Source of the DNA: Clostridia bacterium
GTDB lineage: Bacteria; Bacillota; Clostridia; TANB77; UBA1234
Assembly (NCBI GenBank): GCA_017462965.1
Contig: JAFTQC010000069.1
Coordinates: 4,277-68,276 of the forward strand
Direction: 5' to 3'
DNA: 64,000 bases
Shown: positions 1 to 64,000 of the stretch, one piece after another
Layout: every line of letters starts with the position of its first letter
Position numbering within the stretch: position 1 is the first letter of the stretch
Notes under the pieces: model-generated
What the model was told of the DNA's origin: nothing
What the model saw: the letters and a program-made list of their open reading frames with translations, nothing else
Database searches by the model: none
Made by a program: the position numbers and the translations under genes

Positions 1-3
1 TCA

Positions 4-3000
4 GTGAAATCACTAAATAAATTTTACTGGCCAGGATTCATGCTAACGAAAGCTGAAGTTGTAGATATGGACAATCAGGATGACATGATTTGGGAAAAAG
101 AATATGATGATAGCACAACGACGGTGTATACCAATAATAAATTGGGTGATAGGATTACAATAGAGGAGAAAGTATATAGTTATTATGTTCCGACTGAAAC
201 ATCAGGATACGCGAAAGATAAGCAATTTTGGTTTATATATAATACGCCTCAAATTAAAATAGAGCATAAGTATCATCAGGATAATGGTGGTGGATATGTA
301 TTAGATATAAATGGAAATCCAATTGAAGGTACGGAACAAATATTACATCAGTGGGCAAAGATAGAATCATTACAAACAGATAATATTGGATTACCACATT
401 CAATAACTATTGGAGATAAAACATTTTTATATGAATGTCCAACATTAGATTTAGTACAATTAGAAATTTATGAAGTTTCCGGTACAGGAAAAGAAACATA
501 TAAGGGAACTTTGTATAATGATGAGAAATATAAACCGAGTAGTAAAGGAAAGAAATTATCAGGATATACAGGAATTTTCGAAGATTATTACATGGATACA
601 TATAGTAATTTAAAGGCGCAATTCCAAGACAATGATTTGTTTAATACAAATAAAAACTGGAAGATTGTATTTAAATATGTATCTGTTGAAAGAGTGTACA
701 TAAGATTTTATGATTTGAAGGGAAATATCATATTTACTAAAGATGAAAATGGTAGATATATTTCTCAAATTACTGATTTAATAGATAAGGTAGATGGCTA
801 TACTCACACAATAACTGATTTGGGTGAATTCACGCCATATGGATATACGATTGAAAAAGAAGCGTATAACAAGAATTTAGATGAAGCGACATTGATTACA
901 GGAACTACAGGAAATTATAATCCTGGAACAATATTTGCTCCACCAAGAGATGGAGATAGATATATTATAATTTTCTATTCAACAGAAGATACGTTGAGAG
1001 TAAATTATAGAGACATGGATAACAATCCACTTCCTGTTCCACCAAACTATAAGAGTGAATTTACAACGGAAATACCAGATACAGGTGCATTTGTTGATGT
1101 GCCAGAAGTACCGGGATATAAAATTGTAGAATATAGGGTAAATCCAAACTACGATGGAACATCAAATGATATACCAGGTCCAGGAATACAAATTCCAGGT
1201 ACGCCAACTGAGATAAGTGTGCCAAGTTCAGGAACAAATCAGTTTGTAATTGTGTATTACGAAAAGATTGAGGCTCCAACAAAATTGATTGTTGAATACA
1301 GAAAAGGTTCGCCAAGTGGAGATCCCCTAAAAGATCCTGTAACAATTCCTTTGGTGACAGGTGTTGAAACTCCTGTATCAGTACCTACAATTCCCGGATA
1401 TAAACCTGAATATCATGTAAAAAATGATGACCCAACGCAAAATCCACCATATGATATAGTTGTTGTTGGCGATCCAGAAACGGGAGATCAAAAAGTAATA
1501 ATTGTTTATGATGAAGGGGATATACCAACTCCAGATATTGAAGAAGTGGTGCCAGGTGTAATAACACCAGAGGACAACGAACAATTTGTGGAATTACAAG
1601 CAAATACAACGACTGAAAATGAATATGATGTCAAATCATCTATTCCAACGTCAGAAGATTTGTATGTTTCGGGAGATGTTTATAGCTATAAATTTATTGA
1701 AGACATTGAAGAAATTGCAGAGTCACAAACGATTCAAGTAAAAGTTGTACAAGAATATTATAAATCGTTTGTGGAGGGAAAAGTAAATCCAACTGCTAGT
1801 GTATCGACAGGACCATTCCCTGTAACATTAGATTATTCATACTATCAAGTAAATAAAGCAGAGCTATATGACCTAAAGAGTTTGGAATTAGAAAATGGAG
1901 CAATAAAATATTACAAAAATTATGATCCAACTACAGGAACATATACAGAATACATGGAAGACAAAGCAATTCTTGATGTAACAAAAGAAATTCCAACAAT
2001 AGTGTATAATAAACCAGCACAAGTTATGGAAATTACATTGGGACTAACATCTCTTGGAAGACTTACTAAAGAAGGAGATACATATGTAATAACGTTAAAC
2101 GATATTGCATACGTAAGACCAACAGATTTAGGTGATAAATATAATGAGAATAATTTGTCTGAAGTGCTTGGAGTTTTTGGAGAACTTACAAAAATTAATT
2201 TGCAGGAATTAAAAATTACAATGCCAGGTGCGGAAGAAGTTGTAATCTTAACAGGAAATTCTTATCAGTTAAATCAAAAGACAGAAGCATTAAAGGAAGG
2301 CGTTAACTATTTACCATATGCACCAGGAAGAGCGCCATTGTACAGCTTCTTAGAAGATAAAGGTTTGTATGTAAAAGAAGCTGCAGTAAATCAAACATAT
2401 CAAACAAAAATGACAGGTGTGTATAAGATGATACAAGCGGTTGTAAGTGAAGCTATTGCATCATATGATCCAGCAACAGTAGAGCATGCAAGAGACCCAA
2501 TCGCTGTAAATCCTTTATCAATTCATACACCAATTATTAATAAAACAGAATTAAAGGTTTCAGATGAACATAAGAAAACAATTCAATTAAAAAGTGAAGT
2601 TACAACTGGAAGTGCAGAAAAATTGACACTTGAAGAGTCGTTCACAATAGAAATACTAAATAACGGAGGACATAAAGCAGATACAGGATATGGAACAAAA
2701 GACTACAACCACAATGGTTTGCTTGCAAATGACACGAATAAATTAATAAAAGATAAATCAGATGCATTGAACAATAAAGTAATAACAAAAGAAATGTATG
2801 CGGCAGAAACAGAAGAAAAATCAATCGGACCAGCGTTTGCAGAATATAAACTCATTAAGTTCCCATATGATGTATACTTAGTAAGTGGCGATAATGGTAC
2901 AAACAAAAATGTAGCACCAAAAGATGGTTCAACATTATTAAAAGCAAATGAATGGTATAACTTGTATGAATACCTAGCACCAAGCGTTACAAAATATACA

Positions 3001-4164
3001 TTTGTAATTCCAGTATGGGTAAAAGATGCACATAAATATGAGGGAACAAATGGAATTCACGTATTAATAGTAGCAGAAAACTGCGATGCGGCAACATTAA
3101 ATGCAGCAAAGGCAAATCCACTAAGCGTTACAGCTACGGGTAATTCAAACACAAATAGAAATGACTATATTTTAAGATGGTCTAAGGATACATATGTATC
3201 GGGAAGAGTGTATGATTTACAGATAAGAGATACGGATGATCCGGGATTTATGGGCAAAGTTAGTCCTGCACTAAGTGGAGATCCATCAACAACAACGCAC
3301 AAAGAAATGCCAATAGCTCAAAAAGAACAAGTAAAAGCATATAACCTAGGAATGAAGCTAGGATATAGATTCTACTTCGACCTTAAGACAAAAGGAATAT
3401 CAAACAAAACAGTAAACATACATCCAACAATATATTATGTATCGCCAGATGGAACACCAGACTCAAAGGTAACATTGTTCTATCATTCAAAAGGAAGCTT
3501 ATATAATAAGCTAACAACAAGCGACTTAAACATAAAGATGACAATGGCTGGAACACATGGACTTGTAAATAATGCGGGCTACACGTTGGAAACAGTAGCT
3601 GCAAAACAATTAGTGCCATCAAGAGTCTTCACAAATGTGGTAACAATAGGAAAAATAGTAGAAGGCTTGTCTCTAAAAAGAGATACAGAAAAACTACCAT
3701 TCGACAATATTCTACAAGCAGCAAAAGCATATGGCTTCGGCGAAGATACAACTAAATTTACAACATCAGCACTAACAAGCGAAAGTATAGCAAGTGAGAA
3801 CGACATAAAGAATGCAACAGGACACTGGTATGGAGAATTCTACTTGCCAGCAAGCACAATAGTAGTACCAGGACAAAATGTAGATAGACAAAAAGTAATA
3901 AGTGGAGCAGTAAAACCACTTACAACGGGATATTTAGTAGTTGTGTTTGACGAAATAACGACAGTAGAAGATGATCCAGAAGCAAGCTACTTGACATATT
4001 CAGCGCCAGCAGAAACACAATGGCAAAAAGAAGGTGTAGAAACAACATTAACATTGCCAAACAATGAACAAATAACAATACCAGTTTTAAATGGTGCAGC
4101 AATGGCAATCTACCAAGTAGGATTAAGAGCAAATAACGACTACGAAACAGAAGGAACACACTAA
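4..4164 (+). CDS. large Thr/Tyr/Asn/Gly-rich extracellular protein, C-terminal 1386 aa (5' end lies outside the window)
   Basis: Single uninterrupted ORF from the window edge. No catalytic motif, LPXTG or SLH recognised. Followed by hairpin plus T-run at 4180-4212. Confidence 0.5.
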   Translation: MKSLNKFYWPGFMLTKAEVVDMDNQDDMIWEKEYDDSTTTVYTNNKLGDRITIEEKVYSYYVPTETSGYAKDKQFWFIYNTPQIKIEHKYHQDNGGGYVLDINGNPIEGTEQILHQWAKIESLQTDNIGLPHSITIGDKTFLYECPTLDLVQLEIYEVSGTGKETYKGTLYNDEKYKPSSKGKKLSGYTGIFEDYYMDTYSNLKAQFQDNDLFNTNKNWKIVFKYVSVERVYIRFYDLKGNIIFTKDENGRYISQITDLIDKVDGYTHTITDLGEFTPYGYTIEKEAYNKNLDEATLITGTTGNYNPGTIFAPPRDGDRYIIIFYSTEDTLRVNYRDMDNNPLPVPPNYKSEFTTEIPDTGAFVDVPEVPGYKIVEYRVNPNYDGTSNDIPGPGIQIPGTPTEISVPSSGTNQFVIVYYEKIEAPTKLIVEYRKGSPSGDPLKDPVTIPLVTGVETPVSVPTIPGYKPEYHVKNDDPTQNPPYDIVVVGDPETGDQKVIIVYDEGDIPTPDIEEVVPGVITPEDNEQFVELQANTTTENEYDVKSSIPTSEDLYVSGDVYSYKFIEDIEEIAESQTIQVKVVQEYYKSFVEGKVNPTASVSTGPFPVTLDYSYYQVNKAELYDLKSLELENGAIKYYKNYDPTTGTYTEYMEDKAILDVTKEIPTIVYNKPAQVMEITLGLTSLGRLTKEGDTYVITLNDIAYVRPTDLGDKYNENNLSEVLGVFGELTKINLQELKITMPGAEEVVILTGNSYQLNQKTEALKEGVNYLPYAPGRAPLYSFLEDKGLYVKEAAVNQTYQTKMTGVYKMIQAVVSEAIASYDPATVEHARDPIAVNPLSIHTPIINKTELKVSDEHKKTIQLKSEVTTGSAEKLTLEESFTIEILNNGGHKADTGYGTKDYNHNGLLANDTNKLIKDKSDALNNKVITKEMYAAETEEKSIGPAFAEYKLIKFPYDVYLVSGDNGTNKNVAPKDGSTLLKANEWYNLYEYLAPSVTKYTFVIPVWVKDAHKYEGTNGIHVLIVAENCDAATLNAAKANPLSVTATGNSNTNRNDYILRWSKDTYVSGRVYDLQIRDTDDPGFMGKVSPALSGDPSTTTHKEMPIAQKEQVKAYNLGMKLGYRFYFDLKTKGISNKTVNIHPTIYYVSPDGTPDSKVTLFYHSKGSLYNKLTTSDLNIKMTMAGTHGLVNNAGYTLETVAAKQLVPSRVFTNVVTIGKIVEGLSLKRDTEKLPFDNILQAAKAYGFGEDTTKFTTSALTSESIASENDIKNATGHWYGEFYLPASTIVVPGQNVDRQKVISGAVKPLTTGYLVVVFDEITTVEDDPEASYLTYSAPAETQWQKEGVETTLTLPNNEQITIPVLNGAAMAIYQVGLRANNDYETEGTH

Positions 4165-4179
4165 AATAAAAATCGATAT

Positions 4180-4243
4180 GGACAAGGGGACGGTTCTCTT
4201 GTCCATTTTTTTTCGTCCACGAGGGACGTCCGTTAAATGGACG
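4180..4243. repeat. GGGACGG-core palindromic elements: B-module hairpin ggacaaggggacggttctcttgtcc plus T-run (terminator of upstream ORF), then D-module cgtccacgagggacgtccgttaaatggacg
   Basis: Perfect inverted repeats read directly. The D-module recurs as an inverse copy at 46649-46680 with 1 mismatch. Confidence 0.85.
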
Positions 4244-4370
4244 ATTTTATGTAATCAAAAAATAAATCAGAGTTTCTAGCAGGATTTTTAAAAGTTTTGT
4301 AGTAATTATAAATTTAGTTGGGTAAAATATCCAACATTCATTACTAGAAATAGAAAGGACGTGCGTTTTA

Positions 4371-4670
4371 ATGCAAATCACAGACGTAAAAGTAAGAAGA
4401 GTAGAATCTGAGAACAGAATGAAGGCTATAGCAAACGTAACATTTGATAATGCTTTCGCAGTACATGATATCAAAGTTATCGAGCCAGCTACAGCGGAGA
4501 AACCATTCATTGCTATGCCAAGCAAAAAAACTCCTAAGGGAGACTGGAGAGACATAGCACATCCAATTAATTCTGAGACAAGAGCTATGATTGAAAATGC
4601 TATCCTAGAGGAGTACTATAAATTACCTAACGAATCTAGCGAAACATCTGAAGGGGCAGTTGAAGAATAA
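4371..4670 (+). CDS. spoVG: septation protein SpoVG
   Basis: 99 aa. [60 protein letters not shown] is the conserved SpoVG N-terminal domain. Own terminator at 4692-4727. Confidence 0.9.
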
Positions 4671-4691
4671 TAGATTATTTTGAAATGCTTG

Positions 4692-4727
4692 AGGTCACAT
4701 CTTTTATGGTGTGACCTTTTCTTTTTT
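4692..4727 (+). terminator. rho-independent terminator of spoVG
   Basis: aggtcacatcttttatggtgtgacct hairpin followed by ttttcttttttg. Confidence 0.8.
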
Positions 4728-4788
4728 GCACTTGGATATGTTTATTAAAAGTGATAATATTATAGATAAAGAAGATGAATTTAGAAAT

Positions 4789-4856
4789 GGTCATCAAGAG
4801 GGACAGCCCTTTTTGATGAATTTCTTTCTCAAAAAGGGCTGTCCCTCTTGATGACC
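4789..4856. repeat. A-module palindromic element (ggtcatcaagagggacagccctttttga / tcaaaaagggctgtccctcttgatgacc)
   Basis: 28-bp arms that are exact reverse complements around a 12-nt loop. Confidence 0.9.
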
Positions 4857-4902
4857 TCTTGCTGAGTTCACTCTTAAGTGCAAAAAGAGGAGATAAGAGA
4901 GC

Positions 4903-6207
4903 ATGAATGAAAGAAAAAAGAGTATTGCTGATTCGCTAAAACCCACGTCAGAGAATGTTGTTAGCCATTTTTTGATACATACTATGAATGAAATTTTGTT
5001 TGGGAAGGATTATCCCAATTTTAGATTTGATTTTAGAGATAAGGAAGCAATTAAATATATAAGCGAATTTTACCAAAATTATCCTAATGGTGAGGAATAT
5101 TATGGTGATAGATTTGCTAAAATATTGAATATGTTAACCAGTCAAGAAGATGCAATAAATAATACTATACCTGTAATGGTTGTAAATGATTATAAAAGTT
5201 TTTTTGAAAGTTTGAGACAATATTATGCTGAAATCATTGATTTATACTGGAAAAGAACGACTTATACGAGTTTTCCTGTTTACGAAATGGAAAATTGCTT
5301 TACAGATATTTGGCTTAGAGCGACGCCGGATGATTTTAATAATCCAGAGAAATTCTTGGAAAAGCAAGTTATGCTTGCAAAAGATAAAACTTTGGAGAAG
5401 TATGATGAGGAAGTTTCTTTTGGAAGAATCTCGGAGTTTGGAGATAACGTTTTATGTGTGAAAAATGGTTATGCGAGAACGTGGGATGAGGCACTTAGAG
5501 AGTTTCAAATAACAATTTATGATAAGGAACATTATGGTAATGAGAAGTTATTCTATAAGCCTCAATACACGTTGCCTGTTATAAGATATGGAGTCTATGA
5601 AAATAACGGGAAAAAAGTTTGTTATATTGGTTCAATTCAAGATAATTCTCATTTGCACAGTGGTGGCTTAAATGATGCGTTAAAAAAGAAAGTTGACCGT
5701 AGCAAATATAAAGTAAATCAAGATGTTGATGCTGAAGAGATTCAAGGGATTGAGCCGAAGCAAGTCATTGCTTTAAGTATTTTTTTCAATCTTTTAAGCA
5801 GAGAGGGGATAACGGAATATGAAATTCCTTCATTGCCAGTTCTTGATTATGATTATCATATAAAAAGAAATGAAAAGCTTTTAAGAGATTTTAACAAACG
5901 CTGGGATGCTGAAATGATTGAAGCTTTTCCGGGCGGTTATGAAAGAGATAAGTCATATTTAGAACGTAATTATGGTAAAGAGGATTTAGTAAGCAAAATA
6001 AAAACAGAACGTTTAATGAAAACGATGGTTAGAATGTTGCAACATTTTCCAAAAGGCCTAGTGACGGGGTATCCAGGGGATGCTGATAGCATGATGCATT
6101 TACATATACCAAAAATAAAAAATAAAGATGACATAAATGGGGAATTATTGCAAAAACTATATCAAGTTACGAGTAGCAAGCGTGAAGTTGGTGATGTAGA
6201 GTTCTAG
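4903..6207 (+). CDS. hypothetical protein (434 aa)
   Basis: Long ORF with AT-rich codon usage typical of the host. No recognisable motif. Lies between spoVG and uvrC. Confidence 0.5.
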   Translation: MNERKKSIADSLKPTSENVVSHFLIHTMNEILFGKDYPNFRFDFRDKEAIKYISEFYQNYPNGEEYYGDRFAKILNMLTSQEDAINNTIPVMVVNDYKSFFESLRQYYAEIIDLYWKRTTYTSFPVYEMENCFTDIWLRATPDDFNNPEKFLEKQVMLAKDKTLEKYDEEVSFGRISEFGDNVLCVKNGYARTWDEALREFQITIYDKEHYGNEKLFYKPQYTLPVIRYGVYENNGKKVCYIGSIQDNSHLHSGGLNDALKKKVDRSKYKVNQDVDAEEIQGIEPKQVIALSIFFNLLSREGITEYEIPSLPVLDYDYHIKRNEKLLRDFNKRWDAEMIEAFPGGYERDKSYLERNYGKEDLVSKIKTERLMKTMVRMLQHFPKGLVTGYPGDADSMMHLHIPKIKNKDDINGELLQKLYQVTSSKREVGDVEF

Positions 6208-6222
6208 AGAGAAGGGGATTTT

Positions 6223-8031
6223 ATGTTTGATATAAAAGAAGAGCTTAAGAAACTTCCTGAAAAACCAGGAGTATACATAATGAAAGATAAAGACGACAAT
6301 ATTTTATATGTTGGTAAAGCGGTTGTTCTAAAAAATAGGGTTCGTCAATATTTTCAGAAAACTAATAAAAGTGCTCGTATAGAAAAAATGGTTTCTTTGA
6401 TTGATCATTTTGAATATCTTGTGGTCGATTCTGAAATGGAGGCTCTAATTTTAGAATGTAATTTAATAAAACTTCATAGGCCGAAATATAACGTTTTGCT
6501 TAAAGATGATAAAATGTATCCATATATTAAATTGACGTTAAATGAAGATTTCCCAACACTTAGAGTAACTCGTAAAAAGTTCAATGATGGTGCTAAATAT
6601 TATGGACCTTATACGAATGCGCTTGCGGTTAAAGATACGGTCGATTTTTTAAATCAAACGTTTAAATTAAAACATTGTAGAAAAATTTTTAAGGCCGACA
6701 AGATTGAAACGCCGTGCCTTAATTATCACATTAAGCGATGCTTGGGGATTTGTGCGGGATATGTTTCTAAAGAAGAATACGCGCAGACAATTAAGCAAGT
6801 TATGATGTTTTTGGATGGAAAGGTAAATGATGTTTTAAAAGTTTTGAAAGCGGATATTGAAACAGCTGCTAAAGAAATGAATTACGAAAAAGCAGCTTTA
6901 CTTCGTGATAAAATGTATAGCATTGAAGCGCTTTCAGAAAGACAAAAAATCGATAGTTATAATGAACATGACATAGATGTCATAGGTGTTGTAAAAACGC
7001 TAAATAAGGCTTCTTTGGAGCTATTTAGAATAAGATATGGAAAGATGATTGCTGGAGAAAATTTTATTTTTGACGATGTCGAAGATATTTCGGAAGCAAC
7101 AATAGTTTCAGATTTCATGAAACAATTTTATAATGAAGAAAATGTTCCAAGCAAAGTTATTTTTAGATATGAAATTGAAGATATGGAACTTATGAAGCAA
7201 AGATTAACTATGCTAAACAATGGAAAAACAGTGGAATTTAAACTTCCTGTCAGAGGAGAAAAAGTTCGCTTTGTAGAAATGGCAGAAAAAAATGCGCTTA
7301 TATCGTTGCAAAACAAAACAGATGTAATACAAAACAAAAATATAATTACAAAACTTAAAGAGTTATTGCATTTAGAAACTTTGCCGCTTCGTATTGAAAG
7401 TTACGATATTTCAAATATTTCAGGAACAGATACAGTTGCTGGAATTGTAGTTTTTGAAAATGGTAAGCCAAAGAAAAGTGACTATAGAAGACTTAAAATA
7501 AAAACAGTTGTTGGTCAAAATGATATCATGTGCATGAAAGAGGCATTAGAACGCCGACTTAAGTATTGTATAGGAGAGCATGAGAAAAATCCATTTGGAA
7601 AAACTCCTGACTTAATACTAATGGACGGAGGAATTACACAAGTTAGAATAGCTAAAGAGGTTTTGTTCAATTTAAATTTAAATATTCCTGTTTATGGACT
7701 TGTAAAAAATGATAAGCATAGAACACGTGGAATAATTGATTCTGACGGAAACGAGTTTGTAATTAAAGATAATGAAATTATAAATTTCGTAACATTTATT
7801 CAAGATGAAGTTCACAAAACAGCAATCGAATACCACAGAAAATTAAGGGAGAAAAAAGTAAGTAAATCATTACTTGATGAAATAGAAGGTATTGGAGAAA
7901 AGAGAAAGGCTGCGCTATTAAAACATTTTAAATCAATCAAAAAAATTTCAAATGCAACCATCGACGAACTTCTTACAGTAGAAGGCATCGATGAAAAAGT
8001 TGCCAACACAATTTTTAATGCATTTCATTGA
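6223..8031 (+). CDS. uvrC: excinuclease ABC subunit C
   Basis: 602 aa. N-terminal GIY-YIG motif (PGVYIMKDKDDNILYVGKA..LKNRVRQYF). Length and C-terminal HhH-like region fit UvrC. Confidence 0.9.
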   Translation: MFDIKEELKKLPEKPGVYIMKDKDDNILYVGKAVVLKNRVRQYFQKTNKSARIEKMVSLIDHFEYLVVDSEMEALILECNLIKLHRPKYNVLLKDDKMYPYIKLTLNEDFPTLRVTRKKFNDGAKYYGPYTNALAVKDTVDFLNQTFKLKHCRKIFKADKIETPCLNYHIKRCLGICAGYVSKEEYAQTIKQVMMFLDGKVNDVLKVLKADIETAAKEMNYEKAALLRDKMYSIEALSERQKIDSYNEHDIDVIGVVKTLNKASLELFRIRYGKMIAGENFIFDDVEDISEATIVSDFMKQFYNEENVPSKVIFRYEIEDMELMKQRLTMLNNGKTVEFKLPVRGEKVRFVEMAEKNALISLQNKTDVIQNKNIITKLKELLHLETLPLRIESYDISNISGTDTVAGIVVFENGKPKKSDYRRLKIKTVVGQNDIMCMKEALERRLKYCIGEHEKNPFGKTPDLILMDGGITQVRIAKEVLFNLNLNIPVYGLVKNDKHRTRGIIDSDGNEFVIKDNEIINFVTFIQDEVHKTAIEYHRKLREKKVSKSLLDEIEGIGEKRKAALLKHFKSIKKISNATIDELLTVEGIDEKVANTIFNAFH

Positions 8032-8104
8032 CACTAAAATAGTAAAAATTTATAATTAAAAGAGAAGACGAGAAAAAAATACAAATGATAGGAGTTGGAT
8101 TATA

Positions 8105-9670
8105 TTGGCTTATACAGGTGGTTCAAGACAAGAACAAATTAAGTTCCCAGCTATATTAACAAATGAACGTTTAGAGGCGATATATGTAGGCCTTTTGCTT
8201 TTAAATCCTAAAGGTATTGGTATGTTTTATCTGGAAGTAGAAGAATGTCAATTTTCAGTGCCTTGGATGCTTGATATATATAAATTAGTTTTGTTCCGTG
8301 AAGGACAGTCGTATGCTTCAGAGGCGGCGAAGAGAGGATTCTCTTTCCCTAAAATTACGGAGAAAACAGAAACATATATGGAGACTTGTAAAAAGTATGC
8401 CGTAGAATCTGGCTATACGATGGAGAATGCATATTATGAGATAAGAAAACTTTTCCTTCTAAAGATGAGTTATGCAAATGCTCCAACTAAGACAATTCAA
8501 AACAAAGTTGTTGATATTAAACGATATACAAGATATAACGAAATGGGTATTGATGAAATTATAAATTCATTGAACCAAATAAGTTTTACGAGTAGTATTC
8601 GTGAGTCGATTTTGAATGAAGATATTACACAGTTCTTAATAGAAGGTAACAATAACCTAAAAACAGGTTTGCCAACACCGTTCCCAGCGATGACAAGAAC
8701 TTTCAAAGGTTTTAGAAAAGGCGAAACAATGTCTTTTGCTATGCCATCTAATGCTGGTAAGAGTAGGTTTATCACGAATATAATTTCATATCTTGCATAT
8801 GTTCTAAAGAAAAAAGTTTTGCTTATCTCAAACGAGATGACTGAAGATAAAATGAAACTTTGTTTAATTACAACTATTGTAAATGTTTCGTTTATAAAGC
8901 CACTTCATGGACAAACAGATTTGCATAAAAGAGAGGCTGAACTTTTAGGTCTTAAATTTAGACCTGATGAAGGAGTAGAAGCTAATCTAGATGATGATGG
9001 ATTTATTTTGAAAAATGAAGATGAATCTGATGAAGATTTTATAAAAAGACTTCAGCAAATATCATCTGAGTTTAATAAAACTTGTGCTGCTACAGACTGG
9101 CTTGCTTCGCAAAAGGATTCAGGAATTTACTTTGTACATACGTCAGACCATACAAATGATGAACTTAGAAATATTATAATGGATTATTATTACAAAGAAG
9201 GAATCGAGTATGTATTTTATGATACTTTGAAAACAGATATTGAACATATTGGTAATGGCGATGAAATTAAGAAAACGGCTACAATATTGTCAACACTTGC
9301 ACAAAGCTTCAATATGTTTATTGGATCGACGTTGCAGCTTTTGGATAATTCAACACCACCACTAAATATGAGTATAAACGATATTCAAAGTAGTAGAACT
9401 GTTAAAGAGGTTCTAGATAATCTTTGTTTAATAAAACAAATTAACAACACGACATATCATGAATATGAATATGCTGAAGAGGAAGAATCTACGAATTACC
9501 GTGATTTAGAGCCACCAGAGACTTTAAATACAAGGTATTATGCATGTGTAGTTGATAAAAACAGAGCAGGTGCAAAACCTAAGTTATTATTTAAGCTTGA
9601 TTTGGACTACAATACATGGGAAGAGAAAGGATACGTAAGATTAAAACAAGAAAATATGCCTGCACAGTAA
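8105..9670 (+). CDS. DnaB-C-like RecA-fold P-loop ATPase domain protein (apparent TTG start)
   Basis: Central FRKGETMSFAMPSNAGKSRFITNIISYLA...KVLLISNEMTEDKM resembles the Walker A region of DnaB helicase C-terminal domains. N- and C-terminal parts are unassigned. Confidence 0.4.
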   Translation: MAYTGGSRQEQIKFPAILTNERLEAIYVGLLLLNPKGIGMFYLEVEECQFSVPWMLDIYKLVLFREGQSYASEAAKRGFSFPKITEKTETYMETCKKYAVESGYTMENAYYEIRKLFLLKMSYANAPTKTIQNKVVDIKRYTRYNEMGIDEIINSLNQISFTSSIRESILNEDITQFLIEGNNNLKTGLPTPFPAMTRTFKGFRKGETMSFAMPSNAGKSRFITNIISYLAYVLKKKVLLISNEMTEDKMKLCLITTIVNVSFIKPLHGQTDLHKREAELLGLKFRPDEGVEANLDDDGFILKNEDESDEDFIKRLQQISSEFNKTCAATDWLASQKDSGIYFVHTSDHTNDELRNIIMDYYYKEGIEYVFYDTLKTDIEHIGNGDEIKKTATILSTLAQSFNMFIGSTLQLLDNSTPPLNMSINDIQSSRTVKEVLDNLCLIKQINNTTYHEYEYAEEEESTNYRDLEPPETLNTRYYACVVDKNRAGAKPKLLFKLDLDYNTWEEKGYVRLKQENMPAQ

Positions 9671-9686
9671 TTTAAGGAGGAAGTAT

Positions 9687-10970
9687 ATGAAAAAATTATT
9701 TATAATGCTAACAATAAGCTTAATTATGACTATTGGGCTTGGAACAGTTAGTTTTGCAAAAGAAACTAAGCCAATTGAACTTATTGAGGTTTCTGGATTG
9801 GATACTCCATATTCAAAAGGTGAGATATTAGATACAACTGTTAATTTGACAAGAAGTTCATATTCATATTTTGAGGAGCTTAGTTGGTCAAAGACGGCTG
9901 AAGGTCTTCATAAGGTTGAAATAAGATTAAGAGCGCATTATCATGATTATCATTATGATGAAAATACGAAAGCAACTTTAAATGGTAATCCAGTGCATGA
10001 AATAAAAGTAGATGAAGATAATAAATATTATGTTACATTAACATATGTATTTCCAGAAGAAGAGGTTAATGCCAATTTATCTACTTCATCAACTTTGCTT
10101 CACACAATTACTGTAATGTATATGAAAAATGGAAGAATTTCTCCAAATCCAATAAGAGCTCCACATCGTAAAAACTTTACAGTTCAAATTATTCCTGACG
10201 AAGGATATGAAGTAAAGGATGTTGTTGTAGATGGCGAATCTGTTGGTGCTGTTACAGAATACACATTTAGAAGAGTTGAAACTACGCATAAAATAAAAGC
10301 GTATTTTAAGCCAATTGAGGGATATGTTCCATCGGAAGATGAAGAGGATGTTGAATCTGGAGATGCAGAAGTAGTAGAGCCAGACACAAAAGTGTTTGAA
10401 TTTGATGATGTAAAAGAAAATGACTGGTATTATGATGAAGTTCAATATGTATGCAATGCCGGAATATTTAACGGAACTTCAGAAACAACATTTGGACCAG
10501 AAGAAACTGCTACAAGAGAGCAATTAGTTACAGTATTATATAGATATGCAAAATCTAAGAATGTAGATGTAAGCGTAGGAGAAAATACAAATATTTTATC
10601 TTATGATGATGCATTTGATATTTCTGAATATGCAGTAGAAGCATTCCAATGGGCATGTGGAGCAGGAATTATAAATGGAACAACTGCTTCAACACTTGCG
10701 CCAAAAGAACTTGTTACAAGAGAGCAATTAGTTACAATACTATATAGATATGCTAAAAATGTAGGTGTAGACGTAAGCGTAGGAGAAGATACAAACATTT
10801 TATCTTATGATGATGCACTTAACGTTTCAGAATATGCAGTGGAAGCATTTCAGTGGGCATGCGGAAGTAAAGTAATAACAGGAAAAACTGCTTCAACACT
10901 TGCTCCACAGGAATTTGTAACAAGAGCAGAATACGCTACTATCGTTATGAGATTTGACGAGGCTAAATAG
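9687..10970 (+). CDS. S-layer homology (SLH) domain surface protein
   Basis: N-terminal signal peptide. Three C-terminal SLH repeats (DV..WYYDEVQYVCNAGI.NGT...F.P.E..TREQLVT.LYRYAK). Confidence 0.75.
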   Translation: MKKLFIMLTISLIMTIGLGTVSFAKETKPIELIEVSGLDTPYSKGEILDTTVNLTRSSYSYFEELSWSKTAEGLHKVEIRLRAHYHDYHYDENTKATLNGNPVHEIKVDEDNKYYVTLTYVFPEEEVNANLSTSSTLLHTITVMYMKNGRISPNPIRAPHRKNFTVQIIPDEGYEVKDVVVDGESVGAVTEYTFRRVETTHKIKAYFKPIEGYVPSEDEEDVESGDAEVVEPDTKVFEFDDVKENDWYYDEVQYVCNAGIFNGTSETTFGPEETATREQLVTVLYRYAKSKNVDVSVGENTNILSYDDAFDISEYAVEAFQWACGAGIINGTTASTLAPKELVTREQLVTILYRYAKNVGVDVSVGEDTNILSYDDALNVSEYAVEAFQWACGSKVITGKTASTLAPQEFVTRAEYATIVMRFDEAK

Positions 10971-10986
10971 TATATATTGATAAAAA

Positions 10987-11565
10987 ATGGAAATAATAAG
11001 TGTTATGATGACACTTATTATTTTTTTGTTTATAATTAGCTTCCTAATTATACTGTCTTTGGTTTATAAAATAAAAGCAAAAGCGCGAATAAATATTAAT
11101 GGTGGGAAAATCGATGTATCATTTGAAATAATGAATAAAAAATATAACAAATCAAAAGAATTAAATATTTATAATTTGTTTTTAGAAAAATTCTTAAAAA
11201 AAGAGGGTGCAAAAGACATAGATGTTCCTAAAAATCAATTAGATACGCTTTTTAAAGAAATTCGTGATGTTGCATCACTTGTAAAAGTAGAGACATTAAA
11301 CGCGTCTTTTATACTTGGAACGCCGTTTGTTGCATCGACGGTATTTTCTAATGTTATAGCTTCGACACTAATTCCAATAGCATATCAAAAACTATTTGAT
11401 GGTAGTGGAAAATTAATTTATAAAGTTGTTCCAGATTATAATGATTTTAAATTTAAAGGAAACGTGGAAATTTCTTTTTTTATAACGACATTCCAAATTT
11501 TATTAGTATATATTTGGCTAAAAAAGAAAAATAATAAGTATAAGAAAAAGGAGGAGAGCAGATGA
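10987..11565 (+). CDS. YtfI-like membrane protein (DUF2953-like)
   Basis: Hydrophobic N-terminus. Stop overlaps the ytfJ start by 4 nt (translationally coupled), as in the ytfI-ytfJ operon. Confidence 0.5.
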   Translation: MEIISVMMTLIIFLFIISFLIILSLVYKIKAKARININGGKIDVSFEIMNKKYNKSKELNIYNLFLEKFLKKEGAKDIDVPKNQLDTLFKEIRDVASLVKVETLNASFILGTPFVASTVFSNVIASTLIPIAYQKLFDGSGKLIYKVVPDYNDFKFKGNVEISFFITTFQILLVYIWLKKKNNKYKKKEESR

Positions 11566-12029
11566 ATAATCATCCAATAGAAGGTCTTATGAATACGGCC
11601 ATGAATAATTTAAGGGATATGATTGATGTCAACACTATTGTTGGTGAAGCGATTGAAACTATTGATGGAACGGTTATAATTCCAATATCAAGAGTAAGTT
11701 TTGGCTTTGCAGCAGGTGGAAGTGAATTTTTAGGGGAAGCAGTAGATAATTATAAAAAAGAGGGAATGGATGAAAACATAACATATCGTTTGCCGTTTGG
11801 TGGCGGAAGTGGAGCAGGAGTTAATATATCACCAGTTGGATTTATAATTGTCGGGGGAAATGAAGGAATGAGTTGTCCTAAATTTATTCCAGTAGATCAT
11901 TGCAATGCGCTTGATAAACTATTAGATTATGTTCCAAATATTTTAGAAAAAATAGCTCCATGTAATTCAAAGAAAGATTCGAAAGAATGTAATTGTGGTA
12001 GTGGAGAATGTCACAAAGAAGAAGAATAA
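11562..12029 (+). CDS. ytfJ: sporulation protein YtfJ (GerW family)
   Basis: MNNHPIEGLMNTAMNNLRDMIDVNTIVGEAIETIDGTVIIPISRVSFGFAAGGSE matches the YtfJ/GerW N-terminus. Bidirectional hairpin terminator at 12039-12063. Confidence 0.8.
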   Translation: MNNHPIEGLMNTAMNNLRDMIDVNTIVGEAIETIDGTVIIPISRVSFGFAAGGSEFLGEAVDNYKKEGMDENITYRLPFGGGSGAGVNISPVGFIIVGGNEGMSCPKFIPVDHCNALDKLLDYVPNILEKIAPCNSKKDSKECNCGSGECHKEEE

Positions 12030-12038
12030 AAAAGAAAA

Positions 12039-12063
12039 AACCTGGCATTTTAAATGTCAGGTT
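12039..12063. terminator. bidirectional terminator between ytfJ and the convergent acidic-repeat gene
   Basis: aacctggca...tgtcaggtt hairpin with an A-run upstream and a T-run downstream. Confidence 0.6.
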
Positions 12064-12070
12064 TTATGTA

Positions 12071-12439
12071 TTATTTTTTCTTTAATACGCTTACGATAGC
12101 TACGATAGCTACTACTATAACGATTGCTATAACAGCTGCTAAAACTGTACCGTTACCTTCTGTCTCTTCAGCGTCTGTTTCGTCGCCAGAAACTTCTCCT
12201 GAAACTTCACCAGAAACTTCTGTGCCTTCTGTTGTAGGCTCTTCTGTTTCATTTGAAACTTCACCAGAAACTTCTTCGTTTTCAACTACTTCTTCACCAG
12301 AAACTTCTGTTGTTCCTTCAAGAACTTCACCAGAAACAACTGTATCTGCAGCAGCTGTATCATCAGCTTCAGTAGCGAATACGCAAGAGATAGAGAACAT
12401 CATAACTAAAGAAAGTAACAATGCTATTTTCTTTGCCAT
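12071..12439 (-). CDS. small secreted/membrane-anchored acidic repeat protein (EVSGE repeats)
   Basis: Signal peptide MAKKIALLLSLVMMFSISCVFA, acidic EVSGE-type repeats, C-terminal TM helix plus KKK. Strong RBS (aggaggg) upstream. The overlapping + strand ORF starts inside the terminator hairpin and is rejected. Confidence 0.55.
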   Translation of the reverse strand: MAKKIALLLSLVMMFSISCVFATEADDTAAADTVVSGEVLEGTTEVSGEEVVENEEVSGEVSNETEEPTTEGTEVSGEVSGEVSGDETDAEETEGNGTVLAAVIAIVIVVAIVAIVSVLKKK

Positions 12440-12612
12440 ATTGAATCAGCCCTCCTATTAAAATTTGACAATTGTGTTTGAATAACTGTCGTGGTTATTA
12501 TATAATAATACATGTCCAAATGTCTACACTTAAAAGTAAAAAAAGTGAAGTTTCTTGTAATAATATGGAATACAAGGTAACATAATTAACAAATTTGCGA
12601 AAGGGTAATAAA

Positions 12613-13251
12613 ATGAGATTAAAAAAAGTAAAAAATGCAAAGGAAATTGTAGAAAATTCTGGATATTTTGTAGATGCTCCAGAAGAAAAAATTGGTAAAT
12701 GGAATGAAATTTTTGGAAATAATAATCCGATACATATAGAAATAGGAATGGGAAAAGGTAAATTCATAATAAATATGGCAAGGAAATATCCAAACATTAA
12801 TTTTATTGGAATTGAAAAATATGATAGCGTACTTGTGAAAGCAGTTAAACAGTTAGATGAGCTTGAAACAAAGCTTTCAAATTTAAAGCTTTTATTGTAT
12901 GATGCTGATAAAATTGAGGAAGTTTTTGATAAGGAAATTGAACAAATTTATTTGAATTTTTCTGATCCGTGGCCAAAAAGCAAACATGAAAAAAGAAGAC
13001 TTACAAGTCAAAATTTTCTAAAAAAATATGATAATTTATTTGTAGGTAAAAAGATAATTATTCAAAAAACAGATAATAGAACATTTTTTGATTTTTCCCT
13101 TCAAAGTATTGAAGAATATGGGTATACAATTGATGAAGTTACATATGACTTGTATTCGTTAAATGATGAAACTAATGTTCCTACAGAATATGAAGAGAAG
13201 TTTAATAGTAGAGGCGTGAAAATTAATAGATTGAAGGCTCATATAGATTAG
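12613..13251 (+). CDS. trmB: tRNA (guanine46-N7)-methyltransferase
   Basis: IEIGMGKGKFIINMA..NFIGIE..DPWPKSKHEKRRL motifs of TrmB. ATG at 12613 preferred over the upstream TTG. Confidence 0.85.
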   Translation: MRLKKVKNAKEIVENSGYFVDAPEEKIGKWNEIFGNNNPIHIEIGMGKGKFIINMARKYPNINFIGIEKYDSVLVKAVKQLDELETKLSNLKLLLYDADKIEEVFDKEIEQIYLNFSDPWPKSKHEKRRLTSQNFLKKYDNLFVGKKIIIQKTDNRTFFDFSLQSIEEYGYTIDEVTYDLYSLNDETNVPTEYEEKFNSRGVKINRLKAHID

Positions 13252-13274
13252 AATATTTTTTACAAAAGAAAGGA

Positions 13275-14555
13275 ATGATTTGTTTGGAGAATTTAAATCA
13301 AAAAACTCTCAAAATTATTGCAGGAGTAATAGCTTTTTTGATAGTCGCAATTTTAATATTTCTTGGAGTAACTGCGGAAAGACCTCCGAAAGAAGTTGAT
13401 GAAGGAATTGCGGAAATATTTAACAACAATGAAAAGATAGTACATCATAGTGGAGATATTTATTGTTATACGAATATTTTTAAGGATAACAAATGGACAA
13501 ATGTTTTGTTGAAGCTTCCAATTGAATTTGATGATTCGACGCCAAGAATGATTGTTCATGAATTTTCATCTATGGTAGAAAATATTAAGTTGAATTTTGA
13601 AAATAACAGACTTTTTTATATGTCTGGTGCGAGTACATATATGTATAACATAACACAAAATAGAATTGATAGGTTTTGTGAAGGTGAATTACAGTTTATG
13701 TGTGAGCCTAATTCCTTCGTGACGCTTACTGATGGTAATCTTTATAAATGCGAATATTATCCTGCAACTTATTTTACAAAAAATGTTACAAAGCTTGCGG
13801 ATGGTACTTTTAAGAGATATGACGAAGATGAAAATAGGGTGTACTATTCTACTTCAGCTGGTTCAAATTCACTTGTTGTTGCATTAGATAAGGAAACTTT
13901 AAATATTATTCTTATAGATAATTTTCCGACAAAAGATATGCAAATAGAAGATGTTTTGGTTACAGATAACTATGTATACGAATTGATAAAAAGTAATGAA
14001 GGACCTTTTGTGAAAAAAGTATCAAACAAATCAAAAAAGGAAAATGAGAAAATAGAATTTACGAAGTTGCCTATTAATGATGCAGAATATATCGAGTTTA
14101 TAGATTCAAAATACTCAAAAAAGTTAGAGCCTATGAAGAAAAAAGAGGACGACTCTTCAAGTGATGATTTGTATTTTTATGTGGGTGATTTAGAACTAGA
14201 TCCTAATGCTTATACGATTGGTTATATTGTAGCAAGTAAGGAGGCACATAAATATGATGAAGCGACAAATAAAGTTGCTTCATATGATGATAATACTTTT
14301 AATGAAACTTGGTTAGATAATTATTCATTGTTCCTTAATGGTGAAAATGTAGAATTGTATCACAACAACAAATATATAACTTCTGTTAAGACAAGCATAA
14401 CAGAGGATGTTAATTTGAAAATGAATAGTGTAAATATAATAGGAGATTATTTGTATTATGAATTTCAAATCTCTAATTCAACTAATACAGATACTGTTTT
14501 TGCTAGAACGATGAAAACAGGTGGAGTATCTCAAAGAATTAATATTCCAGAATAG
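13275..14555 (+). CDS. hypothetical membrane-anchored protein (426 aa)
   Basis: N-terminal TM segment. No motif recognised. Ends at the palindromic element 14570-14650. Confidence 0.5.
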   Translation: MICLENLNQKTLKIIAGVIAFLIVAILIFLGVTAERPPKEVDEGIAEIFNNNEKIVHHSGDIYCYTNIFKDNKWTNVLLKLPIEFDDSTPRMIVHEFSSMVENIKLNFENNRLFYMSGASTYMYNITQNRIDRFCEGELQFMCEPNSFVTLTDGNLYKCEYYPATYFTKNVTKLADGTFKRYDEDENRVYYSTSAGSNSLVVALDKETLNIILIDNFPTKDMQIEDVLVTDNYVYELIKSNEGPFVKKVSNKSKKENEKIEFTKLPINDAEYIEFIDSKYSKKLEPMKKKEDDSSSDDLYFYVGDLELDPNAYTIGYIVASKEAHKYDEATNKVASYDDNTFNETWLDNYSLFLNGENVELYHNNKYITSVKTSITEDVNLKMNSVNIIGDYLYYEFQISNSTNTDTVFARTMKTGGVSQRINIPE

Positions 14556-14569
14556 AAATTTGAAAAATT

Positions 14570-14650
14570 GGGACGGAGTCATCAACGGGGACAGCCCTTT
14601 TTGAGAGAGTGCTCTCTCAAAAAGGGTTGTCCCTGTTGATGACTCCGTCT
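14570..14650. repeat. A-module palindromic element (81 bp) serving as a bidirectional terminator between convergent genes
   Basis: gggacggagtcatcaacggggacagccctttttgagagag / ctctctcaaaaagggttgtccctgttgatgactccgtc arms. Confidence 0.9.
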
Positions 14651-14659
14651 TAATTTCCA

Positions 14660-16366
14660 TTATTTTATTTCAATACAATAAATTCTTTTTCCTCGAGTTC
14701 CGATAATAATTTTGTTATCATATATTGCTGGAGATCCTTCGATGTTTCCGCCGCCAGTGTTTAAAGTATATAATGTTTCACCTGAAAGCGGATCAATTAA
14801 AAGTAACTGTCCGATAGAATTTCCAAATATGACGTACGATTTGCCAGAATTCGAATATATCGCAACAGGTGAGCTCCAAGAATATTTTACTAAATCTTTT
14901 TCCCATATAACTGTTCCATTTGTTTTATCTAGTGCAACCATTTTCCCGTTGTAAAAGGAGGTTACTTTTGAAAAATTAAAGATTACCAAATTTGATATAT
15001 CATTTTTACCGATGACAGGTGAAGAGAGAACACCACCATTTACACTTGCGTCATATAGGCAATCGCAAGAATATTCCCATAAAACTTCGCCGGTAAGACC
15101 ATTTATTTTTCGAACTACGGCAGGTGACGTAGTTTTCCTTCTGTCAACTTCGCATGCTGCATAAAGCATAATAGTTCCATTTTCTTCTTCAAGGCCAAGT
15201 GTGGCGTCACAATCATCTTCCATTTGAAAATTCCAAATAGGAGTTAAGGTATTTAAATCTAGGCATTGAACGATTCCATTGTTGTTCATAAAATATCCAT
15301 AATTTTTATAGACAGCGAGTGCGTTTTCGATACCTCCGGCTTTGCCGTTGACAGTTGAACGGTATCTTGTAATATCAGGATTAATTGAAATCGTTCCATT
15401 TTCTTTGTCGTATGTCGTATTCAATTTAACAATATAAATTAAACCGTTTTCACCCGGTAACATTAATGTATCATTTTTTGAATCTATTATAGGATTGCCG
15501 TCAAATGCACCCCAGCCAAGATAAGCATATTTGTCACGACCGTTTATAAATAGCAATTCTTCACCAGTAATCAAACTAAAAATGTGATATCCCATTTGAA
15601 CTGATTCACCACTTACTTCGTTTATCCCTTGTCCAACATAAAGTAGAGGATATCCTCTAGGATCTATAGTAACACTTCCTTTAATAGAACTAGGAACAGC
15701 AATTGTGTCTCGTGTTGGTGCGCCAGTTTCTAAATCATAGAAATGAACTTTACTATCTAATGCACCATATATGACTTCTATAAAATTTTCCTTTTGTTTG
15801 AATTCGTCATACAAATTCATGTTTTTTCTTGTTTCATCATTCCATTTTATAATAGCAGGTTGTCCATTCCAGCCAACACCAGTCCAATTGTCAGTTTGTC
15901 CAATTGTGTTAGTCCAAATTTTTGATAATTTTTTCTCTGTAACATCTAATGAACCATAAAAGGCACTATCGCGATAGTTGTTTCCTCTAAAGGTTGTAAT
16001 ACCTTCGACTTGATTGTAAGTATCCGAACTATCTAGATATAAATTATTTGAATAAAGTGTGCCATTACTTGTTTGTATTTGATAAGTATGAGGAAGATCT
16101 GGAGCAACAACTACAGGAGGATCTTCAATAATATTATTATCATCGCCAGAGTTAGGTAACGAATTATCACCGGATATAATGCTTAAATCGCCACTTGATA
16201 TATCATTCTCAATGTCACCTGAACCATCACCAGAAGTAATCACAATATTAGAATTGTTTCCTTCATGTTTATTTTGAACAATTTTAACGTTAACTTCTTG
16301 AAGAATAATTAACGTCAAGAATGCAATAATTAAACAAATTAATATTTTCCAATTTTTATTATTCAT
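14660..16366 (-). CDS. PQQ-like beta-propeller repeat protein, membrane-anchored
   Basis: N-terminal TM. Repeated propeller-blade motifs (VIYGALDSKVHFYDLETG..., GTIVWEKDL..SSPVAI.., IIIGTRGKRIYCIEI). Confidence 0.65.
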   Translation of the reverse strand: MNNKNWKILICLIIAFLTLIILQEVNVKIVQNKHEGNNSNIVITSGDGSGDIENDISSGDLSIISGDNSLPNSGDDNNIIEDPPVVVAPDLPHTYQIQTSNGTLYSNNLYLDSSDTYNQVEGITTFRGNNYRDSAFYGSLDVTEKKLSKIWTNTIGQTDNWTGVGWNGQPAIIKWNDETRKNMNLYDEFKQKENFIEVIYGALDSKVHFYDLETGAPTRDTIAVPSSIKGSVTIDPRGYPLLYVGQGINEVSGESVQMGYHIFSLITGEELLFINGRDKYAYLGWGAFDGNPIIDSKNDTLMLPGENGLIYIVKLNTTYDKENGTISINPDITRYRSTVNGKAGGIENALAVYKNYGYFMNNNGIVQCLDLNTLTPIWNFQMEDDCDATLGLEEENGTIMLYAACEVDRRKTTSPAVVRKINGLTGEVLWEYSCDCLYDASVNGGVLSSPVIGKNDISNLVIFNFSKVTSFYNGKMVALDKTNGTVIWEKDLVKYSWSSPVAIYSNSGKSYVIFGNSIGQLLLIDPLSGETLYTLNTGGGNIEGSPAIYDNKIIIGTRGKRIYCIEIK

Positions 16367-16439
16367 AATTAAACCTCTTTAGTAATTTTGTACACAACTA
16401 ATAATACATAATTTGATAAAAAAAGACAAGAGCATTTCA

Positions 16440-16600
16440 GCAAGAGGGACGCCACTTTTTGAGAGAGCGTGCCATCAACGGGGACAGCCCTTTTTGATAA
16501 ATGTAAGAATTAATAGTAGTGCAAATTATTTTTACTTATTTATCAAAAAGGGCTGTCCCCGTTGATGGCACGCTCTCTCAAAAAGTGGCGTCCCTCTTGC
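16440..16600. repeat. nested 161-bp palindromic MITE-like element (A-module outer and inner arms around a 49-nt AT-rich core)
   Basis: Outer arms gcaagagggacgccactttttgagagagcgtgccatcaacggggacagccctttttgataaat and its reverse complement. An inverse copy lies at 25547-25712. Confidence 0.9.
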
Positions 16601-16634
16601 AATAAAAAAACCTCTCACCAAAAAAGGTGAGAGG
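16601..16634 (-). terminator. rho-independent terminator of the ABC exporter gene
   Basis: cctctcacc aaaaaa ggtgagagg hairpin preceded on the plus strand by aataaaaaaa. Confidence 0.75.
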
Positions 16635-16647
16635 CTGCTCATAAAGG

Positions 16648-18408
16648 TTATACCATGTTGACATGATAACTCATGTCGTTTTCGGAGTGTTCGAAGTGCA
16701 AGTGCATGGTTGCAACTTCATAGGCAATGTTCGTCTGATGCGTCGCGAAGAGTACGACCTTGTCAGTGCACATTTCTTTGATGAAGCGAAGAACCTGAAG
16801 ACCAATTTCATCGTTAAGGTTATTGGTTGCTTCATCGAACGCAACAATCTGAACGGTGTCGTCAAGATTCATCAGTGTGCGAGCGAGTGAGAGGCGCTGA
16901 ACCTGTCCGCTCGAATACTGATCGGTACCACTATTGTCCAGGAAAGCGAAGACATCATCGGTCTTTTCGCTGATTTCCTGATACAGATGCAGTCCACAGA
17001 GAATCTGGAGGAGCTTTTCGCGGTCATAATCAGCCTTGCCGAGCGTGATTTCTTTCAAGATAGAGTTGGAACCGAGCATAGTCTTGTCCTGATGAAGGAT
17101 AGACTTAGTGTTTCCTTCTTTTTCTTTCTCGATGTTCAATGCGAAACCATCAAAGTGAAGATTGCTAGTAAGCATCTTGATGAGAGTGCTTTTGCCAGAA
17201 CCTGTGGTTCCAGTGAGAACAGCAAAATCACCAGGCTTCATGCTGATAATGTCGCTTGAAATGAGTTCGAAAGGCTGGTTGCCGTTCGTTGACGCATAGG
17301 TGACACGGAATGCGGGCAGAGAGAGTCTCGACAGTCGAGTAACTTCGAGATCATCGTTTTCGGTTTGCTTTTCGTAAACCGCAAAGATGTTGTCAAAGTC
17401 ATTCTCATAAACCAAACGCTCTTCCTTAATTTCACGCCAGTTATCACCAATATAAATAAAACCGCTGATTCGACGAGTGAATTGAGAATAAATTGTGACC
17501 AACGAAATTGCGCTGACCAGAGTCTCAAGGTTCACATTCGCAAAACCAACTTCCCAAATCTTGAGGGCAAGAAGTGAGAGTGTGAAGAAGCTTGTAGCAA
17601 GGTTGCTGACCGTACGAATAAGATTGATGCGTCTTTGAACGGTTCGTTGCAACAGGAAGCTTTTTTTGCTTGCATCAACGTAGTTGTTGGTGATAAAGAG
17701 CGCATGCTCATTGCTTATGGGCTCAAGTAGCATGATGTTCTGTCGTGCTTCCTCAGTAATCATTCGAGCTTTTCTCTGCTGATTGCGATAAGTATTTCGC
17801 GTTTTCAGTCTGATGTTGCAGAAGAGCAACTCGAAGATAGAAGAAACGATGACCAGAATGATGAAGATGCCAGTGTGTTCAACTTCAAGAGTTGACACTG
17901 CCAAAAGACCAATGAACATAATAACGGCAGAAACAATGTCGATGCCGTTCCTGAGGAAAAACGTACGGATTTCCCAAGTGTTTGCGAGGAATTCGTGACA
18001 TGTCTTGAGAATCTTACTCGAAGGCATCTTCTCGTCGAAGCCTTGCAGTTCATTTCGGTGCTGGACTTTTCCCTTAACACGAAGCAGAACATCGGCTGCA
18101 TTTTTGGTCAGGAAAATGTCCTTGTGTTCTCTGAAGATATCTTCACGTTCTTCAACAAAGGTTCGAGTAAAGTTCTCGAGAGGGAACTTCACGTAGTGAA
18201 GCGAAATGAGCACCAGAGAAAGAACTACATGTCCTTCAATCATCGCATTCTTGCTAAACTGCAAGAGGAAGGAGCCGGCGTCCATCATAAGACCAAAAGC
18301 GAGATTGATCAGAGTCAGGATAATGAACTCCTTCAGAAGTTCACGCGGCATTTGGAGAAACGTGGAACGCTTATTCATAAAAAACCTCCAGTTGTGTGTC
18401 ATAACCAA
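16648..18408 (-). CDS. ABC exporter, fused permease/ATP-binding protein
   Basis: N-terminal TM domain plus C-terminal NBD. Walker A GTTGSGKST, signature SSGQVQRLSLAR, Walker B IVAFDEAT, H-loop FATHQ. Visibly GC-richer than flanks. Terminator 16601-16634. Confidence 0.8.
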   Translation of the reverse strand: MVMTHNWRFFMNKRSTFLQMPRELLKEFIILTLINLAFGLMMDAGSFLLQFSKNAMIEGHVVLSLVLISLHYVKFPLENFTRTFVEEREDIFREHKDIFLTKNAADVLLRVKGKVQHRNELQGFDEKMPSSKILKTCHEFLANTWEIRTFFLRNGIDIVSAVIMFIGLLAVSTLEVEHTGIFIILVIVSSIFELLFCNIRLKTRNTYRNQQRKARMITEEARQNIMLLEPISNEHALFITNNYVDASKKSFLLQRTVQRRINLIRTVSNLATSFFTLSLLALKIWEVGFANVNLETLVSAISLVTIYSQFTRRISGFIYIGDNWREIKEERLVYENDFDNIFAVYEKQTENDDLEVTRLSRLSLPAFRVTYASTNGNQPFELISSDIISMKPGDFAVLTGTTGSGKSTLIKMLTSNLHFDGFALNIEKEKEGNTKSILHQDKTMLGSNSILKEITLGKADYDREKLLQILCGLHLYQEISEKTDDVFAFLDNSGTDQYSSGQVQRLSLARTLMNLDDTVQIVAFDEATNNLNDEIGLQVLRFIKEMCTDKVVLFATHQTNIAYEVATMHLHFEHSENDMSYHVNMV

Positions 18409-18580
18409 TAGTGTAAATAAGTCGAGTGGTGAACAGAGAGACTATGGTTGTAATTACGTCGCTACATGCACATACTCCTTTCATTTTTCACAGTCAAAAA
18501 GACGACTGTTTATTTGGAAAACTATGACTTTTTAGTCGATAACATTATATCACACTTTTGACATTATGTAAATTCAAAAA

Positions 18581-18646
18581 GGACAAAGGGACGGGGTTTT
18601 TGTCCTTTTTTGGAAATTGGGACGGTTCCTTTTTCAAAAAATGGTC
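18581..18646. repeat. composite element: B-module (ggacaaagggacggggtttttgtcc) plus C-module arm (ggaaattgggacggttccttttt)
   Basis: Same modules recur at 21950-22046 and 39899-40033. Confidence 0.85.
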
Positions 18647-18667
18647 CTATCTATACGTGTAATCTGG

Positions 18668-18697
18668 TTGACAATAAAACGATATGGGTTGTATAAT
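18668..18697 (+). promoter_or_regulatory. sigma-A-like promoter of the Zn-ribbon protein gene
   Basis: TTGACA - 18 nt - TATAAT, then the gaggagg RBS. Confidence 0.55.
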
Positions 18698-18765
18698 TTT
18701 TTCGTTGCAAATCAGTGTGATGAGCATGGTTAGAATAAACTTTGCTAAGTAGAGGAGGAAGACGC

Positions 18766-19758
18766 ATGAACAAGGAAAGATGTGAACTTTGTAACCGTAT
18801 TTTGAATCCGGAGATTGCTCTTGGAGGAGCAGATTTTGCCAGATTTGGTCAGATTTGTCGGAAGTGTCTGGAAGACTTAAGAAGTAGGGATGAATATGCG
18901 TATGATGAACATGGGCATATGCTTACACCCGAAAAGAACAATTTTTCATTTTGGTTTCCTAAGGTTGAACATTGTGGGCTGAAAGTGCCAAAATCACTGA
19001 TATTCAACGTGCCTGAAGAAATTCAGAATCGTTTTTTCTTGGAAGGCGAAGATGATTACGAAGTCATTGATAATTGGCTTAAGGTGAGTGTACTTCCTGC
19101 TTTGAAAGAAGCGGATATGCATTTACTTTTTGTGAAGAATGCGACATTCAGTAATAAGTTTCTTGCGACGAGTTGTATGGCTACACAGCATACGCTTCTT
19201 GATGCGATTACTTCAATTAACTATGGAGCGTTGATGGTTGGCGCAGAAGGATTATCAGAATTTGTTGTGCGTGAACGCATTATGCATAATAGTCAAAGTA
19301 CACCGTGCATTTACCATGGCCTTCCTCTTAGGTCTGAATTCAGAGTTTTCTATGATTTCACGAAGCACAAGGTAATTTTTATAGAGAATTACTGGAATTA
19401 CGGCTATGTATTTCCGAATCTGCACGATGCTACAGACAAGATTGTTTTTGAGCACGAAAGAGAACGTCTTGAAAGAGAATTTGATAGCAGAAAGCAGGAA
19501 GTCTCTGAACTTGTCGCAAGTGCAATGCAGAATGTAGAGGGTTTCGAAGGTCCTTGGAGCGTAGATATTATGCTTGAAGGAAATACATATTATCTGATCG
19601 ATATGGCGCTTGCTGAAACGTCCGCGTATTGGACGAATAGACCTGGTTATGAACGAGTTCATGCGCGTGAACTCGAAGTACGAAACAGAAGGAGACAGCA
19701 GTTGAGACCTGCTGCTGTGACTAAGCTAGATCCAGCAATAGTTGAACTTCTTGAATAA
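18766..19758 (+). CDS. hypothetical protein with N-terminal CxxC...CxxC zinc-ribbon (331 aa)
   Basis: CELCNRI...CRKC at N-terminus. GC-richer than host. Sigma-A-like promoter TTGACA/TATAAT at 18668-18697, RBS gaggagg. Terminator hairpin 19774-19809. Confidence 0.55.
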   Translation: MNKERCELCNRILNPEIALGGADFARFGQICRKCLEDLRSRDEYAYDEHGHMLTPEKNNFSFWFPKVEHCGLKVPKSLIFNVPEEIQNRFFLEGEDDYEVIDNWLKVSVLPALKEADMHLLFVKNATFSNKFLATSCMATQHTLLDAITSINYGALMVGAEGLSEFVVRERIMHNSQSTPCIYHGLPLRSEFRVFYDFTKHKVIFIENYWNYGYVFPNLHDATDKIVFEHERERLEREFDSRKQEVSELVASAMQNVEGFEGPWSVDIMLEGNTYYLIDMALAETSAYWTNRPGYERVHARELEVRNRRRQQLRPAAVTKLDPAIVELLE

Positions 19759-19773
19759 TTTCACAAACTAAAT

Positions 19774-19809
19774 GGACAAGTGGGACGGAGACACTTGTCC
19801 ATTTTTTTT
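19774..19809 (+). repeat. B-module hairpin (ggacaagtgggacggagacacttgtcc) plus T-run, terminator of the Zn-ribbon protein gene
   Basis: 9-bp perfect stem with the GGGACGG loop core, followed by attttttt. Confidence 0.85.
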
Positions 19810-19852
19810 AAATGAAATATAATAATGGATATATTAAATTTTGGAGGCACAA

Positions 19853-30331: not shown

Positions 30332-32743
30332 ATGCCAAATAAGGAAAATTCAAATGATAGCAAGAAGCGTAAGAAGAAATCAAAGAAGAAAAAGTCACAT
30401 AAAATTTTGAAAATATTTTTACTAACACTCCTATTTTTATTTTTAATAGGTATGGGATTAGTTGTAGGAGCGATTTCAGCCATACTAAATGGCGCGGGTG
30501 CTTTGTCTAGAGCTGATTTTGAAATTAGTGATTTTACAACAGTTATTTATGACAAAAACGGAAATGAATATGCTACTTTATATAATTCAGAAAATAGATT
30601 TTATTCAGCGTTAGATGAAATGTCTCCGTATTTGCCAAAAGCTTTTATTTCAATCGAAGATGAGCGTTTTGAAACTCACTTCGGAATTGATATAAAACGT
30701 ACAGGTGCTGCTATTGTTAAATTTATTACAACAGGTAACTCTGATTTTGGTGGAAGTACGATTACACAACAATTAATAAAAAAGGTTACTAAAGACGATG
30801 ATCGTAGTTGGCAAAGAAAGGCTAGAGAAATTGTTAGAGCAATTCAAGTTGAGCAATGGCTAACGAAAGATCAGATAATCGAATTGTATATGAATATTAT
30901 CTACTTAGGTAGTGGAGCATATGGTGTTGAAACGGCATCATATACATATTTTAATAAACCTGCGAGTGATTTAACAATTGCAGAATCTGCACTTATTGCT
31001 GGGCTTGCACAGTCGCCAGAAGGTAGAAATCCTTGGAATTATCCGGATAAAGCAAAAGCTAGACAAGAACTCGTGCTAGGAAAAATGCTTGAATGTGGAT
31101 ATATTTCGTCAGGCGAATATGAAGAAGCTAAAGCTCAAGAGTTAGTTTATGAAAAGGGTACACTTGAATCTTCATCAAGTAACACATATTTTGTTGATGC
31201 TTTGGTAGAACAACTTTCAGATGATTTGCAAAAAGAAAAAGGCGTTACAGCTATTATGGCACAAAAAATGATATATTCAAATGGGCTTAAAATATATACG
31301 ACTATAGATCCAGAAATACAAAACATAATGGAAGAGGTATATCAAAATCAAGATTATTTTAAGCTTCGCACAGGAGAATATGATCCAGAACTACAATCAG
31401 CAATGGTAATAATAGATTATACAAAAGGTAATGTTGTAGGCTTAATTGGTGGTGCTGGTGAAAAAACAGTACTAAGAGGATTAAATAGAGCTACGATGAC
31501 ATATAGAGCACCAGGTTCAACAATAAAACCTTTAGCTGTATATGCTCCAGGAATAGATTCTGGTAAATTCACAGCTGCTACAACATTTGACGATATTCCA
31601 ACAACGTTCAAGGTTGGAATAAATTACTGGACTCCTCATAATAGTTATTCGCAACATAGAGGATTAACAACAGTTCGTAAAGCGATTGAAGTATCGAGCA
31701 ATATAATTGCGGCAAAGGCGTTTGAAACAGTTGGTTCAGATTTGTCTATAACATATTTAAAAAAATTCGGAATAACATCTATAGATGATTCGAGGGATGT
31801 ATATCCTGGAGCTCTAGCACTTGGAGGTTTGACAAAAGGAATATCACCATATGAACATGCTGCTGCATATGGTGCGATTGCAAATAGTGGAATTTATTTA
31901 GAACCTAAATTATATACAAAAGTTATTGATAGAAATGAAGAAGTTTTGATTGAAAAAGTTAGTGAACTAAGAGAAGTTATTTCTCCAGCGTCTGCTTATA
32001 TACTTACAAGCATGCTTAGAGACGTTGTTACTGGTGTTAATGCTACAGGTAGTTCAGCGGCTCTTCCAAATGGAATGCCAGTTGCAGGTAAAACAGGTAC
32101 AACAAATGATTCTATGGATAGATGGTTTGCTGGGTTTACACCATATTATGTAGGTTCGGTTTGGGTAGGATATGATGAGCAAAAGACGGTAAATGCATCA
32201 GGAAATCCTGCAGCTAAGATTTGGAAAGCAGTTATGAAAGAAGTACATGCAAACTTAGAAAAGAAAAACTTTACAAAGCCATCAGGTGTTGTTACTGCGT
32301 CTGTTTGTGCAGATTCTGGACTTCTAGCTACAGATATATGTAGAGCTGATCCAAGAGGAGATAGAACAGTTAATGAATTATTTAACAAAGAGTATTTGCC
32401 TACAGAAGAATGTACACTACATGTACTTACACCTGTTTGTGCAGATTCTGGATTACTTGCAAATCCAACATGTTTAAGTATGAATACAACAATAGAAAAA
32501 GTTTGTATTGATAGAAAATATGAAGAACCACCAAAGTCATTACCAAAAGACTATGAATTTGAGGTTCCATTTGATTATTGTGAAGTTCATTATTGTGAAA
32601 AAGATGAATATGGAAATTATATAACACATACATATCCAGATGGTTGGGAAAGCTATATTGAAAGTGGTGAGTTTGAAGAAGACAACTACTATGAAGAAGA
32701 AGGTAGTGGCGAAGATGAACCATTTTGGTGGGAAGAAGAATAG
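30332..32743 (+). CDS. class A penicillin-binding protein (transglycosylase/transpeptidase)
   Basis: N-terminal TM. GT51 motif EDERFETHFGID, transpeptidase STIKP and KTGTT motifs. Acidic C-terminal tail. Confidence 0.85.
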   Translation: MPNKENSNDSKKRKKKSKKKKSHKILKIFLLTLLFLFLIGMGLVVGAISAILNGAGALSRADFEISDFTTVIYDKNGNEYATLYNSENRFYSALDEMSPYLPKAFISIEDERFETHFGIDIKRTGAAIVKFITTGNSDFGGSTITQQLIKKVTKDDDRSWQRKAREIVRAIQVEQWLTKDQIIELYMNIIYLGSGAYGVETASYTYFNKPASDLTIAESALIAGLAQSPEGRNPWNYPDKAKARQELVLGKMLECGYISSGEYEEAKAQELVYEKGTLESSSSNTYFVDALVEQLSDDLQKEKGVTAIMAQKMIYSNGLKIYTTIDPEIQNIMEEVYQNQDYFKLRTGEYDPELQSAMVIIDYTKGNVVGLIGGAGEKTVLRGLNRATMTYRAPGSTIKPLAVYAPGIDSGKFTAATTFDDIPTTFKVGINYWTPHNSYSQHRGLTTVRKAIEVSSNIIAAKAFETVGSDLSITYLKKFGITSIDDSRDVYPGALALGGLTKGISPYEHAAAYGAIANSGIYLEPKLYTKVIDRNEEVLIEKVSELREVISPASAYILTSMLRDVVTGVNATGSSAALPNGMPVAGKTGTTNDSMDRWFAGFTPYYVGSVWVGYDEQKTVNASGNPAAKIWKAVMKEVHANLEKKNFTKPSGVVTASVCADSGLLATDICRADPRGDRTVNELFNKEYLPTEECTLHVLTPVCADSGLLANPTCLSMNTTIEKVCIDRKYEEPPKSLPKDYEFEVPFDYCEVHYCEKDEYGNYITHTYPDGWESYIESGEFEEDNYYEEEGSGEDEPFWWEEE

Positions 32744-32780
32744 AAAATTGCTTAAGAAAAAATAAGGAGGAAGTATTATT

Positions 32781-33896
32781 ATGGTAAAAAAAGTTGGTGT
32801 TATTACTGCAGGAGGAGATTGTCCAGGATTAAATGCGGTTATTAGAGGTATTGTTAAAACTGCCGAATATGCAGGCGTTGAAACATATGGTTTTCTAGAA
32901 GGCTACAAAGGTCTTCTAGAAAATAGATATATTAAATTAGATCCTAAAATTACAAATGGAATAATATCAAAGGGTGGAACAATTTTAGGTTCTAACAATA
33001 AAACAAATACATTTGCTATTCCTGTTAAAAATGAAAATGGTGAGACAGAATATGTTGATAAATCGGTAGAAATCGCTGAGAGATTAAAAAAGGATGGATA
33101 TGATTGTTTAATTATTATTGGTGGAGATGGTTCTTTAAAATCAGCTAGAGACTACACTAGAAGAGGAATTAATGTAATTGGTGTACCAAAGACTATTGAC
33201 AACGATGTTCCACATACTGATACAACATTCGGTTTTTATACTGCTGTAGAAGTTGCTACAGAAGCAATTGATAGAATTAGAACAACTGCTGAATCACATG
33301 GGAGAGTTCTTATTCTTGAGGTAATGGGAAGATATGCTGGATGGATTGCTCTTGCTGCTGGAATTGCAGGTGGTGCGGATACAATATTAATACCAGAAAT
33401 ACCATATGACTTAAATAAAGTTGTTGAAAAAATAAATCAAAGAAAAGATAGAGGTCAAAAATATAGCATAATTGTGGTTGCCGAAGGTGCAAAACCTCTT
33501 GGCGGAGAGCTAACGGTTAAGTCAACAGTTAGCGATAGTCCTGATAAAATCAGACTTGGTGGAGCTGGCGATTATGTTGCAAAGGAAGTTGAAAGACTTA
33601 CTGGCATAGAAGCTAGAAGTACAATGCTTGGCTATTTGCAAAGAGGTGGTAATACAGGTCCTTATGACAGAATATTGTCTACTGAATACGGCTCAATGGC
33701 AATGCAACTTGCAATTGAAGGAAAATTTAATGAAATGGTAACTTTGTTAAATGGTAAGATAACACACGTGCCACTAGATGAAGTTGCTGGTAAAGATACA
33801 AAGATTGGAGAGGAATCTTCAAACATAAAGACTGTAGATTTAGACGGTGATTGGGTAAAAACTGCTAGACGAATTGGAATTTGTTTAGGTGATTAG
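32781..33896 (+). CDS. pfkA: 6-phosphofructokinase (PFK-A family; ATP- or PPi-dependent)
   Basis: VGVITAGGDCPGLNAVIRG, IGGDGS, PKTIDND motifs. Confidence 0.85.
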   Translation: MVKKVGVITAGGDCPGLNAVIRGIVKTAEYAGVETYGFLEGYKGLLENRYIKLDPKITNGIISKGGTILGSNNKTNTFAIPVKNENGETEYVDKSVEIAERLKKDGYDCLIIIGGDGSLKSARDYTRRGINVIGVPKTIDNDVPHTDTTFGFYTAVEVATEAIDRIRTTAESHGRVLILEVMGRYAGWIALAAGIAGGADTILIPEIPYDLNKVVEKINQRKDRGQKYSIIVVAEGAKPLGGELTVKSTVSDSPDKIRLGGAGDYVAKEVERLTGIEARSTMLGYLQRGGNTGPYDRILSTEYGSMAMQLAIEGKFNEMVTLLNGKITHVPLDEVAGKDTKIGEESSNIKTVDLDGDWVKTARRIGICLGD

Positions 33897-33913
33897 TAAT
33901 GGAGAGTGATTTG

Positions 33914-35320
33914 ATGTATAGCAATAAAAAGCTAGAAGAGTTTAAAGAAAACATAAAAGGTAAGTATGTTGCGATAATGGGAATGGGTGTTAGTAACACC
34001 CCTCTCATTAAGTATTTACTTGATTTAGATGTAAATATAACTGTTTTTGACAAGAAGACAGAAGAAGAACTTGGAAAAGCTTTAATTGAAGAATATGTAT
34101 TACAGGGAATTAATTTTTCGCTTGGTGAAGATTATTTAGATAATTTGCATGGATATGATATTATTTTTAGAACACCAGGAATGAGACCTGATTTCCCTGC
34201 TATTCAAAAGGAAATTGAAAGAGGTGCAAGGCTTACTTCAGAGATTGAAATGCTTATTGAATTATGTCCATCAAAGATCATTGCAGTAACAGGAAGCGAT
34301 GGAAAGACAACAACGACAACGCTTATATATAAAATGCTTTGTGAAGAGGGATATAACTGTTATCTCGGAGGAAATATTGGTACACCTTTATTTGCTAGAA
34401 TTGACGAAATGAAGCCAGAAGATATAGTTGTATTAGAACTTAGCAGTTTTCAATTAATGACGCTAGAAAAAAGTCCTAATATTTCAGTTGTTACAAATAT
34501 TTCGCCAAACCATTTAGATGTACATAAATCTTATGAAGAATATATAGATGCAAAGAAAAATATTTTTAAATATCAGACTTCAGATGATATTCTTGTATTA
34601 AATTATGATAACGAAATTACAAATGATTTTGCAAATGAGTCAAAAGGCACAGTTAGGTTTTTTTCTACGAAATCTAAGATTACATCTGGTGTAGCTCTTG
34701 AAGATGGCGAAATCAAGCTTATTGATGAAAAAGAAAAGATTTCTGTAATAAACATAAATGAAATCTTACTTTTGGGAATGCATAATGTTGAAAATGCTTG
34801 TACAGCAATAGCTGCCGTTAAAGATTTGGTTACGATTGAATCTATCCAAAATGTTCTTACAACATTTAGAGGTGTTGAGCATAGAAATGAATTTATTAGA
34901 GAGCTAGATGGTGTTAAATGGTATAACGATTCAATTGGAACCAGTCCTACACGTACAATTGCTGGTCTTGCAAGCTTTAAAGACAAGGTAATCTTAATAG
35001 CTGGTGGTTATGATAAACATTTAGATTATACTGATATGGGTAGATATATTGTTGATCACGTTAAAATTTTGATACTTATGGGACAAACGAAGGATAAGAT
35101 TAAAACTGCCACATTGAATGAAATTAAAGAACGTGGTGGAGATATTGAATTGCCTATATTTGAATGTGAAACACTTGAAGATACGGTAAAAATAGCTTTT
35201 CAAAATTCAGTTAGTGGGGACAGTGTCTTCTTTTCACCTGCAAGTGCTAGTTTTGATATGTTTAAGAACTTTGTTGAAAGAGGAAATAAATTTAAGGATT
35301 TAGTTAAAGATTTAAAATAA
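33914..35320 (+). CDS. Mur ligase family protein, MurD-like (UDP-N-acetylmuramoylalanine--D-glutamate ligase)
   Basis: N-terminal Rossmann-like VAIMGMGVSN, Mur ligase P-loop IIAVTGSDGKTTTTTLI, central and C-terminal Mur domains. Confidence 0.55.
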   Translation: MYSNKKLEEFKENIKGKYVAIMGMGVSNTPLIKYLLDLDVNITVFDKKTEEELGKALIEEYVLQGINFSLGEDYLDNLHGYDIIFRTPGMRPDFPAIQKEIERGARLTSEIEMLIELCPSKIIAVTGSDGKTTTTTLIYKMLCEEGYNCYLGGNIGTPLFARIDEMKPEDIVVLELSSFQLMTLEKSPNISVVTNISPNHLDVHKSYEEYIDAKKNIFKYQTSDDILVLNYDNEITNDFANESKGTVRFFSTKSKITSGVALEDGEIKLIDEKEKISVININEILLLGMHNVENACTAIAAVKDLVTIESIQNVLTTFRGVEHRNEFIRELDGVKWYNDSIGTSPTRTIAGLASFKDKVILIAGGYDKHLDYTDMGRYIVDHVKILILMGQTKDKIKTATLNEIKERGGDIELPIFECETLEDTVKIAFQNSVSGDSVFFSPASASFDMFKNFVERGNKFKDLVKDLK

Positions 35321-35388
35321 AAGCTTGAAACATTAAAAAAATACATATAGAATATAGTAGAAATTACAAAAGAAAAGGGGAATGACTA

Positions 35389-35634
35389 ATGGGCAATATT
35401 TTTAGTAAATTTTTTATGTCTTTTGGATTTAAGAAAAATAAATATTTACCTGCTGGAAATGTGGAAGAAGCCGCTAATTCGATGGCTAATTCGGCCCAAA
35501 AAGAAGAAAGTTATACAACTAACGCTACATATAGTTCTTTAAAACCATTGGCTACGTTCGATTTGAACATTGAAAAGCCAAAGTATGTGGGCGCTATTCC
35601 AGAGGCTACGATTAAGTTTTATCCATTAGATTAG
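35389..35634 (+). CDS. hypothetical small protein (81 aa)
   Basis: RBS aaagggga 6 nt upstream. No motif. Confidence 0.4.
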   Translation: MGNIFSKFFMSFGFKKNKYLPAGNVEEAANSMANSAQKEESYTTNATYSSLKPLATFDLNIEKPKYVGAIPEATIKFYPLD

Positions 35635-35673
35635 GTATTAACTTAAATTAAAAGCATTAGTTAATCAGATACT

Positions 35674-35701
35674 TGACAAATTAAATAAAACAAGATATAA
35701 T
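35674..35701 (+). promoter_or_regulatory. sigma-A-like promoter upstream of the rpmF leader
   Basis: TTGACA - 16 nt - TATAAT. Confidence 0.6.
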
Positions 35702-35844
35702 TTCGTACGTTGACACTAGAAGGTTACGTCGTTTTAGTGTATTTTTTCAGCTAGTCATTGATAATGCGCGTTTTACGCGTTAGATGATAGATAGAATTAA
35801 CACACTTATAATAATAATAAATTGACCTAGAGGAGGGAAATACA

Positions 35845-36042
35845 ATGGCACAACCAAAAAGAAGATGGTCTAAAGCTAGAACTGGTTTAAGAAGATCTAC
35901 ATGGAAATTAGATGCTCCAGGTTTCGTTGAGTGTTCTCATTGCCACGAACCAGTACAACCACACAGAGTATGCAAAAATTGTGGTTACTACGATGGTAAA
36001 GAAGTAATAGCTAAAAAAGAGAAAACAGTAGCTAATGACTAA
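35845..36042 (+). CDS. rpmF: 50S ribosomal protein L32
   Basis: AQPKRRWSKARTGLRRS...C.HC......HRVCKNCGYY pattern of bL32 with Zn-ribbon cysteines. Strong promoter 35674-35701 and RBS gaggaggg. Confidence 0.85.
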   Translation: MAQPKRRWSKARTGLRRSTWKLDAPGFVECSHCHEPVQPHRVCKNCGYYDGKEVIAKKEKTVAND

Positions 36043-36111
36043 TAAAAGCAATTTAAGGCAACTTGATCAAGTTGCTTTTTTTGTTGTTAGGGTAAGAATT
36101 GAGGTGAAATA

Positions 36112-37422
36112 ATGAAAAAAATACTTATAAAAGATGTATTACCTGATTCAATTGCTGAAGAGATGGAAATTGAGGCTGGTGACTATTTATTAACGATTAA
36201 TGATACTGAAATTAAGGATATATTGGATTATAAATACCAAATTTTTGATGAATATGTCGTTGTTACCATTGAAAAATCTGATGGAGAAATTTGGGATGTC
36301 GAGATAGAAAAAGAGGAAAATGAAGATTTAGGTCTAGTTTTTGAAGAACAACTTATTGATAAACCAAGAAGTTGCGCGAATAAATGTATTTTTTGCTTTA
36401 TGGATCAATTGCCTCCAAAGGTTCGTGAAACTTTGATTTTCAAAGATGATGATTTTAGACTTTCGTTTATGACGGGAAATTATGTTACATTTACAAATTC
36501 TGGATATAAGGATTTGGATAGAATTATAAATTATCATTTGACGCCTATTAATGTGTCGGTCCATGCTACAGATCCGGAAGTTAGAAAAATGATGCTTAAT
36601 AATAAGAATGCCGGTTTTATATTGGATTACATAAAGTATTTAACTGATCATGGCATCGGAGTAAATGCGCAGATAGTTTTATGCCCTGGTATAAATGATG
36701 GAGAGGTTTTGGATAGAACAATTCGAGAGCTTTCTGAATTTTATCCTAATTTGTTGTCTATAGCTATTGTCCCAGTTGGACTTACTAAATATAGAGAAGG
36801 ATTATACAAATTAGAGGGATTTGACAAGGTTTCTGCGGGAAAGGTAATAGATCAGGTAGAATCATGGCAAAACAAATTTAAGAAAGAGTATGGTGACAAT
36901 CTTGTTTTTTGTGCAGATGAGTTTTATGTAAAAGCTGAGAGAGAAATCCCTGATTCTAGTAGATATGGCAACTTTGAGCAATTGGAAGACGGCATTGGCT
37001 TACTTGCATATTTTACAATGAATTTTAATAAGTCGCTTATGAGATATAAGCCAAGGAAGATTGAAAAGACGGTTTCTATTGCTACAGGAAAGAGTGCATA
37101 TAACTTCATTCGTGAAAAGGCTGATATATTAGAAAAAACGTTTGATGGACTTAAAGTAAATGTTTATGCAATAGAGAATCATTTCTTTGGTCCTGAAATC
37201 ACGGTGACGGGACTAATTACTGGTGGAGATTTGATAGAAGGGTTGAAAAATAAGGAGATTGGCGAATATTTGGTGATAGATCAGAAAATGTTAAAAGATG
37301 ATGAAGACATATTCTTGGATAATCTTACACTAGAAGAAGTAAAAGATAAATTAGGTGTTGAAATTGTAAAGTGTGAATCATTGGGAAATGGTTTTATAAA
37401 GGCGATTATAAATGGAAGGTAA
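36112..37422 (+). CDS. PDZ-domain radical-SAM-like protein (DUF512 family)
   Basis: N-terminal PDZ-like segment. CANKCIFC equals the CxxxCxxC radical-SAM cluster motif. Terminator hairpin 37418-37447. Confidence 0.7.
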   Translation: MKKILIKDVLPDSIAEEMEIEAGDYLLTINDTEIKDILDYKYQIFDEYVVVTIEKSDGEIWDVEIEKEENEDLGLVFEEQLIDKPRSCANKCIFCFMDQLPPKVRETLIFKDDDFRLSFMTGNYVTFTNSGYKDLDRIINYHLTPINVSVHATDPEVRKMMLNNKNAGFILDYIKYLTDHGIGVNAQIVLCPGINDGEVLDRTIRELSEFYPNLLSIAIVPVGLTKYREGLYKLEGFDKVSAGKVIDQVESWQNKFKKEYGDNLVFCADEFYVKAEREIPDSSRYGNFEQLEDGIGLLAYFTMNFNKSLMRYKPRKIEKTVSIATGKSAYNFIREKADILEKTFDGLKVNVYAIENHFFGPEITVTGLITGGDLIEGLKNKEIGEYLVIDQKMLKDDEDIFLDNLTLEEVKDKLGVEIVKCESLGNGFIKAIINGR

Positions 37423-37447
37423 CGTAACATAATACGTTACCTTTTTG
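37418..37447 (+). terminator. terminator of the DUF512 gene
   Basis: ggtaacgt aacataat acgttacc hairpin plus tttttg. Confidence 0.7.
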
Positions 37448-37476
37448 TTGACTTTTGGAATAAATTTCTGTATAAT
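37448..37476 (+). promoter_or_regulatory. AT-rich sigma-A-like promoter driving the 60%-GC gene 37520-38296
   Basis: TTGACT - 17 nt - TATAAT. Confidence 0.55.
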
Positions 37477-37519
37477 AATACTTGGTAGACCCAATAAATT
37501 TTTGAAGGAGGACACAATC

Positions 37520-38296
37520 ATGTCCAAGAACGCAAGGTCCAACAACAACGCCACCCGCAACACTGCCCGACCGACCGCCGCCCGCAATGCTCAGCAGGTG
37601 CGCAAGCAGCCCGCCAAGCACAGCCGCAAGCCTCAGCAGCCCAAGATGGCGAGCTCTAACAAGTGGATGCTCATCATTGGCGTGGGCTTCCTGGCACTCC
37701 GGCTGATCTTCCCGGATCTGATGGCCATCCTGGGTTCGTCCCTGACCGGCCTGACCATCCTGGCAGTCATCGCGATTGTCCTGGCTGTCGCTGCGTACAT
37801 CTACAACCTGTCCGTTCCGGATTTCATCGGAAGCCTCTTTTCTGGGCTCGTCGGTGCCGTGAACAGCAGGAAGCCTCAGAAGCGTCAGGCTCGCCGCGCC
37901 ACCTCGTACTATGAGGAGGACGAGTTCGAGTATGACGAAGAGGTTGTAGAGCCTGATGAGATTCGCTATGCTGACGAATACGACGACTATGACGACTATG
38001 ATGACTCTCCGGTTGTCGAAGCCGTGGTCGTCGAGGAGGAGCCTCCGGTTCCCCAGATGCATCGTCGTCGCAGGCCTGTAGAGGCTGTGGTCGTCGAGGA
38101 GGAGCCTCAGACCCCGTCTTTTGCTGAAGCTGTGCGGATGCAGAAGCCGAGCGTTGAGGTCCCTGAGGGCTACGAGTGGAAGCTGGAAGGCAACAAGTGG
38201 GCGATTCGCCCCATGACGCCGCCGGATATTGACATTCCGGATGGTTTCGAGTGGAAGCTTGATGGTGGCAAGTGGAAGGTTGCCCCGAAGGCTTGA
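37520..38296 (+). CDS. GC-rich membrane protein with basic N-terminus, two TM helices and acidic internally repeated C-terminus
   Basis: About 60% GC by eye, in contrast to the host. Host-like promoter TTGACT-17-TATAAT at 37448-37476 and RBS gaaggagga. Internal repeats PVVEAVVVEEEP x2 and EGYEWKLEGNKWAIRP/DGFEWKLDGGKWKVAP. Confidence 0.6.
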   Translation: MSKNARSNNNATRNTARPTAARNAQQVRKQPAKHSRKPQQPKMASSNKWMLIIGVGFLALRLIFPDLMAILGSSLTGLTILAVIAIVLAVAAYIYNLSVPDFIGSLFSGLVGAVNSRKPQKRQARRATSYYEEDEFEYDEEVVEPDEIRYADEYDDYDDYDDSPVVEAVVVEEEPPVPQMHRRRRPVEAVVVEEEPQTPSFAEAVRMQKPSVEVPEGYEWKLEGNKWAIRPMTPPDIDIPDGFEWKLDGGKWKVAPKA

Positions 38297-38425
38297 TCGG
38301 ACCGACTACCAGGGGCGCTGCGGTGCAGCGCCCTAATCCATTTTAAATTAATCTTTGGAAAGAAATTTCCGAGGTTAATAAGATAAGAAACTCATACACC
38401 ATGACTAACAACAAGGAGGATAAGT

Positions 38426-39094
38426 ATGGAAATTGCTGCAATGATGGATTACAGCGAAATGGACAAGAATTATCAGGGTTTTATGAAGAACTCCTTTGCG
38501 AGAGCAGAGGCTGCCAGAACGGTTATTCAGGATATCGAAAAGCTGTCTGGCCGGTCATTCACGATTGAAGACGCTGCCAAGATTATCGATGTTATCACTT
38601 GGTGCGATATCGAGGATGGCGTTACCGTTTTCATGCCCTCTGATGCCCCGAAGGATAAGCGCTTTGTTGGTAAGGTTGAGCTTCCCACGGAGCACGTACT
38701 TTTTTATTTCGGCAAAAATCGCGCCGCTGGTGCACGATTCCCTTATGCACTGGGTGTGCGCTTCCGGTTCAAGCAGAATCATGAGCTGCTTCGGATGAAT
38801 CTGGAATATGTGAAGAAGGAGTATCCGACCTTTGCAAAGTCCATTCAGGCTGTTGTAACTCCTGACACCGAGTATCAGCTGAAGGTGTATCCGAAAGCTG
38901 CAGAGTTCTATGCTGCAGTCAGACACCTCAAGGGTGAGTGGCTTATCCAGGAGCCGTCTCACAAGGGTCAGTTTGTTCCCAACAGGGGTATTGGCCTCAA
39001 GGAGAAGAACAGCAATGTTATCCACATCTTCGAGCCGCACCCGCGTGTCAAGGCTTCGAGAAAGTATGCGAAGCGAGTCTGCTTTTCTTTTTAA
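38426..39094 (+). CDS. GC-rich hypothetical protein (222 aa)
   Basis: RBS acaaggagga. Terminator hairpin 39131-39160. No motif recognised. Confidence 0.55.
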   Translation: MEIAAMMDYSEMDKNYQGFMKNSFARAEAARTVIQDIEKLSGRSFTIEDAAKIIDVITWCDIEDGVTVFMPSDAPKDKRFVGKVELPTEHVLFYFGKNRAAGARFPYALGVRFRFKQNHELLRMNLEYVKKEYPTFAKSIQAVVTPDTEYQLKVYPKAAEFYAAVRHLKGEWLIQEPSHKGQFVPNRGIGLKEKNSNVIHIFEPHPRVKASRKYAKRVCFSF

Positions 39095-39130
39095 ATAGAA
39101 TCATTCGCGTACAAAAAATAAATAAAAATT

Positions 39131-39161
39131 CAGCCCTTCAGAGATGGAGGGCTGTTTTTTA
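39131..39161 (+). terminator. terminator of the GC-rich 222-aa gene
   Basis: cagccct tcagagatgg agggctg hairpin plus tttttt. Confidence 0.75.
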
Positions 39162-39164
39162 TAC

Positions 39165-39218
39165 AGAAAAACACGTAAAGCCGCCCACCCAATTCCAGGG
39201 TGAAAGCGGCTTTACGTG
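39165..39218 (-). terminator. terminator of the minus-strand 70-aa gene
   Basis: 13-bp perfect stem cacgtaaagccgc/gcggctttacgtg with a plus-strand A-run (minus-strand T-run) adjacent. Confidence 0.7.
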
Positions 39219-39282
39219 CGGTAAAACAAAGATCACGGCCAGCCATTGGTGGCCGTGTCAAGCCTACACAAGGCATGATGTC

Positions 39283-39495
39283 TTAGGTGTCACGCCCGAT
39301 CACGGTGAATCCATCACGGGAATACACGTCGATAGGCGGACGCCAGTAGTTGCGGTTGGGAAACTTCTCCCGATAGGCTTTGATGGAGGGGTGAATAGGA
39401 TCCGTGACTTTTTCTGCCGGATTCTCGACAATTACGACAGGGCAAATGGGTGCGGGAGCCGGGTTGGTGCAGTTGTACTTGTTGTTGTCAGACAT
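39283..39495 (-). CDS. GC-rich small Cys/Pro-containing protein (70 aa) with own promoter and terminator
   Basis: RBS aaggagg. Minus-strand promoter TTGAAA-17-TATTAT (about 39520-39560 plus coords). 13-bp perfect-stem terminator 39172-39218. Confidence 0.5.
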   Translation of the reverse strand: MSDNNKYNCTNPAPAPICPVVIVENPAEKVTDPIHPSIKAYREKFPNRNYWRPPIDVYSRDGFTVIGRDT

Positions 39496-39581
39496 AGAAA
39501 CTTCCTCCTTGAAGAGTTATTTTATCCATTAACATAATAACACAAGTGTACATAAATTTCAATAGCGCAAATTTAAATGGG

Positions 39582-39611
39582 TTGACTTTTTCAAAAAAAA
39601 AGTATATTATT
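39582..39611 (+). promoter_or_regulatory. promoter of the T-box/pheST transcript
   Basis: TTGACT followed by TATATT/TATTAT at 15-18 nt spacing. Confidence 0.5.
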
Positions 39612-39639
39612 ATTACAGTTTTTGGTGTTGATTACATAT

Positions 39640-39885
39640 TTAGTAGTTTGTTTGACCTCTTACAGGAATGAAAAGCCACCGGCTGAGAGCTTTTCAAAGA
39701 TAAACAAATAAATGAATTTCGGATGTAGGAGCCATGTTATGAAAATAACACGTGTTAAGAGCGTTAATCTTTTTCAAGTGTCGATTTGTGCAAGCACGAG
39801 TCGGAATTTGGGTGGTACCGCGATAAGCGCTAAAAATGTTTATTCGTCCCAAGCATGAGAGAAATCCCGTGCTTGGGATTTTTGT
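39640..39885 (+). promoter_or_regulatory. T-box riboswitch leader (Phe specifier) controlling pheST
   Basis: T-box sequence aatttgggtggtaccgcg at 39805-39822. Terminator hairpin 39847-39878 plus T-run. Stem-I-like UGAGA and a UUC(A) specifier candidate near 39690. Promoter TTGACT at 39582. Confidence 0.8.
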
Positions 39886-39898
39886 TGTCTCAAAAAAA

Positions 39899-40033
39899 GG
39901 ACAATGGACAGTTTTTTGGAAATTGGGACGGTTCCTTTTTCCAAATTTAATTAAAGGATTGCTAATTAAAATATATAGTTGTAAATTTGGAAAAAGGAAC
40001 CGTCCCAATTTCCAAAAAAACTAAAAAGGGTCC
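39899..40033. repeat. 135-bp composite palindromic element (31-bp perfect C-module stem) inserted between the T-box terminator and the pheS RBS
   Basis: ggaaattgggacggttcctttttccaaattt at 39918-39948 and its exact reverse complement at 39984-40014. Outer B-like half-sites ggacaatggacag / gggtcc. Confidence 0.9.
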
Positions 40034-40065
40034 TTTTTTCAAAATCAATTAAGGAGGAATTGTAG

Positions 40066-41121
40066 ATGCAAGAGAAAATTAATGGTTTGCTTGAAGAGCT
40101 TGCGAAGGCTTTTGCGGATGTTAAGACGATGCAAGAGCTAAATGATTTAAAGGTTCAGTATCAAGGTAAGAAAGGTATTATTACTGAGCTTAGTGCGGGT
40201 ATTAAAGATGTGCCTAATGAAGAAAAGAAAGAATATGGTATGCATGTTAATACTTTGAGAGTGGCTTTTAATGATGCGTATGATAAAAATAAGACAAGAT
40301 TAGAAGAAGAGCTTGTTAATAAGAAGCTTAAGGAGGAAACTATTGATATTTCGCTTCCTTCTGTTAAAAATATGAGAGGTTCTAAGCATCCTTTTAACAG
40401 AATTATCGAAGAAGTTGAAGATTTGTTCGTTTCTATGGGATATGATGTTGTTGATGGTCCTGAGCTTGAAGATGATGAGCATTGTTTCAGACTTTTGAAT
40501 TATACTGTTGGTCATCCTGCAAGAGATGCGCAAGATACTTTCTATATTGATGAAGAGTATTTGCTTCGTACACAAACTTCGTCTTCTCAATCAAGGGTAA
40601 TGCAAGCGAATACTGAAAAATCTCCAATTAGAGTTATTTGTCCTGGTAAGACTTATAGAAGAGATGATGATGCTACTCACTCTCATCAATTCGGTCAAGT
40701 TGAAGGATTAGTTATCGATAAAAATATTTCACTTGCTGATCTTAAGGGAACTCTTGAGATTTTCGCGAAGAAATTGTTGGGTGAAGAAACTAAAGTTCGT
40801 TTCAGACCAAGTTATTTCCCATTCACATCACCATCTTGTGAAGTTGATGTAACTTGCTTTAAATGTGGTGGTAAAGGTTGTCCACTTTGTAAGAAAACTG
40901 GTTGGATTGAGCTTTTAGGCGCTGGTATGGTTCATCCAAATGTATTAAAAATGGGTGGATATGATCCTGATGAATTTACTGGATTTGCTTTCGGTACAGG
41001 TCTTGATAGACTTGCGATGTTTAAATATGCAATTCCTGATATTAGATATATGTATGGAAATGACATCAGATTCTTAAGACAATTTGATAGAAAGGATGAA
41101 GAGTATGAAATTAAGTATTAA
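40066..41121 (+). CDS. pheS: phenylalanine--tRNA ligase alpha subunit
   Basis: Class II aaRS motifs (FRPSYFPFTSPS.., GAGMVHPNVL, GFAFGTGLDRLAM). Confidence 0.95.
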   Translation: MQEKINGLLEELAKAFADVKTMQELNDLKVQYQGKKGIITELSAGIKDVPNEEKKEYGMHVNTLRVAFNDAYDKNKTRLEEELVNKKLKEETIDISLPSVKNMRGSKHPFNRIIEEVEDLFVSMGYDVVDGPELEDDEHCFRLLNYTVGHPARDAQDTFYIDEEYLLRTQTSSSQSRVMQANTEKSPIRVICPGKTYRRDDDATHSHQFGQVEGLVIDKNISLADLKGTLEIFAKKLLGEETKVRFRPSYFPFTSPSCEVDVTCFKCGGKGCPLCKKTGWIELLGAGMVHPNVLKMGGYDPDEFTGFAFGTGLDRLAMFKYAIPDIRYMYGNDIRFLRQFDRKDEEYEIKY

Positions 41122-43471
41122 TTTTTTAAAAGATTATATAGATGTTCCTGTGGATGCTGTTACTCTTGGCGAAGATATGACTAACGTAGGAAATGAGTAC
41201 GATAGTGCGGGGCCTTTACTTAAAGTTAGTGGCCTAACTATTGGTAAAATACTTGAGTGTAAAGATCATCCTAATTCTGATCATTTACATCTTTGCAAGG
41301 TTGATATTGGAACAGAGATTTTAAATGTAGTTTGCGGTGCTCCAAATGCACGTGAAGGTATCAAAGTAATTGTTGCATTAGTTGGTGCTGAGCTTCCTGG
41401 TGGAACTATTAAAAAAGGTAAAATTAGGGGCGAAGAGTCTTGTGGAATGCTTTGCTCTGTTGAAGAACTTGGTCTTGAACATAAATATTTGAAACCTGAA
41501 GATGTTGAAGGTATTGCTGAACTTGGCGAGGATGCGGTTGTTGGTGAGGATCCTATCAAGTATTTAGAAATGGATGATGAAGTTGTTGATTTTGAACTTA
41601 CAGCTAACAGAGGAGATTTGCTAAGTATTTTAGGTATGGCTTATGAGATTTCTGCATTATATGATTTACCTATGAAGAATATCGAAGTTGAATATAAAGA
41701 AACTTCTGATGATTTCGCGAAGAAATTTAATTTAGAAATTGAAACAGAAAATTGTTCTTTATTCTATGCAAAGAAAGTTGAAAATGTAGTGATTAAAGAA
41801 AGTCCAACATGGATGAAAAATAGACTTATTGCTTCTGGTATTAGACCAATCAATAACGTTGTTGATATAAGTAACTATGTAATGCTAGAAGTTGGTCAAC
41901 CACTTCATTATTATGATGCTGATAGACTTGGTGATACTTTAAAAGTTAGAATGGCTGCAAATGGTGAAAAGCTTACAACACTTGATGAGCAAGAAAGAGA
42001 ATTATCTGAGAATGATATTGTAATTGCTGATAAAGAAAAAGCAATTGGTCTTGCCGGTGTTATGGGTGGTCTTTCAACTGAAGTTGAAATGGATACAAAA
42101 AATATTGTAATTGAATCAGCGATATTTAATCCTGTTAAAGTAAGACTTACTTCTAAGAAAATTTTAAGAAGTGAAGCTAGTAACAGATTTGAAAAAGGTT
42201 TGGATCCAAAGAAAACTTTACTTGCTATCGAGAGAAGTTGTCACTTGCTAGAAAAATATGCTGATGCTACTGTTGTTGGTGGAATGGCTGTTTATGATAA
42301 AGCTGAAAAAGAAGACAGAGTAATCGATGTTACATATACAAAGATTAGAGATGTTCTTGGAATCGATATTCCAAATGAGAAAATATTGGATATTTTAAGA
42401 AGACTTCGTCTTGAAACAAAAGTTGATGGAGATATGTTACATGTAAGTGTTCCATCAAGAAGACTTGATCTTCAAATTAAGGAAGATATTATTCATGATA
42501 TTGGACGTTATTATGGTATGGATAACATACAAGGTAAGAAGATGATTCTTCCTGTAATTCCAGGACATTATGATAAGTTCAAGAGAGCTGCTAGAAATAA
42601 GATGGTTGAGCTTGGATTAAATGAAACATTGAGTTATGCATTAATTCCAGAAGCTGAAGTTCAAAAATATTCAACAGATACTTTTGAAACAGTTAAGATA
42701 TTAGATCCAATGACAGAAGAAAGAAACGCTTTGCGTAACAGTTTATTGCCATCATTAAAAATGGTTTACGATTATAATAAAGCTAGAAATGAAAAAGATA
42801 TTTCTATTTTTGAAATCGGAAAGAGCTTTCATAAAAAAGACGGAAGTTATGGTGAGCATTTATCAATAGCTGCGCTTATGACAGGTGTTTATACTGTTGG
42901 TCTTGAGAAAAAAGTTGTTGATTTCTACGTAGCTAAAGGAATCATGGAAGAATTACTTGATCACCTTGGATTTGCTGGAAGATATGCATTAGAAGTAAAT
43001 GATTTGCCAAAAGAATTGCATCCAGGTCAAGCAGCAAGCATAATTGTAGATGGAGAAAAAGTTGGTGTAATTGGAAAGATACATCCAAACATTGCATCAA
43101 AAGAAAATATCTATGTTTTAGAAATTAATTTAGAGAAATTATCAGAAATGAAGCATGAAGGAATGAAATATAAAGAAATTTCAAAATTCCCAAATGTAGC
43201 TAAAGACGTAGCATTCATAGTAGATAATGAAACTAAATCAGAGGATATAGAAAAAGTAATTAGAAAGAGCGCAGGAAAGAGATTAATTTCACTTAAAGTA
43301 TTTGATGTTTATACAGGAGCAAATTTAGGTGAAAACAAGAAATCAATCGCGTATACGTTGACATTTAATGATCCTGAAAAGACATTAAGTGATGAAGAGG
43401 TACTTACGGTATTTAATAAGGTTATTGAAAAAGTAACAAACGAGTGTAATGCAAGTGTAAGAGATTCTTAA
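41105..43471 (+). CDS. pheT: phenylalanine--tRNA ligase beta subunit
   Basis: About 790 aa. tRNA-binding N-domain, B3/B4 and B5 regions, FDVY..G C-terminal FDX-ACB domain. Overlaps the pheS stop. Confidence 0.9.
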   Translation: MKLSINFLKDYIDVPVDAVTLGEDMTNVGNEYDSAGPLLKVSGLTIGKILECKDHPNSDHLHLCKVDIGTEILNVVCGAPNAREGIKVIVALVGAELPGGTIKKGKIRGEESCGMLCSVEELGLEHKYLKPEDVEGIAELGEDAVVGEDPIKYLEMDDEVVDFELTANRGDLLSILGMAYEISALYDLPMKNIEVEYKETSDDFAKKFNLEIETENCSLFYAKKVENVVIKESPTWMKNRLIASGIRPINNVVDISNYVMLEVGQPLHYYDADRLGDTLKVRMAANGEKLTTLDEQERELSENDIVIADKEKAIGLAGVMGGLSTEVEMDTKNIVIESAIFNPVKVRLTSKKILRSEASNRFEKGLDPKKTLLAIERSCHLLEKYADATVVGGMAVYDKAEKEDRVIDVTYTKIRDVLGIDIPNEKILDILRRLRLETKVDGDMLHVSVPSRRLDLQIKEDIIHDIGRYYGMDNIQGKKMILPVIPGHYDKFKRAARNKMVELGLNETLSYALIPEAEVQKYSTDTFETVKILDPMTEERNALRNSLLPSLKMVYDYNKARNEKDISIFEIGKSFHKKDGSYGEHLSIAALMTGVYTVGLEKKVVDFYVAKGIMEELLDHLGFAGRYALEVNDLPKELHPGQAASIIVDGEKVGVIGKIHPNIASKENIYVLEINLEKLSEMKHEGMKYKEISKFPNVAKDVAFIVDNETKSEDIEKVIRKSAGKRLISLKVFDVYTGANLGENKKSIAYTLTFNDPEKTLSDEEVLTVFNKVIEKVTNECNASVRDS

Positions 43472-43473
43472 TA

Positions 43474-43530
43474 GCAAGAGGGACGCCCCTTTTTGTGAAA
43501 ATTTTTCACAAAAAGGGGCGTCCCTCTTGC
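43474..43530. repeat. 57-bp perfect A-variant palindrome (gcaagagggacgcccctttttgtgaaaa / ttttcacaaaaaggggcgtccctcttgc) immediately after pheT
   Basis: Exact reverse-complement arms. Acts as the pheT terminator structure. Confidence 0.9.
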
Positions 43531-43583
43531 TAAAAAAACCACCCCATACCCAATTGTATGAGGTGGAGAGATGGTTGTGTGTG

Positions 43584-44066
43584 TTACATGCTGAATTTGT
43601 CGTAGCGCCATACGCAAGCCCAGACGTCCTGTGGTGCTTCGAAAGTGCATTGTCCCAAAATGTCGATAGCTTGCTTGATGAAAGCCTCCTTGAAGACATC
43701 GCGCAGCTTCGGGTTCCAGAAAAAGAGATTCATGACGGGAGTCTCATACTGGATTCGAACTTTTTTGCACATGACCAAAAAGGAGGTTTGCAGCCACCGA
43801 ATAGAGACGTTGGTCAGTTCGGTCTCGTCAGGGAATTCCTTTTGGAGCGCGCTCAGAATGGTCTGGATGGAACGTTTTGCAACGGCCTGAGCAGCAGCTT
43901 CGATACGTTCTTGACGCATGAAGAACGTGACAAAGTTGAGCGTGTTTTGGGCACTGTCACAATAGGTGATGTCGGCATACCTTGATGCAATGTAGTCAAA
44001 GATTGCCACAGCTTTCGCCTGCACCTTTGTGAGTTCCAGTTCCTTTTTTACTTCATTTCTGTTCAT
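43584..44066 (-). CDS. GC-rich hypothetical protein (160 aa)
   Basis: Convergent with pheT. Own hairpin terminator about 43539-43568 preceded by an A-run on the plus strand. Confidence 0.5.
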   Translation of the reverse strand: MNRNEVKKELELTKVQAKAVAIFDYIASRYADITYCDSAQNTLNFVTFFMRQERIEAAAQAVAKRSIQTILSALQKEFPDETELTNVSIRWLQTSFLVMCKKVRIQYETPVMNLFFWNPKLRDVFKEAFIKQAIDILGQCTFEAPQDVWACVWRYDKFSM

Positions 44067-44440
44067 CTCTGATTTTCTCCTTCCTAAAATACGTGGTTTG
44101 CAGGTTTTGAATCGGTGTGCGTTCTTTTGTGTTTTAATCTATGTCCAAATTGCCAAACTTCCACTTAGGAAGAAATGACAAGAAAACTTGTATACATAAT
44201 ATTATAATATAAAACTTGAAAATGAGCAACATATGGGGGTTCAAGTTGAATATATTTGATTGAAAATAATATAAAAGGATGATATACTCGCATTTGTAAG
44301 TAAAGTCTATGATTTTGTGCGAATTGATGCAAATTATAGGCAAAATACAGAAAATGAAGGGAGGATAATTCCGAGATAAATTGTTACGCGACGTGAAGGC
44401 TGTATTCAAAGACGACATAACAATGAAAGGATGAGTGATC

Positions 44441-45778
44441 ATGAAGTTACGCCTTGAAGTTTCTCTGTTGGACGCTTTTGGTGATAGCGAGTTCCTAAAA
44501 CGGATGAATGCATTTAATGCACAGGTGGAACTTGATAGTAAGAAGGGAATCCTTCAAGTATCGAATCTTGATGCTTCTGAGTTCGATGAGATTGTGGAGT
44601 ATATCAAGGGAACATTTAAGGTTCGTAGGGTCGAGATGATTCCTGATGAGCGGAAAGAGCCGTCCACGGTTAAGGTGATGAGTGAGGATGCTATGGAAAA
44701 GAATAGTAAGCCTCAACAAATTGAATTTCCCAGAGCGGAATTCAGTCACAAGCTTATTGAGGAACGTGTGAACAAGTTCCTTCAGGTTGCTGGAATGGCT
44801 ATCAATCGTAACAATGCTGAAGCAAAGTCGATTGCAAGTTTTATTTCTACGGCCATCTGTGAGCTGGCAATGATGTATCATCCGCATCCTTTGGTGGATA
44901 TCAAGGTTGGTGACATAGTTACTTGTAACTATGGTTATCATATGCCTGGTGAGGTTAGCGGCCGGTATGTGCATTCGGTTGTTTGTGCGATTGACGACAG
45001 TCTTGCGTATGTTGTGCCGATTACGAAGGACGCTCGTGACGATGGTGGGGTGAAATTTCTTTCATTCTACAGCGTATATGACGTGACTTATACTGACCCG
45101 ATGTGTAAGGATTACGCTGGTGGTTCCATGCTTTTACAGCATGGCAGGTGGCTGTGTCGTGAACGAATTTCTGGTGTTGTGGGGTATGCGCATCCTCGCT
45201 TCATGAGTGAAATTCTCAGGATTTTGCCAGGGACGTTGTACTTTGCGTATGACGGCTATGAGCAGGTAGAAGAGGATGTATCTGCCGACGACGAACCGGA
45301 TGATTTCGATATTACCGAAATGGAAATTCCGGAACTTCCATTTCTTGATGATGAATCGCCGGAAGTGGAAGCCAAAGAAGTTGCAGTAGAAGAGGTAGAT
45401 GTTCCGAAGTGTTTGAAAAACAGTTCATTGGAAACAGCTCTCTACAAGAAATTTACAGAAGGTCTTAGTCGCATGACCAAGGACATGTCGCTGGATTACA
45501 ACATTAATTTCTTCTGTGAAGCTCTTGGACTTCCGGCTGACGAAGGCCTGCTTCGTGCTGCACTTAAGATTGTAGCTGACATGGAGAAGGTTTCTCAAAT
45601 TTCCATCAAGGCAATTGTTTCTAAGTTTTCTTTGTTTCACGAGACTCTGGAGCAGCAACTGCAGGAAATTTGGAAAGGATGGCTTGCTAAGCATCCGGAA
45701 ATCAAGGAAGAATATCCGCATGCCAGCTTCTCGTCGATTTGCAGGTTTTTCTTCAAACTTGTCACAATTGAAAAATAA
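44441..45778 (+). CDS. GC-rich hypothetical protein (445 aa), central segment weakly MazF/PemK-barrel-like, acidic linker
   Basis: Divergent from the 160-aa gene. VGDIVTCNYGYHMPGEVSGRYVHSVVCAIDDSLAYVVPITKD has a weak resemblance to Kid/PemK/MazF GDIxxVDF...RPxVVVS..VxPxT. Confidence 0.5.
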   Translation: MKLRLEVSLLDAFGDSEFLKRMNAFNAQVELDSKKGILQVSNLDASEFDEIVEYIKGTFKVRRVEMIPDERKEPSTVKVMSEDAMEKNSKPQQIEFPRAEFSHKLIEERVNKFLQVAGMAINRNNAEAKSIASFISTAICELAMMYHPHPLVDIKVGDIVTCNYGYHMPGEVSGRYVHSVVCAIDDSLAYVVPITKDARDDGGVKFLSFYSVYDVTYTDPMCKDYAGGSMLLQHGRWLCRERISGVVGYAHPRFMSEILRILPGTLYFAYDGYEQVEEDVSADDEPDDFDITEMEIPELPFLDDESPEVEAKEVAVEEVDVPKCLKNSSLETALYKKFTEGLSRMTKDMSLDYNINFFCEALGLPADEGLLRAALKIVADMEKVSQISIKAIVSKFSLFHETLEQQLQEIWKGWLAKHPEIKEEYPHASFSSICRFFFKLVTIEK

Positions 45779-45839
45779 TTCTACAATCTGTATTTTGCAA
45801 CAAAAGGCTCCCTATGCTATAGGGAGCCTAATTTTTATT

Positions 45840-46538
45840 TTAATTACCAATATATGTTCTTAAAGAATCAACATCAACAAAATATTTTTTAGGATTTGTT
45901 GGATCTAAGTACACATCAACAGTTTCTACAGCGTTGGTATCTACAATTGCTTTAACATTAAACCAAACATTACCACTTTCGAAAACTAATGTCTTGCCCG
46001 TTGAAGGATCAATAGCCGAAGCACTTAATCTATATGGATTCCTTCCATTTACAGCATAAGCTGTATTAAGAGTTACGTCATTTATTTTTGCATGAAGTAA
46101 AGTTCCGGTAGCCTTTAGTGTTTTGGCATTTGAACTGCTTTTAACTTTACTAATTATCATTACAATACCAATTACAAAAAACAGACCGCCCATACCGGAA
46201 AAGATTAGACCGATGAAACCTGTGCCACTACCTCTGAAATCATGAGGGTTTTGAGGATCATAATAAACAGTAGTAGTACCGCCTTCACGCATAGAAGAAG
46301 TGTATGTATCAAGTTTTCCGCCGTATCTTTCGCCGTCAACCATAAATTCTACTAAAACATCGTGTGTTGTGTCACCGTCGCTATCATACCCAACACGGAT
46401 ATCTGTAATTTCAGCTTCAATACTTTTCGCCGTTTCCATAAATTTAGTATTGCTTGAATGAACAAATAAGCCAACAACAAGAAAAATTGCACCAACAAAG
46501 GCAAAAATAAAAGCCCCAAACATTTCAGATTTATTCAT
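45840..46538 (-). CDS. DUF3592-like membrane protein
   Basis: N-terminal TM, beta-rich middle, second TM (GFIGLIFSGMGGLFFVIGIVMII). Confidence 0.55.
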   Translation of the reverse strand: MNKSEMFGAFIFAFVGAIFLVVGLFVHSSNTKFMETAKSIEAEITDIRVGYDSDGDTTHDVLVEFMVDGERYGGKLDTYTSSMREGGTTTVYYDPQNPHDFRGSGTGFIGLIFSGMGGLFFVIGIVMIISKVKSSSNAKTLKATGTLLHAKINDVTLNTAYAVNGRNPYRLSASAIDPSTGKTLVFESGNVWFNVKAIVDTNAVETVDVYLDPTNPKKYFVDVDSLRTYIGN

Positions 46539-46648
46539 AAAAATCCCCCTTCAAATATTATAAAAATCTAAATCTCTACTCATTATTTTAAAATACTAAA
46601 AAATTCGAGTCAAGAATTTTATATTAAGTACATTGCAACGACTCTTGT

Positions 46649-46680
46649 TCGTCCATTTAATGGACGTCCCTCGTGGACGA
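46649..46680. repeat. D-module element (tcgtccatttaatggacgtccctcgtggacga), inverse copy of 4214-4243
   Basis: Reverse complement of 4212-4243 with a single mismatch. Confidence 0.85.
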
Positions 46681-46777
46681 AAAGAATGTGAGAAAAATTT
46701 TTGAATTTGAGAGAACTTTTATATTTTCTTGTCGTCTAAATAAATATAGTTTATGATTTTGGTAGGGGGGAATGTAT

Positions 46778-48571
46778 ATGAAAAACAAGAAAAGGATAAT
46801 AATAATTATTTGTGTAATTATAGTTGTTATAGCGTCTGTTGGCGGCGTAATGTGGTTTATGAACGAAAATACTAATAAGCCTGTTACTGGTCAAAATGGT
46901 GATGGAGAGAAAGTTGTAAAAGTAGATGACTGGAAGTATGATGGAAAACCGCTTTCTTCAGAAGGTTTCTTGAGTGGCATTTTCGGTTCGGTGGCTACTA
47001 ATAGTGCGGCTCAAAGCATGGCGCCAACGGGTGGAGTTATGATGGAGAGTGTTGCAATGGATTCAGCTGCAAATTTAGGATTTTCAGTTGGTGGTGCAAA
47101 GGATATTAATAACTTTAGAGAAAATATTAAAGAAGGTTATTTTCCAATTTCTACAGATATAACATATAATGGACTTTTTTATGATTATACGTTTGACACT
47201 GGAATGGTGAATGAATCAGAAGATTTATTTTCACCATCTTATTCGATTGCAATTTCAAAAGATCCAATATCAAACCAAAAAGAATATTATATGACGGTTG
47301 GACTTAATTCAAATATTAAGGAAAGTGATTTTGCAAGAAAGAAACTTAATTTGGTTGTTGTCTTAGATATTTCAGGTTCAATGACGTCTAGCTTAGGAGA
47401 TTATTACTATGATAATCCATTTAAATTGGGAGAAAACAAATCTAAAATGGAAGCTGCGAATGAAGCTGTAAATATATTGATAGATCAATTAAAAGATGAT
47501 GATAGATTTGGTATGATTCTATTTGATAATGCAGCGTATATGGGAAAAGAACTTAGTTTAGTTGCTGAAACTGATATGGAGGCAATAAAAGAACATATAT
47601 TAGAAATTCAGGCTCAAGGTGGTACGAACTTTGATGCGGGATATACAGAAGCTACTAAGTTATTTGATGATTTGAAAGATGTAGACAGTGATGAATATGA
47701 AAATAGAATTATTGTGATTACAGACGCTATGCCTAACCTTGGAAATACATCAAAAGATGGATTGTTAGCTGATATAAAAGATAATGCGGATGAAGGTATT
47801 AATACGACTTTTATAGGTGTTGGTGTTGATTTTAATACAAATCTTATTGAAGCATTATCAGATGTTAAGGGTGCTAACTATTATTCTGTGCATACAGTAG
47901 ATGAATTTGAAGAGAGAATGGGTGAACAATTTGATTTTATGGTTACTCCATTAGTATTTGATTTAGAATTAAATCTAGAATCTGAAGATTATGAAATTGC
48001 TACTGTTTATGGTTCAGATACTGTAAATAAAGAAGATGGAAGTATAATGAAGGTTAATACGTTGTTCCCTTCAAAATCTGTAGACGGAGAAGTTAAAGGT
48101 GGAGTTGTTCTTTTAAAATTAAATAAGATAAGCGACAAAGAAGATGGCGTATTAAAGCTAAGTGTTGCATACAAAGATAGAAATGGAACAAGCCATGCAA
48201 ATTCGCAAGAAGTTAATTTTATAGATAACGAAGAAGAACATTATGCAAATACAGGAATTAGAAAAGCTATTGCATTAACAAGATATGCAAACACAATTAA
48301 AAACTGGATTTTGTATGAGAGAAGTGAAGAACCAAGATTTTTAATTTTACCTGTAAGTGGTATTGTTGATTGTAACTGTACGGTTGAGGAAGTTAGAATT
48401 ATGCTTGGAGAGCATGAAAGAATGTCTGTTAATTTAAGTGTAAGTGATGAATATAAAACTACTTTTGGTCAATTGAAAACATATTTAGAAACGGAAATTG
48501 ATCAAATTGGAGATGACACAATGAAACAAGAAATTAAAATTTTAGACCAATTAATCGAACATAAAAATTAA
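46778..48571 (+). CDS. von Willebrand factor type A (VWA) domain protein, membrane-anchored
   Basis: MIDAS motif LVVVLDISGSM.S, then ..GGTNF and ..ITDAMPNLG. RBS agggggg 8 nt upstream of the ATG at 46778. Confidence 0.75.
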   Translation: MKNKKRIIIIICVIIVVIASVGGVMWFMNENTNKPVTGQNGDGEKVVKVDDWKYDGKPLSSEGFLSGIFGSVATNSAAQSMAPTGGVMMESVAMDSAANLGFSVGGAKDINNFRENIKEGYFPISTDITYNGLFYDYTFDTGMVNESEDLFSPSYSIAISKDPISNQKEYYMTVGLNSNIKESDFARKKLNLVVVLDISGSMTSSLGDYYYDNPFKLGENKSKMEAANEAVNILIDQLKDDDRFGMILFDNAAYMGKELSLVAETDMEAIKEHILEIQAQGGTNFDAGYTEATKLFDDLKDVDSDEYENRIIVITDAMPNLGNTSKDGLLADIKDNADEGINTTFIGVGVDFNTNLIEALSDVKGANYYSVHTVDEFEERMGEQFDFMVTPLVFDLELNLESEDYEIATVYGSDTVNKEDGSIMKVNTLFPSKSVDGEVKGGVVLLKLNKISDKEDGVLKLSVAYKDRNGTSHANSQEVNFIDNEEEHYANTGIRKAIALTRYANTIKNWILYERSEEPRFLILPVSGIVDCNCTVEEVRIMLGEHERMSVNLSVSDEYKTTFGQLKTYLETEIDQIGDDTMKQEIKILDQLIEHKN

Positions 48572-48719
48572 AAAAATATGACTCTGATGAAATCGTATTT
48601 CATTGGAGTCTTTTTTTGAGAGGTATACATAAGTTGACAATTCCTTCCAAAAGTTGTAAAATATATATATGTTTGGCATGTATTAGTGTATTTTCGAAAG
48701 AAAAAGGAGGCGGATTGTT

Positions 48720-49418
48720 ATGAATGAAGAAATAAATCCAATAGAAATGCAAGAAGTTAAAACAGATATATCAAATATTTTACAAAGAGTATTTGGTATG
48801 ATGATGGGTGGATTACTTGTAACAAGCATTACATCGTTTATAGTATTAAGTAATTTAAATCTGTTACTATTTATAGCAGACACAATTTTGCTTTGGTTAA
48901 TTGCAGAATTAATTATCGTTTTCTACTTGAGTGCCAGAATAACTAAGGTTGGAGCTGGAACAGGTATCTTTGCTTTTATGTTGTATGCAATAGTAAATGG
49001 TATCACGTTATCTCCAATTATACTTATGTACACGTATGCATCGGTTGGAGCAGTCTTTCTCGTAACTGCAGGCATGTTTGGTGGTGCAGCATTATATGGT
49101 AAATTTACGAAAAAAGATTTAACGAAGGCTGGTTCATTCTTTATGATGGCTCTTATAGGATTAATAATTGCAGGAATTGTTGACATATTTATAATGAATG
49201 ATATGTTCAGTTTTATTGTTTCAATTGTAGGAATTATCGTATTTGTTGGGCTTACTGCATACGATGTTCAGAAAATTAGAGGTTATGCCGAGATAATGGC
49301 TACGCAAGATGACGAGAATATCACAAAATTAGTAGTTATGGGAGCACTTTCGTTATATCTAGATTTTATAAATATATTTCTAAAATTGTTAAGTTTAATG
49401 GGAAAGAGAAGAGATTAA
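48720..49418 (+). CDS. Bax inhibitor-1/YccA family membrane protein
   Basis: Seven TM segments. C-terminal YDVQKIRGY signature of the BI-1/TMBIM family. Confidence 0.75.
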   Translation: MNEEINPIEMQEVKTDISNILQRVFGMMMGGLLVTSITSFIVLSNLNLLLFIADTILLWLIAELIIVFYLSARITKVGAGTGIFAFMLYAIVNGITLSPIILMYTYASVGAVFLVTAGMFGGAALYGKFTKKDLTKAGSFFMMALIGLIIAGIVDIFIMNDMFSFIVSIVGIIVFVGLTAYDVQKIRGYAEIMATQDDENITKLVVMGALSLYLDFINIFLKLLSLMGKRRD

Positions 49419-49435
49419 TAAATAGAAAAAATGAG

Positions 49436-49475
49436 AAACCTGTGAGTCGCAAAAGCGGTCTCACAGGTTTTTTGT
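49436..49475. terminator. bidirectional terminator between the BI-1-family gene and the HD-domain gene
   Basis: aacctgtgagtcgcaaaagcggtctcacaggtt hairpin plus tttttt. Confidence 0.75.
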
Positions 49476-49477
49476 TC

Positions 49478-50032
49478 TCATGCCAACTCCGCAATGCGGG
49501 AGATGGCGGTCTCGATACGTTCATTGATGCCAGCCAGATTCTCATCAGAGCGAATCGTGCCGGCATCATCGGCCTCGTGAAGCATCATCACCTCATGAAT
49601 GAACGCGTCATCCACTTCGATTTCGATGCCAGCCTTCTTCAGGGCCTTCTGACAGAGCTTCGGAACCACGGTATCCGTCTCGTCCTTGTTGATCACGTTG
49701 TAGGGCGTCATGTGGCACAGAATCAGTGCCTTGACGCGCTCGTAACGCGCATCATCGGGAGTCAGGAACTGGCTCAGCTCTTCATCAGTCACCTTTTCGT
49801 GGCCATAGAAGCAGGGCTGATTGATCTTGTTGTATCCCTGTGTACGCGGCTTCGCAATGTCATGCAGGCAGGCTGCGATGAGCATAGCAGAATCAGTAGT
49901 TCTTTTCGCCATCTCGTCGATCACAAGGAGACAGTGCTCCTTGAAATTCTCGAGGTGATACTTACTTACGTGCGGAAGATCTTTATGGTCGTCGAAGAAA
50001 CGAAGAAGAGCAGAAGCGTTGAACATGTACAT
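49478..50032 (-). CDS. HD-domain phosphohydrolase
   Basis: HD motif ACLHDIAKP, ..HE... downstream. Noticeably GC-rich relative to flanks. Shares the bidirectional terminator 49438-49475. Confidence 0.7.
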   Translation of the reverse strand: MYMFNASALLRFFDDHKDLPHVSKYHLENFKEHCLLVIDEMAKRTTDSAMLIAACLHDIAKPRTQGYNKINQPCFYGHEKVTDEELSQFLTPDDARYERVKALILCHMTPYNVINKDETDTVVPKLCQKALKKAGIEIEVDDAFIHEVMMLHEADDAGTIRSDENLAGINERIETAISRIAELA

Positions 50033-50270
50033 ACCTCCAATTTAATAGTGTTGAAGTTTTGTTTTGCAAAGTTATTCACCATGCACATATTATTATAGCA
50101 TAATTTACATAAAAAGTAAATATAAATGGCAATATATGGTAATATTTGTTTTAATGATAGTTATAAGATTTATTAATATTTGCCAAGAAAATACAAAAAA
50201 ATTGACAATTGTTTCAAAGACATGTTAACATAATTATAACAATGGTTAATAGTAAAAGAGGTGATGAATT

Positions 50271-51077
50271 ATGTTTGATTTAGACAAAGAAATTGCAGAA
50301 TGGAAACAACTATTAATTGCGGGAGAAATTGATGGCGCAACATACAATGCCGCGTTACAAAAACTTGCTAAAAAAGATCAGAGAATTAAAGACCGTAAAA
50401 AGATAGTATGGGGAGATTTGTTAGTAAATTTATTAGTTTTAGGCATAATTCTTATCATCGTTTTTATGATACTATATTTTGTTAGAGGTGCTCGTGAAGA
50501 AGAAAAAAATGTCAAATATGTAAGTAGCTTGAGAGATTTGCCAGGACCTGTGCAAATTAAAACGACTGGTGGTACTGTTAAAGAAGTTGATGGAGAAAAA
50601 ATAGAAATAACATATTTGGCGGAGTATAGTATTAGCGGTAGAGTCGTTGATGTACAAGCATATGGCGGGTATGGTTTGGGGGACAAGCTTTCTCCAAGAG
50701 ACTTTGGTATGACATGGGGTTTTTTAGCAAATCCAGAAAATAATATTAATGTCAAATGGTCATCGATGGGAACTAGAAGCTTAAATTTGAGTATCAAAGA
50801 TAATAAGTGGGTAAATAGTGTGGGAGGATGGAAAAAAATAAATGAACATTTGTCTAACAACCACATTATACCAAGTGACAAAAGTGTAGAAAAATTAATA
50901 AAGAAAGTTGAAACTAATGATTATATAAAACTAGATGGATATCTAGTGAAAATTTATAGTAATACTGATGATGGGGGATTTTTCAAATGGGGAACTAGCT
51001 TGTCACGAACTGATCAGGGAGATGGAGCATGTGAAGTTATTTATGTAACTGACATAGCGTGGCTTATGGAAAAGTAA
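50271..51077 (+). CDS. hypothetical membrane-anchored protein (268 aa)
   Basis: One TM helix after an N-terminal helical segment. No motif. Confidence 0.45.
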   Translation: MFDLDKEIAEWKQLLIAGEIDGATYNAALQKLAKKDQRIKDRKKIVWGDLLVNLLVLGIILIIVFMILYFVRGAREEEKNVKYVSSLRDLPGPVQIKTTGGTVKEVDGEKIEITYLAEYSISGRVVDVQAYGGYGLGDKLSPRDFGMTWGFLANPENNINVKWSSMGTRSLNLSIKDNKWVNSVGGWKKINEHLSNNHIIPSDKSVEKLIKKVETNDYIKLDGYLVKIYSNTDDGGFFKWGTSLSRTDQGDGACEVIYVTDIAWLMEK

Positions 51078-51132
51078 AATTAAGAATATAAAAGATATGG
51101 ATGCGTATATATTACCTGAAGGAGTGATATAT

Positions 51133-51663
51133 ATGTCAAAAATTAAAATAAGAAATTATCAAATTTTAAGTGCAGTATTTGTAGCTATTTTAGGTACGAT
51201 ACTGCATTTTGTTTTTAAATGGTCTGGGAATAATCTGTTTGTTGGAGCGATAAGTGCTGTAAATGAAAGTACATGGGAGCACTTGAAATTGTTATATTAT
51301 CCAATGCTTATCACAATTATTGTTGGACATTTTTATTTTGGAAAAGATATTGATAATTTTGTGTGTGCTAAAACTGTTGGAATTTTGACAGCAATGATTT
51401 TTACGGTCGTTATTTTTTATACATATACAGGTATAGTTGGTACAAATTATGCAACAATTAATATATTAATTTTTTATGTTGCTGTAGTGATTGGGGAATA
51501 TGCCTCGTATAGAATCATAATTTCAAATTTACCATGTTATAAAAACGTTGCTTTAATTGTGTTAGTAGTATTGTTAGCATGCTTTGTGAAGTTTACATAT
51601 ATCACACCACAAATAGGGTTATTTAAAGATTCTGTGAGTGAAAATTATGGAATTGTAGATTAA
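51133..51663 (+). CDS. hypothetical polytopic membrane protein
   Basis: RBS gaaggag 8 nt before the ATG at 51133. Five or more hydrophobic helices. Confidence 0.45.
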   Translation: MSKIKIRNYQILSAVFVAILGTILHFVFKWSGNNLFVGAISAVNESTWEHLKLLYYPMLITIIVGHFYFGKDIDNFVCAKTVGILTAMIFTVVIFYTYTGIVGTNYATINILIFYVAVVIGEYASYRIIISNLPCYKNVALIVLVVLLACFVKFTYITPQIGLFKDSVSENYGIVD

Positions 51664-51713
51664 TTTATTGTGTTATGATAAAATGATAAAAAAAATATAT
51701 AGGAGTGGATTAT

Positions 51714-52625
51714 ATGAAGAAAAAGATTATAGCAATCATTGCAGTGATTTTAGTAATTGCATTAGGTTTTGTTTTTGTGAAATCTATGGATAATGGTGAA
51801 ATTGAAAATCCAGAAATGGGCAATCAAGAAGTACAAAATAAGGATGCTTTGACAAAAGAAGAAATTAAAAATATGTTGGTAGCTGAGGGCGAATGGCGTC
51901 CAAGTAATGCTTACAGTGGTGATGAAGTGTCATCTTTATCAATGTTATATGGCAGTATAATTAGATACGGTGGCGGAATTACTTTTTATGAGGATGATAC
52001 GTTTTATTGTTCATTAACATGGTATGAACCTGATCAAGAGTACAACATGAATTATGGTAAATATGATATTGATACAGAAACAAAGAAAATAACGTATACA
52101 TATAATTCTGGGAAAGTTATGCAAGGCGCATATGAAGAAGTAGATGGCGTTGTTACTAAGATTATCTATGAGGAAGCAGATTATCTAGATGGAAATGACT
52201 ACACGATTGAATTCGATAAGAAAACTGAAGAGCAAAAGAAAGAATTAAACTTAACAAATTCATTAATGTCATCAAGCTGGGTTCCAACATCAGCAAGTGC
52301 GAATGGGGAAGCTGTTGAACTTACAACTGTATACGGCGAAAACTATATGGCGATACCAGGTATTATATTTGAAGGAATTGGAACGTTTTCTAAAGTTTAT
52401 GCTACAAATGAGTTGGAAGGAATATATGAAGTTTACGGATTTTATTGGATTGATATTGAAAACGAAACAATCACATATCAATTATCGAAAATAGAAGACA
52501 CTTCAAGAGTTGATATAACAGGAAGTTATGAAGAAGAAAATGATGAAATAACAAAGATAACATTTATTGAAAATGCAGGAACTGAAAATGAAATTGAAGT
52601 AACATTTGAACCAGTTGTGTTTTAA
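51714..52625 (+). CDS. hypothetical secreted/membrane-anchored protein (303 aa)
   Basis: Signal-anchor N-terminus. No lipobox Cys. No motif. Confidence 0.45.
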   Translation: MKKKIIAIIAVILVIALGFVFVKSMDNGEIENPEMGNQEVQNKDALTKEEIKNMLVAEGEWRPSNAYSGDEVSSLSMLYGSIIRYGGGITFYEDDTFYCSLTWYEPDQEYNMNYGKYDIDTETKKITYTYNSGKVMQGAYEEVDGVVTKIIYEEADYLDGNDYTIEFDKKTEEQKKELNLTNSLMSSSWVPTSASANGEAVELTTVYGENYMAIPGIIFEGIGTFSKVYATNELEGIYEVYGFYWIDIENETITYQLSKIEDTSRVDITGSYEEENDEITKITFIENAGTENEIEVTFEPVVF

Positions 52626-52631
52626 TAATTT

Positions 52632-52664
52632 TGTGGACAAATGGGACGGAGAAAATTGTCCACA
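52632..52664. repeat. B-module hairpin (tgtggacaaatgggacggagaaaattgtccaca) between two genes, no T-run
   Basis: 9-bp stem with GGGACGG in the loop, directly upstream of the arsC-like RBS. Confidence 0.8.
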
Positions 52665-52676
52665 CTAGGAGGCAAA

Positions 52677-53039
52677 ATGAAGAAGGTATTATTTGTTGAA
52701 TATCCAAAGTGTACAACATGCCAAAAAGCGAAAAAGTGGTTAATAGATCATGGTATTGAATTTGAAGATAGACATATTGTCGAGCAAAATCCAAGTGCGA
52801 GCGAATTACGTAAATGGCTTAAGTTAAGCGGATTAGAAACGAAAAAGTTTTTTAATACGAGTGGGCTTAAATATAAAGAACTTGGACTTAAAGATAAGCT
52901 TGCCACGATGAGTGATGAAGAAAAAATAGAATTGCTATCAAGCGATGGAATGCTTGTGAAGAGACCACTAGTTGTTATAGATGGCGAAGATGTATTAGTT
53001 GGATTTAAGGAAAAAGAGTGGGAAGTGAAGTTGAAATAA
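52677..53039 (+). CDS. ArsC/Spx-family thioredoxin-fold protein
   Basis: KVLFVEYPKCTTCQKAKKWL...RH CxxC-type N-terminus of the ArsC/Spx/YffB family. Confidence 0.7.
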   Translation: MKKVLFVEYPKCTTCQKAKKWLIDHGIEFEDRHIVEQNPSASELRKWLKLSGLETKKFFNTSGLKYKELGLKDKLATMSDEEKIELLSSDGMLVKRPLVVIDGEDVLVGFKEKEWEVKLK

Positions 53040-53041
53040 TA

Positions 53042-54091
53042 ATGAACATAAAAGATTATGGTTTGAAAGAAGAAAAACTGTTAAACAAAACTGTTGGGAT
53101 TCCTGCGAGAGTTATAACTACATACAGAGAGCGCTATGAAGTTGTTTGTGATAATGGAAAAACATTTGCGCAAATTAAAAGAGGAAGCTATTATGATAAT
53201 CCAAATGCAATATATCCGACTATAGGAGATTTTGTCATGATTGAATGGAATGATAGTGGAGATAGCATGATACTTGAAACTTTGAAGCGAGACAGCTCGT
53301 TTTCAAGAGTTTCATCTACAGCTGACAGAAATCATGAAAAGCATCATCAACACGAACAACTTGTTGCAGCAAATTTTGATTATGTATTTATAATGCAATC
53401 GCTTAATGATAATTTCAATGTTCGAAGAATCGAAAGATATTTAAGCTTAGCTTGGGAATCTGGTGCGATGCCGGTAATAGTTTTGACAAAACGAGATTTG
53501 GTTCCTAACTATCTTGAATATGTAAGTGAGGTTGAAAGTGTTGCAATAGGTGTAGATGTGCATGCAGTTAGCTGTATGGATGGAGCAGGGCTTGAAGAAT
53601 TAAATAAATACTTTGCTGCTGGAAAAACTGTTGTATTCTTGGGTTCATCCGGTGTTGGAAAATCAACACTTGTGAATACGCTGATGGGTGAAGAAGTAAT
53701 GACGACAGGAGAAATACGTGAAGAGGATTCAAGAGGAAGACATACAACAACAGTAAGGCAACTAATTATGCTACCAACAGGAGCTATGGTAATAGATACC
53801 CCAGGAATGCGTGAACTTGGAATGTGGGCATGCGACGAAGGTTTAGAAAAAACATTTTCAGATGTGGAACAATATTTAGGAAGGTGTAAATTTTCAGACT
53901 GTACACATACAAGCGAACCAGGATGCAAAATATTAGAAGCAATTGAAATTGGAGAGCTGTCGCGAGAAAGATATAACGCATATTTGAAACTAAAAAATGA
54001 AGCGATGTATAACAACGATAGTGAAGGATATTTAAAGGCGAAAAATGAAAAATTCAAAGAGATATCTAAAATAAATAGAAAGAGAAAATAG
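53042..54091 (+). CDS. rsgA: ribosome small-subunit-dependent GTPase A
   Basis: OB-fold N-terminus, circularly permuted GTPase (G4 LTKRDL before G1 GSSGVGKST), C-terminal Zn-finger C.FSDCTHTSEPGC. Confidence 0.85.
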   Translation: MNIKDYGLKEEKLLNKTVGIPARVITTYRERYEVVCDNGKTFAQIKRGSYYDNPNAIYPTIGDFVMIEWNDSGDSMILETLKRDSSFSRVSSTADRNHEKHHQHEQLVAANFDYVFIMQSLNDNFNVRRIERYLSLAWESGAMPVIVLTKRDLVPNYLEYVSEVESVAIGVDVHAVSCMDGAGLEELNKYFAAGKTVVFLGSSGVGKSTLVNTLMGEEVMTTGEIREEDSRGRHTTTVRQLIMLPTGAMVIDTPGMRELGMWACDEGLEKTFSDVEQYLGRCKFSDCTHTSEPGCKILEAIEIGELSRERYNAYLKLKNEAMYNNDSEGYLKAKNEKFKEISKINRKRK

Positions 54092-54216
54092 GGCGAGATT
54101 AAATCTTGCTCTTTTTTTGTCACCTTTTTAAAATTGACTAATAGCAGGAAGCGTTGTATAATGCAGGAAAAACGGTGTAAAAAGGGGCAAACTAATAATT
54201 TAGGAGGTATCATCGA

Positions 54217-55305
54217 ATGAGGACGGAGCGGAACATCCTGGTAGCATTCTTGCTGAATGCGTTTTTCTCGGTATTTGAATTGATTGGAGGTATCTTCACT
54301 GGAAGTGTTGCGATTGTTTCAGATGCTGTGCACGACCTGGGCGATGCGCTGAGCATTGGGCTTGCGTACGTGCTTGAAAAGAAGAGCAAGAAGCAGCCGG
54401 ACGGTCAATACACGTATGGTTATGCAAGGTATTCGGTCTTGGGAGCGCTCATTACCAGTACGATTCTGATTGTCGGTTCAGCGTTTGTCATCGCAAATGC
54501 CATTAATCGCATTATCAATCCTGTCGCAATCAATTATGACGGAATGATTATCTTTGCAATTATTGGTGCGAGCGTGAACTTCTTGGCAGCATACTTCACA
54601 CGTGAAGGCGATTCACTCAATCAAAAAGCCGTCAACTTGCATATGCTTGAGGATGTTTTAGGATGGGTAGTTGTCTTAATCGGAGCTGTAACAATGAAGC
54701 TTACCGACTTTGGCATTATCGACCCTGTACTTTCGATTCTCGTCGCAATCTTCATCATGGTAAATGCGCTGAAATCTTATAGGGCGATTCTGGACCTGTT
54801 CTTAGAGAAAATGCCGGCTGGATTTGACATTGAGCGAGTAAGGAAAACCTTGACTGAAGTCGAAGGCGTAAGCGATGTTCACCACATTCACATTTGGAGT
54901 ATGGATGGAATGAGCAACTACGCGACCATGCATGTAGTTTCGGATTCTGACGATGTGGTGCTTTTGAAGCAGACAGTTAGGGGAAAACTGAAAGAACTGG
55001 GTATAAGCCATGTCACACTTGAGATTGAAGGTGCAACTGAAGAATGTGCTGAAAAAGAATGTAATGTTGAAGTGACAACGCATGCACATGGTCATCATCA
55101 CCACCACCATCATCACGGCCATTCGCATACAGGGCATAATGGGCAGTGTGGCTGTCATGAGCATCACCACGACAAACTGATACATTTCAAAGGTGAAACG
55201 AGCTGCAGTTGTTGTTCCACAAAATATAAGAAAATCCCGACGTGGGACCGGCAGGGAAAACATAAGAATCTGTGGTATGACCCGACGAAAAATTCCAAAG
55301 AGTAA
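54217..55305 (+). CDS. cation diffusion facilitator (CDF) family metal exporter with His-rich C-terminal tail
   Basis: Six TM helices, HDLGD motif, cytoplasmic domain, tail HAHGHHHHHHHHGHSHTGHNGQCGCHEHHHD. GC-richer than flanks. Confidence 0.85.
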   Translation: MRTERNILVAFLLNAFFSVFELIGGIFTGSVAIVSDAVHDLGDALSIGLAYVLEKKSKKQPDGQYTYGYARYSVLGALITSTILIVGSAFVIANAINRIINPVAINYDGMIIFAIIGASVNFLAAYFTREGDSLNQKAVNLHMLEDVLGWVVVLIGAVTMKLTDFGIIDPVLSILVAIFIMVNALKSYRAILDLFLEKMPAGFDIERVRKTLTEVEGVSDVHHIHIWSMDGMSNYATMHVVSDSDDVVLLKQTVRGKLKELGISHVTLEIEGATEECAEKECNVEVTTHAHGHHHHHHHHGHSHTGHNGQCGCHEHHHDKLIHFKGETSCSCCSTKYKKIPTWDRQGKHKNLWYDPTKNSKE

Positions 55306-55463
55306 AAATGAATATTTGACTCAAAACACAATATCCCTTAGCTTCGCTGGGGGATATTTTTGTGCCATTTTACATCCGGTATTTGTATGCAAGTCAATAT
55401 TGAAGCAAAGGTACAGCTGTGATATATTTAAATGAGGAAATCGATGCGAAAGGAGCGAATAAA

Positions 55464-55775
55464 ATGCGTGTTTACAATAAATTGGTTAGAGATAAAATCC
55501 CAGAAATAATTGAAGAGAAAGGCGAGAATCCTGTAACAAGAGTTTTGAATGAAGAAGAATATTTAAACGAGCTTAACATAAAACTTCAAGAAGAAGTAAA
55601 CGAATACCTTGCAGATGGAAACGTTGAAGAATTGGCGGATGTGGTCGAAGTGATATATGGTTTGCTAGATGCGAAGGGAGTATCGCTTGAAGAATTTGAG
55701 AAAATCAGGACGGGAAAAGTAGAAAAACGTGGAGCATTCAAAGATAGAATATATTTAGAAAAGGTGGAAGAATAA
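55464..55775 (+). CDS. MazG-like nucleoside triphosphate pyrophosphohydrolase domain protein
   Basis: MRVYNKLVRDKIPEII....EE..EEL.D N-terminal pattern of the small house-cleaning MazG-like family. RBS aaggag. Confidence 0.65.
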   Translation: MRVYNKLVRDKIPEIIEEKGENPVTRVLNEEEYLNELNIKLQEEVNEYLADGNVEELADVVEVIYGLLDAKGVSLEEFEKIRTGKVEKRGAFKDRIYLEKVEE

Positions 55776-55795
55776 ATATTTAAGGAGGAAAAGGT

Positions 55796-56203
55796 ATGAA
55801 AATAGCAGTAACTTATGAAAATGGAGAAATATTTCAACATTTTGGACATTCACAACAATTTAAAATATATGAAATTGATGAAGAAAAAATAGTTAATGAA
55901 AAAATAATAAATACAAACGGAAGTGGACATGGATTATTAGGTGAGCTTCTAATATCTGAATGTGTCAACATTTTAATATGTGGAGGTCTTGGAAGCGGAG
56001 CGAGAAATATTTTAGAAGAGAATAATATAAAAGTATATCCTGGTGTTACAGGAGATGCAGACGAAGCAGTTAAAGATTTTATCGTTGGAAAATTAAAATA
56101 TGATCCAAACAAAAAATGTAATCATCATGGACATAATCATGATCACGATTGTGCAACTCATGATTGCAGTAAAGATAAAGGCGGTTGTACTGGAAATAAA
56201 TAA
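55796..56203 (+). CDS. NifX/NifB-like (dinitrogenase FeMo-cofactor family fold) protein with Cys/His-rich tail
   Basis: MKIAVTYENGEIFQHFGHSQQFKIYEIDE...ILICGGLGSGAR pattern. Tail CNHHGHNHDHDCATHDCS..GGC. Confidence 0.6.
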   Translation: MKIAVTYENGEIFQHFGHSQQFKIYEIDEEKIVNEKIINTNGSGHGLLGELLISECVNILICGGLGSGARNILEENNIKVYPGVTGDADEAVKDFIVGKLKYDPNKKCNHHGHNHDHDCATHDCSKDKGGCTGNK

Positions 56204-56220
56204 AAAGAGGAGAAATGAAA

Positions 56221-56628
56221 ATGTCTAATAGAATGAATAAAGAAGAATTAATAGCTTTAATGAACACATTAAAAATTGACAAAGAAGAATTTTGGGTTTT
56301 ATCGTCTGGTGGGTTAGTTTTAAGAGGAATATATGAAAACGCTGGAGATTTAGATATTGCTGTAACATTTAAAGGATTAGAACAGCTAAAAGAAAATTAT
56401 GAATTAGTAGAAAAAGAAAACGGCTGGTACATCGTAAATGATAAAGTTGAATGCGTTTGTGATGGAAAGTTTGAAGATTTAAAATATAAGCCAGAAAAAT
56501 TAGAGAATGGTTATATGGTTCAAAACATATTTGAATATTTAGAATATTTAAAATCGAGTTCAAGAGAGAAAGATAAGGCGAGAATTCCGATAGTGGAAGG
56601 GTATATAGAAAATTTGAATAGGTTATAA
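56221..56628 (+). CDS. hypothetical protein (135 aa)
   Basis: RBS agaggag 9 nt before the ATG at 56221. Confidence 0.4.
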   Translation: MSNRMNKEELIALMNTLKIDKEEFWVLSSGGLVLRGIYENAGDLDIAVTFKGLEQLKENYELVEKENGWYIVNDKVECVCDGKFEDLKYKPEKLENGYMVQNIFEYLEYLKSSSREKDKARIPIVEGYIENLNRL

Positions 56629-56643
56629 TACGAAGAGGTAGTT

Positions 56644-57369
56644 ATGTTTAATTTTGGTAAAAATATAATTTCCAAATACTATAAAAATATAGTAAAAGAA
56701 ACTAAAAAAGACAAACAATTTTTATATGGGATTAATCCTAAATACAAAAATCAAGAAAATACATTGTTAGAAATGTTTGGCAAATGTGACTCATTTAACA
56801 AGAAAATTCAAATACTTATTATAGCTGATACCCATGGTTGTTTAAAAGAAGATGAATTTCATCAATTTATGATGGAACACAAAGAATATGACGTATGTTT
56901 ATTACTTGGCGACCATAGTATTGGAGATGTAAATACAATCCTCAAATATGTAAACAAAGAAAAAATATATGCTTTACTTGGAAATCATGATTATAATTAT
57001 ATTGATAAATTCAACTTGAAAAATTTAAATGGTGAAATTATCGATATAAATGGAGTAAAATTATTAGGAATTCAAGGAAGTTATAAATATAAAACGGATG
57101 ATTTCCCTTCGTTTACACAAAAAGAGAGCATAGAGTTTTTGAATGATAAAGAAAAAGTAGATATATTAGTAAGTCATGATGCTCCATATGGATTAAGTGA
57201 TATAAATGATGTTGCACATCAAGGTTTATTTGGAATTTTGTATTACTTGTTTAAGAATAAAGTACCATACTGCGTACATGGACATTTACATACACCATAT
57301 AAAAGAGAAATGATAAATGGAACAAAGGTTAATTGCTATAATATGTGTGATTATGTAGAGTTAAAATAA
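56644..57369 (+). CDS. metallophosphoesterase (calcineurin-like phosphoesterase)
   Basis: ILIIADTHGC, LLGDHSIGD, GNHD, ..HGHLH motifs. Confidence 0.7.
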   Translation: MFNFGKNIISKYYKNIVKETKKDKQFLYGINPKYKNQENTLLEMFGKCDSFNKKIQILIIADTHGCLKEDEFHQFMMEHKEYDVCLLLGDHSIGDVNTILKYVNKEKIYALLGNHDYNYIDKFNLKNLNGEIIDINGVKLLGIQGSYKYKTDDFPSFTQKESIEFLNDKEKVDILVSHDAPYGLSDINDVAHQGLFGILYYLFKNKVPYCVHGHLHTPYKREMINGTKVNCYNMCDYVELK

Positions 57370-57973
57370 ATAAAGAATTTGCAAAAGAAGTATGTCTGTA
57401 AAAGGATATACTTTTTTGTTTTTGGTAATTGTTCGATAGAACACTGACCTAGAAGGACAGTTCTTTTCAAAATTGTGGAGTTGGTTGATATGACTGGATT
57501 TGCTAGAGTGTGAGGTGCTTTCGAATTTAGAGAGGTCGGAGAATGTGTGGAGTTTGAAGCGATTTTCAGTCATTGGTTAGTCTTTTTGGGTGATGTGGTT
57601 GAAAGTGTTGGTGTTCAGTCATTTGTGGGGGATGGTTAGTCTTTAATTTGGGTGATTTTTTGAGTGGGTTTTGGTGAGTTTTGGGGAGCATGGAAAGAGT
57701 GGCACGGAAGGTCGGATGCGATATATATGTAAATCAAACAAAAGAATACAGTATAAGGAGTTTAAAATATAATTTATACAGGAAAATATGAATAAATTAG
57801 TATTCTAATGTCTTTATAGATGATATTTAGGAAAATGATTATGTAATTTGTAGTTTTTCTTTTACGATAGAATGAGATACACTAAATTTAGTATTCATAT
57901 GGAAAAAATAATACAATATATGATATAATAAAACACGAAAAGTACTATACAAAAGAAAGAAGAGGTTATTTTA

Positions 57974-58705
57974 ATGTCAAAAATAGAATTATTTAATGAT
58001 GACTGTATGAAAGCAATGCAAAGTATTCAGTCTGATTCTATAGATTTACTGTTAACAGATCCACCATATAATTTGGGGAATTTTATGAAAAATAGAGATA
58101 CAAATTTAAAAAAAATGCGTACCAATTTCTTTGGTGATGCAGGGTGGGATAATTTGGAATTTGAAGAATGGAAAAAAACAATTAATAGTTTTTTTAAAGA
58201 AGCATCGAGAGTGATGAAAATTGGTGGAGCAGCAATTGTATTTATGTCGGCCATAAAAGTTGAAACGGTAATTGAGATAGCAGAAAGTTATGGCTTTTAT
58301 TATAAAACAACAGGAATATGGCATAAGCTTAATCCAATGCCAAGAAATATGAATTTACATTTCGTAAATTCGACAGAATCATGGATTTATTTTATTTATA
58401 AAAAGAAAACAGGAACTTTTAACAATCAATCAAAACTTATACATGATTTTGTTGAAACTTCTGTAGTACCATTAAAAGAAAAAAAATTTGGAAAACATCC
58501 AACACAAAAACCAGAATGTTTAATGAATCATTTTATAGGATTACTTTCAAATGAAGGTGATGTTGTTTTAGATCCTTTTATGGGAAGTGGGACAACAGGT
58601 GTAGTTGCACAACAAATGAATAGAGATTTTATAGGTATAGAATTAGATAACGAATATTATGATATTGCAAAGAAAAGGATAGATGAATATGGAAACAAAA
58701 CCTAA
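57974..58705 (+). CDS. DNA methyltransferase, amino-MTase beta class (N6-adenine or N4-cytosine), R-M subunit M1
   Basis: Motif IV DPPYN near the N-terminus and motif I LDPFMGSGTTGV near the C-terminus (beta-class order). Confidence 0.8.
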   Translation: MSKIELFNDDCMKAMQSIQSDSIDLLLTDPPYNLGNFMKNRDTNLKKMRTNFFGDAGWDNLEFEEWKKTINSFFKEASRVMKIGGAAIVFMSAIKVETVIEIAESYGFYYKTTGIWHKLNPMPRNMNLHFVNSTESWIYFIYKKKTGTFNNQSKLIHDFVETSVVPLKEKKFGKHPTQKPECLMNHFIGLLSNEGDVVLDPFMGSGTTGVVAQQMNRDFIGIELDNEYYDIAKKRIDEYGNKT

Positions 58706-59768
58706 AGTTATTGACTTGTTTGCAGGAGTAGGTGGATTGTCATTAGGATTTGAAAATGCAGGGTTTAACGTGGTATTTGCAAATGAATATGACAGTGATA
58801 TTGCGAATGCGTATAAAGTAAATCATCGAACGACTGAAATGCTTATTGGGGATATAACTAAAATATCTATTAAAGATACTTTTGAAAAATATAAAGATAA
58901 TATAGATGTGATTATTGGTGGTCCTCCATGTCAAGGATTTTCACAAAAAGGAAAAAGATTATCAATTAATGATGAAAGAAACTTTTTATTTAAATATTAC
59001 TATGAAATTGTTAAGTTTGTACGACCAAAGTATTTTGTTATAGAAAATGTGCCCAACATACTTACTACATGCAACGGATATTTTAAGAAGCAAATTATAG
59101 AACTTTTTAATGAACAGGGGTATACGTTAAATATGGATGTCCTTAATGCTGAAAATTATGGAGTCCCACAATCGAGAAGAAGAGCTGTAATAATAGGAAA
59201 ATTAGGTAAAAATTCTGTAGCGTTGCCAGAACCTAATGAGAGAAGAGTATCTATCTGGGAAGCGATAAGCGATTTAGCATACTTGAATTCTGGTGAAGGC
59301 AGAGAAGAACAAGAGTATGTGAAAAATATAGAATCTAATTATCAGAAAATTATGCGAAATAATCAAAAAAAATTATATAATCACGTTGCAACTAAACATT
59401 CTGCTGATGCGTTAAAAAAATTAGAGTTGATTCCTCCAGAATGTGGAAAAGAATGCTTACCAAAAGAACTTTTAACTAAATCTATATATAGTGGTACTTG
59501 GACAAGAATGAATAAGGATGACGTATCGGTAACAATTACTACTAGATTTGATACTCCGTCATCTGGAAAATTTACTCATCCATTTTTGAATAGAGCGATT
59601 ACTGTTAGAGAAGCGGCAAGATTGCAATCATTTCCTGATAATTTTATTTTTTGTGGCTCGAAAACATCACAAATGAAACAAGTTGGTAATGCAGTTCCGC
59701 CTAAACTTGCACAAGCGGTTGCTGAATCAATTATGAAAGATATAGAGGGGGATAAGAAGAAAAAATGA
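58683..59768 (+). CDS. DNA (cytosine-5)-methyltransferase, R-M subunit M2
   Basis: Motif I DLFAGVGG, motif IV GGPPCQGFS, motif VI ENV, C-terminal QVGNAV. Overlaps the M1 stop. Confidence 0.9.
   Translation: MNMETKPKVIDLFAGVGGLSLGFENAGFNVVFANEYDSDIANAYKVNHRTTEMLIGDITKISIKDTFEKYKDNIDVIIGGPPCQGFSQKGKRLSINDERNFLFKYYYEIVKFVRPKYFVIENVPNILTTCNGYFKKQIIELFNEQGYTLNMDVLNAENYGVPQSRRRAVIIGKLGKNSVALPEPNERRVSIWEAISDLAYLNSGEGREEQEYVKNIESNYQKIMRNNQKKLYNHVATKHSADALKKLELIPPECGKECLPKELLTKSIYSGTWTRMNKDDVSVTITTRFDTPSSGKFTHPFLNRAITVREAARLQSFPDNFIFCGSKTSQMKQVGNAVPPKLAQAVAESIMKDIEGDKKKK

Positions 59769-64000: not shown

Follow-up and report, generated by a model that had tools for sequence, protein, structure and literature searches.

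Two nested palindromes in the 64,000-nucleotide stretch of Clostridia DNA analyzed here (the window) are recently acquired, real copies of one repeat. They probably represent a non-autonomous, non-coding mobile palindromic repeat of a REPIN/BIME-like family, the unit of which is a hairpin module of approximately 30 nt, and it can be held with considerable confidence that the elements belong to the REP/REPIN kind of selfish, mobile repeat DNA. By analogy, their architecture looks closer to the REP and REPIN sequences of Proteobacteria than to a classical MITE.

Copy 1 is located at positions 16440 to 16600 and copy 2 at positions 25545 to 25711, each palindrome being approximately 165 bp with an AT-rich 35-nt core in its middle. 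Using a repeat search and direct counts, it was found that the 63-nt arms of copy 1 (16440 to 16502 and 16538 to 16600) are complementary at 63 of 63 positions and the 66-nt arms of copy 2 (25545 to 25610 and 25646 to 25711) at 65 of 66 (98%), with a 35-nt spacer in both cases. A reading of the window from its sequence alone (the sequence-only reading) had described two nested palindromes that are inverse copies of each other. This was borne out, and the sequence reads as described; the repeat search of the window returned an inverted match of 119 nt with 89% identity between the copies. By direct count, the cores agree at 32 of 35 positions in inverse orientation versus 6 of 35 in direct orientation, confirming the claim that they are reverse complements and supporting the presence of the same non-coding element with its core in opposite orientations; the unpaired core measured 35 nt, however, and not approximately 49 nt as had been stated.

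Each arm of the two copies consists of two tandem modules of approximately 30 nt. The left arm of copy 1 (16440 to 16502, plus strand) comprises an outer module (GCAAGAGGGACGCCACTTTTTGAGAGAG), the linker CGTGC, and an inner module (CATCAACGGGGACAGCCCTTTTTGATAAAT), with covariance-model matches at 16436 to 16466 and 16471 to 16501. The AT-rich core (16503 to 16537, plus strand; GTAAGAATTAATAGTAGTGCAAATTATTTTTACTT) is the sole asymmetric part and sets the orientation of the element, and the right arm (16538 to 16600, minus strand) is the exact reverse complement of the left, with model matches at 16539 to 16569 and 16574 to 16604 (both minus strand). Similarly, the left arm of copy 2 (25545 to 25610, plus strand) is made up of an outer module, the linker GGAGAGACT, and an inner module, with one model match (25579 to 25609); the outer-left module has a foot belonging to a different module type and, taken singly, does not fold. 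The core of copy 2 (25611 to 25645, minus strand) is the inverse of that of copy 1, and its right arm (25646 to 25711, minus strand) has model matches at 25647 to 25677 and 25686 to 25716 (both minus strand). Divergence between the copies is uneven: the inner arm modules are identical, the outer modules and linkers differ, and each arm difference between the copies is mirrored inside both of them. Judged from the sequences, a single clean transposition of the entire element accounts for this pattern less well than recombination or assembly in steps.

The 23-nt inner arm occurs four times in the window as an exact match and seven times at up to three mismatches, with no occurrence in 100 shuffles. 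When folded as single-stranded DNA, the two elements reached -87.3 and -84.7 kcal/mol (z of approximately -23 against shuffles). No coding capacity was found in the elements, and a promoter scan at either site identified no promoter within the core. Six-frame translations of the elements, compared with a protein database to find spurious ORFs over other copies, gave nothing at an E value of ≤0.001, and an Rfam scan gave 0 matches at the gathering threshold. Sub-threshold Rfam matches obtained in E-value mode were to plant miRNA-precursor models; these are generic long hairpins and were rejected as meaningless.

Copy 1 is flanked by a beta-propeller (PQQ_2) protein gene (14660 to 16366, minus strand) and a gene with an ABC_tran domain (16648 to 18408, minus strand), both identified by domain search. 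An intrinsic-terminator-like hairpin of the ABC gene (16609 to 16636, minus strand), conserved in a sister strain, adjoins the element, in agreement with the earlier placement of copy 1 between the propeller gene start and the ABC-gene terminator. On its other side, the junction of copy 1 is 2 nt upstream of the -35 hexamer of a promoter-like site of the propeller gene (TTGTCT-17-TATTAT, 16401 to 16429, minus strand). Copy 2 lies between a gene for an rluD-like pseudouridine synthase (PseudoU_synth_2; true coding region of 283 amino acids, 24648 to 25499, minus strand) and the inorganic pyrophosphatase gene ppa (25814 to 26350, plus strand; domain search). Its junction is likewise 2 nt upstream of the -35 hexamer of the promoter-like site of the pseudouridine synthase gene (TTGATA-17-TATAAT, 11/12, 25509 to 25537, minus strand), while the promoter-like site of ppa (TGGACA-18-TAAAAT, 25738 to 25767, plus strand) is outside copy 2 and is kept in relatives. 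A mechanical ORF (24648 to 25586) extends the rluD-like gene by 29 codons (MMSLSLSQKGLSLVFHLDIFDNLLYNYVI) into copy 2. As sister strains and an independent assembly likewise have the gene called at 283 amino acids, this extension is not part of the gene, and its description as spurious was correct.

The sister strain L121 has the same gene order, and its ppa protein falls into one 90%-identity cluster with that of the window, yet it carries neither copy; the two intergenic regions are 113 and 134 nt in L121 versus 281 and 314 nt in the window. At the site of copy 1, L121 reads AAAGACAAGA followed directly by AAAACCTCTC, with flanks that are otherwise near-identical in the alignment and the window approximately 175 nt longer. 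Relative to L121, the inserted segment (16431 to 16606, no strand assigned) is composed of 8 nt (GCATTTCA), the 161-bp palindrome, and approximately 6 nt (AATAAA), its right edge being uncertain by 1 to 2 nt within an A-run. The segment of copy 2 that is missing in L121, L122, and L124 (25540 to 25716, no strand assigned) consists of TGAA, the palindrome with the foot ACACGAGGGAC...GTCCCTCTTGC, and TAG(TT); its edges are less certain than those of copy 1 because the flank has diverged. Across 20 syntenic kb, 12 to 13 modules were counted in the window and 2 in L121, while more distant relatives had 0 modules in 42 kb. Nested palindromes vary among strains at five further sites, and the elements could act as strain markers.

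Alignments of filled against empty sites revealed no target-site duplication at either junction. The ttgc/gcaa flanks, which had been put forward as a candidate duplication, are inverted and thus belong to the palindrome rather than forming a direct repeat. The left junctions of both copies are directly 3′ of CAAGA, a target that rests on two junctions (n = 2), and that of copy 2 may be inherited rather than chosen, since related doublets have long occupied the site. At this position the closest strain, L134, has a different resident doublet (GGGACGTCC type), whose left junction and left foot are those of copy 2. Copy 2 has a left outer module that couples the foot of this L134 doublet (TGAAACACGA) to a GGGACAGCCC body; the shared junction and foot thus make copy 2 a hybrid with its joint at GGGAC. 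The location of copy 2 in the divergent rluD-like/ppa region was read correctly, but sequence comparison shows a hot spot that has been occupied for a long time and not a simple landing in an empty promoter region.

The modules from which both copies are built form a family characterized by a variable, covarying foot and an invariant apical GGGAC, with at least 23 modules in the 64-kb window. Their layout is a variable 5′ foot, an A/G-rich tetranucleotide, GGGAC, R-S-CCC, a T-run, and a complementary 3′ foot. Among 162 distinct GGGAC contexts in the sequence examined, 27 had at least 8/9 foot pairs in one fixed register, compared with 0 to 3 for control pentamers. In an alignment of 46 module sequences, 84% of foot cells pair (57% in shuffles), and the covariation score was 0.645, against 0.18 in shuffles and 0.11 to 0.26 in slid registers. 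GGGAC (columns 11 to 15) alone is invariant in this alignment, while positions at and before the foot vary, and single modules fold at z values of -4 to -6.5. The usual arrangement is an inverted doublet, GGGAC... spacer ...GTCCC, which can fold into one long hairpin; GGGAC+GTCCC pairs occur 49 times versus 13 for GGGTC+GACCC. Simple inverted doublets, tandem pairs, and nested palindromes are all present in the window, copies 1 and 2 being the higher-order form with two tandem modules per arm around the AT-rich core. A CRISPR repeat, an attC site, a pC194-type nick site, CsrA-binding GGA hairpins, and a BsmFI-type GGGAC restriction site were also considered and rejected, since none of these is known to match the module in sequence.

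Further members of the family in the window illustrate this range (no strand was assigned unless stated). A simple doublet of the same module type as copies 1 and 2 (4789 to 4856), with 28-nt perfect arms and a 12-nt spacer, is located between spoVG and the next gene, and a different doublet takes its place in a sister strain. Between convergent gene ends, a compound palindrome (14565 to 14656) contains an inner doublet of the same module type (14578 to 14643) within an outer GGGACGGAGTC/GACTCCGTC hairpin. Another simple doublet, of GCAAGAGGGACGCCCC type with 30-nt perfect arms (43472 to 43532), is found just 3′ of pheT at the edge of a segment missing from the sister strain. Compared with L121, two tandem GGGACGG modules of second module types (18578 to 18660, plus strand) add 83 nt, and a TTGACA box follows 7 nt downstream of them. 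Downstream of trkA, a rearranged doublet with an extra module (21947 to 22041) takes the place of a simpler doublet present in L121 and L122. A nested palindrome of approximately 165 nt built from another module type (39880 to 40050; perfect 38-nt arms at 39912 to 39949 and 39982 to 40019) separates the T-box terminator from the pheS ribosome-binding site and has no counterpart in the sister strain.

REPINs and BIMEs are REP doublets that form hairpins and are mobilized by RAYT/TnpA-REP (Bertels and Rainey, PMC3337134, PMC3116915; also Ton-Hoang et al., cited in PMC6006769). The present elements share with them a unit that is a short imperfect palindrome (although some, such as the outer-left module of copy 2, no longer fold) and the pairing of two inverted units around a variable spacer into a long hairpin, all doublets here being oriented GGGAC-> <-GTCCC. 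Also shared are many dispersed intergenic copies, mostly between co-directional or convergent genes, a content that differs strongly between close strains, the occurrence of complex clusters and long palindromes, and the lack of both coding capacity and target duplication. Canonical REPs, however, have a conserved GT[AG]G 0 to 2 nt 5′ of the hairpin foot (PMC6006769), whereas the modules described here have no such foot tag, carry the invariant GGGAC on the apical 5′ side, and have free feet. In addition, copies 1 and 2 have two tandem units per arm, hybrid units occur, no flanked RAYT gene was seen in approximately 250 kb of collected loci with an approximate query, and the host is an uncultured low-GC Clostridia lineage. 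No comparable Firmicutes family is described in the REP/RAYT literature cited (PMC3337134, PMC3116915, PMC6006769). Studies of REP/REPIN-type repeats have been confined almost wholly to Proteobacteria and a small number of other phyla; the present elements would add a clear, apparently active family of REP-like repeats from uncultured gut Clostridia, with an unusual signature of invariant apical GGGAC, free covarying feet, and nested and hybrid forms.

CGTC-tagged REPs (Di Nocera et al. 2013, PMC3733652) are also small hairpin repeats, mostly head-to-head dimers, with no associated transposase known, and the reverse complement of GGGACG includes CGTC. These REPs have an unpaired terminal tag, an 8- to 9-bp stem, a 4- to 5-nt loop, and a CCA tail, and Firmicutes are not among the phyla reported for them. 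In contrast, GACG/CGTC in the present modules is inside the apical hairpin region, there is no CCA tail, and the main type of copies 1 and 2 has A at that position (GGGACAG).

The elements probably move as single-stranded hairpin DNA, and an enzyme encoded elsewhere in the genome would cut and rejoin them at or near the GGGAC apex. Insertion would then be into hairpins already in place or at a short target that is preferred, producing nested and mosaic palindromes. An HUH/Y1-type nuclease (RAYT- or IS200/IS605-like) appears to be the likeliest type of enzyme, and we name it as the mover tentatively. IS200/IS605 elements (IS608, ISDra2) have hairpin-dependent ends, insert 3′ of a short specific sequence without a target-site duplication, and are excised precisely, restoring an "empty" site. 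In common with these and with REPs, no target is duplicated, and copies 1 and 2 are both preceded directly by CAAGA (n = 2, with site 2 shared with older occupants). The IS200/IS605 elements, however, carry tnpA and often tnpB and have end hairpins that are direct on one strand, whereas copies 1 and 2 have no gene and have inverted, symmetric ends. No Y1/HUH transposase or other candidate enzyme was found among the ORFs of the approximately 250 kb of collected loci using phmmer with an approximate query and an HUH...Y regular expression; ORFs beside the elements, and between two doublets in locus L118, are housekeeping genes or have no Pfam match.

A bolder proposal, which has a modest chance of being right, is that GGGAC-apex hairpins are the substrate of a previously undescribed hairpin-tip recombination system of low-GC gut Clostridia, in which some enzyme that is not a canonical RAYT would cut the apical GGGAC of single-stranded hairpins and join modules to each other and to CAAGA-type targets. 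New doublets would land centrally in resident hairpins, giving a palindrome within a palindrome in which feet and bodies are reassorted, the copy 2 hybrid being an example. If true, REP-like mobile DNA would gain a new mechanistic class, with recognition inverted relative to REP/RAYT, that is, a conserved apex and free foot rather than a conserved foot tag and free loop. The moving enzyme, if found, could add a new hairpin-specific single-strand DNA nuclease or recombinase specificity.

It is unlikely that the palindromes grow and spread without a dedicated transposase, by fork hairpins or cruciforms leading to template switching, gene conversion among modules with the shared GGGAC and T-run as microhomology, and intra-hairpin repair that keeps the arms identical. 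Such processes are consistent with the mirrored arm differences and with a copy 2 mosaic joined at GGGAC. In L129, 15 nt of the host DNA to the left of a strain-specific nested palindrome recur in inverted form after it, which, as read from the sequence, points to replication template switching in at least some cases, and CGTC-type REPs are reported to have no dedicated transposase (PMC3733652). However, apart from the 175 nt that copy 1 cleanly adds, its site is near-identical in the sister strain, and the core of copy 1 is the same as that of a locus 9 kb away, so that a long-range copying step would be needed. The invariant 5-nt apical motif, combined with many feet and found in distant organisms, suggests recognition by a protein.

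That the copies are classical MITEs, internally deleted derivatives of a DDE-type IS with TIRs bound by the IS transposase and moved by cut-and-paste with duplication, is improbable. The sequence-only reading had called them MITE-like, which holds insofar as they are a small, non-autonomous mobile repeat with long inverted ends and an AT-rich non-coding core, present in two opposite orientations and absent from L121. The label itself is not supported, since there is no direct duplication (the ttgc/gcaa being inverted and within the palindrome), and the supposed terminal inverted repeats are tandem self-folding GGGAC modules also found alone, in tandem, and as simple doublets with many different feet. 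Furthermore, the window, the collected loci, and the plasmid and phage collections yielded neither a parent transposase nor any IS with such ends. Bacterial MITEs such as Correia/NEMIS (Neisseria), RUP/BOX (Streptococcus pneumoniae), ERIC/IRU, and bcr1 (Bacillus cereus) share a length of 100 to 200 bp, a non-coding sequence, inverted ends, intergenic location, strain variability, and the ability to alter neighboring promoters or transcripts, and they typically have defined TIRs and target duplications (TA for Correia). They are not known to be built from reassorting self-folding subunits with a 5-nt invariant apex.

Equally, we give little credence to the elements being host-selected cis elements kept for a function as protein-binding or structural sites, for example to modulate promoters from upstream, to insulate transcription units or terminate transcription between them, or to stabilize mRNA. 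Their positions are suggestive: each copy stops 2 nt short of a -35 hexamer, on its upstream side, copy 1 lies between a predicted terminator and the next promoter-like site, family members occur in operon intergenic spaces and at convergent gene ends, and GGGACGG is found in the loops of terminator-like hairpins. REPs are, moreover, known to be co-opted for such roles (PMC3733652). Nevertheless, sister strains have the same genes without the elements, one site can hold different elements in different strains, and the core does not point in a constant direction with respect to the neighboring left-hand gene. Copies 1 and 2 are also outside predicted transcripts, making an RNA role unlikely for these two. 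Effects on neighboring genes (displaced upstream promoter DNA, a possible cruciform, and mRNA hairpins of operon and leader copies) are probably by-products and not the reason for the elements. As the elements abut promoters and sit within a T-box leader and operon spacers, they are a source of strain-level regulatory variation.

Chimeric foldback joins made during metagenome assembly are a very remote explanation: some contigs (L002, L097) do break in or beside elements, but the identical full-length sequence with both flanks is present in an independent ENA assembly (L001/L096), identical sequence also occurs in L002, and an NCBI MAG of the same strain has the flanking proteins too. With de Bruijn assemblers, contig breaks are expected at perfect palindromes. 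In practice, the elements break metagenome assemblies and create false N-terminal extensions in gene calls.

The specific nested element of copies 1 and 2 is known from these two copies only, which counts against the REPIN/BIME-like reading. Further full-length copies, the possibility of which had been raised from the sequence, did not emerge when the 23-nt inner arm was used as a query, with 0 exact matches in 185,579 representative genomes, 0 in JGI metagenomes, and none in the other loci collected. The 17-nt module core gave single chance-level hits alone among the matches listed for representative genomes, viral contigs contained one chance match to the module and none to the core, and blastn with the element gave no match in plasmid and phage collections. 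A literature search for the module sequences returned unrelated eukaryotic papers only. Using a two-arm pattern in JGI metagenomes, doublets of the module family were identified in 17 low-GC contigs, four of them labeled human gut. All doublet pairs in these contigs were oriented GGGAC-> <-GTCCC, and 26 of 30 doublets were between co-directional or convergent ORFs, for example, groES-groEL.

Two nested palindromic elements, copy 1 (16440-16600) and copy 2 (25545-25711), each consist of long arms around a 35-nt spacer. The 63-nt arms of copy 1 (16440-16502 and 16538-16600) are 100% complementary (63/63), and the 66-nt arms of copy 2 (25545-25610 and 25646-25711) are complementary at 65 of 66 positions. 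As the arms are palindromic, orientation can be read from the core alone; alignment of the two cores gave 32 of 35 identical positions with one reverse complemented and only 6 of 35 in direct orientation, bearing out the sequence-only reading that these are inverse copies. The inner modules of the two copies are identical; three positions distinguish the outer modules, and the linkers are unequal in length. Within each copy, the two arms mirror each other at every such difference. The 23-nt inner arm was absent from 100 shuffles of the window, and both elements folded as single strands approximately 23 SD better than shuffled sequences. An assembly artefact is ruled out, as the identical sequence of both elements was recovered in independent assemblies.

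Copy 1 is flanked by a predicted promoter-like site (16401-16429) of a beta-propeller/PQQ-like protein gene (14660-16366, minus strand) and a predicted terminator-like hairpin (16609-16636) of an ABC ATPase-domain gene (16648-18408, minus strand). Copy 2 is flanked by promoter-like sites for a PseudoU_synth_2 pseudouridine synthase gene (24648-25499, minus strand; site at 25509-25537, an 11/12 match) and for the inorganic pyrophosphatase gene ppa (25814-26350, plus strand, protein MBQ8300161.1 of an uncultured 'Clostridia bacterium' MAG; site predicted at 25738-25767). A mechanical ORF at 24648-25586 acquires 29 extra codons by reading through into copy 2; since gene calls in sister strains and other assemblies give the synthase a length of 283 aa, this N-terminal extension of the rluD-like ORF is spurious, as had been supposed.

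The insertion sites were compared with L121, a locus on a 210-kb sister-strain contig whose ppa protein shares a 90%-identity cluster with that of the window and whose gene order is the same, ABC/TrkH/TrkA block included. The propeller-ABC spacer is 113 nt in L121 versus 281 nt in the window, and the rlu-ppa spacer is 134 versus 314 nt. Site 1 is a clean insertion site: L121 reads AAAGACAAGA joined directly to AAAACCTCTC, and in the window the same sequences enclose GCATTTCA, the palindrome and AATAAA. The empty form of site 2, found in L121, L122 and L124, joins ATATAGCAAGA to AAATATATTTCC, and the filled form reads ATATATCAAGA, TGAA, the palindrome (from ACACGAGGGAC to GTCCCTCTTGC), TAGTT and AAATATATTTCT. 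Neither site shows a direct duplication when filled and empty forms are aligned, and the ttgc/gcaa flanks, once considered a candidate target-site duplication, are part of the palindrome. In both copies the left junction lies directly after CAAGA; on the other strand this junction reads TC/TTG, 2 nt upstream of the -35 hexamers TTGTCT and TTGATA. Across the 20 kb common to the window and L121, 12 to 13 modules are present in the window versus 2 in L121, and relatives at approximately 80 to 84% ppa identity carry none in 42 kb.

Site 2 is also empty in L098. L134/L135, the strain most similar to the window in its flank, has a simple doublet (95 nt, of a different module type) at the exact left junction of copy 2 (CAAGA followed by TGAAACAAGAGGGACGTCCGTTAAATGTGTCA); L136 to L141 carry a decayed version of it and the more distant L100 a decayed homologue. 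In copy 2, the outer module on the left retains the resident foot TGAAACACGA and changes to a GGGACAGCCC body directly after GGGAC, and the foot on the right belongs to the TAGCAAGA type; thus, copy 2 is a mosaic that replaced or recombined with a resident doublet, and did not simply land in virgin DNA. The unevenness with which the two copies have diverged agrees with this.

Each arm comprises two tandem units of approximately 30 nt, and a single unit folds on itself (e.g., CATCAAGAGGG-ACAG-CCCTTTTTGATG). Simple inverted doublets of the arm unit occur at 4789-4856, 14578-14643 and 43472-43532. Further hairpins, sharing with the arm unit only the apical 5'-side GGGAC(G/A)(G/C), lie at 4177-4244, 19772-19802, 46649-46686 and 52633-52663, in an 83-nt tandem module pair at 18578-18660 (hairpin 18578-18639; 7 nt upstream of a TTGACA box), in a doublet after trkA that is rearranged in the window (21947-22041) and in a nested palindrome of approximately 165 nt at 39880-40050 (hairpin 39912-40019). 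Without preselection, 27 of the 162 distinct GGGAC contexts in all DNA examined had at least eight of nine foot pairs in one fixed register, compared with 0 to 3 for seven control pentamers. In an alignment of 46 modules preselected for folding, GGGAC was the sole invariant block, all nine foot pairs were changed on both sides, 84% of foot cells were paired versus 57% in shuffles, and the covariation score was 0.645 versus 0.18 in shuffles and 0.11 to 0.26 in slid registers. The covariance model derived from it matched 23 window modules at E < 0.01, most of which were already in the training set.

Other palindromes also vary between strains. The tandem module pair is missing in L121, and the nested palindrome, located between a T-box terminator and the pheS ribosome-binding site, is absent from the sister strain L127 and must be in the leader transcript. 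L127 has a terminator enclosed by a doublet, and L129 has a nested palindrome of approximately 130 nt and a doublet at positions with different forms in the window. L129 also carries, after uvrC, a nested palindrome of approximately 165 nt (10884-11085) at a position that is empty in the window; it is followed by 15 nt copied in inverse orientation from the host flank on the left (GAAGAYGAGAAAAAA / TTTTTTCTCGTCTTC), a hint that such palindromes grow through template switching. These strain-specific palindromes indicate rapid turnover and show nested forms to be common in the lineage.

A two-arm pattern search identified doublets, such as CGCCCAA(G/T)AGGGACGCCCCTTTTTGGGCG with its inverse, in 17 metagenome contigs of low GC (26 to 35%), four of them labelled human gut. 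The foot varies between contigs (CGCCC, TGTC, TTGTC, TGTCC, GGGATT) and always pairs with its own 3' partner, and in all cases GGGAC and GTCCC face each other. Crude ORF calling placed 20 doublets between co-directional, 6 between convergent and 2 between divergent ORFs, and 2 inside called ORFs; one is located between groES and groEL. This distribution matches that reported for REPs (PMC3733652). No Rfam family fits the elements, no similar sequence was found in plasmid and phage records, a literature string search on module sequences returned nothing relevant, and the REP literature cited here holds no comparable Firmicutes family.

The elements are probably small mobile non-coding repeats of the REP-doublet type; they lack a target duplication. 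The earlier term MITE-like holds for their being small, mobile and non-coding; they do not fit the classical MITE, for want of a target duplication. REPIN/BIME elements are the closest match, in doublet architecture, self-palindromic unit, intergenic distribution and strain variability, but carry a GT[AG]G foot tag that is lacking here. CGTC-tagged REPs likewise have no known transposase but differ in a terminal unpaired tag and geometry (PMC3733652).

The elements may move as single-stranded hairpin DNA through an enzyme encoded elsewhere, most likely a RAYT- or IS200/IS605-type HUH/Y1 nuclease, since the known chemistry of these enzymes combines hairpin-dependent ends, no duplication, insertion next to a short fixed sequence and precise excision (PMC3337134, PMC6006769). 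That the apical motif is invariant and the feet are free suggests recognition of the apex by a protein, with cleavage or strand exchange at or next to GGGAC; nested and hybrid forms would arise where elements insert centrally in resident hairpins or where modules recombine with one another. A search of approximately 250 kb, a weak test, revealed no Y1-like ORF. A serious rival is a transposase-free route of template switching and conversion, favoured by the inverted flank copy in L129 and by the perfect arm symmetry. The position against the -35 boxes could change promoter strength, but a purely regulatory role for these two copies is unlikely, as sister strains lack both and both lie outside predicted transcripts. 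Handling of GGGAC hairpins by a new kind of hairpin-tip recombinase would be of greater interest.

Several further features were observed. Terminator-like hairpins at 4177-4207 (followed by a T-run), 19772-19802 and 52633-52663 have GGGACGG in the loop; these are either terminators that derive from the repeat family or ones that it has recruited. The T-box leader (39619-39854) before pheS (40066-41121) scored 75.6 bits, under the Rfam gathering score of 93. A GC-rich segment of approximately 700 bp (43535-44200), absent from L127, has the doublet at 43472-43532 and a terminator-like hairpin as its left boundary; its 160-aa ORF (43584-44066, minus strand) had no match in a Pfam search. The ABC/TrkH/TrkA block (16648-22100; GC 0.39 to 0.41) is present in sister strains and missing between the propeller and 'Gate' genes in the more distant L098 and L100, and TrkH is split into two ORFs (19841-20374 and 20322-21230) in the window and in L121/L134. 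Sister strains L124, L134 and L136 carry a VanW/AMP-binding/PP-binding three-gene cassette between two pseudouridine synthase genes; the window has none at this site (24615-24648) and L121 only fragments. A low-GC (0.25 to 0.30) defence island at 57974-63273, extending beyond the window end (L133, 11105-16567), contains an N6_N4 methyltransferase, a C5 DNA methylase, a 594-aa ORF and McrB-like and McrC proteins, with a phage-type integrase approximately 4 kb beyond the window end. Finally, the stretches 10434-10841 and 12186-12338 hold a tandem duplication of 204 nt (76% identity) and 33-nt repeats, located inside ORFs, one of which encodes an S-layer-homology protein.

Follow-up and report, generated by a model that had tools for sequence, protein, structure and literature searches.

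The GC-rich patch in the window (the whole 64,000-nt stretch of Clostridia DNA analysed here) probably consists of two independent single-gene transcription units placed back to back, each with its own promoter, terminator and history. One encodes an ABC half-transporter and the other a Zn-ribbon/ATP-grasp protein, and we read them as separate units because they have divergent consensus promoters and one terminator each (Table 1). The 1.97-kb ABC cassette (promoter, leader, gene and terminator) would be an old resident of an uncultured ruminant-gut Clostridia clade, fast-evolving, with deeply diverged allele classes swapped among lineages by recombination. Its high GC3 would have persisted in the gene across all lineages instead of being the trace of a recent import. 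The Zn-ribbon unit would be a chromosomal, ribbon-fused copy of a large ATP-grasp family borne on mobile elements, dispensable and sporadically lost.

Table 1. Features of the GC-rich patch and its borders (positions are those of the window).
Feature	Position	Strand	Details
Palindromic MITE-like element	16432..16605	.	perfect 63-nt arms 16440-16502 and 16538-16600, 35-nt loop
ABC intrinsic terminator	16609..16636	-	11-bp stem, then T-run
ABC half-transporter (predicted), 576 aa	16648..18378	-	six long TM helices, then NBD
Conserved ABC 5' leader	18379..18543	-	from alignments of ABC copies
Mini-ORF in ABC leader	18462-18473	-	ATG TGC ATG TAG
SD-like element in ABC leader	18475-18482	-	GAAAGGAG
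Leader hairpin	18490-18509	-	6-bp stem, loop GUCUUUUU
ABC promoter	18544..18572	-	TTTACA, 17 nt, extended -10 (TGTGATATAAT)
Composite of two GGGACGG-loop hairpin modules	18575..18660	.	between the two divergent promoters
Zn-ribbon gene promoter	18668..18697	+	TTGACA, 18 nt, TATAAT (12/12 matches)
Zn-ribbon/ATP-grasp protein (predicted), 330 aa	18766..19758	+	RBS GAGGAGG
Zn ribbon	18781-18864	+	C6, C9, C30, C33
Zn-ribbon gene terminator hairpin	19765..19809	+	18-nt arms, GGGACGG in loop, T-run

Base Composition and the Acquired-Island Reading

Composition along the window is non-uniform and both genes exceed their flanks, as the original prediction had proposed, at values lower than the 45-50% GC that it gave: 44.4% for the ABC gene and 40.6% for the Zn-ribbon gene, against 29-33% (GC3 0.21-0.27) for the genes flanking the pair. 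Compared with a window median GC3 of 0.224, the ABC gene stands at 0.52 (5.8 robust SD above) and the Zn-ribbon gene at 0.34 (just 2.3 SD above), a deviation from host composition of the kind expected of an acquired island. At least four further GC3-outlier islets occur in the same 64 kb (37445-39094, 43584-45778, 49442-50098 and 54217-55305).

A recent island from a GC-richer donor, not yet drifted to host composition, would account for the GC3 outlier, for a history that differs from that of the flanks, and for the fact that the ligase family to which the Zn-ribbon protein belongs is carried on mobile elements and has members in organisms with 48-55% GC. The history of the ABC gene nevertheless makes such an island very unlikely. 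The gene adjoins the same PQQ/beta-propeller gene in 9 of 10 contexts (the window and the related loci L004, L011, L022, L024, L025, L026, L027 and L028), and this synteny persists at protein identity down to 42%, with the same GC3 excess throughout (0.28-0.52 in every lineage vs. 0.13-0.25 in the flanks). Mobility hallmarks are likewise missing: no integrase is found among the neighboring genes, no tRNA in the window and no flanking direct repeats, the repeats at the borders being unrelated, independent insertions.

The ABC family comprises 13 close protein clusters among 5.8 billion proteins, followed by a gap to E 5e-9, and the gene is present in 3 of 185,579 species genomes. On these counts it is an orphan family, apparently confined to a handful of uncultured gut Clostridia. 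We found no relatives in GC-richer organisms, every known one being in a low-GC host, and none on phages or plasmids.

At the level of sequence comparison, then, synteny refutes the acquired island for the ABC gene, which is neither absent nor displaced in close relatives. The Zn-ribbon gene is variably present, and therefore absence from close relatives applies to it alone; an island remains plausible for the ligase gene by itself.

Allele History of the ABC Gene

Several lines of evidence indicate that ABC alleles have been exchanged between lineages as a block running from promoter to terminator. Between the window and L026, dS is 0.11 for the ABC gene and 0.33-1.15 for the flanking genes, whereas relative to L004 it is saturated for the ABC gene and 0.24-0.51 in the right flank. 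Positions 16606-18574 form a block of 96.5% identity to L026, with 77% and 76% on the adjoining sides and 88.6% beyond; the ABC terminator lies inside this block and is 100% identical in L026. Finally, the identity matrix contains two ABC allele classes that are discordant with the neighboring gene.

The ABC protein evolves about twice as fast as the neighboring beta-propeller protein. This rate, the deep allele classes exchanged between lineages and the extra paralogues in L022 and L027 would suit an exporter involved in conflict (exporting or giving immunity to a strain-specific toxin, or serving as a receptor for phages or bacteriocins), with selection of a diversifying or frequency-dependent kind and with recombination-driven, GC-biased gene conversion lifting GC3; recombining genes do tend to have higher GC3 in bacteria (PMC4450053). 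We regard this explanation as unlikely. Between close alleles (window vs. L026) dN/dS is 0.14, so nothing points to positive selection; the locus has no visible toxin or immunity partner; and the left flank is also strongly diverged, yet has no GC3 excess. In addition, biased gene conversion in bacteria seems to have smaller effects than the 0.25-0.30 GC3 excess of the ABC gene.

A more tentative extension of the two-unit reading, which we hold to be possible though on the improbable side, is that the composition of the ABC gene is actively maintained while its alleles move, either because a recombination hotspot undergoes biased gene conversion or because the transcript is under selection. 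The leader would then be a new cis-regulator, and the other islets may be further examples. So read, the cassette has held a GC3 of about 0.45-0.5 vs. 0.2 in its hosts across deep divergence, at a fixed chromosomal site.

A Conserved Leader Upstream of the ABC Gene

The ABC promoter is kept upstream in all 11 ABC copies with upstream DNA that were compared, and the promoter/leader motif occurs as a single copy in the window. Translation was assigned to 18378 (576 aa), as called in public assemblies, rather than to the upstream TTG at 18408 that had been suggested. The leader contains a small hairpin for which, across 11 copies, 100% of the cells are paired, compared with 18-42% in slid controls, and compensatory changes occur in 6 of 6 pairs, although the alignment was registered by hand, which favors pairing. 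Its loop is U-rich and invariant. The folding energy of the leader is no better than that of shuffled sequence (z 0.36), and the leader has no match in Rfam.

Next to the hairpin, the SD-like element and an ORF of 1-3 codons are conserved in the nearest lineages, though not uniformly. In the window, the mini-ORF is followed by ~85 less-conserved nt and then by the GGAGG and ATG of the ABC gene, and this leader SD serves the ABC gene itself in the distant L027a and L028 copies. No terminator was detected between the SD-like/mini-ORF element and the ABC gene, nor any terminator/antiterminator pair. ABC expression is probably controlled after transcription start, via the hairpin and the SD-like/mini-ORF element.

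The closest parallel we considered is bmrB-bmrCD of Bacillus subtilis, in which an ABC exporter is induced via a leader peptide and transcription attenuation (PMC4191407). In each case a Firmicute ABCB-type exporter has a conserved leader holding an SD and a short ORF. Unlike bmrB, however, the leader ORF here spans only 1-3 codons and varies among lineages, and the conserved feature is a covarying hairpin with a U-rich loop.

The ABC Half-Transporter

The ABC protein is, as predicted from its fold and motifs, a complete half-transporter of the ABCB/type IV exporter fold, in line with the original description of a full TMD-NBD protein. Pfam ABC_tran matches it at 1.5e-11 (45.5 bits vs. a cut-off of 25), and the Walker A (GTTGSGKST), Q-loop (Q430), signature (SSGQ, 489-492), Walker B with catalytic Glu (FDE, 514-516) and H-loop (H547) motifs are unchanged in 13 sequences. 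NCBIfam exporter models align to residues 124-565, none of them near its cut-off, and the PADLOC matches are to a generic NBD only. The transmembrane domain is too divergent for a match to Pfam ABC_membrane, and its assignment consequently relies on an AF2 model of moderate confidence (pLDDT 78), which places six N-terminal helices with long intracellular extensions at 12-35, 51-101, 120-165, 169-217, 223-277 and 284-342. Foldseek searches with this model returned full-length matches to MsbA, HlyB, PCAT1, Atm1, McjD and TmrAB (E 1e-15 to 1e-17).

As in MsbA, McjD, TmrAB/TM287-288, Atm1 and the cores of PCAT1 and HlyB, the predicted order is TMD followed by NBD; the roughly 576-aa protein would have six long TM helices and carries the full set of NBD motifs. 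It differs in that no membrane-fusion or outer-membrane partner adjoins it and a precursor gene is lacking. A PCAT/bacteriocin exporter was rejected, given that Pfam and NCBIfam detect no C39 peptidase domain (the N-terminus begins directly with TM1) and that no conserved small ORF lies nearby. The half-transporter is presumably a homodimer, catalytically intact by its motifs, and a predicted exporter.

The Zn-Ribbon/ATP-Grasp Protein

The Zn-ribbon gene has its own transcription signals. In aligned relatives the -10 hexamer of its promoter is invariant; the window, L004 and L005 share TTGACA as the -35 hexamer, and L011 has TTGACT, in a segment that the aligner placed elsewhere. The terminator anticipated at 19774-19809 was recovered as a hairpin at 19765-19809, and its equivalent is present in L004. 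Between the window and L004, the gene has a dN of 0.125 and a dS of 2.1.

The protein is 100% identical to the MAG protein IJX99_09980. It does carry the N-terminal Zn ribbon that had been proposed, with a length of 330 rather than 331 aa and a spacing of C6xxC9-x20-C30xxC33 instead of CxxC-x15-CxxC. The ribbon is followed by an ATP-grasp core (about residues 57-290), after which a helical C-terminal tail closes the protein with ELLE. An ATP-grasp reading of this region, initially rated as weak, is upheld by an AF2 model (pLDDT 93) and by the motif SVDIML...LIDMALAE, which carries the invariant residues D267 and D279; K124, S129, K131, E165, E191 and R193 are also invariant. Foldseek placed Cdc123 first and other ATP-grasp enzymes next, with 147 PDB matches at E <= 0.001; Cdc123, Ddl, PsnB, LysX and RimK match at probability 1.0, with TM-scores of just 0.3-0.54. 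We therefore assign the C-terminal region to the ATP-grasp fold on the basis of the predicted structure.

The features of the core recall the R2K clade of ATP-grasp enzymes defined by Burroughs, Zhang & Aravind 2015 (PMC4431377). As in the Cdc123/R2K clade, there is a Lys in a strand and a second Lys seven residues later: strand 121-125 contains K124 and the loop that follows contains K131 (FVKNATFSNKF), both invariant in 38 sequences, and there is no Gly-rich motif. The strand was equated with 'RAGNYA strand 2' by position, not by superposition. Differences from the clade include the last-strand metal motif, which is D-M-A instead of E-x-N (D267 and D279 are invariant, the Asn position is Ala in LIDMA, and E284 is nearby), and the fusion of the core to a ribbon and a helical tail in this subfamily; variants of the metal motif are known in R2K.3 (PMC4431377). 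No significant match to the R2K family models (D123, R2K_2 and R2K_3) was obtained, R2K_2 being touched by just 4 of 38 family members at E about 0.06. Pfam has no match to the protein at E <= 0.1, NCBIfam and PADLOC have none either, and a profile search of PDB sequences with the family gave nothing at E <= 10. We describe the protein as R2K-like, judging from fold and motif.

The wider family is large (1609 representative clusters, about 1600 at 50% identity) and its members are found on phages, in prophage-like regions and on megaplasmids, with the window protein matching phrog_12834 at 9e-24. No precomputed Pfam domains are on record for its homologues, including those from a second, profile-based search. 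Such a sporadic, phage-centered distribution is shared with bacterial R2K families (PMC4431377), and the family looks like an undescribed Cdc123/R2K branch. Among 80 viral loci we detected no conserved neighbor, the best neighbor family occurring in 18 of 80, and a literature search for ATP-grasp anti-phage systems of this type found none.

From the fold and the invariant catalytic residues, the protein most likely would use ATP to couple an amino acid or peptide to the carboxylate of a protein or peptide. Structures of LysX, ArgX and RimK domains are among its fold matches. The ribbon and the ELLE end may recall LysX/ArgX with LysW and RimK with S6, ATP-grasp ligases whose target is the C-terminal Glu of a small protein, LysW itself being a Zn-ribbon protein. 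Unlike in LysX/LysW, the ribbon here is part of the enzyme and not a separate carrier, and there is neither sequence homology nor any amino-acid biosynthesis gene nearby. The graspetide ligase PsnB shares the ATP-grasp fold (fold match rank 10); however, it is less similar than Cdc123, the motif set differs, the window protein having the R2K-type double lysine, and no precursor peptide gene accompanies the protein. A graspetide reading is unsupported, as no conserved ORF occurs in the 387-bp spacer or downstream.

Are the Two Genes Functionally Linked?

Peptide natural-product clusters are known to combine ATP-grasp ligases with ABC exporters. The two genes might form a functional module, as in dipeptide-antibiotic or RiPP clusters: the ATP-grasp enzyme would make or modify a small peptide-like product or a tagged protein, which the exporter would secrete or against which it would protect the cell. 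In at least four lineages the genes are divergent neighbors, the fold matches include PsnB, and in the unrelated context of L008 the two genes lie within 6 kb of each other among other GC-rich genes (ABC 51% and partner 54% identity). This proximity exceeds chance and could reflect co-transfer or a loose functional tie. For the extra GC-rich genes of L008 (381, 153 and 72 aa) no homologues were found in the window or in PHROGs.

We nonetheless judge a module quite unlikely. In L026 an ABC gene 97% identical to that of the window, and under purifying selection, sits beside a truncated ligase. The ABC gene lacks an adjacent partner at four further loci (L024, L025, L027 and L028) and the ligase is found without the ABC gene at L014. 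A recombination breakpoint separates the two genes, and the wider ligase family never adjoins this ABC gene. Moreover, there is no conserved precursor: the original prediction was right on this point, although small ORFs are present in the spacer. The largest of these (37 aa, 18484-18371, minus strand) is unconserved, its start being lost in relatives; with the ATG missing in L004, we discounted it as either a precursor or a leader peptide. Two independent units remain the preferred reading.

Repeats Around the Patch

The repeats said to bracket the patch exist, but they do not delimit it. The 161-bp palindrome is missing from L026, where its flanks are contiguous, and from L011; related copies occur at 4792-4853, 14533-14688 and 25545-25711. 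Neither L026 nor L011/L012 has the composite repeat, with its two GGGACGG hairpin modules at about 18576-18646, and L004 bears different modules at both sites. GGGACGG occurs in 11 copies in the window vs. 0.8 expected, and the second composite module duplicates one arm of the 39912-40019 element. An Rfam search of the window at gathering thresholds was negative; relaxed-threshold matches to the palindrome (plant miRNA and plastid hairpin models) were dismissed as artefacts of any long perfect hairpin. Judged from alignments with relatives, the repeats appear to be dispersed MITE-like insertions into intergenic gaps of this lineage, not an island boundary.

Implications

None of the components is a new kind of system. 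As a candidate RNA element ahead of an orphan exporter, the leader hairpin is compact and clearly bounded, and the partner family is large and has no Pfam match, in the neighborhood of a Cdc123/R2K clade whose biochemical activity is still debated. Overall, the patch is a counter-example to the equation of a GC-rich patch with a recently acquired island: the gene that is the strongest compositional outlier is also the most stably placed, and the repeats that bracket the patch are coincidental insertions.

Base composition and synteny

The divergent ABC exporter and Zn-ribbon genes lie in a patch where sliding-window GC reaches 41-48% (16500-18450) and 38-44% (18600-19800), against 26-35% in the flanks. 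The ABC gene has a GC3 of 0.52 (GC 44.4%) and the Zn-ribbon gene, hereafter the partner, one of 0.34 (GC 40.6%), compared to 0.21-0.27 in eight neighbouring genes. Measured against the window's 57 ORFs that were treated as genes (median GC3 0.224, robust SD 0.051), the ABC gene deviates by +5.8 SD and the partner by only +2.3 SD. The same gene order, with identical genes, occurs in three independent assemblies, so an assembly artefact does not account for it. As an observation on composition and arrangement the original prediction was real but overstated. Because the same table holds at least four further small GC3-outlier islets (GC3 0.44-0.70 versus a median of 0.22) surrounded by ordinary low-GC genes, the patch is one of several in the window. 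The majority of ORFs in those four islets match neither Pfam nor PHROG; one ORF is a CDF cation-efflux gene, and the plus-strand ORF 49442-50098 may be the shadow of an opposite-strand gene.

For the ABC gene, acquisition as an island, the reading first proposed for the raised GC, is contradicted by synteny in relatives, which the original prediction had itself named as refuting evidence: the ABC gene adjoins the beta-propeller gene in nine contexts at ABC identities of 42-97%, and it is the GC3 outlier in every one of them. Among the related loci, its GC3 is, for example, 0.46-0.51 versus 0.14-0.25 in L026-L028, and 0.28-0.39 versus 0.13-0.24 in L022 and L024. No GC-rich donor is known for the gene, which also counts against acquisition. 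An old import slowly drifting to host composition was rejected for the ABC gene, since the GC3 excess persists across the whole range of identities.

Feature coordinates (nt) in the window
Feature	Position	Strand	Detail
Beta-propeller gene	14660-16366	minus	568 aa, membrane-anchored, PQQ/BamB-like
ABC gene	16648-18378	minus	576 aa
ABC promoter	18572-18544	minus	TTTACA-17-TGTGATATAAT
ABC leader	between promoter and start at 18378	minus	~160 nt
ABC leader hairpin	18490-18509		6-bp stem
ABC terminator	16636-16609	minus	11-bp stem
Partner gene	18766-19758	plus	330 aa
Partner promoter	18668-18697	plus	perfect TTGACA-18-TATAAT
Partner ribosome-binding site		plus	GAGGAGG
Partner terminator hairpin	19765-19809	plus	
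TrkH ORFs	19841-20374; 20322-21230	plus	overlapping, different frames
Palindrome	16440-16600		perfect, 63-nt arms
Other palindrome-family copies	4792-4853; 14533-14688; 25545-25711; also 39912-40019; 43472-43532		common core AAAAAGGGCTGTCCCCGTTGATG
Composite repeat	~18576-18646		two GGGACGG-loop hairpins
GGGACGG	4187; 14570; 18588; 18619; 19782; 21957; 21994; 22025; 39925; 40000; 52643		
Further GC3-outlier islets	37445-39094; 43584-45778; 49442-50098; 54217-55305		

Divergence at the ABC locus

Several comparisons show that the ABC locus has had a separate history. When the window is compared with L026, the ABC gene has a dS of 0.11, the left-flank genes lie at 0.9-1.15 and the right-flank genes at 0.33-0.63; against L004 the right flank gives 0.24-0.51 and the ABC gene is saturated. 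By blastn, the window and L026 share a block of 96.5% identity that spans exactly 16606-18574, from terminator to promoter, with 77% and 76% identity on its two sides. Identity matrices separate two ABC allele classes, one comprising the window and L026 and the other L004 and L011, unlike the star-like background of the beta-propeller neighbour, whose protein divergence is about half that of the ABC protein. We read this pattern of sequence divergence as probable recombination that exchanged old ABC alleles among members of the clade. GC-biased gene conversion associated with recombination (PMC4450053) is a candidate, as yet unproven, cause of the ABC GC3 excess.

Repeats and transcription units

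The repeats described in the original prediction are all present: the perfect palindrome, the two GGGACGG-loop hairpins of the composite repeat and the terminator hairpin downstream of the partner. Relative to L026, the window carries two precise extra segments, 16432-16605 (palindrome) and 18575-18660 (composite); both elements are absent from L011, and L004 has different modules at the two sites. The palindrome has further copies elsewhere in the window; both it and the composite are dispersed MITE-like elements and do not mark the borders of an island. The palindromic copies form a long, MITE-like intergenic family whose core half-sites occur eight times in the window versus zero expected; GGGACGG, for which 0.8 occurrences are expected, is present 11 times, typically within loops of intergenic hairpins, which in many cases also act as terminators. 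Related loci (L004) carry the same GGGACGG modules in other arrangements at the same intergenic sites.

The ABC gene and the partner each have a separate promoter and terminator, and the composite repeat sits exactly between the two promoters. That the genes form a pair is favoured by their divergent adjacency in L001, L004, L005 and L011-L013 and by their co-occurrence, 5.8 kb apart, in the unrelated context of L008. Against this, four loci (L024, L025, L027, and L028) have the ABC gene beside the beta-propeller gene and lack the partner, L014 has the partner without the ABC gene, and in L026 a 690-bp deletion has reduced the partner adjoining a 97% identical ABC gene to 100 codons. Because the partner is missing from those four loci and cut short in L026, it is not required for the ABC gene to function. 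With ABC synteny, partner-less loci and repeats that are independent insertions, the proposed paired island bracketed by repeats proved largely wrong.

In the distant relative L008 (4480-9931) the two genes are separated by two blocks, a low-GC block encoding a 97-aa Cys-containing membrane protein, a MacB-type ATPase with an FtsX permease and a 312-aa protein, and a second of three GC-rich genes without known domains (381, 72, and 153 aa). The beta-propeller protein, the constant neighbour of the ABC gene, has a low-complexity SGD-rich linker. Beyond the partner, TrkH is encoded by two ORFs covering Pfam TrkH positions 37-165 and 188-497. L004 and L026 retain this split, and dN is low, so a sequencing error is not the explanation; it is either a genuine two-piece TrkH or the result of programmed frameshifting.

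The ABC leader

The ABC promoter and the first ~110 nt of the leader are conserved far above the silent sites of the gene, and they recur upstream of all 11 ABC copies with upstream DNA, including L008, L024, and paralogues. The leader hairpin combines a variable stem with an invariant U-rich loop, G-U-Y-U-U-U-U-U. Paired bases fill 66 of 66 cells and all six pairs show compensatory changes in a 24-mer register that was set by hand and favours pairing, compared to 18-42% paired in slid controls; RNAalifold independently found compensatory changes in four of seven leader pairs. After the hairpin come GAAAGGAG and, in the window clade, ATG TGC ATG TAG; in L027a and L028 the same leader SD directly serves the ABC start codon. 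No terminator was found in the ABC leader, and the leader as a whole folds no better than shuffled sequence. The mechanism could involve, among other options, translation of a mini-ORF, an interaction between the loop and the SD, or binding of a protein to the hairpin. In L022 the paralogue retains the hairpin, its promoter position falling beyond the contig end; the L027 paralogue keeps the promoter and not the hairpin.

The ABC protein and its family

The only Pfam match to the ABC protein is the NBD, and NCBIfam exporter models (CydC/D, NHLP exporters, PrtD, MsbA) span residues 124-565 with scores far below cut-offs. As originally predicted, the protein is a complete ABCB-type half-transporter, given that all catalytic NBD motifs are invariant across the family and that in its AlphaFold model (pLDDT 78) the NBD comes after six long helices, the full-length model aligning with MsbA, HlyB, PCAT1, Atm1, McjD, and TmrAB.

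The family is very narrow: 13 clusters match at E 6e-139 or better (42-100% identity to the query), after which the best match, at E 5e-9, is to a generic ABC protein. True members occur in just three of 185,579 species-representative genomes; these all belong to uncultured Clostridia/'Eubacteriales', one of them from sheep rectum, and searches of IMG/VR viral contigs and of plasmids found none. A second ABC paralogue, 32-40% identical, adjoins the first in L022 (5931-7661, convergent) and L027 (8028-9770, tandem), which suggests a heterodimeric pump in these lineages.

The ATP-grasp partner

Across Pfam, NCBIfam, and PHROG, the sole match to the partner is PHROG 12834, a family without assigned function. 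Its confident structure model (pLDDT 93) matches Cdc123 best in the PDB (E 3e-7), then D-Ala-D-Ala ligases, PsnB, LysX/ArgX and RimK-domain proteins, and among viral proteins it is closest to ATP-grasp proteins and to the Cdc123 of giant viruses. Invariant in the family alignment are K124 (strand 121-125), K131, E165, E191, R193, D267, and D279. An ATP-grasp reading, earlier set aside as weak, is therefore right, on the Cdc123-topped fold matches and the invariant Lys and Asp residues.

The R2K clade was defined on three features (PMC4431377): a Lys in the RAGNYA strand that is absolutely conserved, a second Lys or Arg in the next loop, and a glycine-rich loop motif that has been lost. The partner agrees with this definition in its motif FVKNATFSNKF. 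However, its last-strand motif is D-M-A in place of the E-x-N of R2K, and no Pfam R2K model is significant for the partner or its family, so membership is not established at the sequence level; by fold and motif, without a significant sequence match, the family appears to be like the R2K clade.

The family comprises 1609 representative clusters at 50% identity, and the homologues listed all lack a recorded ATP-grasp Pfam domain. Its carriers are mobile elements: Clostridium phage Maintenon, SPbeta-like Staphylococcus phages, Streptococcus and Fusobacterium phages, 123 IMG/VR contigs, a prophage-like region of Flavonifractor plautii, and megaplasmids of Lactococcus, Bifidobacterium and others. 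No constant neighbour gene accompanies it. The Zn ribbon and C-terminal tail are limited to the nearest seven or so clusters. P0173 and P0314 (594-597 aa) have the ATP-grasp core in two tandem copies, and a subfamily of ~440-490 aa has a 150-200-residue N-terminal extension with no Pfam domain on record. Divergence from L004 (dS 2.1, dN 0.125) indicates that the partner gene is under purifying selection.

Two features are of moderate interest: a large R2K-like ATP-grasp family of mobile elements that has no Pfam match, and an orphan exporter cassette that combines a persistent composition anomaly with a covarying leader hairpin.

Follow-up and report, generated by a model that had tools for sequence, protein, structure and literature searches.

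A long-resident, GC-rich three-gene cassette under host-like promoters upstream of the pheS T-box in an AT-rich rumen Clostridia genome

We analyzed a 64-kb stretch of DNA (referred to as the window here) from a rumen Clostridia genome that is very AT-rich and focused on a block of three genes immediately upstream of the pheS T-box. The source genome is metagenome assembled. The block comprises g1 (37520-38296, plus strand; 258 amino acids), g2 (38426-39094, plus strand; 222 amino acids), and g3 (39283-39495, minus strand; 70 amino acids, annotated as hypothetical protein IJX99_10085). Each gene is separately promoted, and these three are the only entries of the open reading frame (ORF) list between 37400 and 39600, upholding the gene calls of the first-pass annotation, which had already placed the third gene on the opposite strand. 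Loci carrying homologues in related assemblies and species were used for comparison and are labeled L followed by a number.

At the left edge, a terminator-like hairpin on the plus strand follows the stop codon of the DUF512 gene (37414-37445). This hairpin stays with the cassette: L001, with gatB instead of DUF512 as the upstream gene, also has it ahead of the g1 promoter. The σA-type promoter of g1 (37448-37476, plus strand; TTGACT-17-TATAAT) has 11 of 12 consensus matches and is as host-like as had been claimed for it and its ribosome-binding site; the sequence is the same in L011, L013, and L006, is conserved in L001, and can be recognized in L031 and L029. The g1 leader (37484-37519, plus strand), as read from the sequence, contains a GGTAGACCCAAT box, which is conserved, and, at 37504-37511, the ribosome-binding site GAAGGAGG; it is kept across lineages, even in L031, whose coding sequence is ∼28% identical at the protein level. 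Downstream of g1 lie a GC-rich, terminator-like hairpin with a weak T-run (38312-38334, plus strand), conserved in L011, L013, and L001, and a second small hairpin in the g1-g2 spacer (38353-38374, plus strand) that was spotted by eye in the spacer sequences and is kept in position in L001 with another stem sequence (CCTAAGGC-GAAA-GTCTTAGG). The ribosome-binding site of g2 is AAGGAGG (38413-38419, plus strand). Between the convergent g2 and g3 there is a bidirectional intrinsic terminator (39131-39154; 10-bp stem with T6 following on the plus strand and an A-run at its opposite side), with a further terminator-like hairpin on the g3 side (39257-39234, minus strand), so that the terminators proposed earlier are all accounted for. 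The g3 promoter (39534-39562, minus strand; TTGAAA-17-TATTAT with an extended −10 TG, 10 of 12 matches) stands back to back with the pheS promoter (39582-39610, plus strand) and is conserved in L011, L014, and L001. The predicted pheS T-box leader (39619-39854, plus strand), which aligns to Rfam RF00230 over its full length (E = 6e-16, with 75.6 bits against a gathering score of 93), forms the context of the right boundary, and in L001, L010, L021, L029, and L031 it likewise lies downstream of the cassette.

The GC content jumps from ∼0.30 to ∼0.60 within 100 nucleotides of position 37500 and drops back at ∼39500, confirming the earlier impression of an abrupt GC-rich coding block under AT-rich, host-like promoters. 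The three genes have GC contents of 0.59, 0.49, and 0.53 (GC3 of 0.73, 0.57, and 0.65 for g1, g2, and g3, respectively) versus ∼0.32 for host genes (GC3 of ∼0.2), with the neighboring genes ranging from 0.31 to 0.35 (GC3 of 0.15 to 0.26). The A3 of g1 is 0.05, and the stretch from 37561 to 37620, previously given as above 70% GC, measures 72%. This enrichment is confined to the ORFs: the promoters, the leaders, and DUF512 at its 3′ end remain AT-rich as far as the start and stop codons, and the spacers of the block have 30%, 43%, 45%, and 25% GC. A codon adaptation index (CAI)-like measure, computed against 34 host genes, is 0.23 for g1, 0.34 for g2, and 0.24 for g3, versus 0.71 ± 0.05 for host genes (z of −8 to −11), and per-gene GC and codon adaptation thus both return a foreign style. 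CTG accounts for 58% of the Leu codons in the block (2% in host genes) and CAG for all Gln codons (14% in host genes), while TTA, CAA, CCA, ACA, ATA, and AGT do not occur in it; in host genes, CTG, CTC, CGC, CCC, ACC, and TCC each make up 1 to 3% of their codon family. Codons ending in T are common in the block, but those ending in A are not. The purine fraction is 0.46 to 0.52 versus 0.577 ± 0.034 in host genes, the ORFs are recoded over their whole length, and the amino acid composition is shifted as well. The codon style of the block is that typical of organisms with ∼55 to 60% GC (CTG, CAG, AAG, GAG, NNC, and almost no A-ending codons).

The product of g1 has a basic, disordered N terminus, a transmembrane helical hairpin, an acidic, disordered linker that contains tandem duplications, and, at the C terminus, two β-hairpin repeats with the motif GYEWKLxGxKW. 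Its charge is +11 in the N terminus and −17 in the C-terminal half, with two hydrophobic helices between them, in line with the architecture first described for it. The duplications are visible in the DNA, as had been noticed: identity is 91% between 38014-38045 and 38077-38108 and 71% between 38154-38211 and 38229-38286. The AlphaFold2 (AF2) model places helices at residues 45 to 63, 65 to 70, 75 to 94, and 99 to 115 and disorder at residues 1 to 41 and 118 to 195, and its confidence is limited to the helices and the last 60 residues (pLDDT of ∼89 for residues 200 to 258). A Pfam scan of g1 at E ≤ 1 returned only PBP1_TM and DUF3899, both under their cutoffs; DUF4118, after which NCBI names the protein, was not among these matches. 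Homologues of g1 form eight clusters, all within the host clade, with dN/dS of 0.2 to 0.6. The alleles of L031 and L029 have the N-terminal and transmembrane module in common with g1 of the window, and the L031 allele carries three DZR/zinc-ribbon repeats after the acidic linker (DZR, PF12773, at 3e-18), as in the membrane-anchored zinc-ribbon proteins of Firmicutes. Unlike those proteins, g1 of the window has cysteine-less β-hairpin repeats, no Cys4 motif, and no Pfam match, and its assignment to DZR was rejected. These features suggest a membrane-anchored hairpin protein whose basic N terminus, acidic linker, and repeat modules would all face the cytoplasm and whose C-terminal modules may be exchangeable, with twin β-hairpins in the window and Cys4 zinc ribbons in other alleles. 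Tentatively, g1 could act as a tether at the membrane, with its C-terminal repeats binding a partner, for which g2 is a candidate. At the RNA level, g1 shows no excess of secondary structure (z = −1.4), and selection for mRNA folding is therefore not supported. The N-terminal half of the gene has C above G but low T, and it is thus no obvious Rho target by the rule supplied in a preprint on Rho and purine bias (10.1101/2025.08.25.672197).

For g2, only 3 close homologues were found among 5.8 billion proteins, and an exhaustive profile search extended the family to 23 clusters. The dN/dS of the gene is 0.04 to 0.10, and its AF2 model, with a pLDDT of 91.1, predicts a soluble α/β protein that is well folded; g2 travels with g1. 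A Foldseek search with this model against PDB and BFVD gave nothing at E ≤ 0.001; the best match, a VOC/glyoxalase fold (FosX-like), was dropped, as the structural superposition was not significant. Likewise, a profile search of PDB sequences returned noise, a Pfam scan of 22 family members gave scattered chance matches, and tblastn with g2 and one distant relative found no match in phage genomes. Scanning a genome collection with the g2 alignment identified one locus only, which matches the L011 contig. The folding z score of the g2 transcript is −4.3, with the terminator included in the sequence. Some g2 relatives (L024 and L028) have a near-host GC3 of 0.29, showing that high GC is not intrinsic to the g2 family.

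The small protein encoded by the third gene has PSIKAY..K.PNR.YWRP..DVY..DG..IGRDT as its conserved core. Its orthologues are 60 to 72% identical (dN/dS of 0.15 to 0.45), and more distant alleles retain the C-terminal (V)IGRDT alone. The protein is fast evolving, and its mRNA would end in a conserved two-hairpin element. This element (39166-39262, minus strand) lies directly 3′ of g3, in single copy. Hairpin 1 has the loop CCAAUGG and is followed by AUCUUUGUUUU, and hairpin 2 has an 18- to 20-bp GC-rich stem, CCCUGGAAUUGGG as its apical sequence, and U5 as its tail, i.e., the GC-rich stem-loop and U-run of an intrinsic (Rho-independent) terminator. Its minimum free energy is −61.3 kcal/mol (z = −6.3), and five lineages in which the dS of g3 is 0.5 to 2 agree at 91 of its 97 positions (94%). 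A diverged copy in L029 (62 bits) has compensatory changes, on both sides, in 9 of 30 pairs, with 99.4% of cells paired. No Rfam family matched at the gathering threshold (only chance-level matches with E above 1), and two scans of JGI metagenome contigs and one of viral contigs with the element gave no matches, adding no further diverged copies. The element resembles intrinsic terminators and 3′ UTR-derived small RNAs in its position at the 3′ end of g3 and in its hairpin 2 with U5, but it differs from them in having two hairpins, conserved loops and spacer, covarying stems, and no Rfam family. The loops and the 14-nucleotide spacer are conserved in sequence while the stems covary, a constraint that should exceed what termination alone needs. 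The element is a candidate for a new RNA motif.

Scans with Pfam, NCBIfam, PHROGs, and PADLOC (defense models of PADLOC at E ≤ 0.01) assigned no family to any of the three proteins, in keeping with the failure to assign them from the sequence at first. They are three uncharacterized protein families, restricted to one Clostridia clade known mainly from ruminant-gut metagenomes. Because of the high dN/dS and the swapping of modules, a role in biological conflict or an envelope-associated interaction is suggested, with low confidence.

Comparison with relatives bears directly on the age of the block. The junctions of DUF512, g1, g2, and g3 are identical in separate ENA and Logan assemblies, and diverged orthologous junctions are found in L006, L011/L020, L013/L014, and L001-4, which excludes misassembly or contamination, an outcome that the first-pass annotation had named as fatal to its reading. 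The dS of g1 and g2 is 0.5 to 1.0, similar to that of the flanking genes DUF512, pfk, murD, and pheST (0.28 to 1.19). Furthermore, g2 relatives at 32 to 42% identity are still found upstream of pheST in L021, L024, L026/27, and L010, where PheS is 85 to 91% identical. Given the same site in related species, the flank-like dS, and the diverged g2 upstream of pheST, the block has been resident since before the compared species split and is no recent insertion. When viewed as a genomic island, it has the atypical composition and codon usage, but neither a mobility signature (there is no integrase, transposase, flanking repeat, or repeat boundary at the block and no tRNA gene in the 64-kb window) nor presence/absence among close relatives with little divergence from a donor; it is present at the same site in species separated by a dS of 0.3 to 1.2, the dS of the block equals that of its flanks, and no donor-like copy was found. 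Thus, the initial interpretation stands for the gene calls, signals, architecture, and foreign codons, but not for the insertion of the block as a recent island or strain polymorphism. It had also missed the variability of the site, the persistence of the codon bias across lineages, and the conserved structured element at the g3 "terminators."

The interval upstream of the pheS T-box behaves as a variable cassette site, judging from the gene content of the compared loci. Relatives carry other g1 alleles there, some with zinc-ribbon repeats, with or without g2; the clade as defined by PheS has at least 63 members at 90% identity. In L029 and L031, whose PheS is 96.6% identical to that of the window, a zinc-ribbon g1-type gene is found together with a divergent g3 and no g2, and in the L036/L037 lineage unrelated genes occupy the site and the block is missing. 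For the g1-type genes of L021 and L027, homology to g1 rests on architecture and position only. In L024/L025, a fragment recognized by eye from its translation as DnaB-like helicase adjoins a g2 paralogue.

The foreign composition is not limited to the window. The GC3 of g1 is 0.69 to 0.74 in five lineages and 0.54 to 0.69 in four more distant g1-type genes, and all nine have an A3 of 0.04 to 0.13, versus 0.26 to 0.48 in host genes. The GC-rich codon style was thus kept in situ while host synonymous sites became 60 to 80% saturated. Acquired genes reportedly relax to the composition of their host, as in the amelioration model of Lawrence and Ochman, and most acquired and orphan genes are AT-rich. 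On balance, we lean toward a genuine, long-resident, lineage-specific cassette at a variable site, whose GC-rich composition is held away from the host equilibrium. Here, g1 to g3 or their ancestor would have come from a GC-richer source and then been placed under host σA promoters. Purifying selection on synonymous or nucleotide content would be the most likely cause of the held composition, possibly via mRNA properties or via codons rare in the host that, with their tRNAs, tune expression, and exchange of cassette alleles within the clade may contribute as an alternative to selection. Retention of the composition by selection or by cassette replacement is the favored explanation. A stronger version, in which whole-ORF GC-rich, A3-poor coding is actively selected as a functional device and the two-hairpin element is a new structured RNA with its conserved loops as a binding site rather than a plain terminator, we consider rather unlikely; such coding might tie translation to host-rare CNN/GNN-decoding tRNAs or might make the mRNAs behave unlike bulk AU-rich mRNAs.

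The main competing explanation is an ancient transfer whose donor was very GC-rich (GC3 ≥ 0.9), with neutral amelioration still unfinished and no selection on composition. The foreign codon style agrees with it, as do the g2 relatives of L024, L028, and L027, whose GC3 of 0.29 to 0.38 looks fully or partly ameliorated. Polarized synonymous changes on the L011 and L006 branches amount to 34 S>W versus 15 W>S, from small counts on short branches, and this net excess indicates a degree of ongoing decay; the ratios expected with the GC3 values and with the host equilibrium at 0.2 are ∼11:1 for g1 and 4:1 for g2. Three-taxon parsimony polarization was dropped as a main argument, as the flanking genes show an obvious W>S artifact. 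In a two-state neutral model with host equilibrium, the shallow clade needs an ancestral g1 GC3 of 0.87 to 0.95, and a donor at ∼0.9 to 0.95 would rescue neutral decay there. However, 0.92 to 1.1 is required for g2 when it is compared at depth with L021 and L010, the relaxation factor of the flanks between the window and L021 (0.43 to 0.64) implies a calculated 0.96 to 1.3 for g1, and the adjacent g1 and g2 need very different starting values (0.9 versus 0.6 to 0.8). Plain AT-ward decay would also not be expected to leave T-ending codons common and A-ending codons scarce, and all nine g1-type genes keep an A3 of at most 0.13 despite ∼30% protein identity. These model-based estimates favor the view that the foreign-looking composition has outlasted the neutral-decay prediction, a test that is not decisive, and we rate purely neutral amelioration as possible but improbable.

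Alternatively, the site could be a recombination hotspot at which entire cassette alleles are exchanged again and again for those of an unsampled pool of higher GC (such as a mobile element or another lineage), with homology arms formed by the conserved promoter, leader, and flanks, such that the GC-rich state is renewed and not maintained. This would fit the differing cassette content of genomes whose PheS is 92 to 97% identical, the stronger conservation of promoter and leader than of the coding sequence, the discordant dS of neighboring genes (between the window and L011, 2.0 for g3, 0.28 for pheS, and 0.51 for g2), and the helicase fragment seen by eye beside a g2 paralogue. However, no homologue was found in a GC-rich context, phage record, or viral contig, all the homologue contexts recovered (for some family members) have AT-rich flanks, the dS of g1 and g2 follows that of the flanks within the group of the window, L011, and L013, and the block lacks integrase, transposase, and repeat boundary, making such renewal a distinctly less probable account. 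A local GC-biased process, either biased gene conversion at a recombination hotspot or hypermutation of the diversity-generating retroelement type, could draw on the signs of recombination around the locus, the fast evolution of g1 and g3, and the strong depletion of A at third positions, but the enrichment ends at start and stop codons and leaves the DUF512 3′ end, spacers, and T-box leader AT-rich. The window, moreover, holds no template/variable repeat pair for the block and no second copy of any part of it, by which the block was rejected as a retroelement target, nor was a reverse transcriptase noticed there in passing, and we hold any such process to be highly improbable. Even less credit is due to a recent island, chimera, or contaminant: the abrupt compositional boundaries and the metagenomic origin of the assembly would allow for it, but the junctions recur in independent assemblies and in diverged species, the dS of the block equals that of its flanks, and the promoters and leaders are host-like and conserved.

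The block shares with acquired genomic islets the sharp anomaly, the few genes, the foreign codons, the unknown or accessory function, and the variable content of the site. It differs from them in being GC-rich in an AT-rich host, in lacking mobility genes, a tRNA gene, and direct repeats, and in having been coinherited with its flanks over a dS of 0.5 to 1 and beyond, without relaxation of its composition. A looser parallel, by analogy only, is the use of rare codons to control expression, as with bldA/UUA in Streptomyces (PMC4932002) and with the clusters of rare Arg codons in a restriction enzyme gene (PMC6456624). There, too, small accessory gene sets use host-rare codons, but one or a few of these act as a switch, whereas the ORFs of the block are recoded throughout. 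Our literature searches returned no report of such a phenomenon. If the composition is selectively maintained, the cassette would be a natural counterexample to the rules that foreign genes ameliorate and that orphan genes are AT-rich, as well as a tractable case for the effects of whole-gene codon composition on tRNA-dependent expression, mRNA fate, or transcription; if it reflects slow amelioration only, the block is an ordinary old acquisition of modest interest. In addition, g2 offers a confident model without a detectable structural neighbor in PDB or BFVD, and g1 represents a modular membrane protein family with C-terminal repeats swapped between alleles. The block is the most extreme of approximately seven GC-elevated gene patches in the window, not the sole one.

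GC content rises from ~0.30 to ~0.60 within 100 nt of position 37500 and is back to ~0.30 at 39500, a rise due to three ORFs: g1 (37520-38296, plus strand, 258 aa; GC 0.59, third-position GC [GC3] 0.73), g2 (38426-39094, plus strand, 222 aa; GC 0.49, GC3 0.57), and g3 (39283-39495, minus strand, 70 aa; GC 0.53, GC3 0.65). The surrounding genes have a GC of 0.31-0.35 and a GC3 of 0.15-0.26, and the flanking spacers are 30% (upstream) and 25% (downstream) GC. On a CAI-like index referenced to 34 host genes of the window, g1, g2, and g3 reach 0.23, 0.34, and 0.24, versus 0.71 ± 0.05 for host genes. These calculations bear out the GC-rich block between AT-rich surroundings described in the first-pass annotation, which was accurate overall: positions 37561-37620, given as above 70% GC, measure 72%, the promoter that it named for g1 reads TTGACT-17-TATAAT, the terminators that it assigned to all three genes correspond to a T-run hairpin 3' of each, and the internal duplications within g1 are real. 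The g3 promoter is TTGAAA-17-TATTAT with an extended -10. The block uses codons nearly unused in the host (CTG for Leu, 58% versus 2%; CGC for Arg, 35% versus 2%; ACC for Thr, 60% versus 3%; CAG for Gln, 100% versus 14%), and several host-preferred codons (TTA, CAA, CCA, ACA, ATA, and AGT, 26 to 86% in the host) are absent from it (0%).

The block is neither a chimera nor a recent insertion. Its source is a metagenome-assembled "Clostridia bacterium" (locus tags IJX99_), and a chimeric assembly had been raised as a concern; the DUF512-g1-g2-g3 junctions are sequence identical in separate ENA and Logan assemblies and occur in diverged form in other species (loci L006, L011/L020, and L013/L014, of which L011/L020 is a 213-kb contig of an "uncultured Eubacteriales bacterium"), which rules a chimera out. 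Nei-Gojobori estimates among the window, L011, and L013 gave a dS of 0.28-1.19 for pfk, murD, DUF512, pheS, and pheT (dN/dS 0.01-0.05), 0.78-0.96 for g1 (dN/dS 0.22-0.47), and 0.51-0.93 for g2 (dN/dS 0.06-0.10). Since the dS of the block is comparable with that of its flanks, the two diverged together. In the loci L001-L004, the cassette has gatB as its left neighbor and, between g2 and g3, an AT-rich gene of the metallo-beta-lactamase fold; the pheS T-box still lies 3' of g3. The earlier reading as an insertion therefore gives way to one in which a modular cassette has long resided beside pheST, at a site of variable content.

Searched exhaustively with a profile, 1.84 billion representatives yielded no more than 23 g2-family clusters at the 50% level. 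Relatives at 32-42% identity are still directly upstream of pheST (L021, L026/27, L024/25, and L010; in L021 the order is DUF512, g1-type gene, g2, then pheST), in lineages with PheS identities of 85-91%. The loci L029 and L031, whose PheS is 96.6% identical to that of the window, carry a g1-type gene (hmmsearch E = 1e-10 and 6e-7) that shares its promoter, leader, and N-terminal transmembrane module with g1, but whose C-terminal part consists of zinc-ribbon repeats instead (L031 versus the DZR model, 3e-18); they lack g2, and their g3 has only the C-terminal (V)IGRDT in common with that of the window. A lineage with 92% identical PheS has unrelated genes upstream of pheS. Gene content at this site thus varies between relatives. 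In L021, the promoter of the g1-type gene is followed by a ~170-nt 5' leader that looks structured (3047-3250), unlike the short one in the window. L026/L027 carry two paralogous ~242-aa genes between the g2 homologue and pheS (L027 2567-4093), with an HGHTHP motif that looks JAB/MPN-like by eye and without a Pfam match.

Scans of g1, g2, and g3 against Pfam, NCBIfam, PHROGs, and PADLOC were empty, in line with the earlier failure to place them in any family; NCBI's "DUF4118" label for g1 was not reproduced by the Pfam scan. The basic N terminus, two transmembrane helices, and acidic C terminus claimed for g1 fit its sequence and structure model: the N terminus is basic (charge +11) and disordered, helices are predicted at 45-63, 65-70, 75-94, and 99-115, and an acidic, disordered linker leads to a confidently predicted C-terminal region (pLDDT ~89) of two beta-hairpin repeats. 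g3 combines a conserved core with fast evolution (dN/dS 0.15-0.45). Our best, tentative inference is that g1 would be a membrane tether with exchangeable cytoplasmic binding repeats and g2 its soluble partner, under rapid evolution.

The codon bias of the block is chiefly avoidance of third-position A, whose fraction (A3) is 0.04-0.13 in nine of nine g1-type genes (zinc-ribbon alleles and the distant genes of L021 and L027 among them), versus 0.26-0.48 in host genes. Five lineages have a g1 GC3 of 0.69-0.74, and the four more distant genes one of 0.54-0.69. Under a two-state model with a host equilibrium GC3 of 0.2, fitted to the S/W mismatch observed, g1 would have had to start from an ancestral GC3 of 0.87-0.95 in the shallow clade, and the deep comparisons of g2 with L021 and L010 call for 0.92-1.1. 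On the short branches of L011 and L006, polarized synonymous changes number 34 GC→AT versus 15 AT→GC, against calculated expectations under host bias of ~11:1 for g1 and ~4:1 for g2, so that some decay is visible but slower than expected under neutrality. The foreign composition is probably of ancient origin, and it has probably been kept beyond neutral expectation.

Unfinished amelioration, with which the visible decay agrees, is a live rival explanation of the GC-rich state, and so is cassette replacement at this variable site; no GC-rich context for any homologue was found among those recovered. Regional mutational bias or biased gene conversion could also raise GC, but the enrichment ends at the start and stop codons, which counts against both. 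Unusual structure of the g1 mRNA was not found (z = -1.4), and GC3 is a near-host 0.29 in the g2 relatives of L024 and L028, so the g2 family itself does not need GC-rich coding. The likeliest cause of the retained composition is selection acting on nucleotide or codon content. Rare-codon or tRNA-dependent expression control (PMC4932002, PMC6456624) offers a possible parallel, by analogy only. We consider the locus of moderate interest, and of high interest only on proof that selection maintains codon composition across whole genes.

The block is the most extreme of ~7 GC-elevated gene patches in the window. Six more such genes (43584-44066, minus; 44435-45778, plus; 49478-50032, minus; 54217-55305, plus; 16648-18408, minus; 18742-19758, plus) have a GC3 of 0.34-0.60 and CAI-like z scores of -4 to -9.5, and most are A3 poor (0.08-0.26). 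Three (160, 447, and 338 aa) are without a Pfam family; of the remaining genes, one encodes an HD-domain protein, one a cation-efflux transporter, and one an ABC/AAA-type ATPase that gave a weak PADLOC mad3 match. The 447-aa gene is kept in L011 with similar GC3, and the 160-aa gene has a homologue downstream of pheT in L030.

A single-copy two-hairpin RNA element lies 3' of g3 (39262-39166, minus strand; MFE -61.3 kcal/mol, z = -6.3). Across the window, L006, L011, L014, and L001, 91 of its 97 positions (94%) are invariant; the g3 coding sequence beside it has a dS of 0.5-2, and the stretch separating hairpin 1 from the g3 stop codon shows no conservation. A covariance model found one diverged copy, in L029 (62 bits), with both stems changed and the loops CCAAUGG and CCCUGGAAUUGGG kept. 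Of 30 pairs in the alignment of six sequences, 9 changed on both sides, and 99.4% of cells paired, a covariation level reached by no shuffle or slid control, all nine compensatory changes stemming from L029. The element matches no Rfam family and is absent from L031, L021, and L010. It is at least a tandem terminator, and the sequence-level conservation of its loops and spacer hints at a role beyond this.

The pheS T-box leader (39619-39854; 75.6 bits, E = 6e-16) scores below the Rfam gathering score of 93 and was therefore missed by the default whole-window scan. Between it and the pheS ribosome-binding site, a ~115-nt near-perfect inverted repeat (39909-40024), with only spurious miRNA-precursor matches in Rfam, looks like a MITE-type palindrome. 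A palindromic insertion family with the core GGGACGTCC(G/A)TTAAA occurs in L011 (11413-11545), L014 (9720-9860), L029 (~5880-5990), and L031 (3440-3470 and 3855-3945), one copy replacing the g2 terminator region in L011 and L014; its core has two matches elsewhere in the window (4223-4237 and 46656-46670). By eye, the small hairpin of the g1-g2 spacer (38353-38374) is retained in L001 (~1760-1785), where its stem differs in sequence and its loop is GAAA; it may reflect attenuation or processing between the two genes. Farther away, the 56000-64000 stretch is unusually AT-rich (GC 0.24-0.29). Judging by eye from N-terminal sequences, its ORFs include a P-loop ATPase-like gene and others that resemble DNA methyltransferases (DPPY and C5-type motifs), and the stretch may be an island of the restriction-modification or McrBC type. 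The ORF at 11562-12029 (within 10987-12029) resembles by eye the sporulation protein YtfJ/GerW, and its upstream neighbor may be YtfI-like; if so, the organism may be spore forming.
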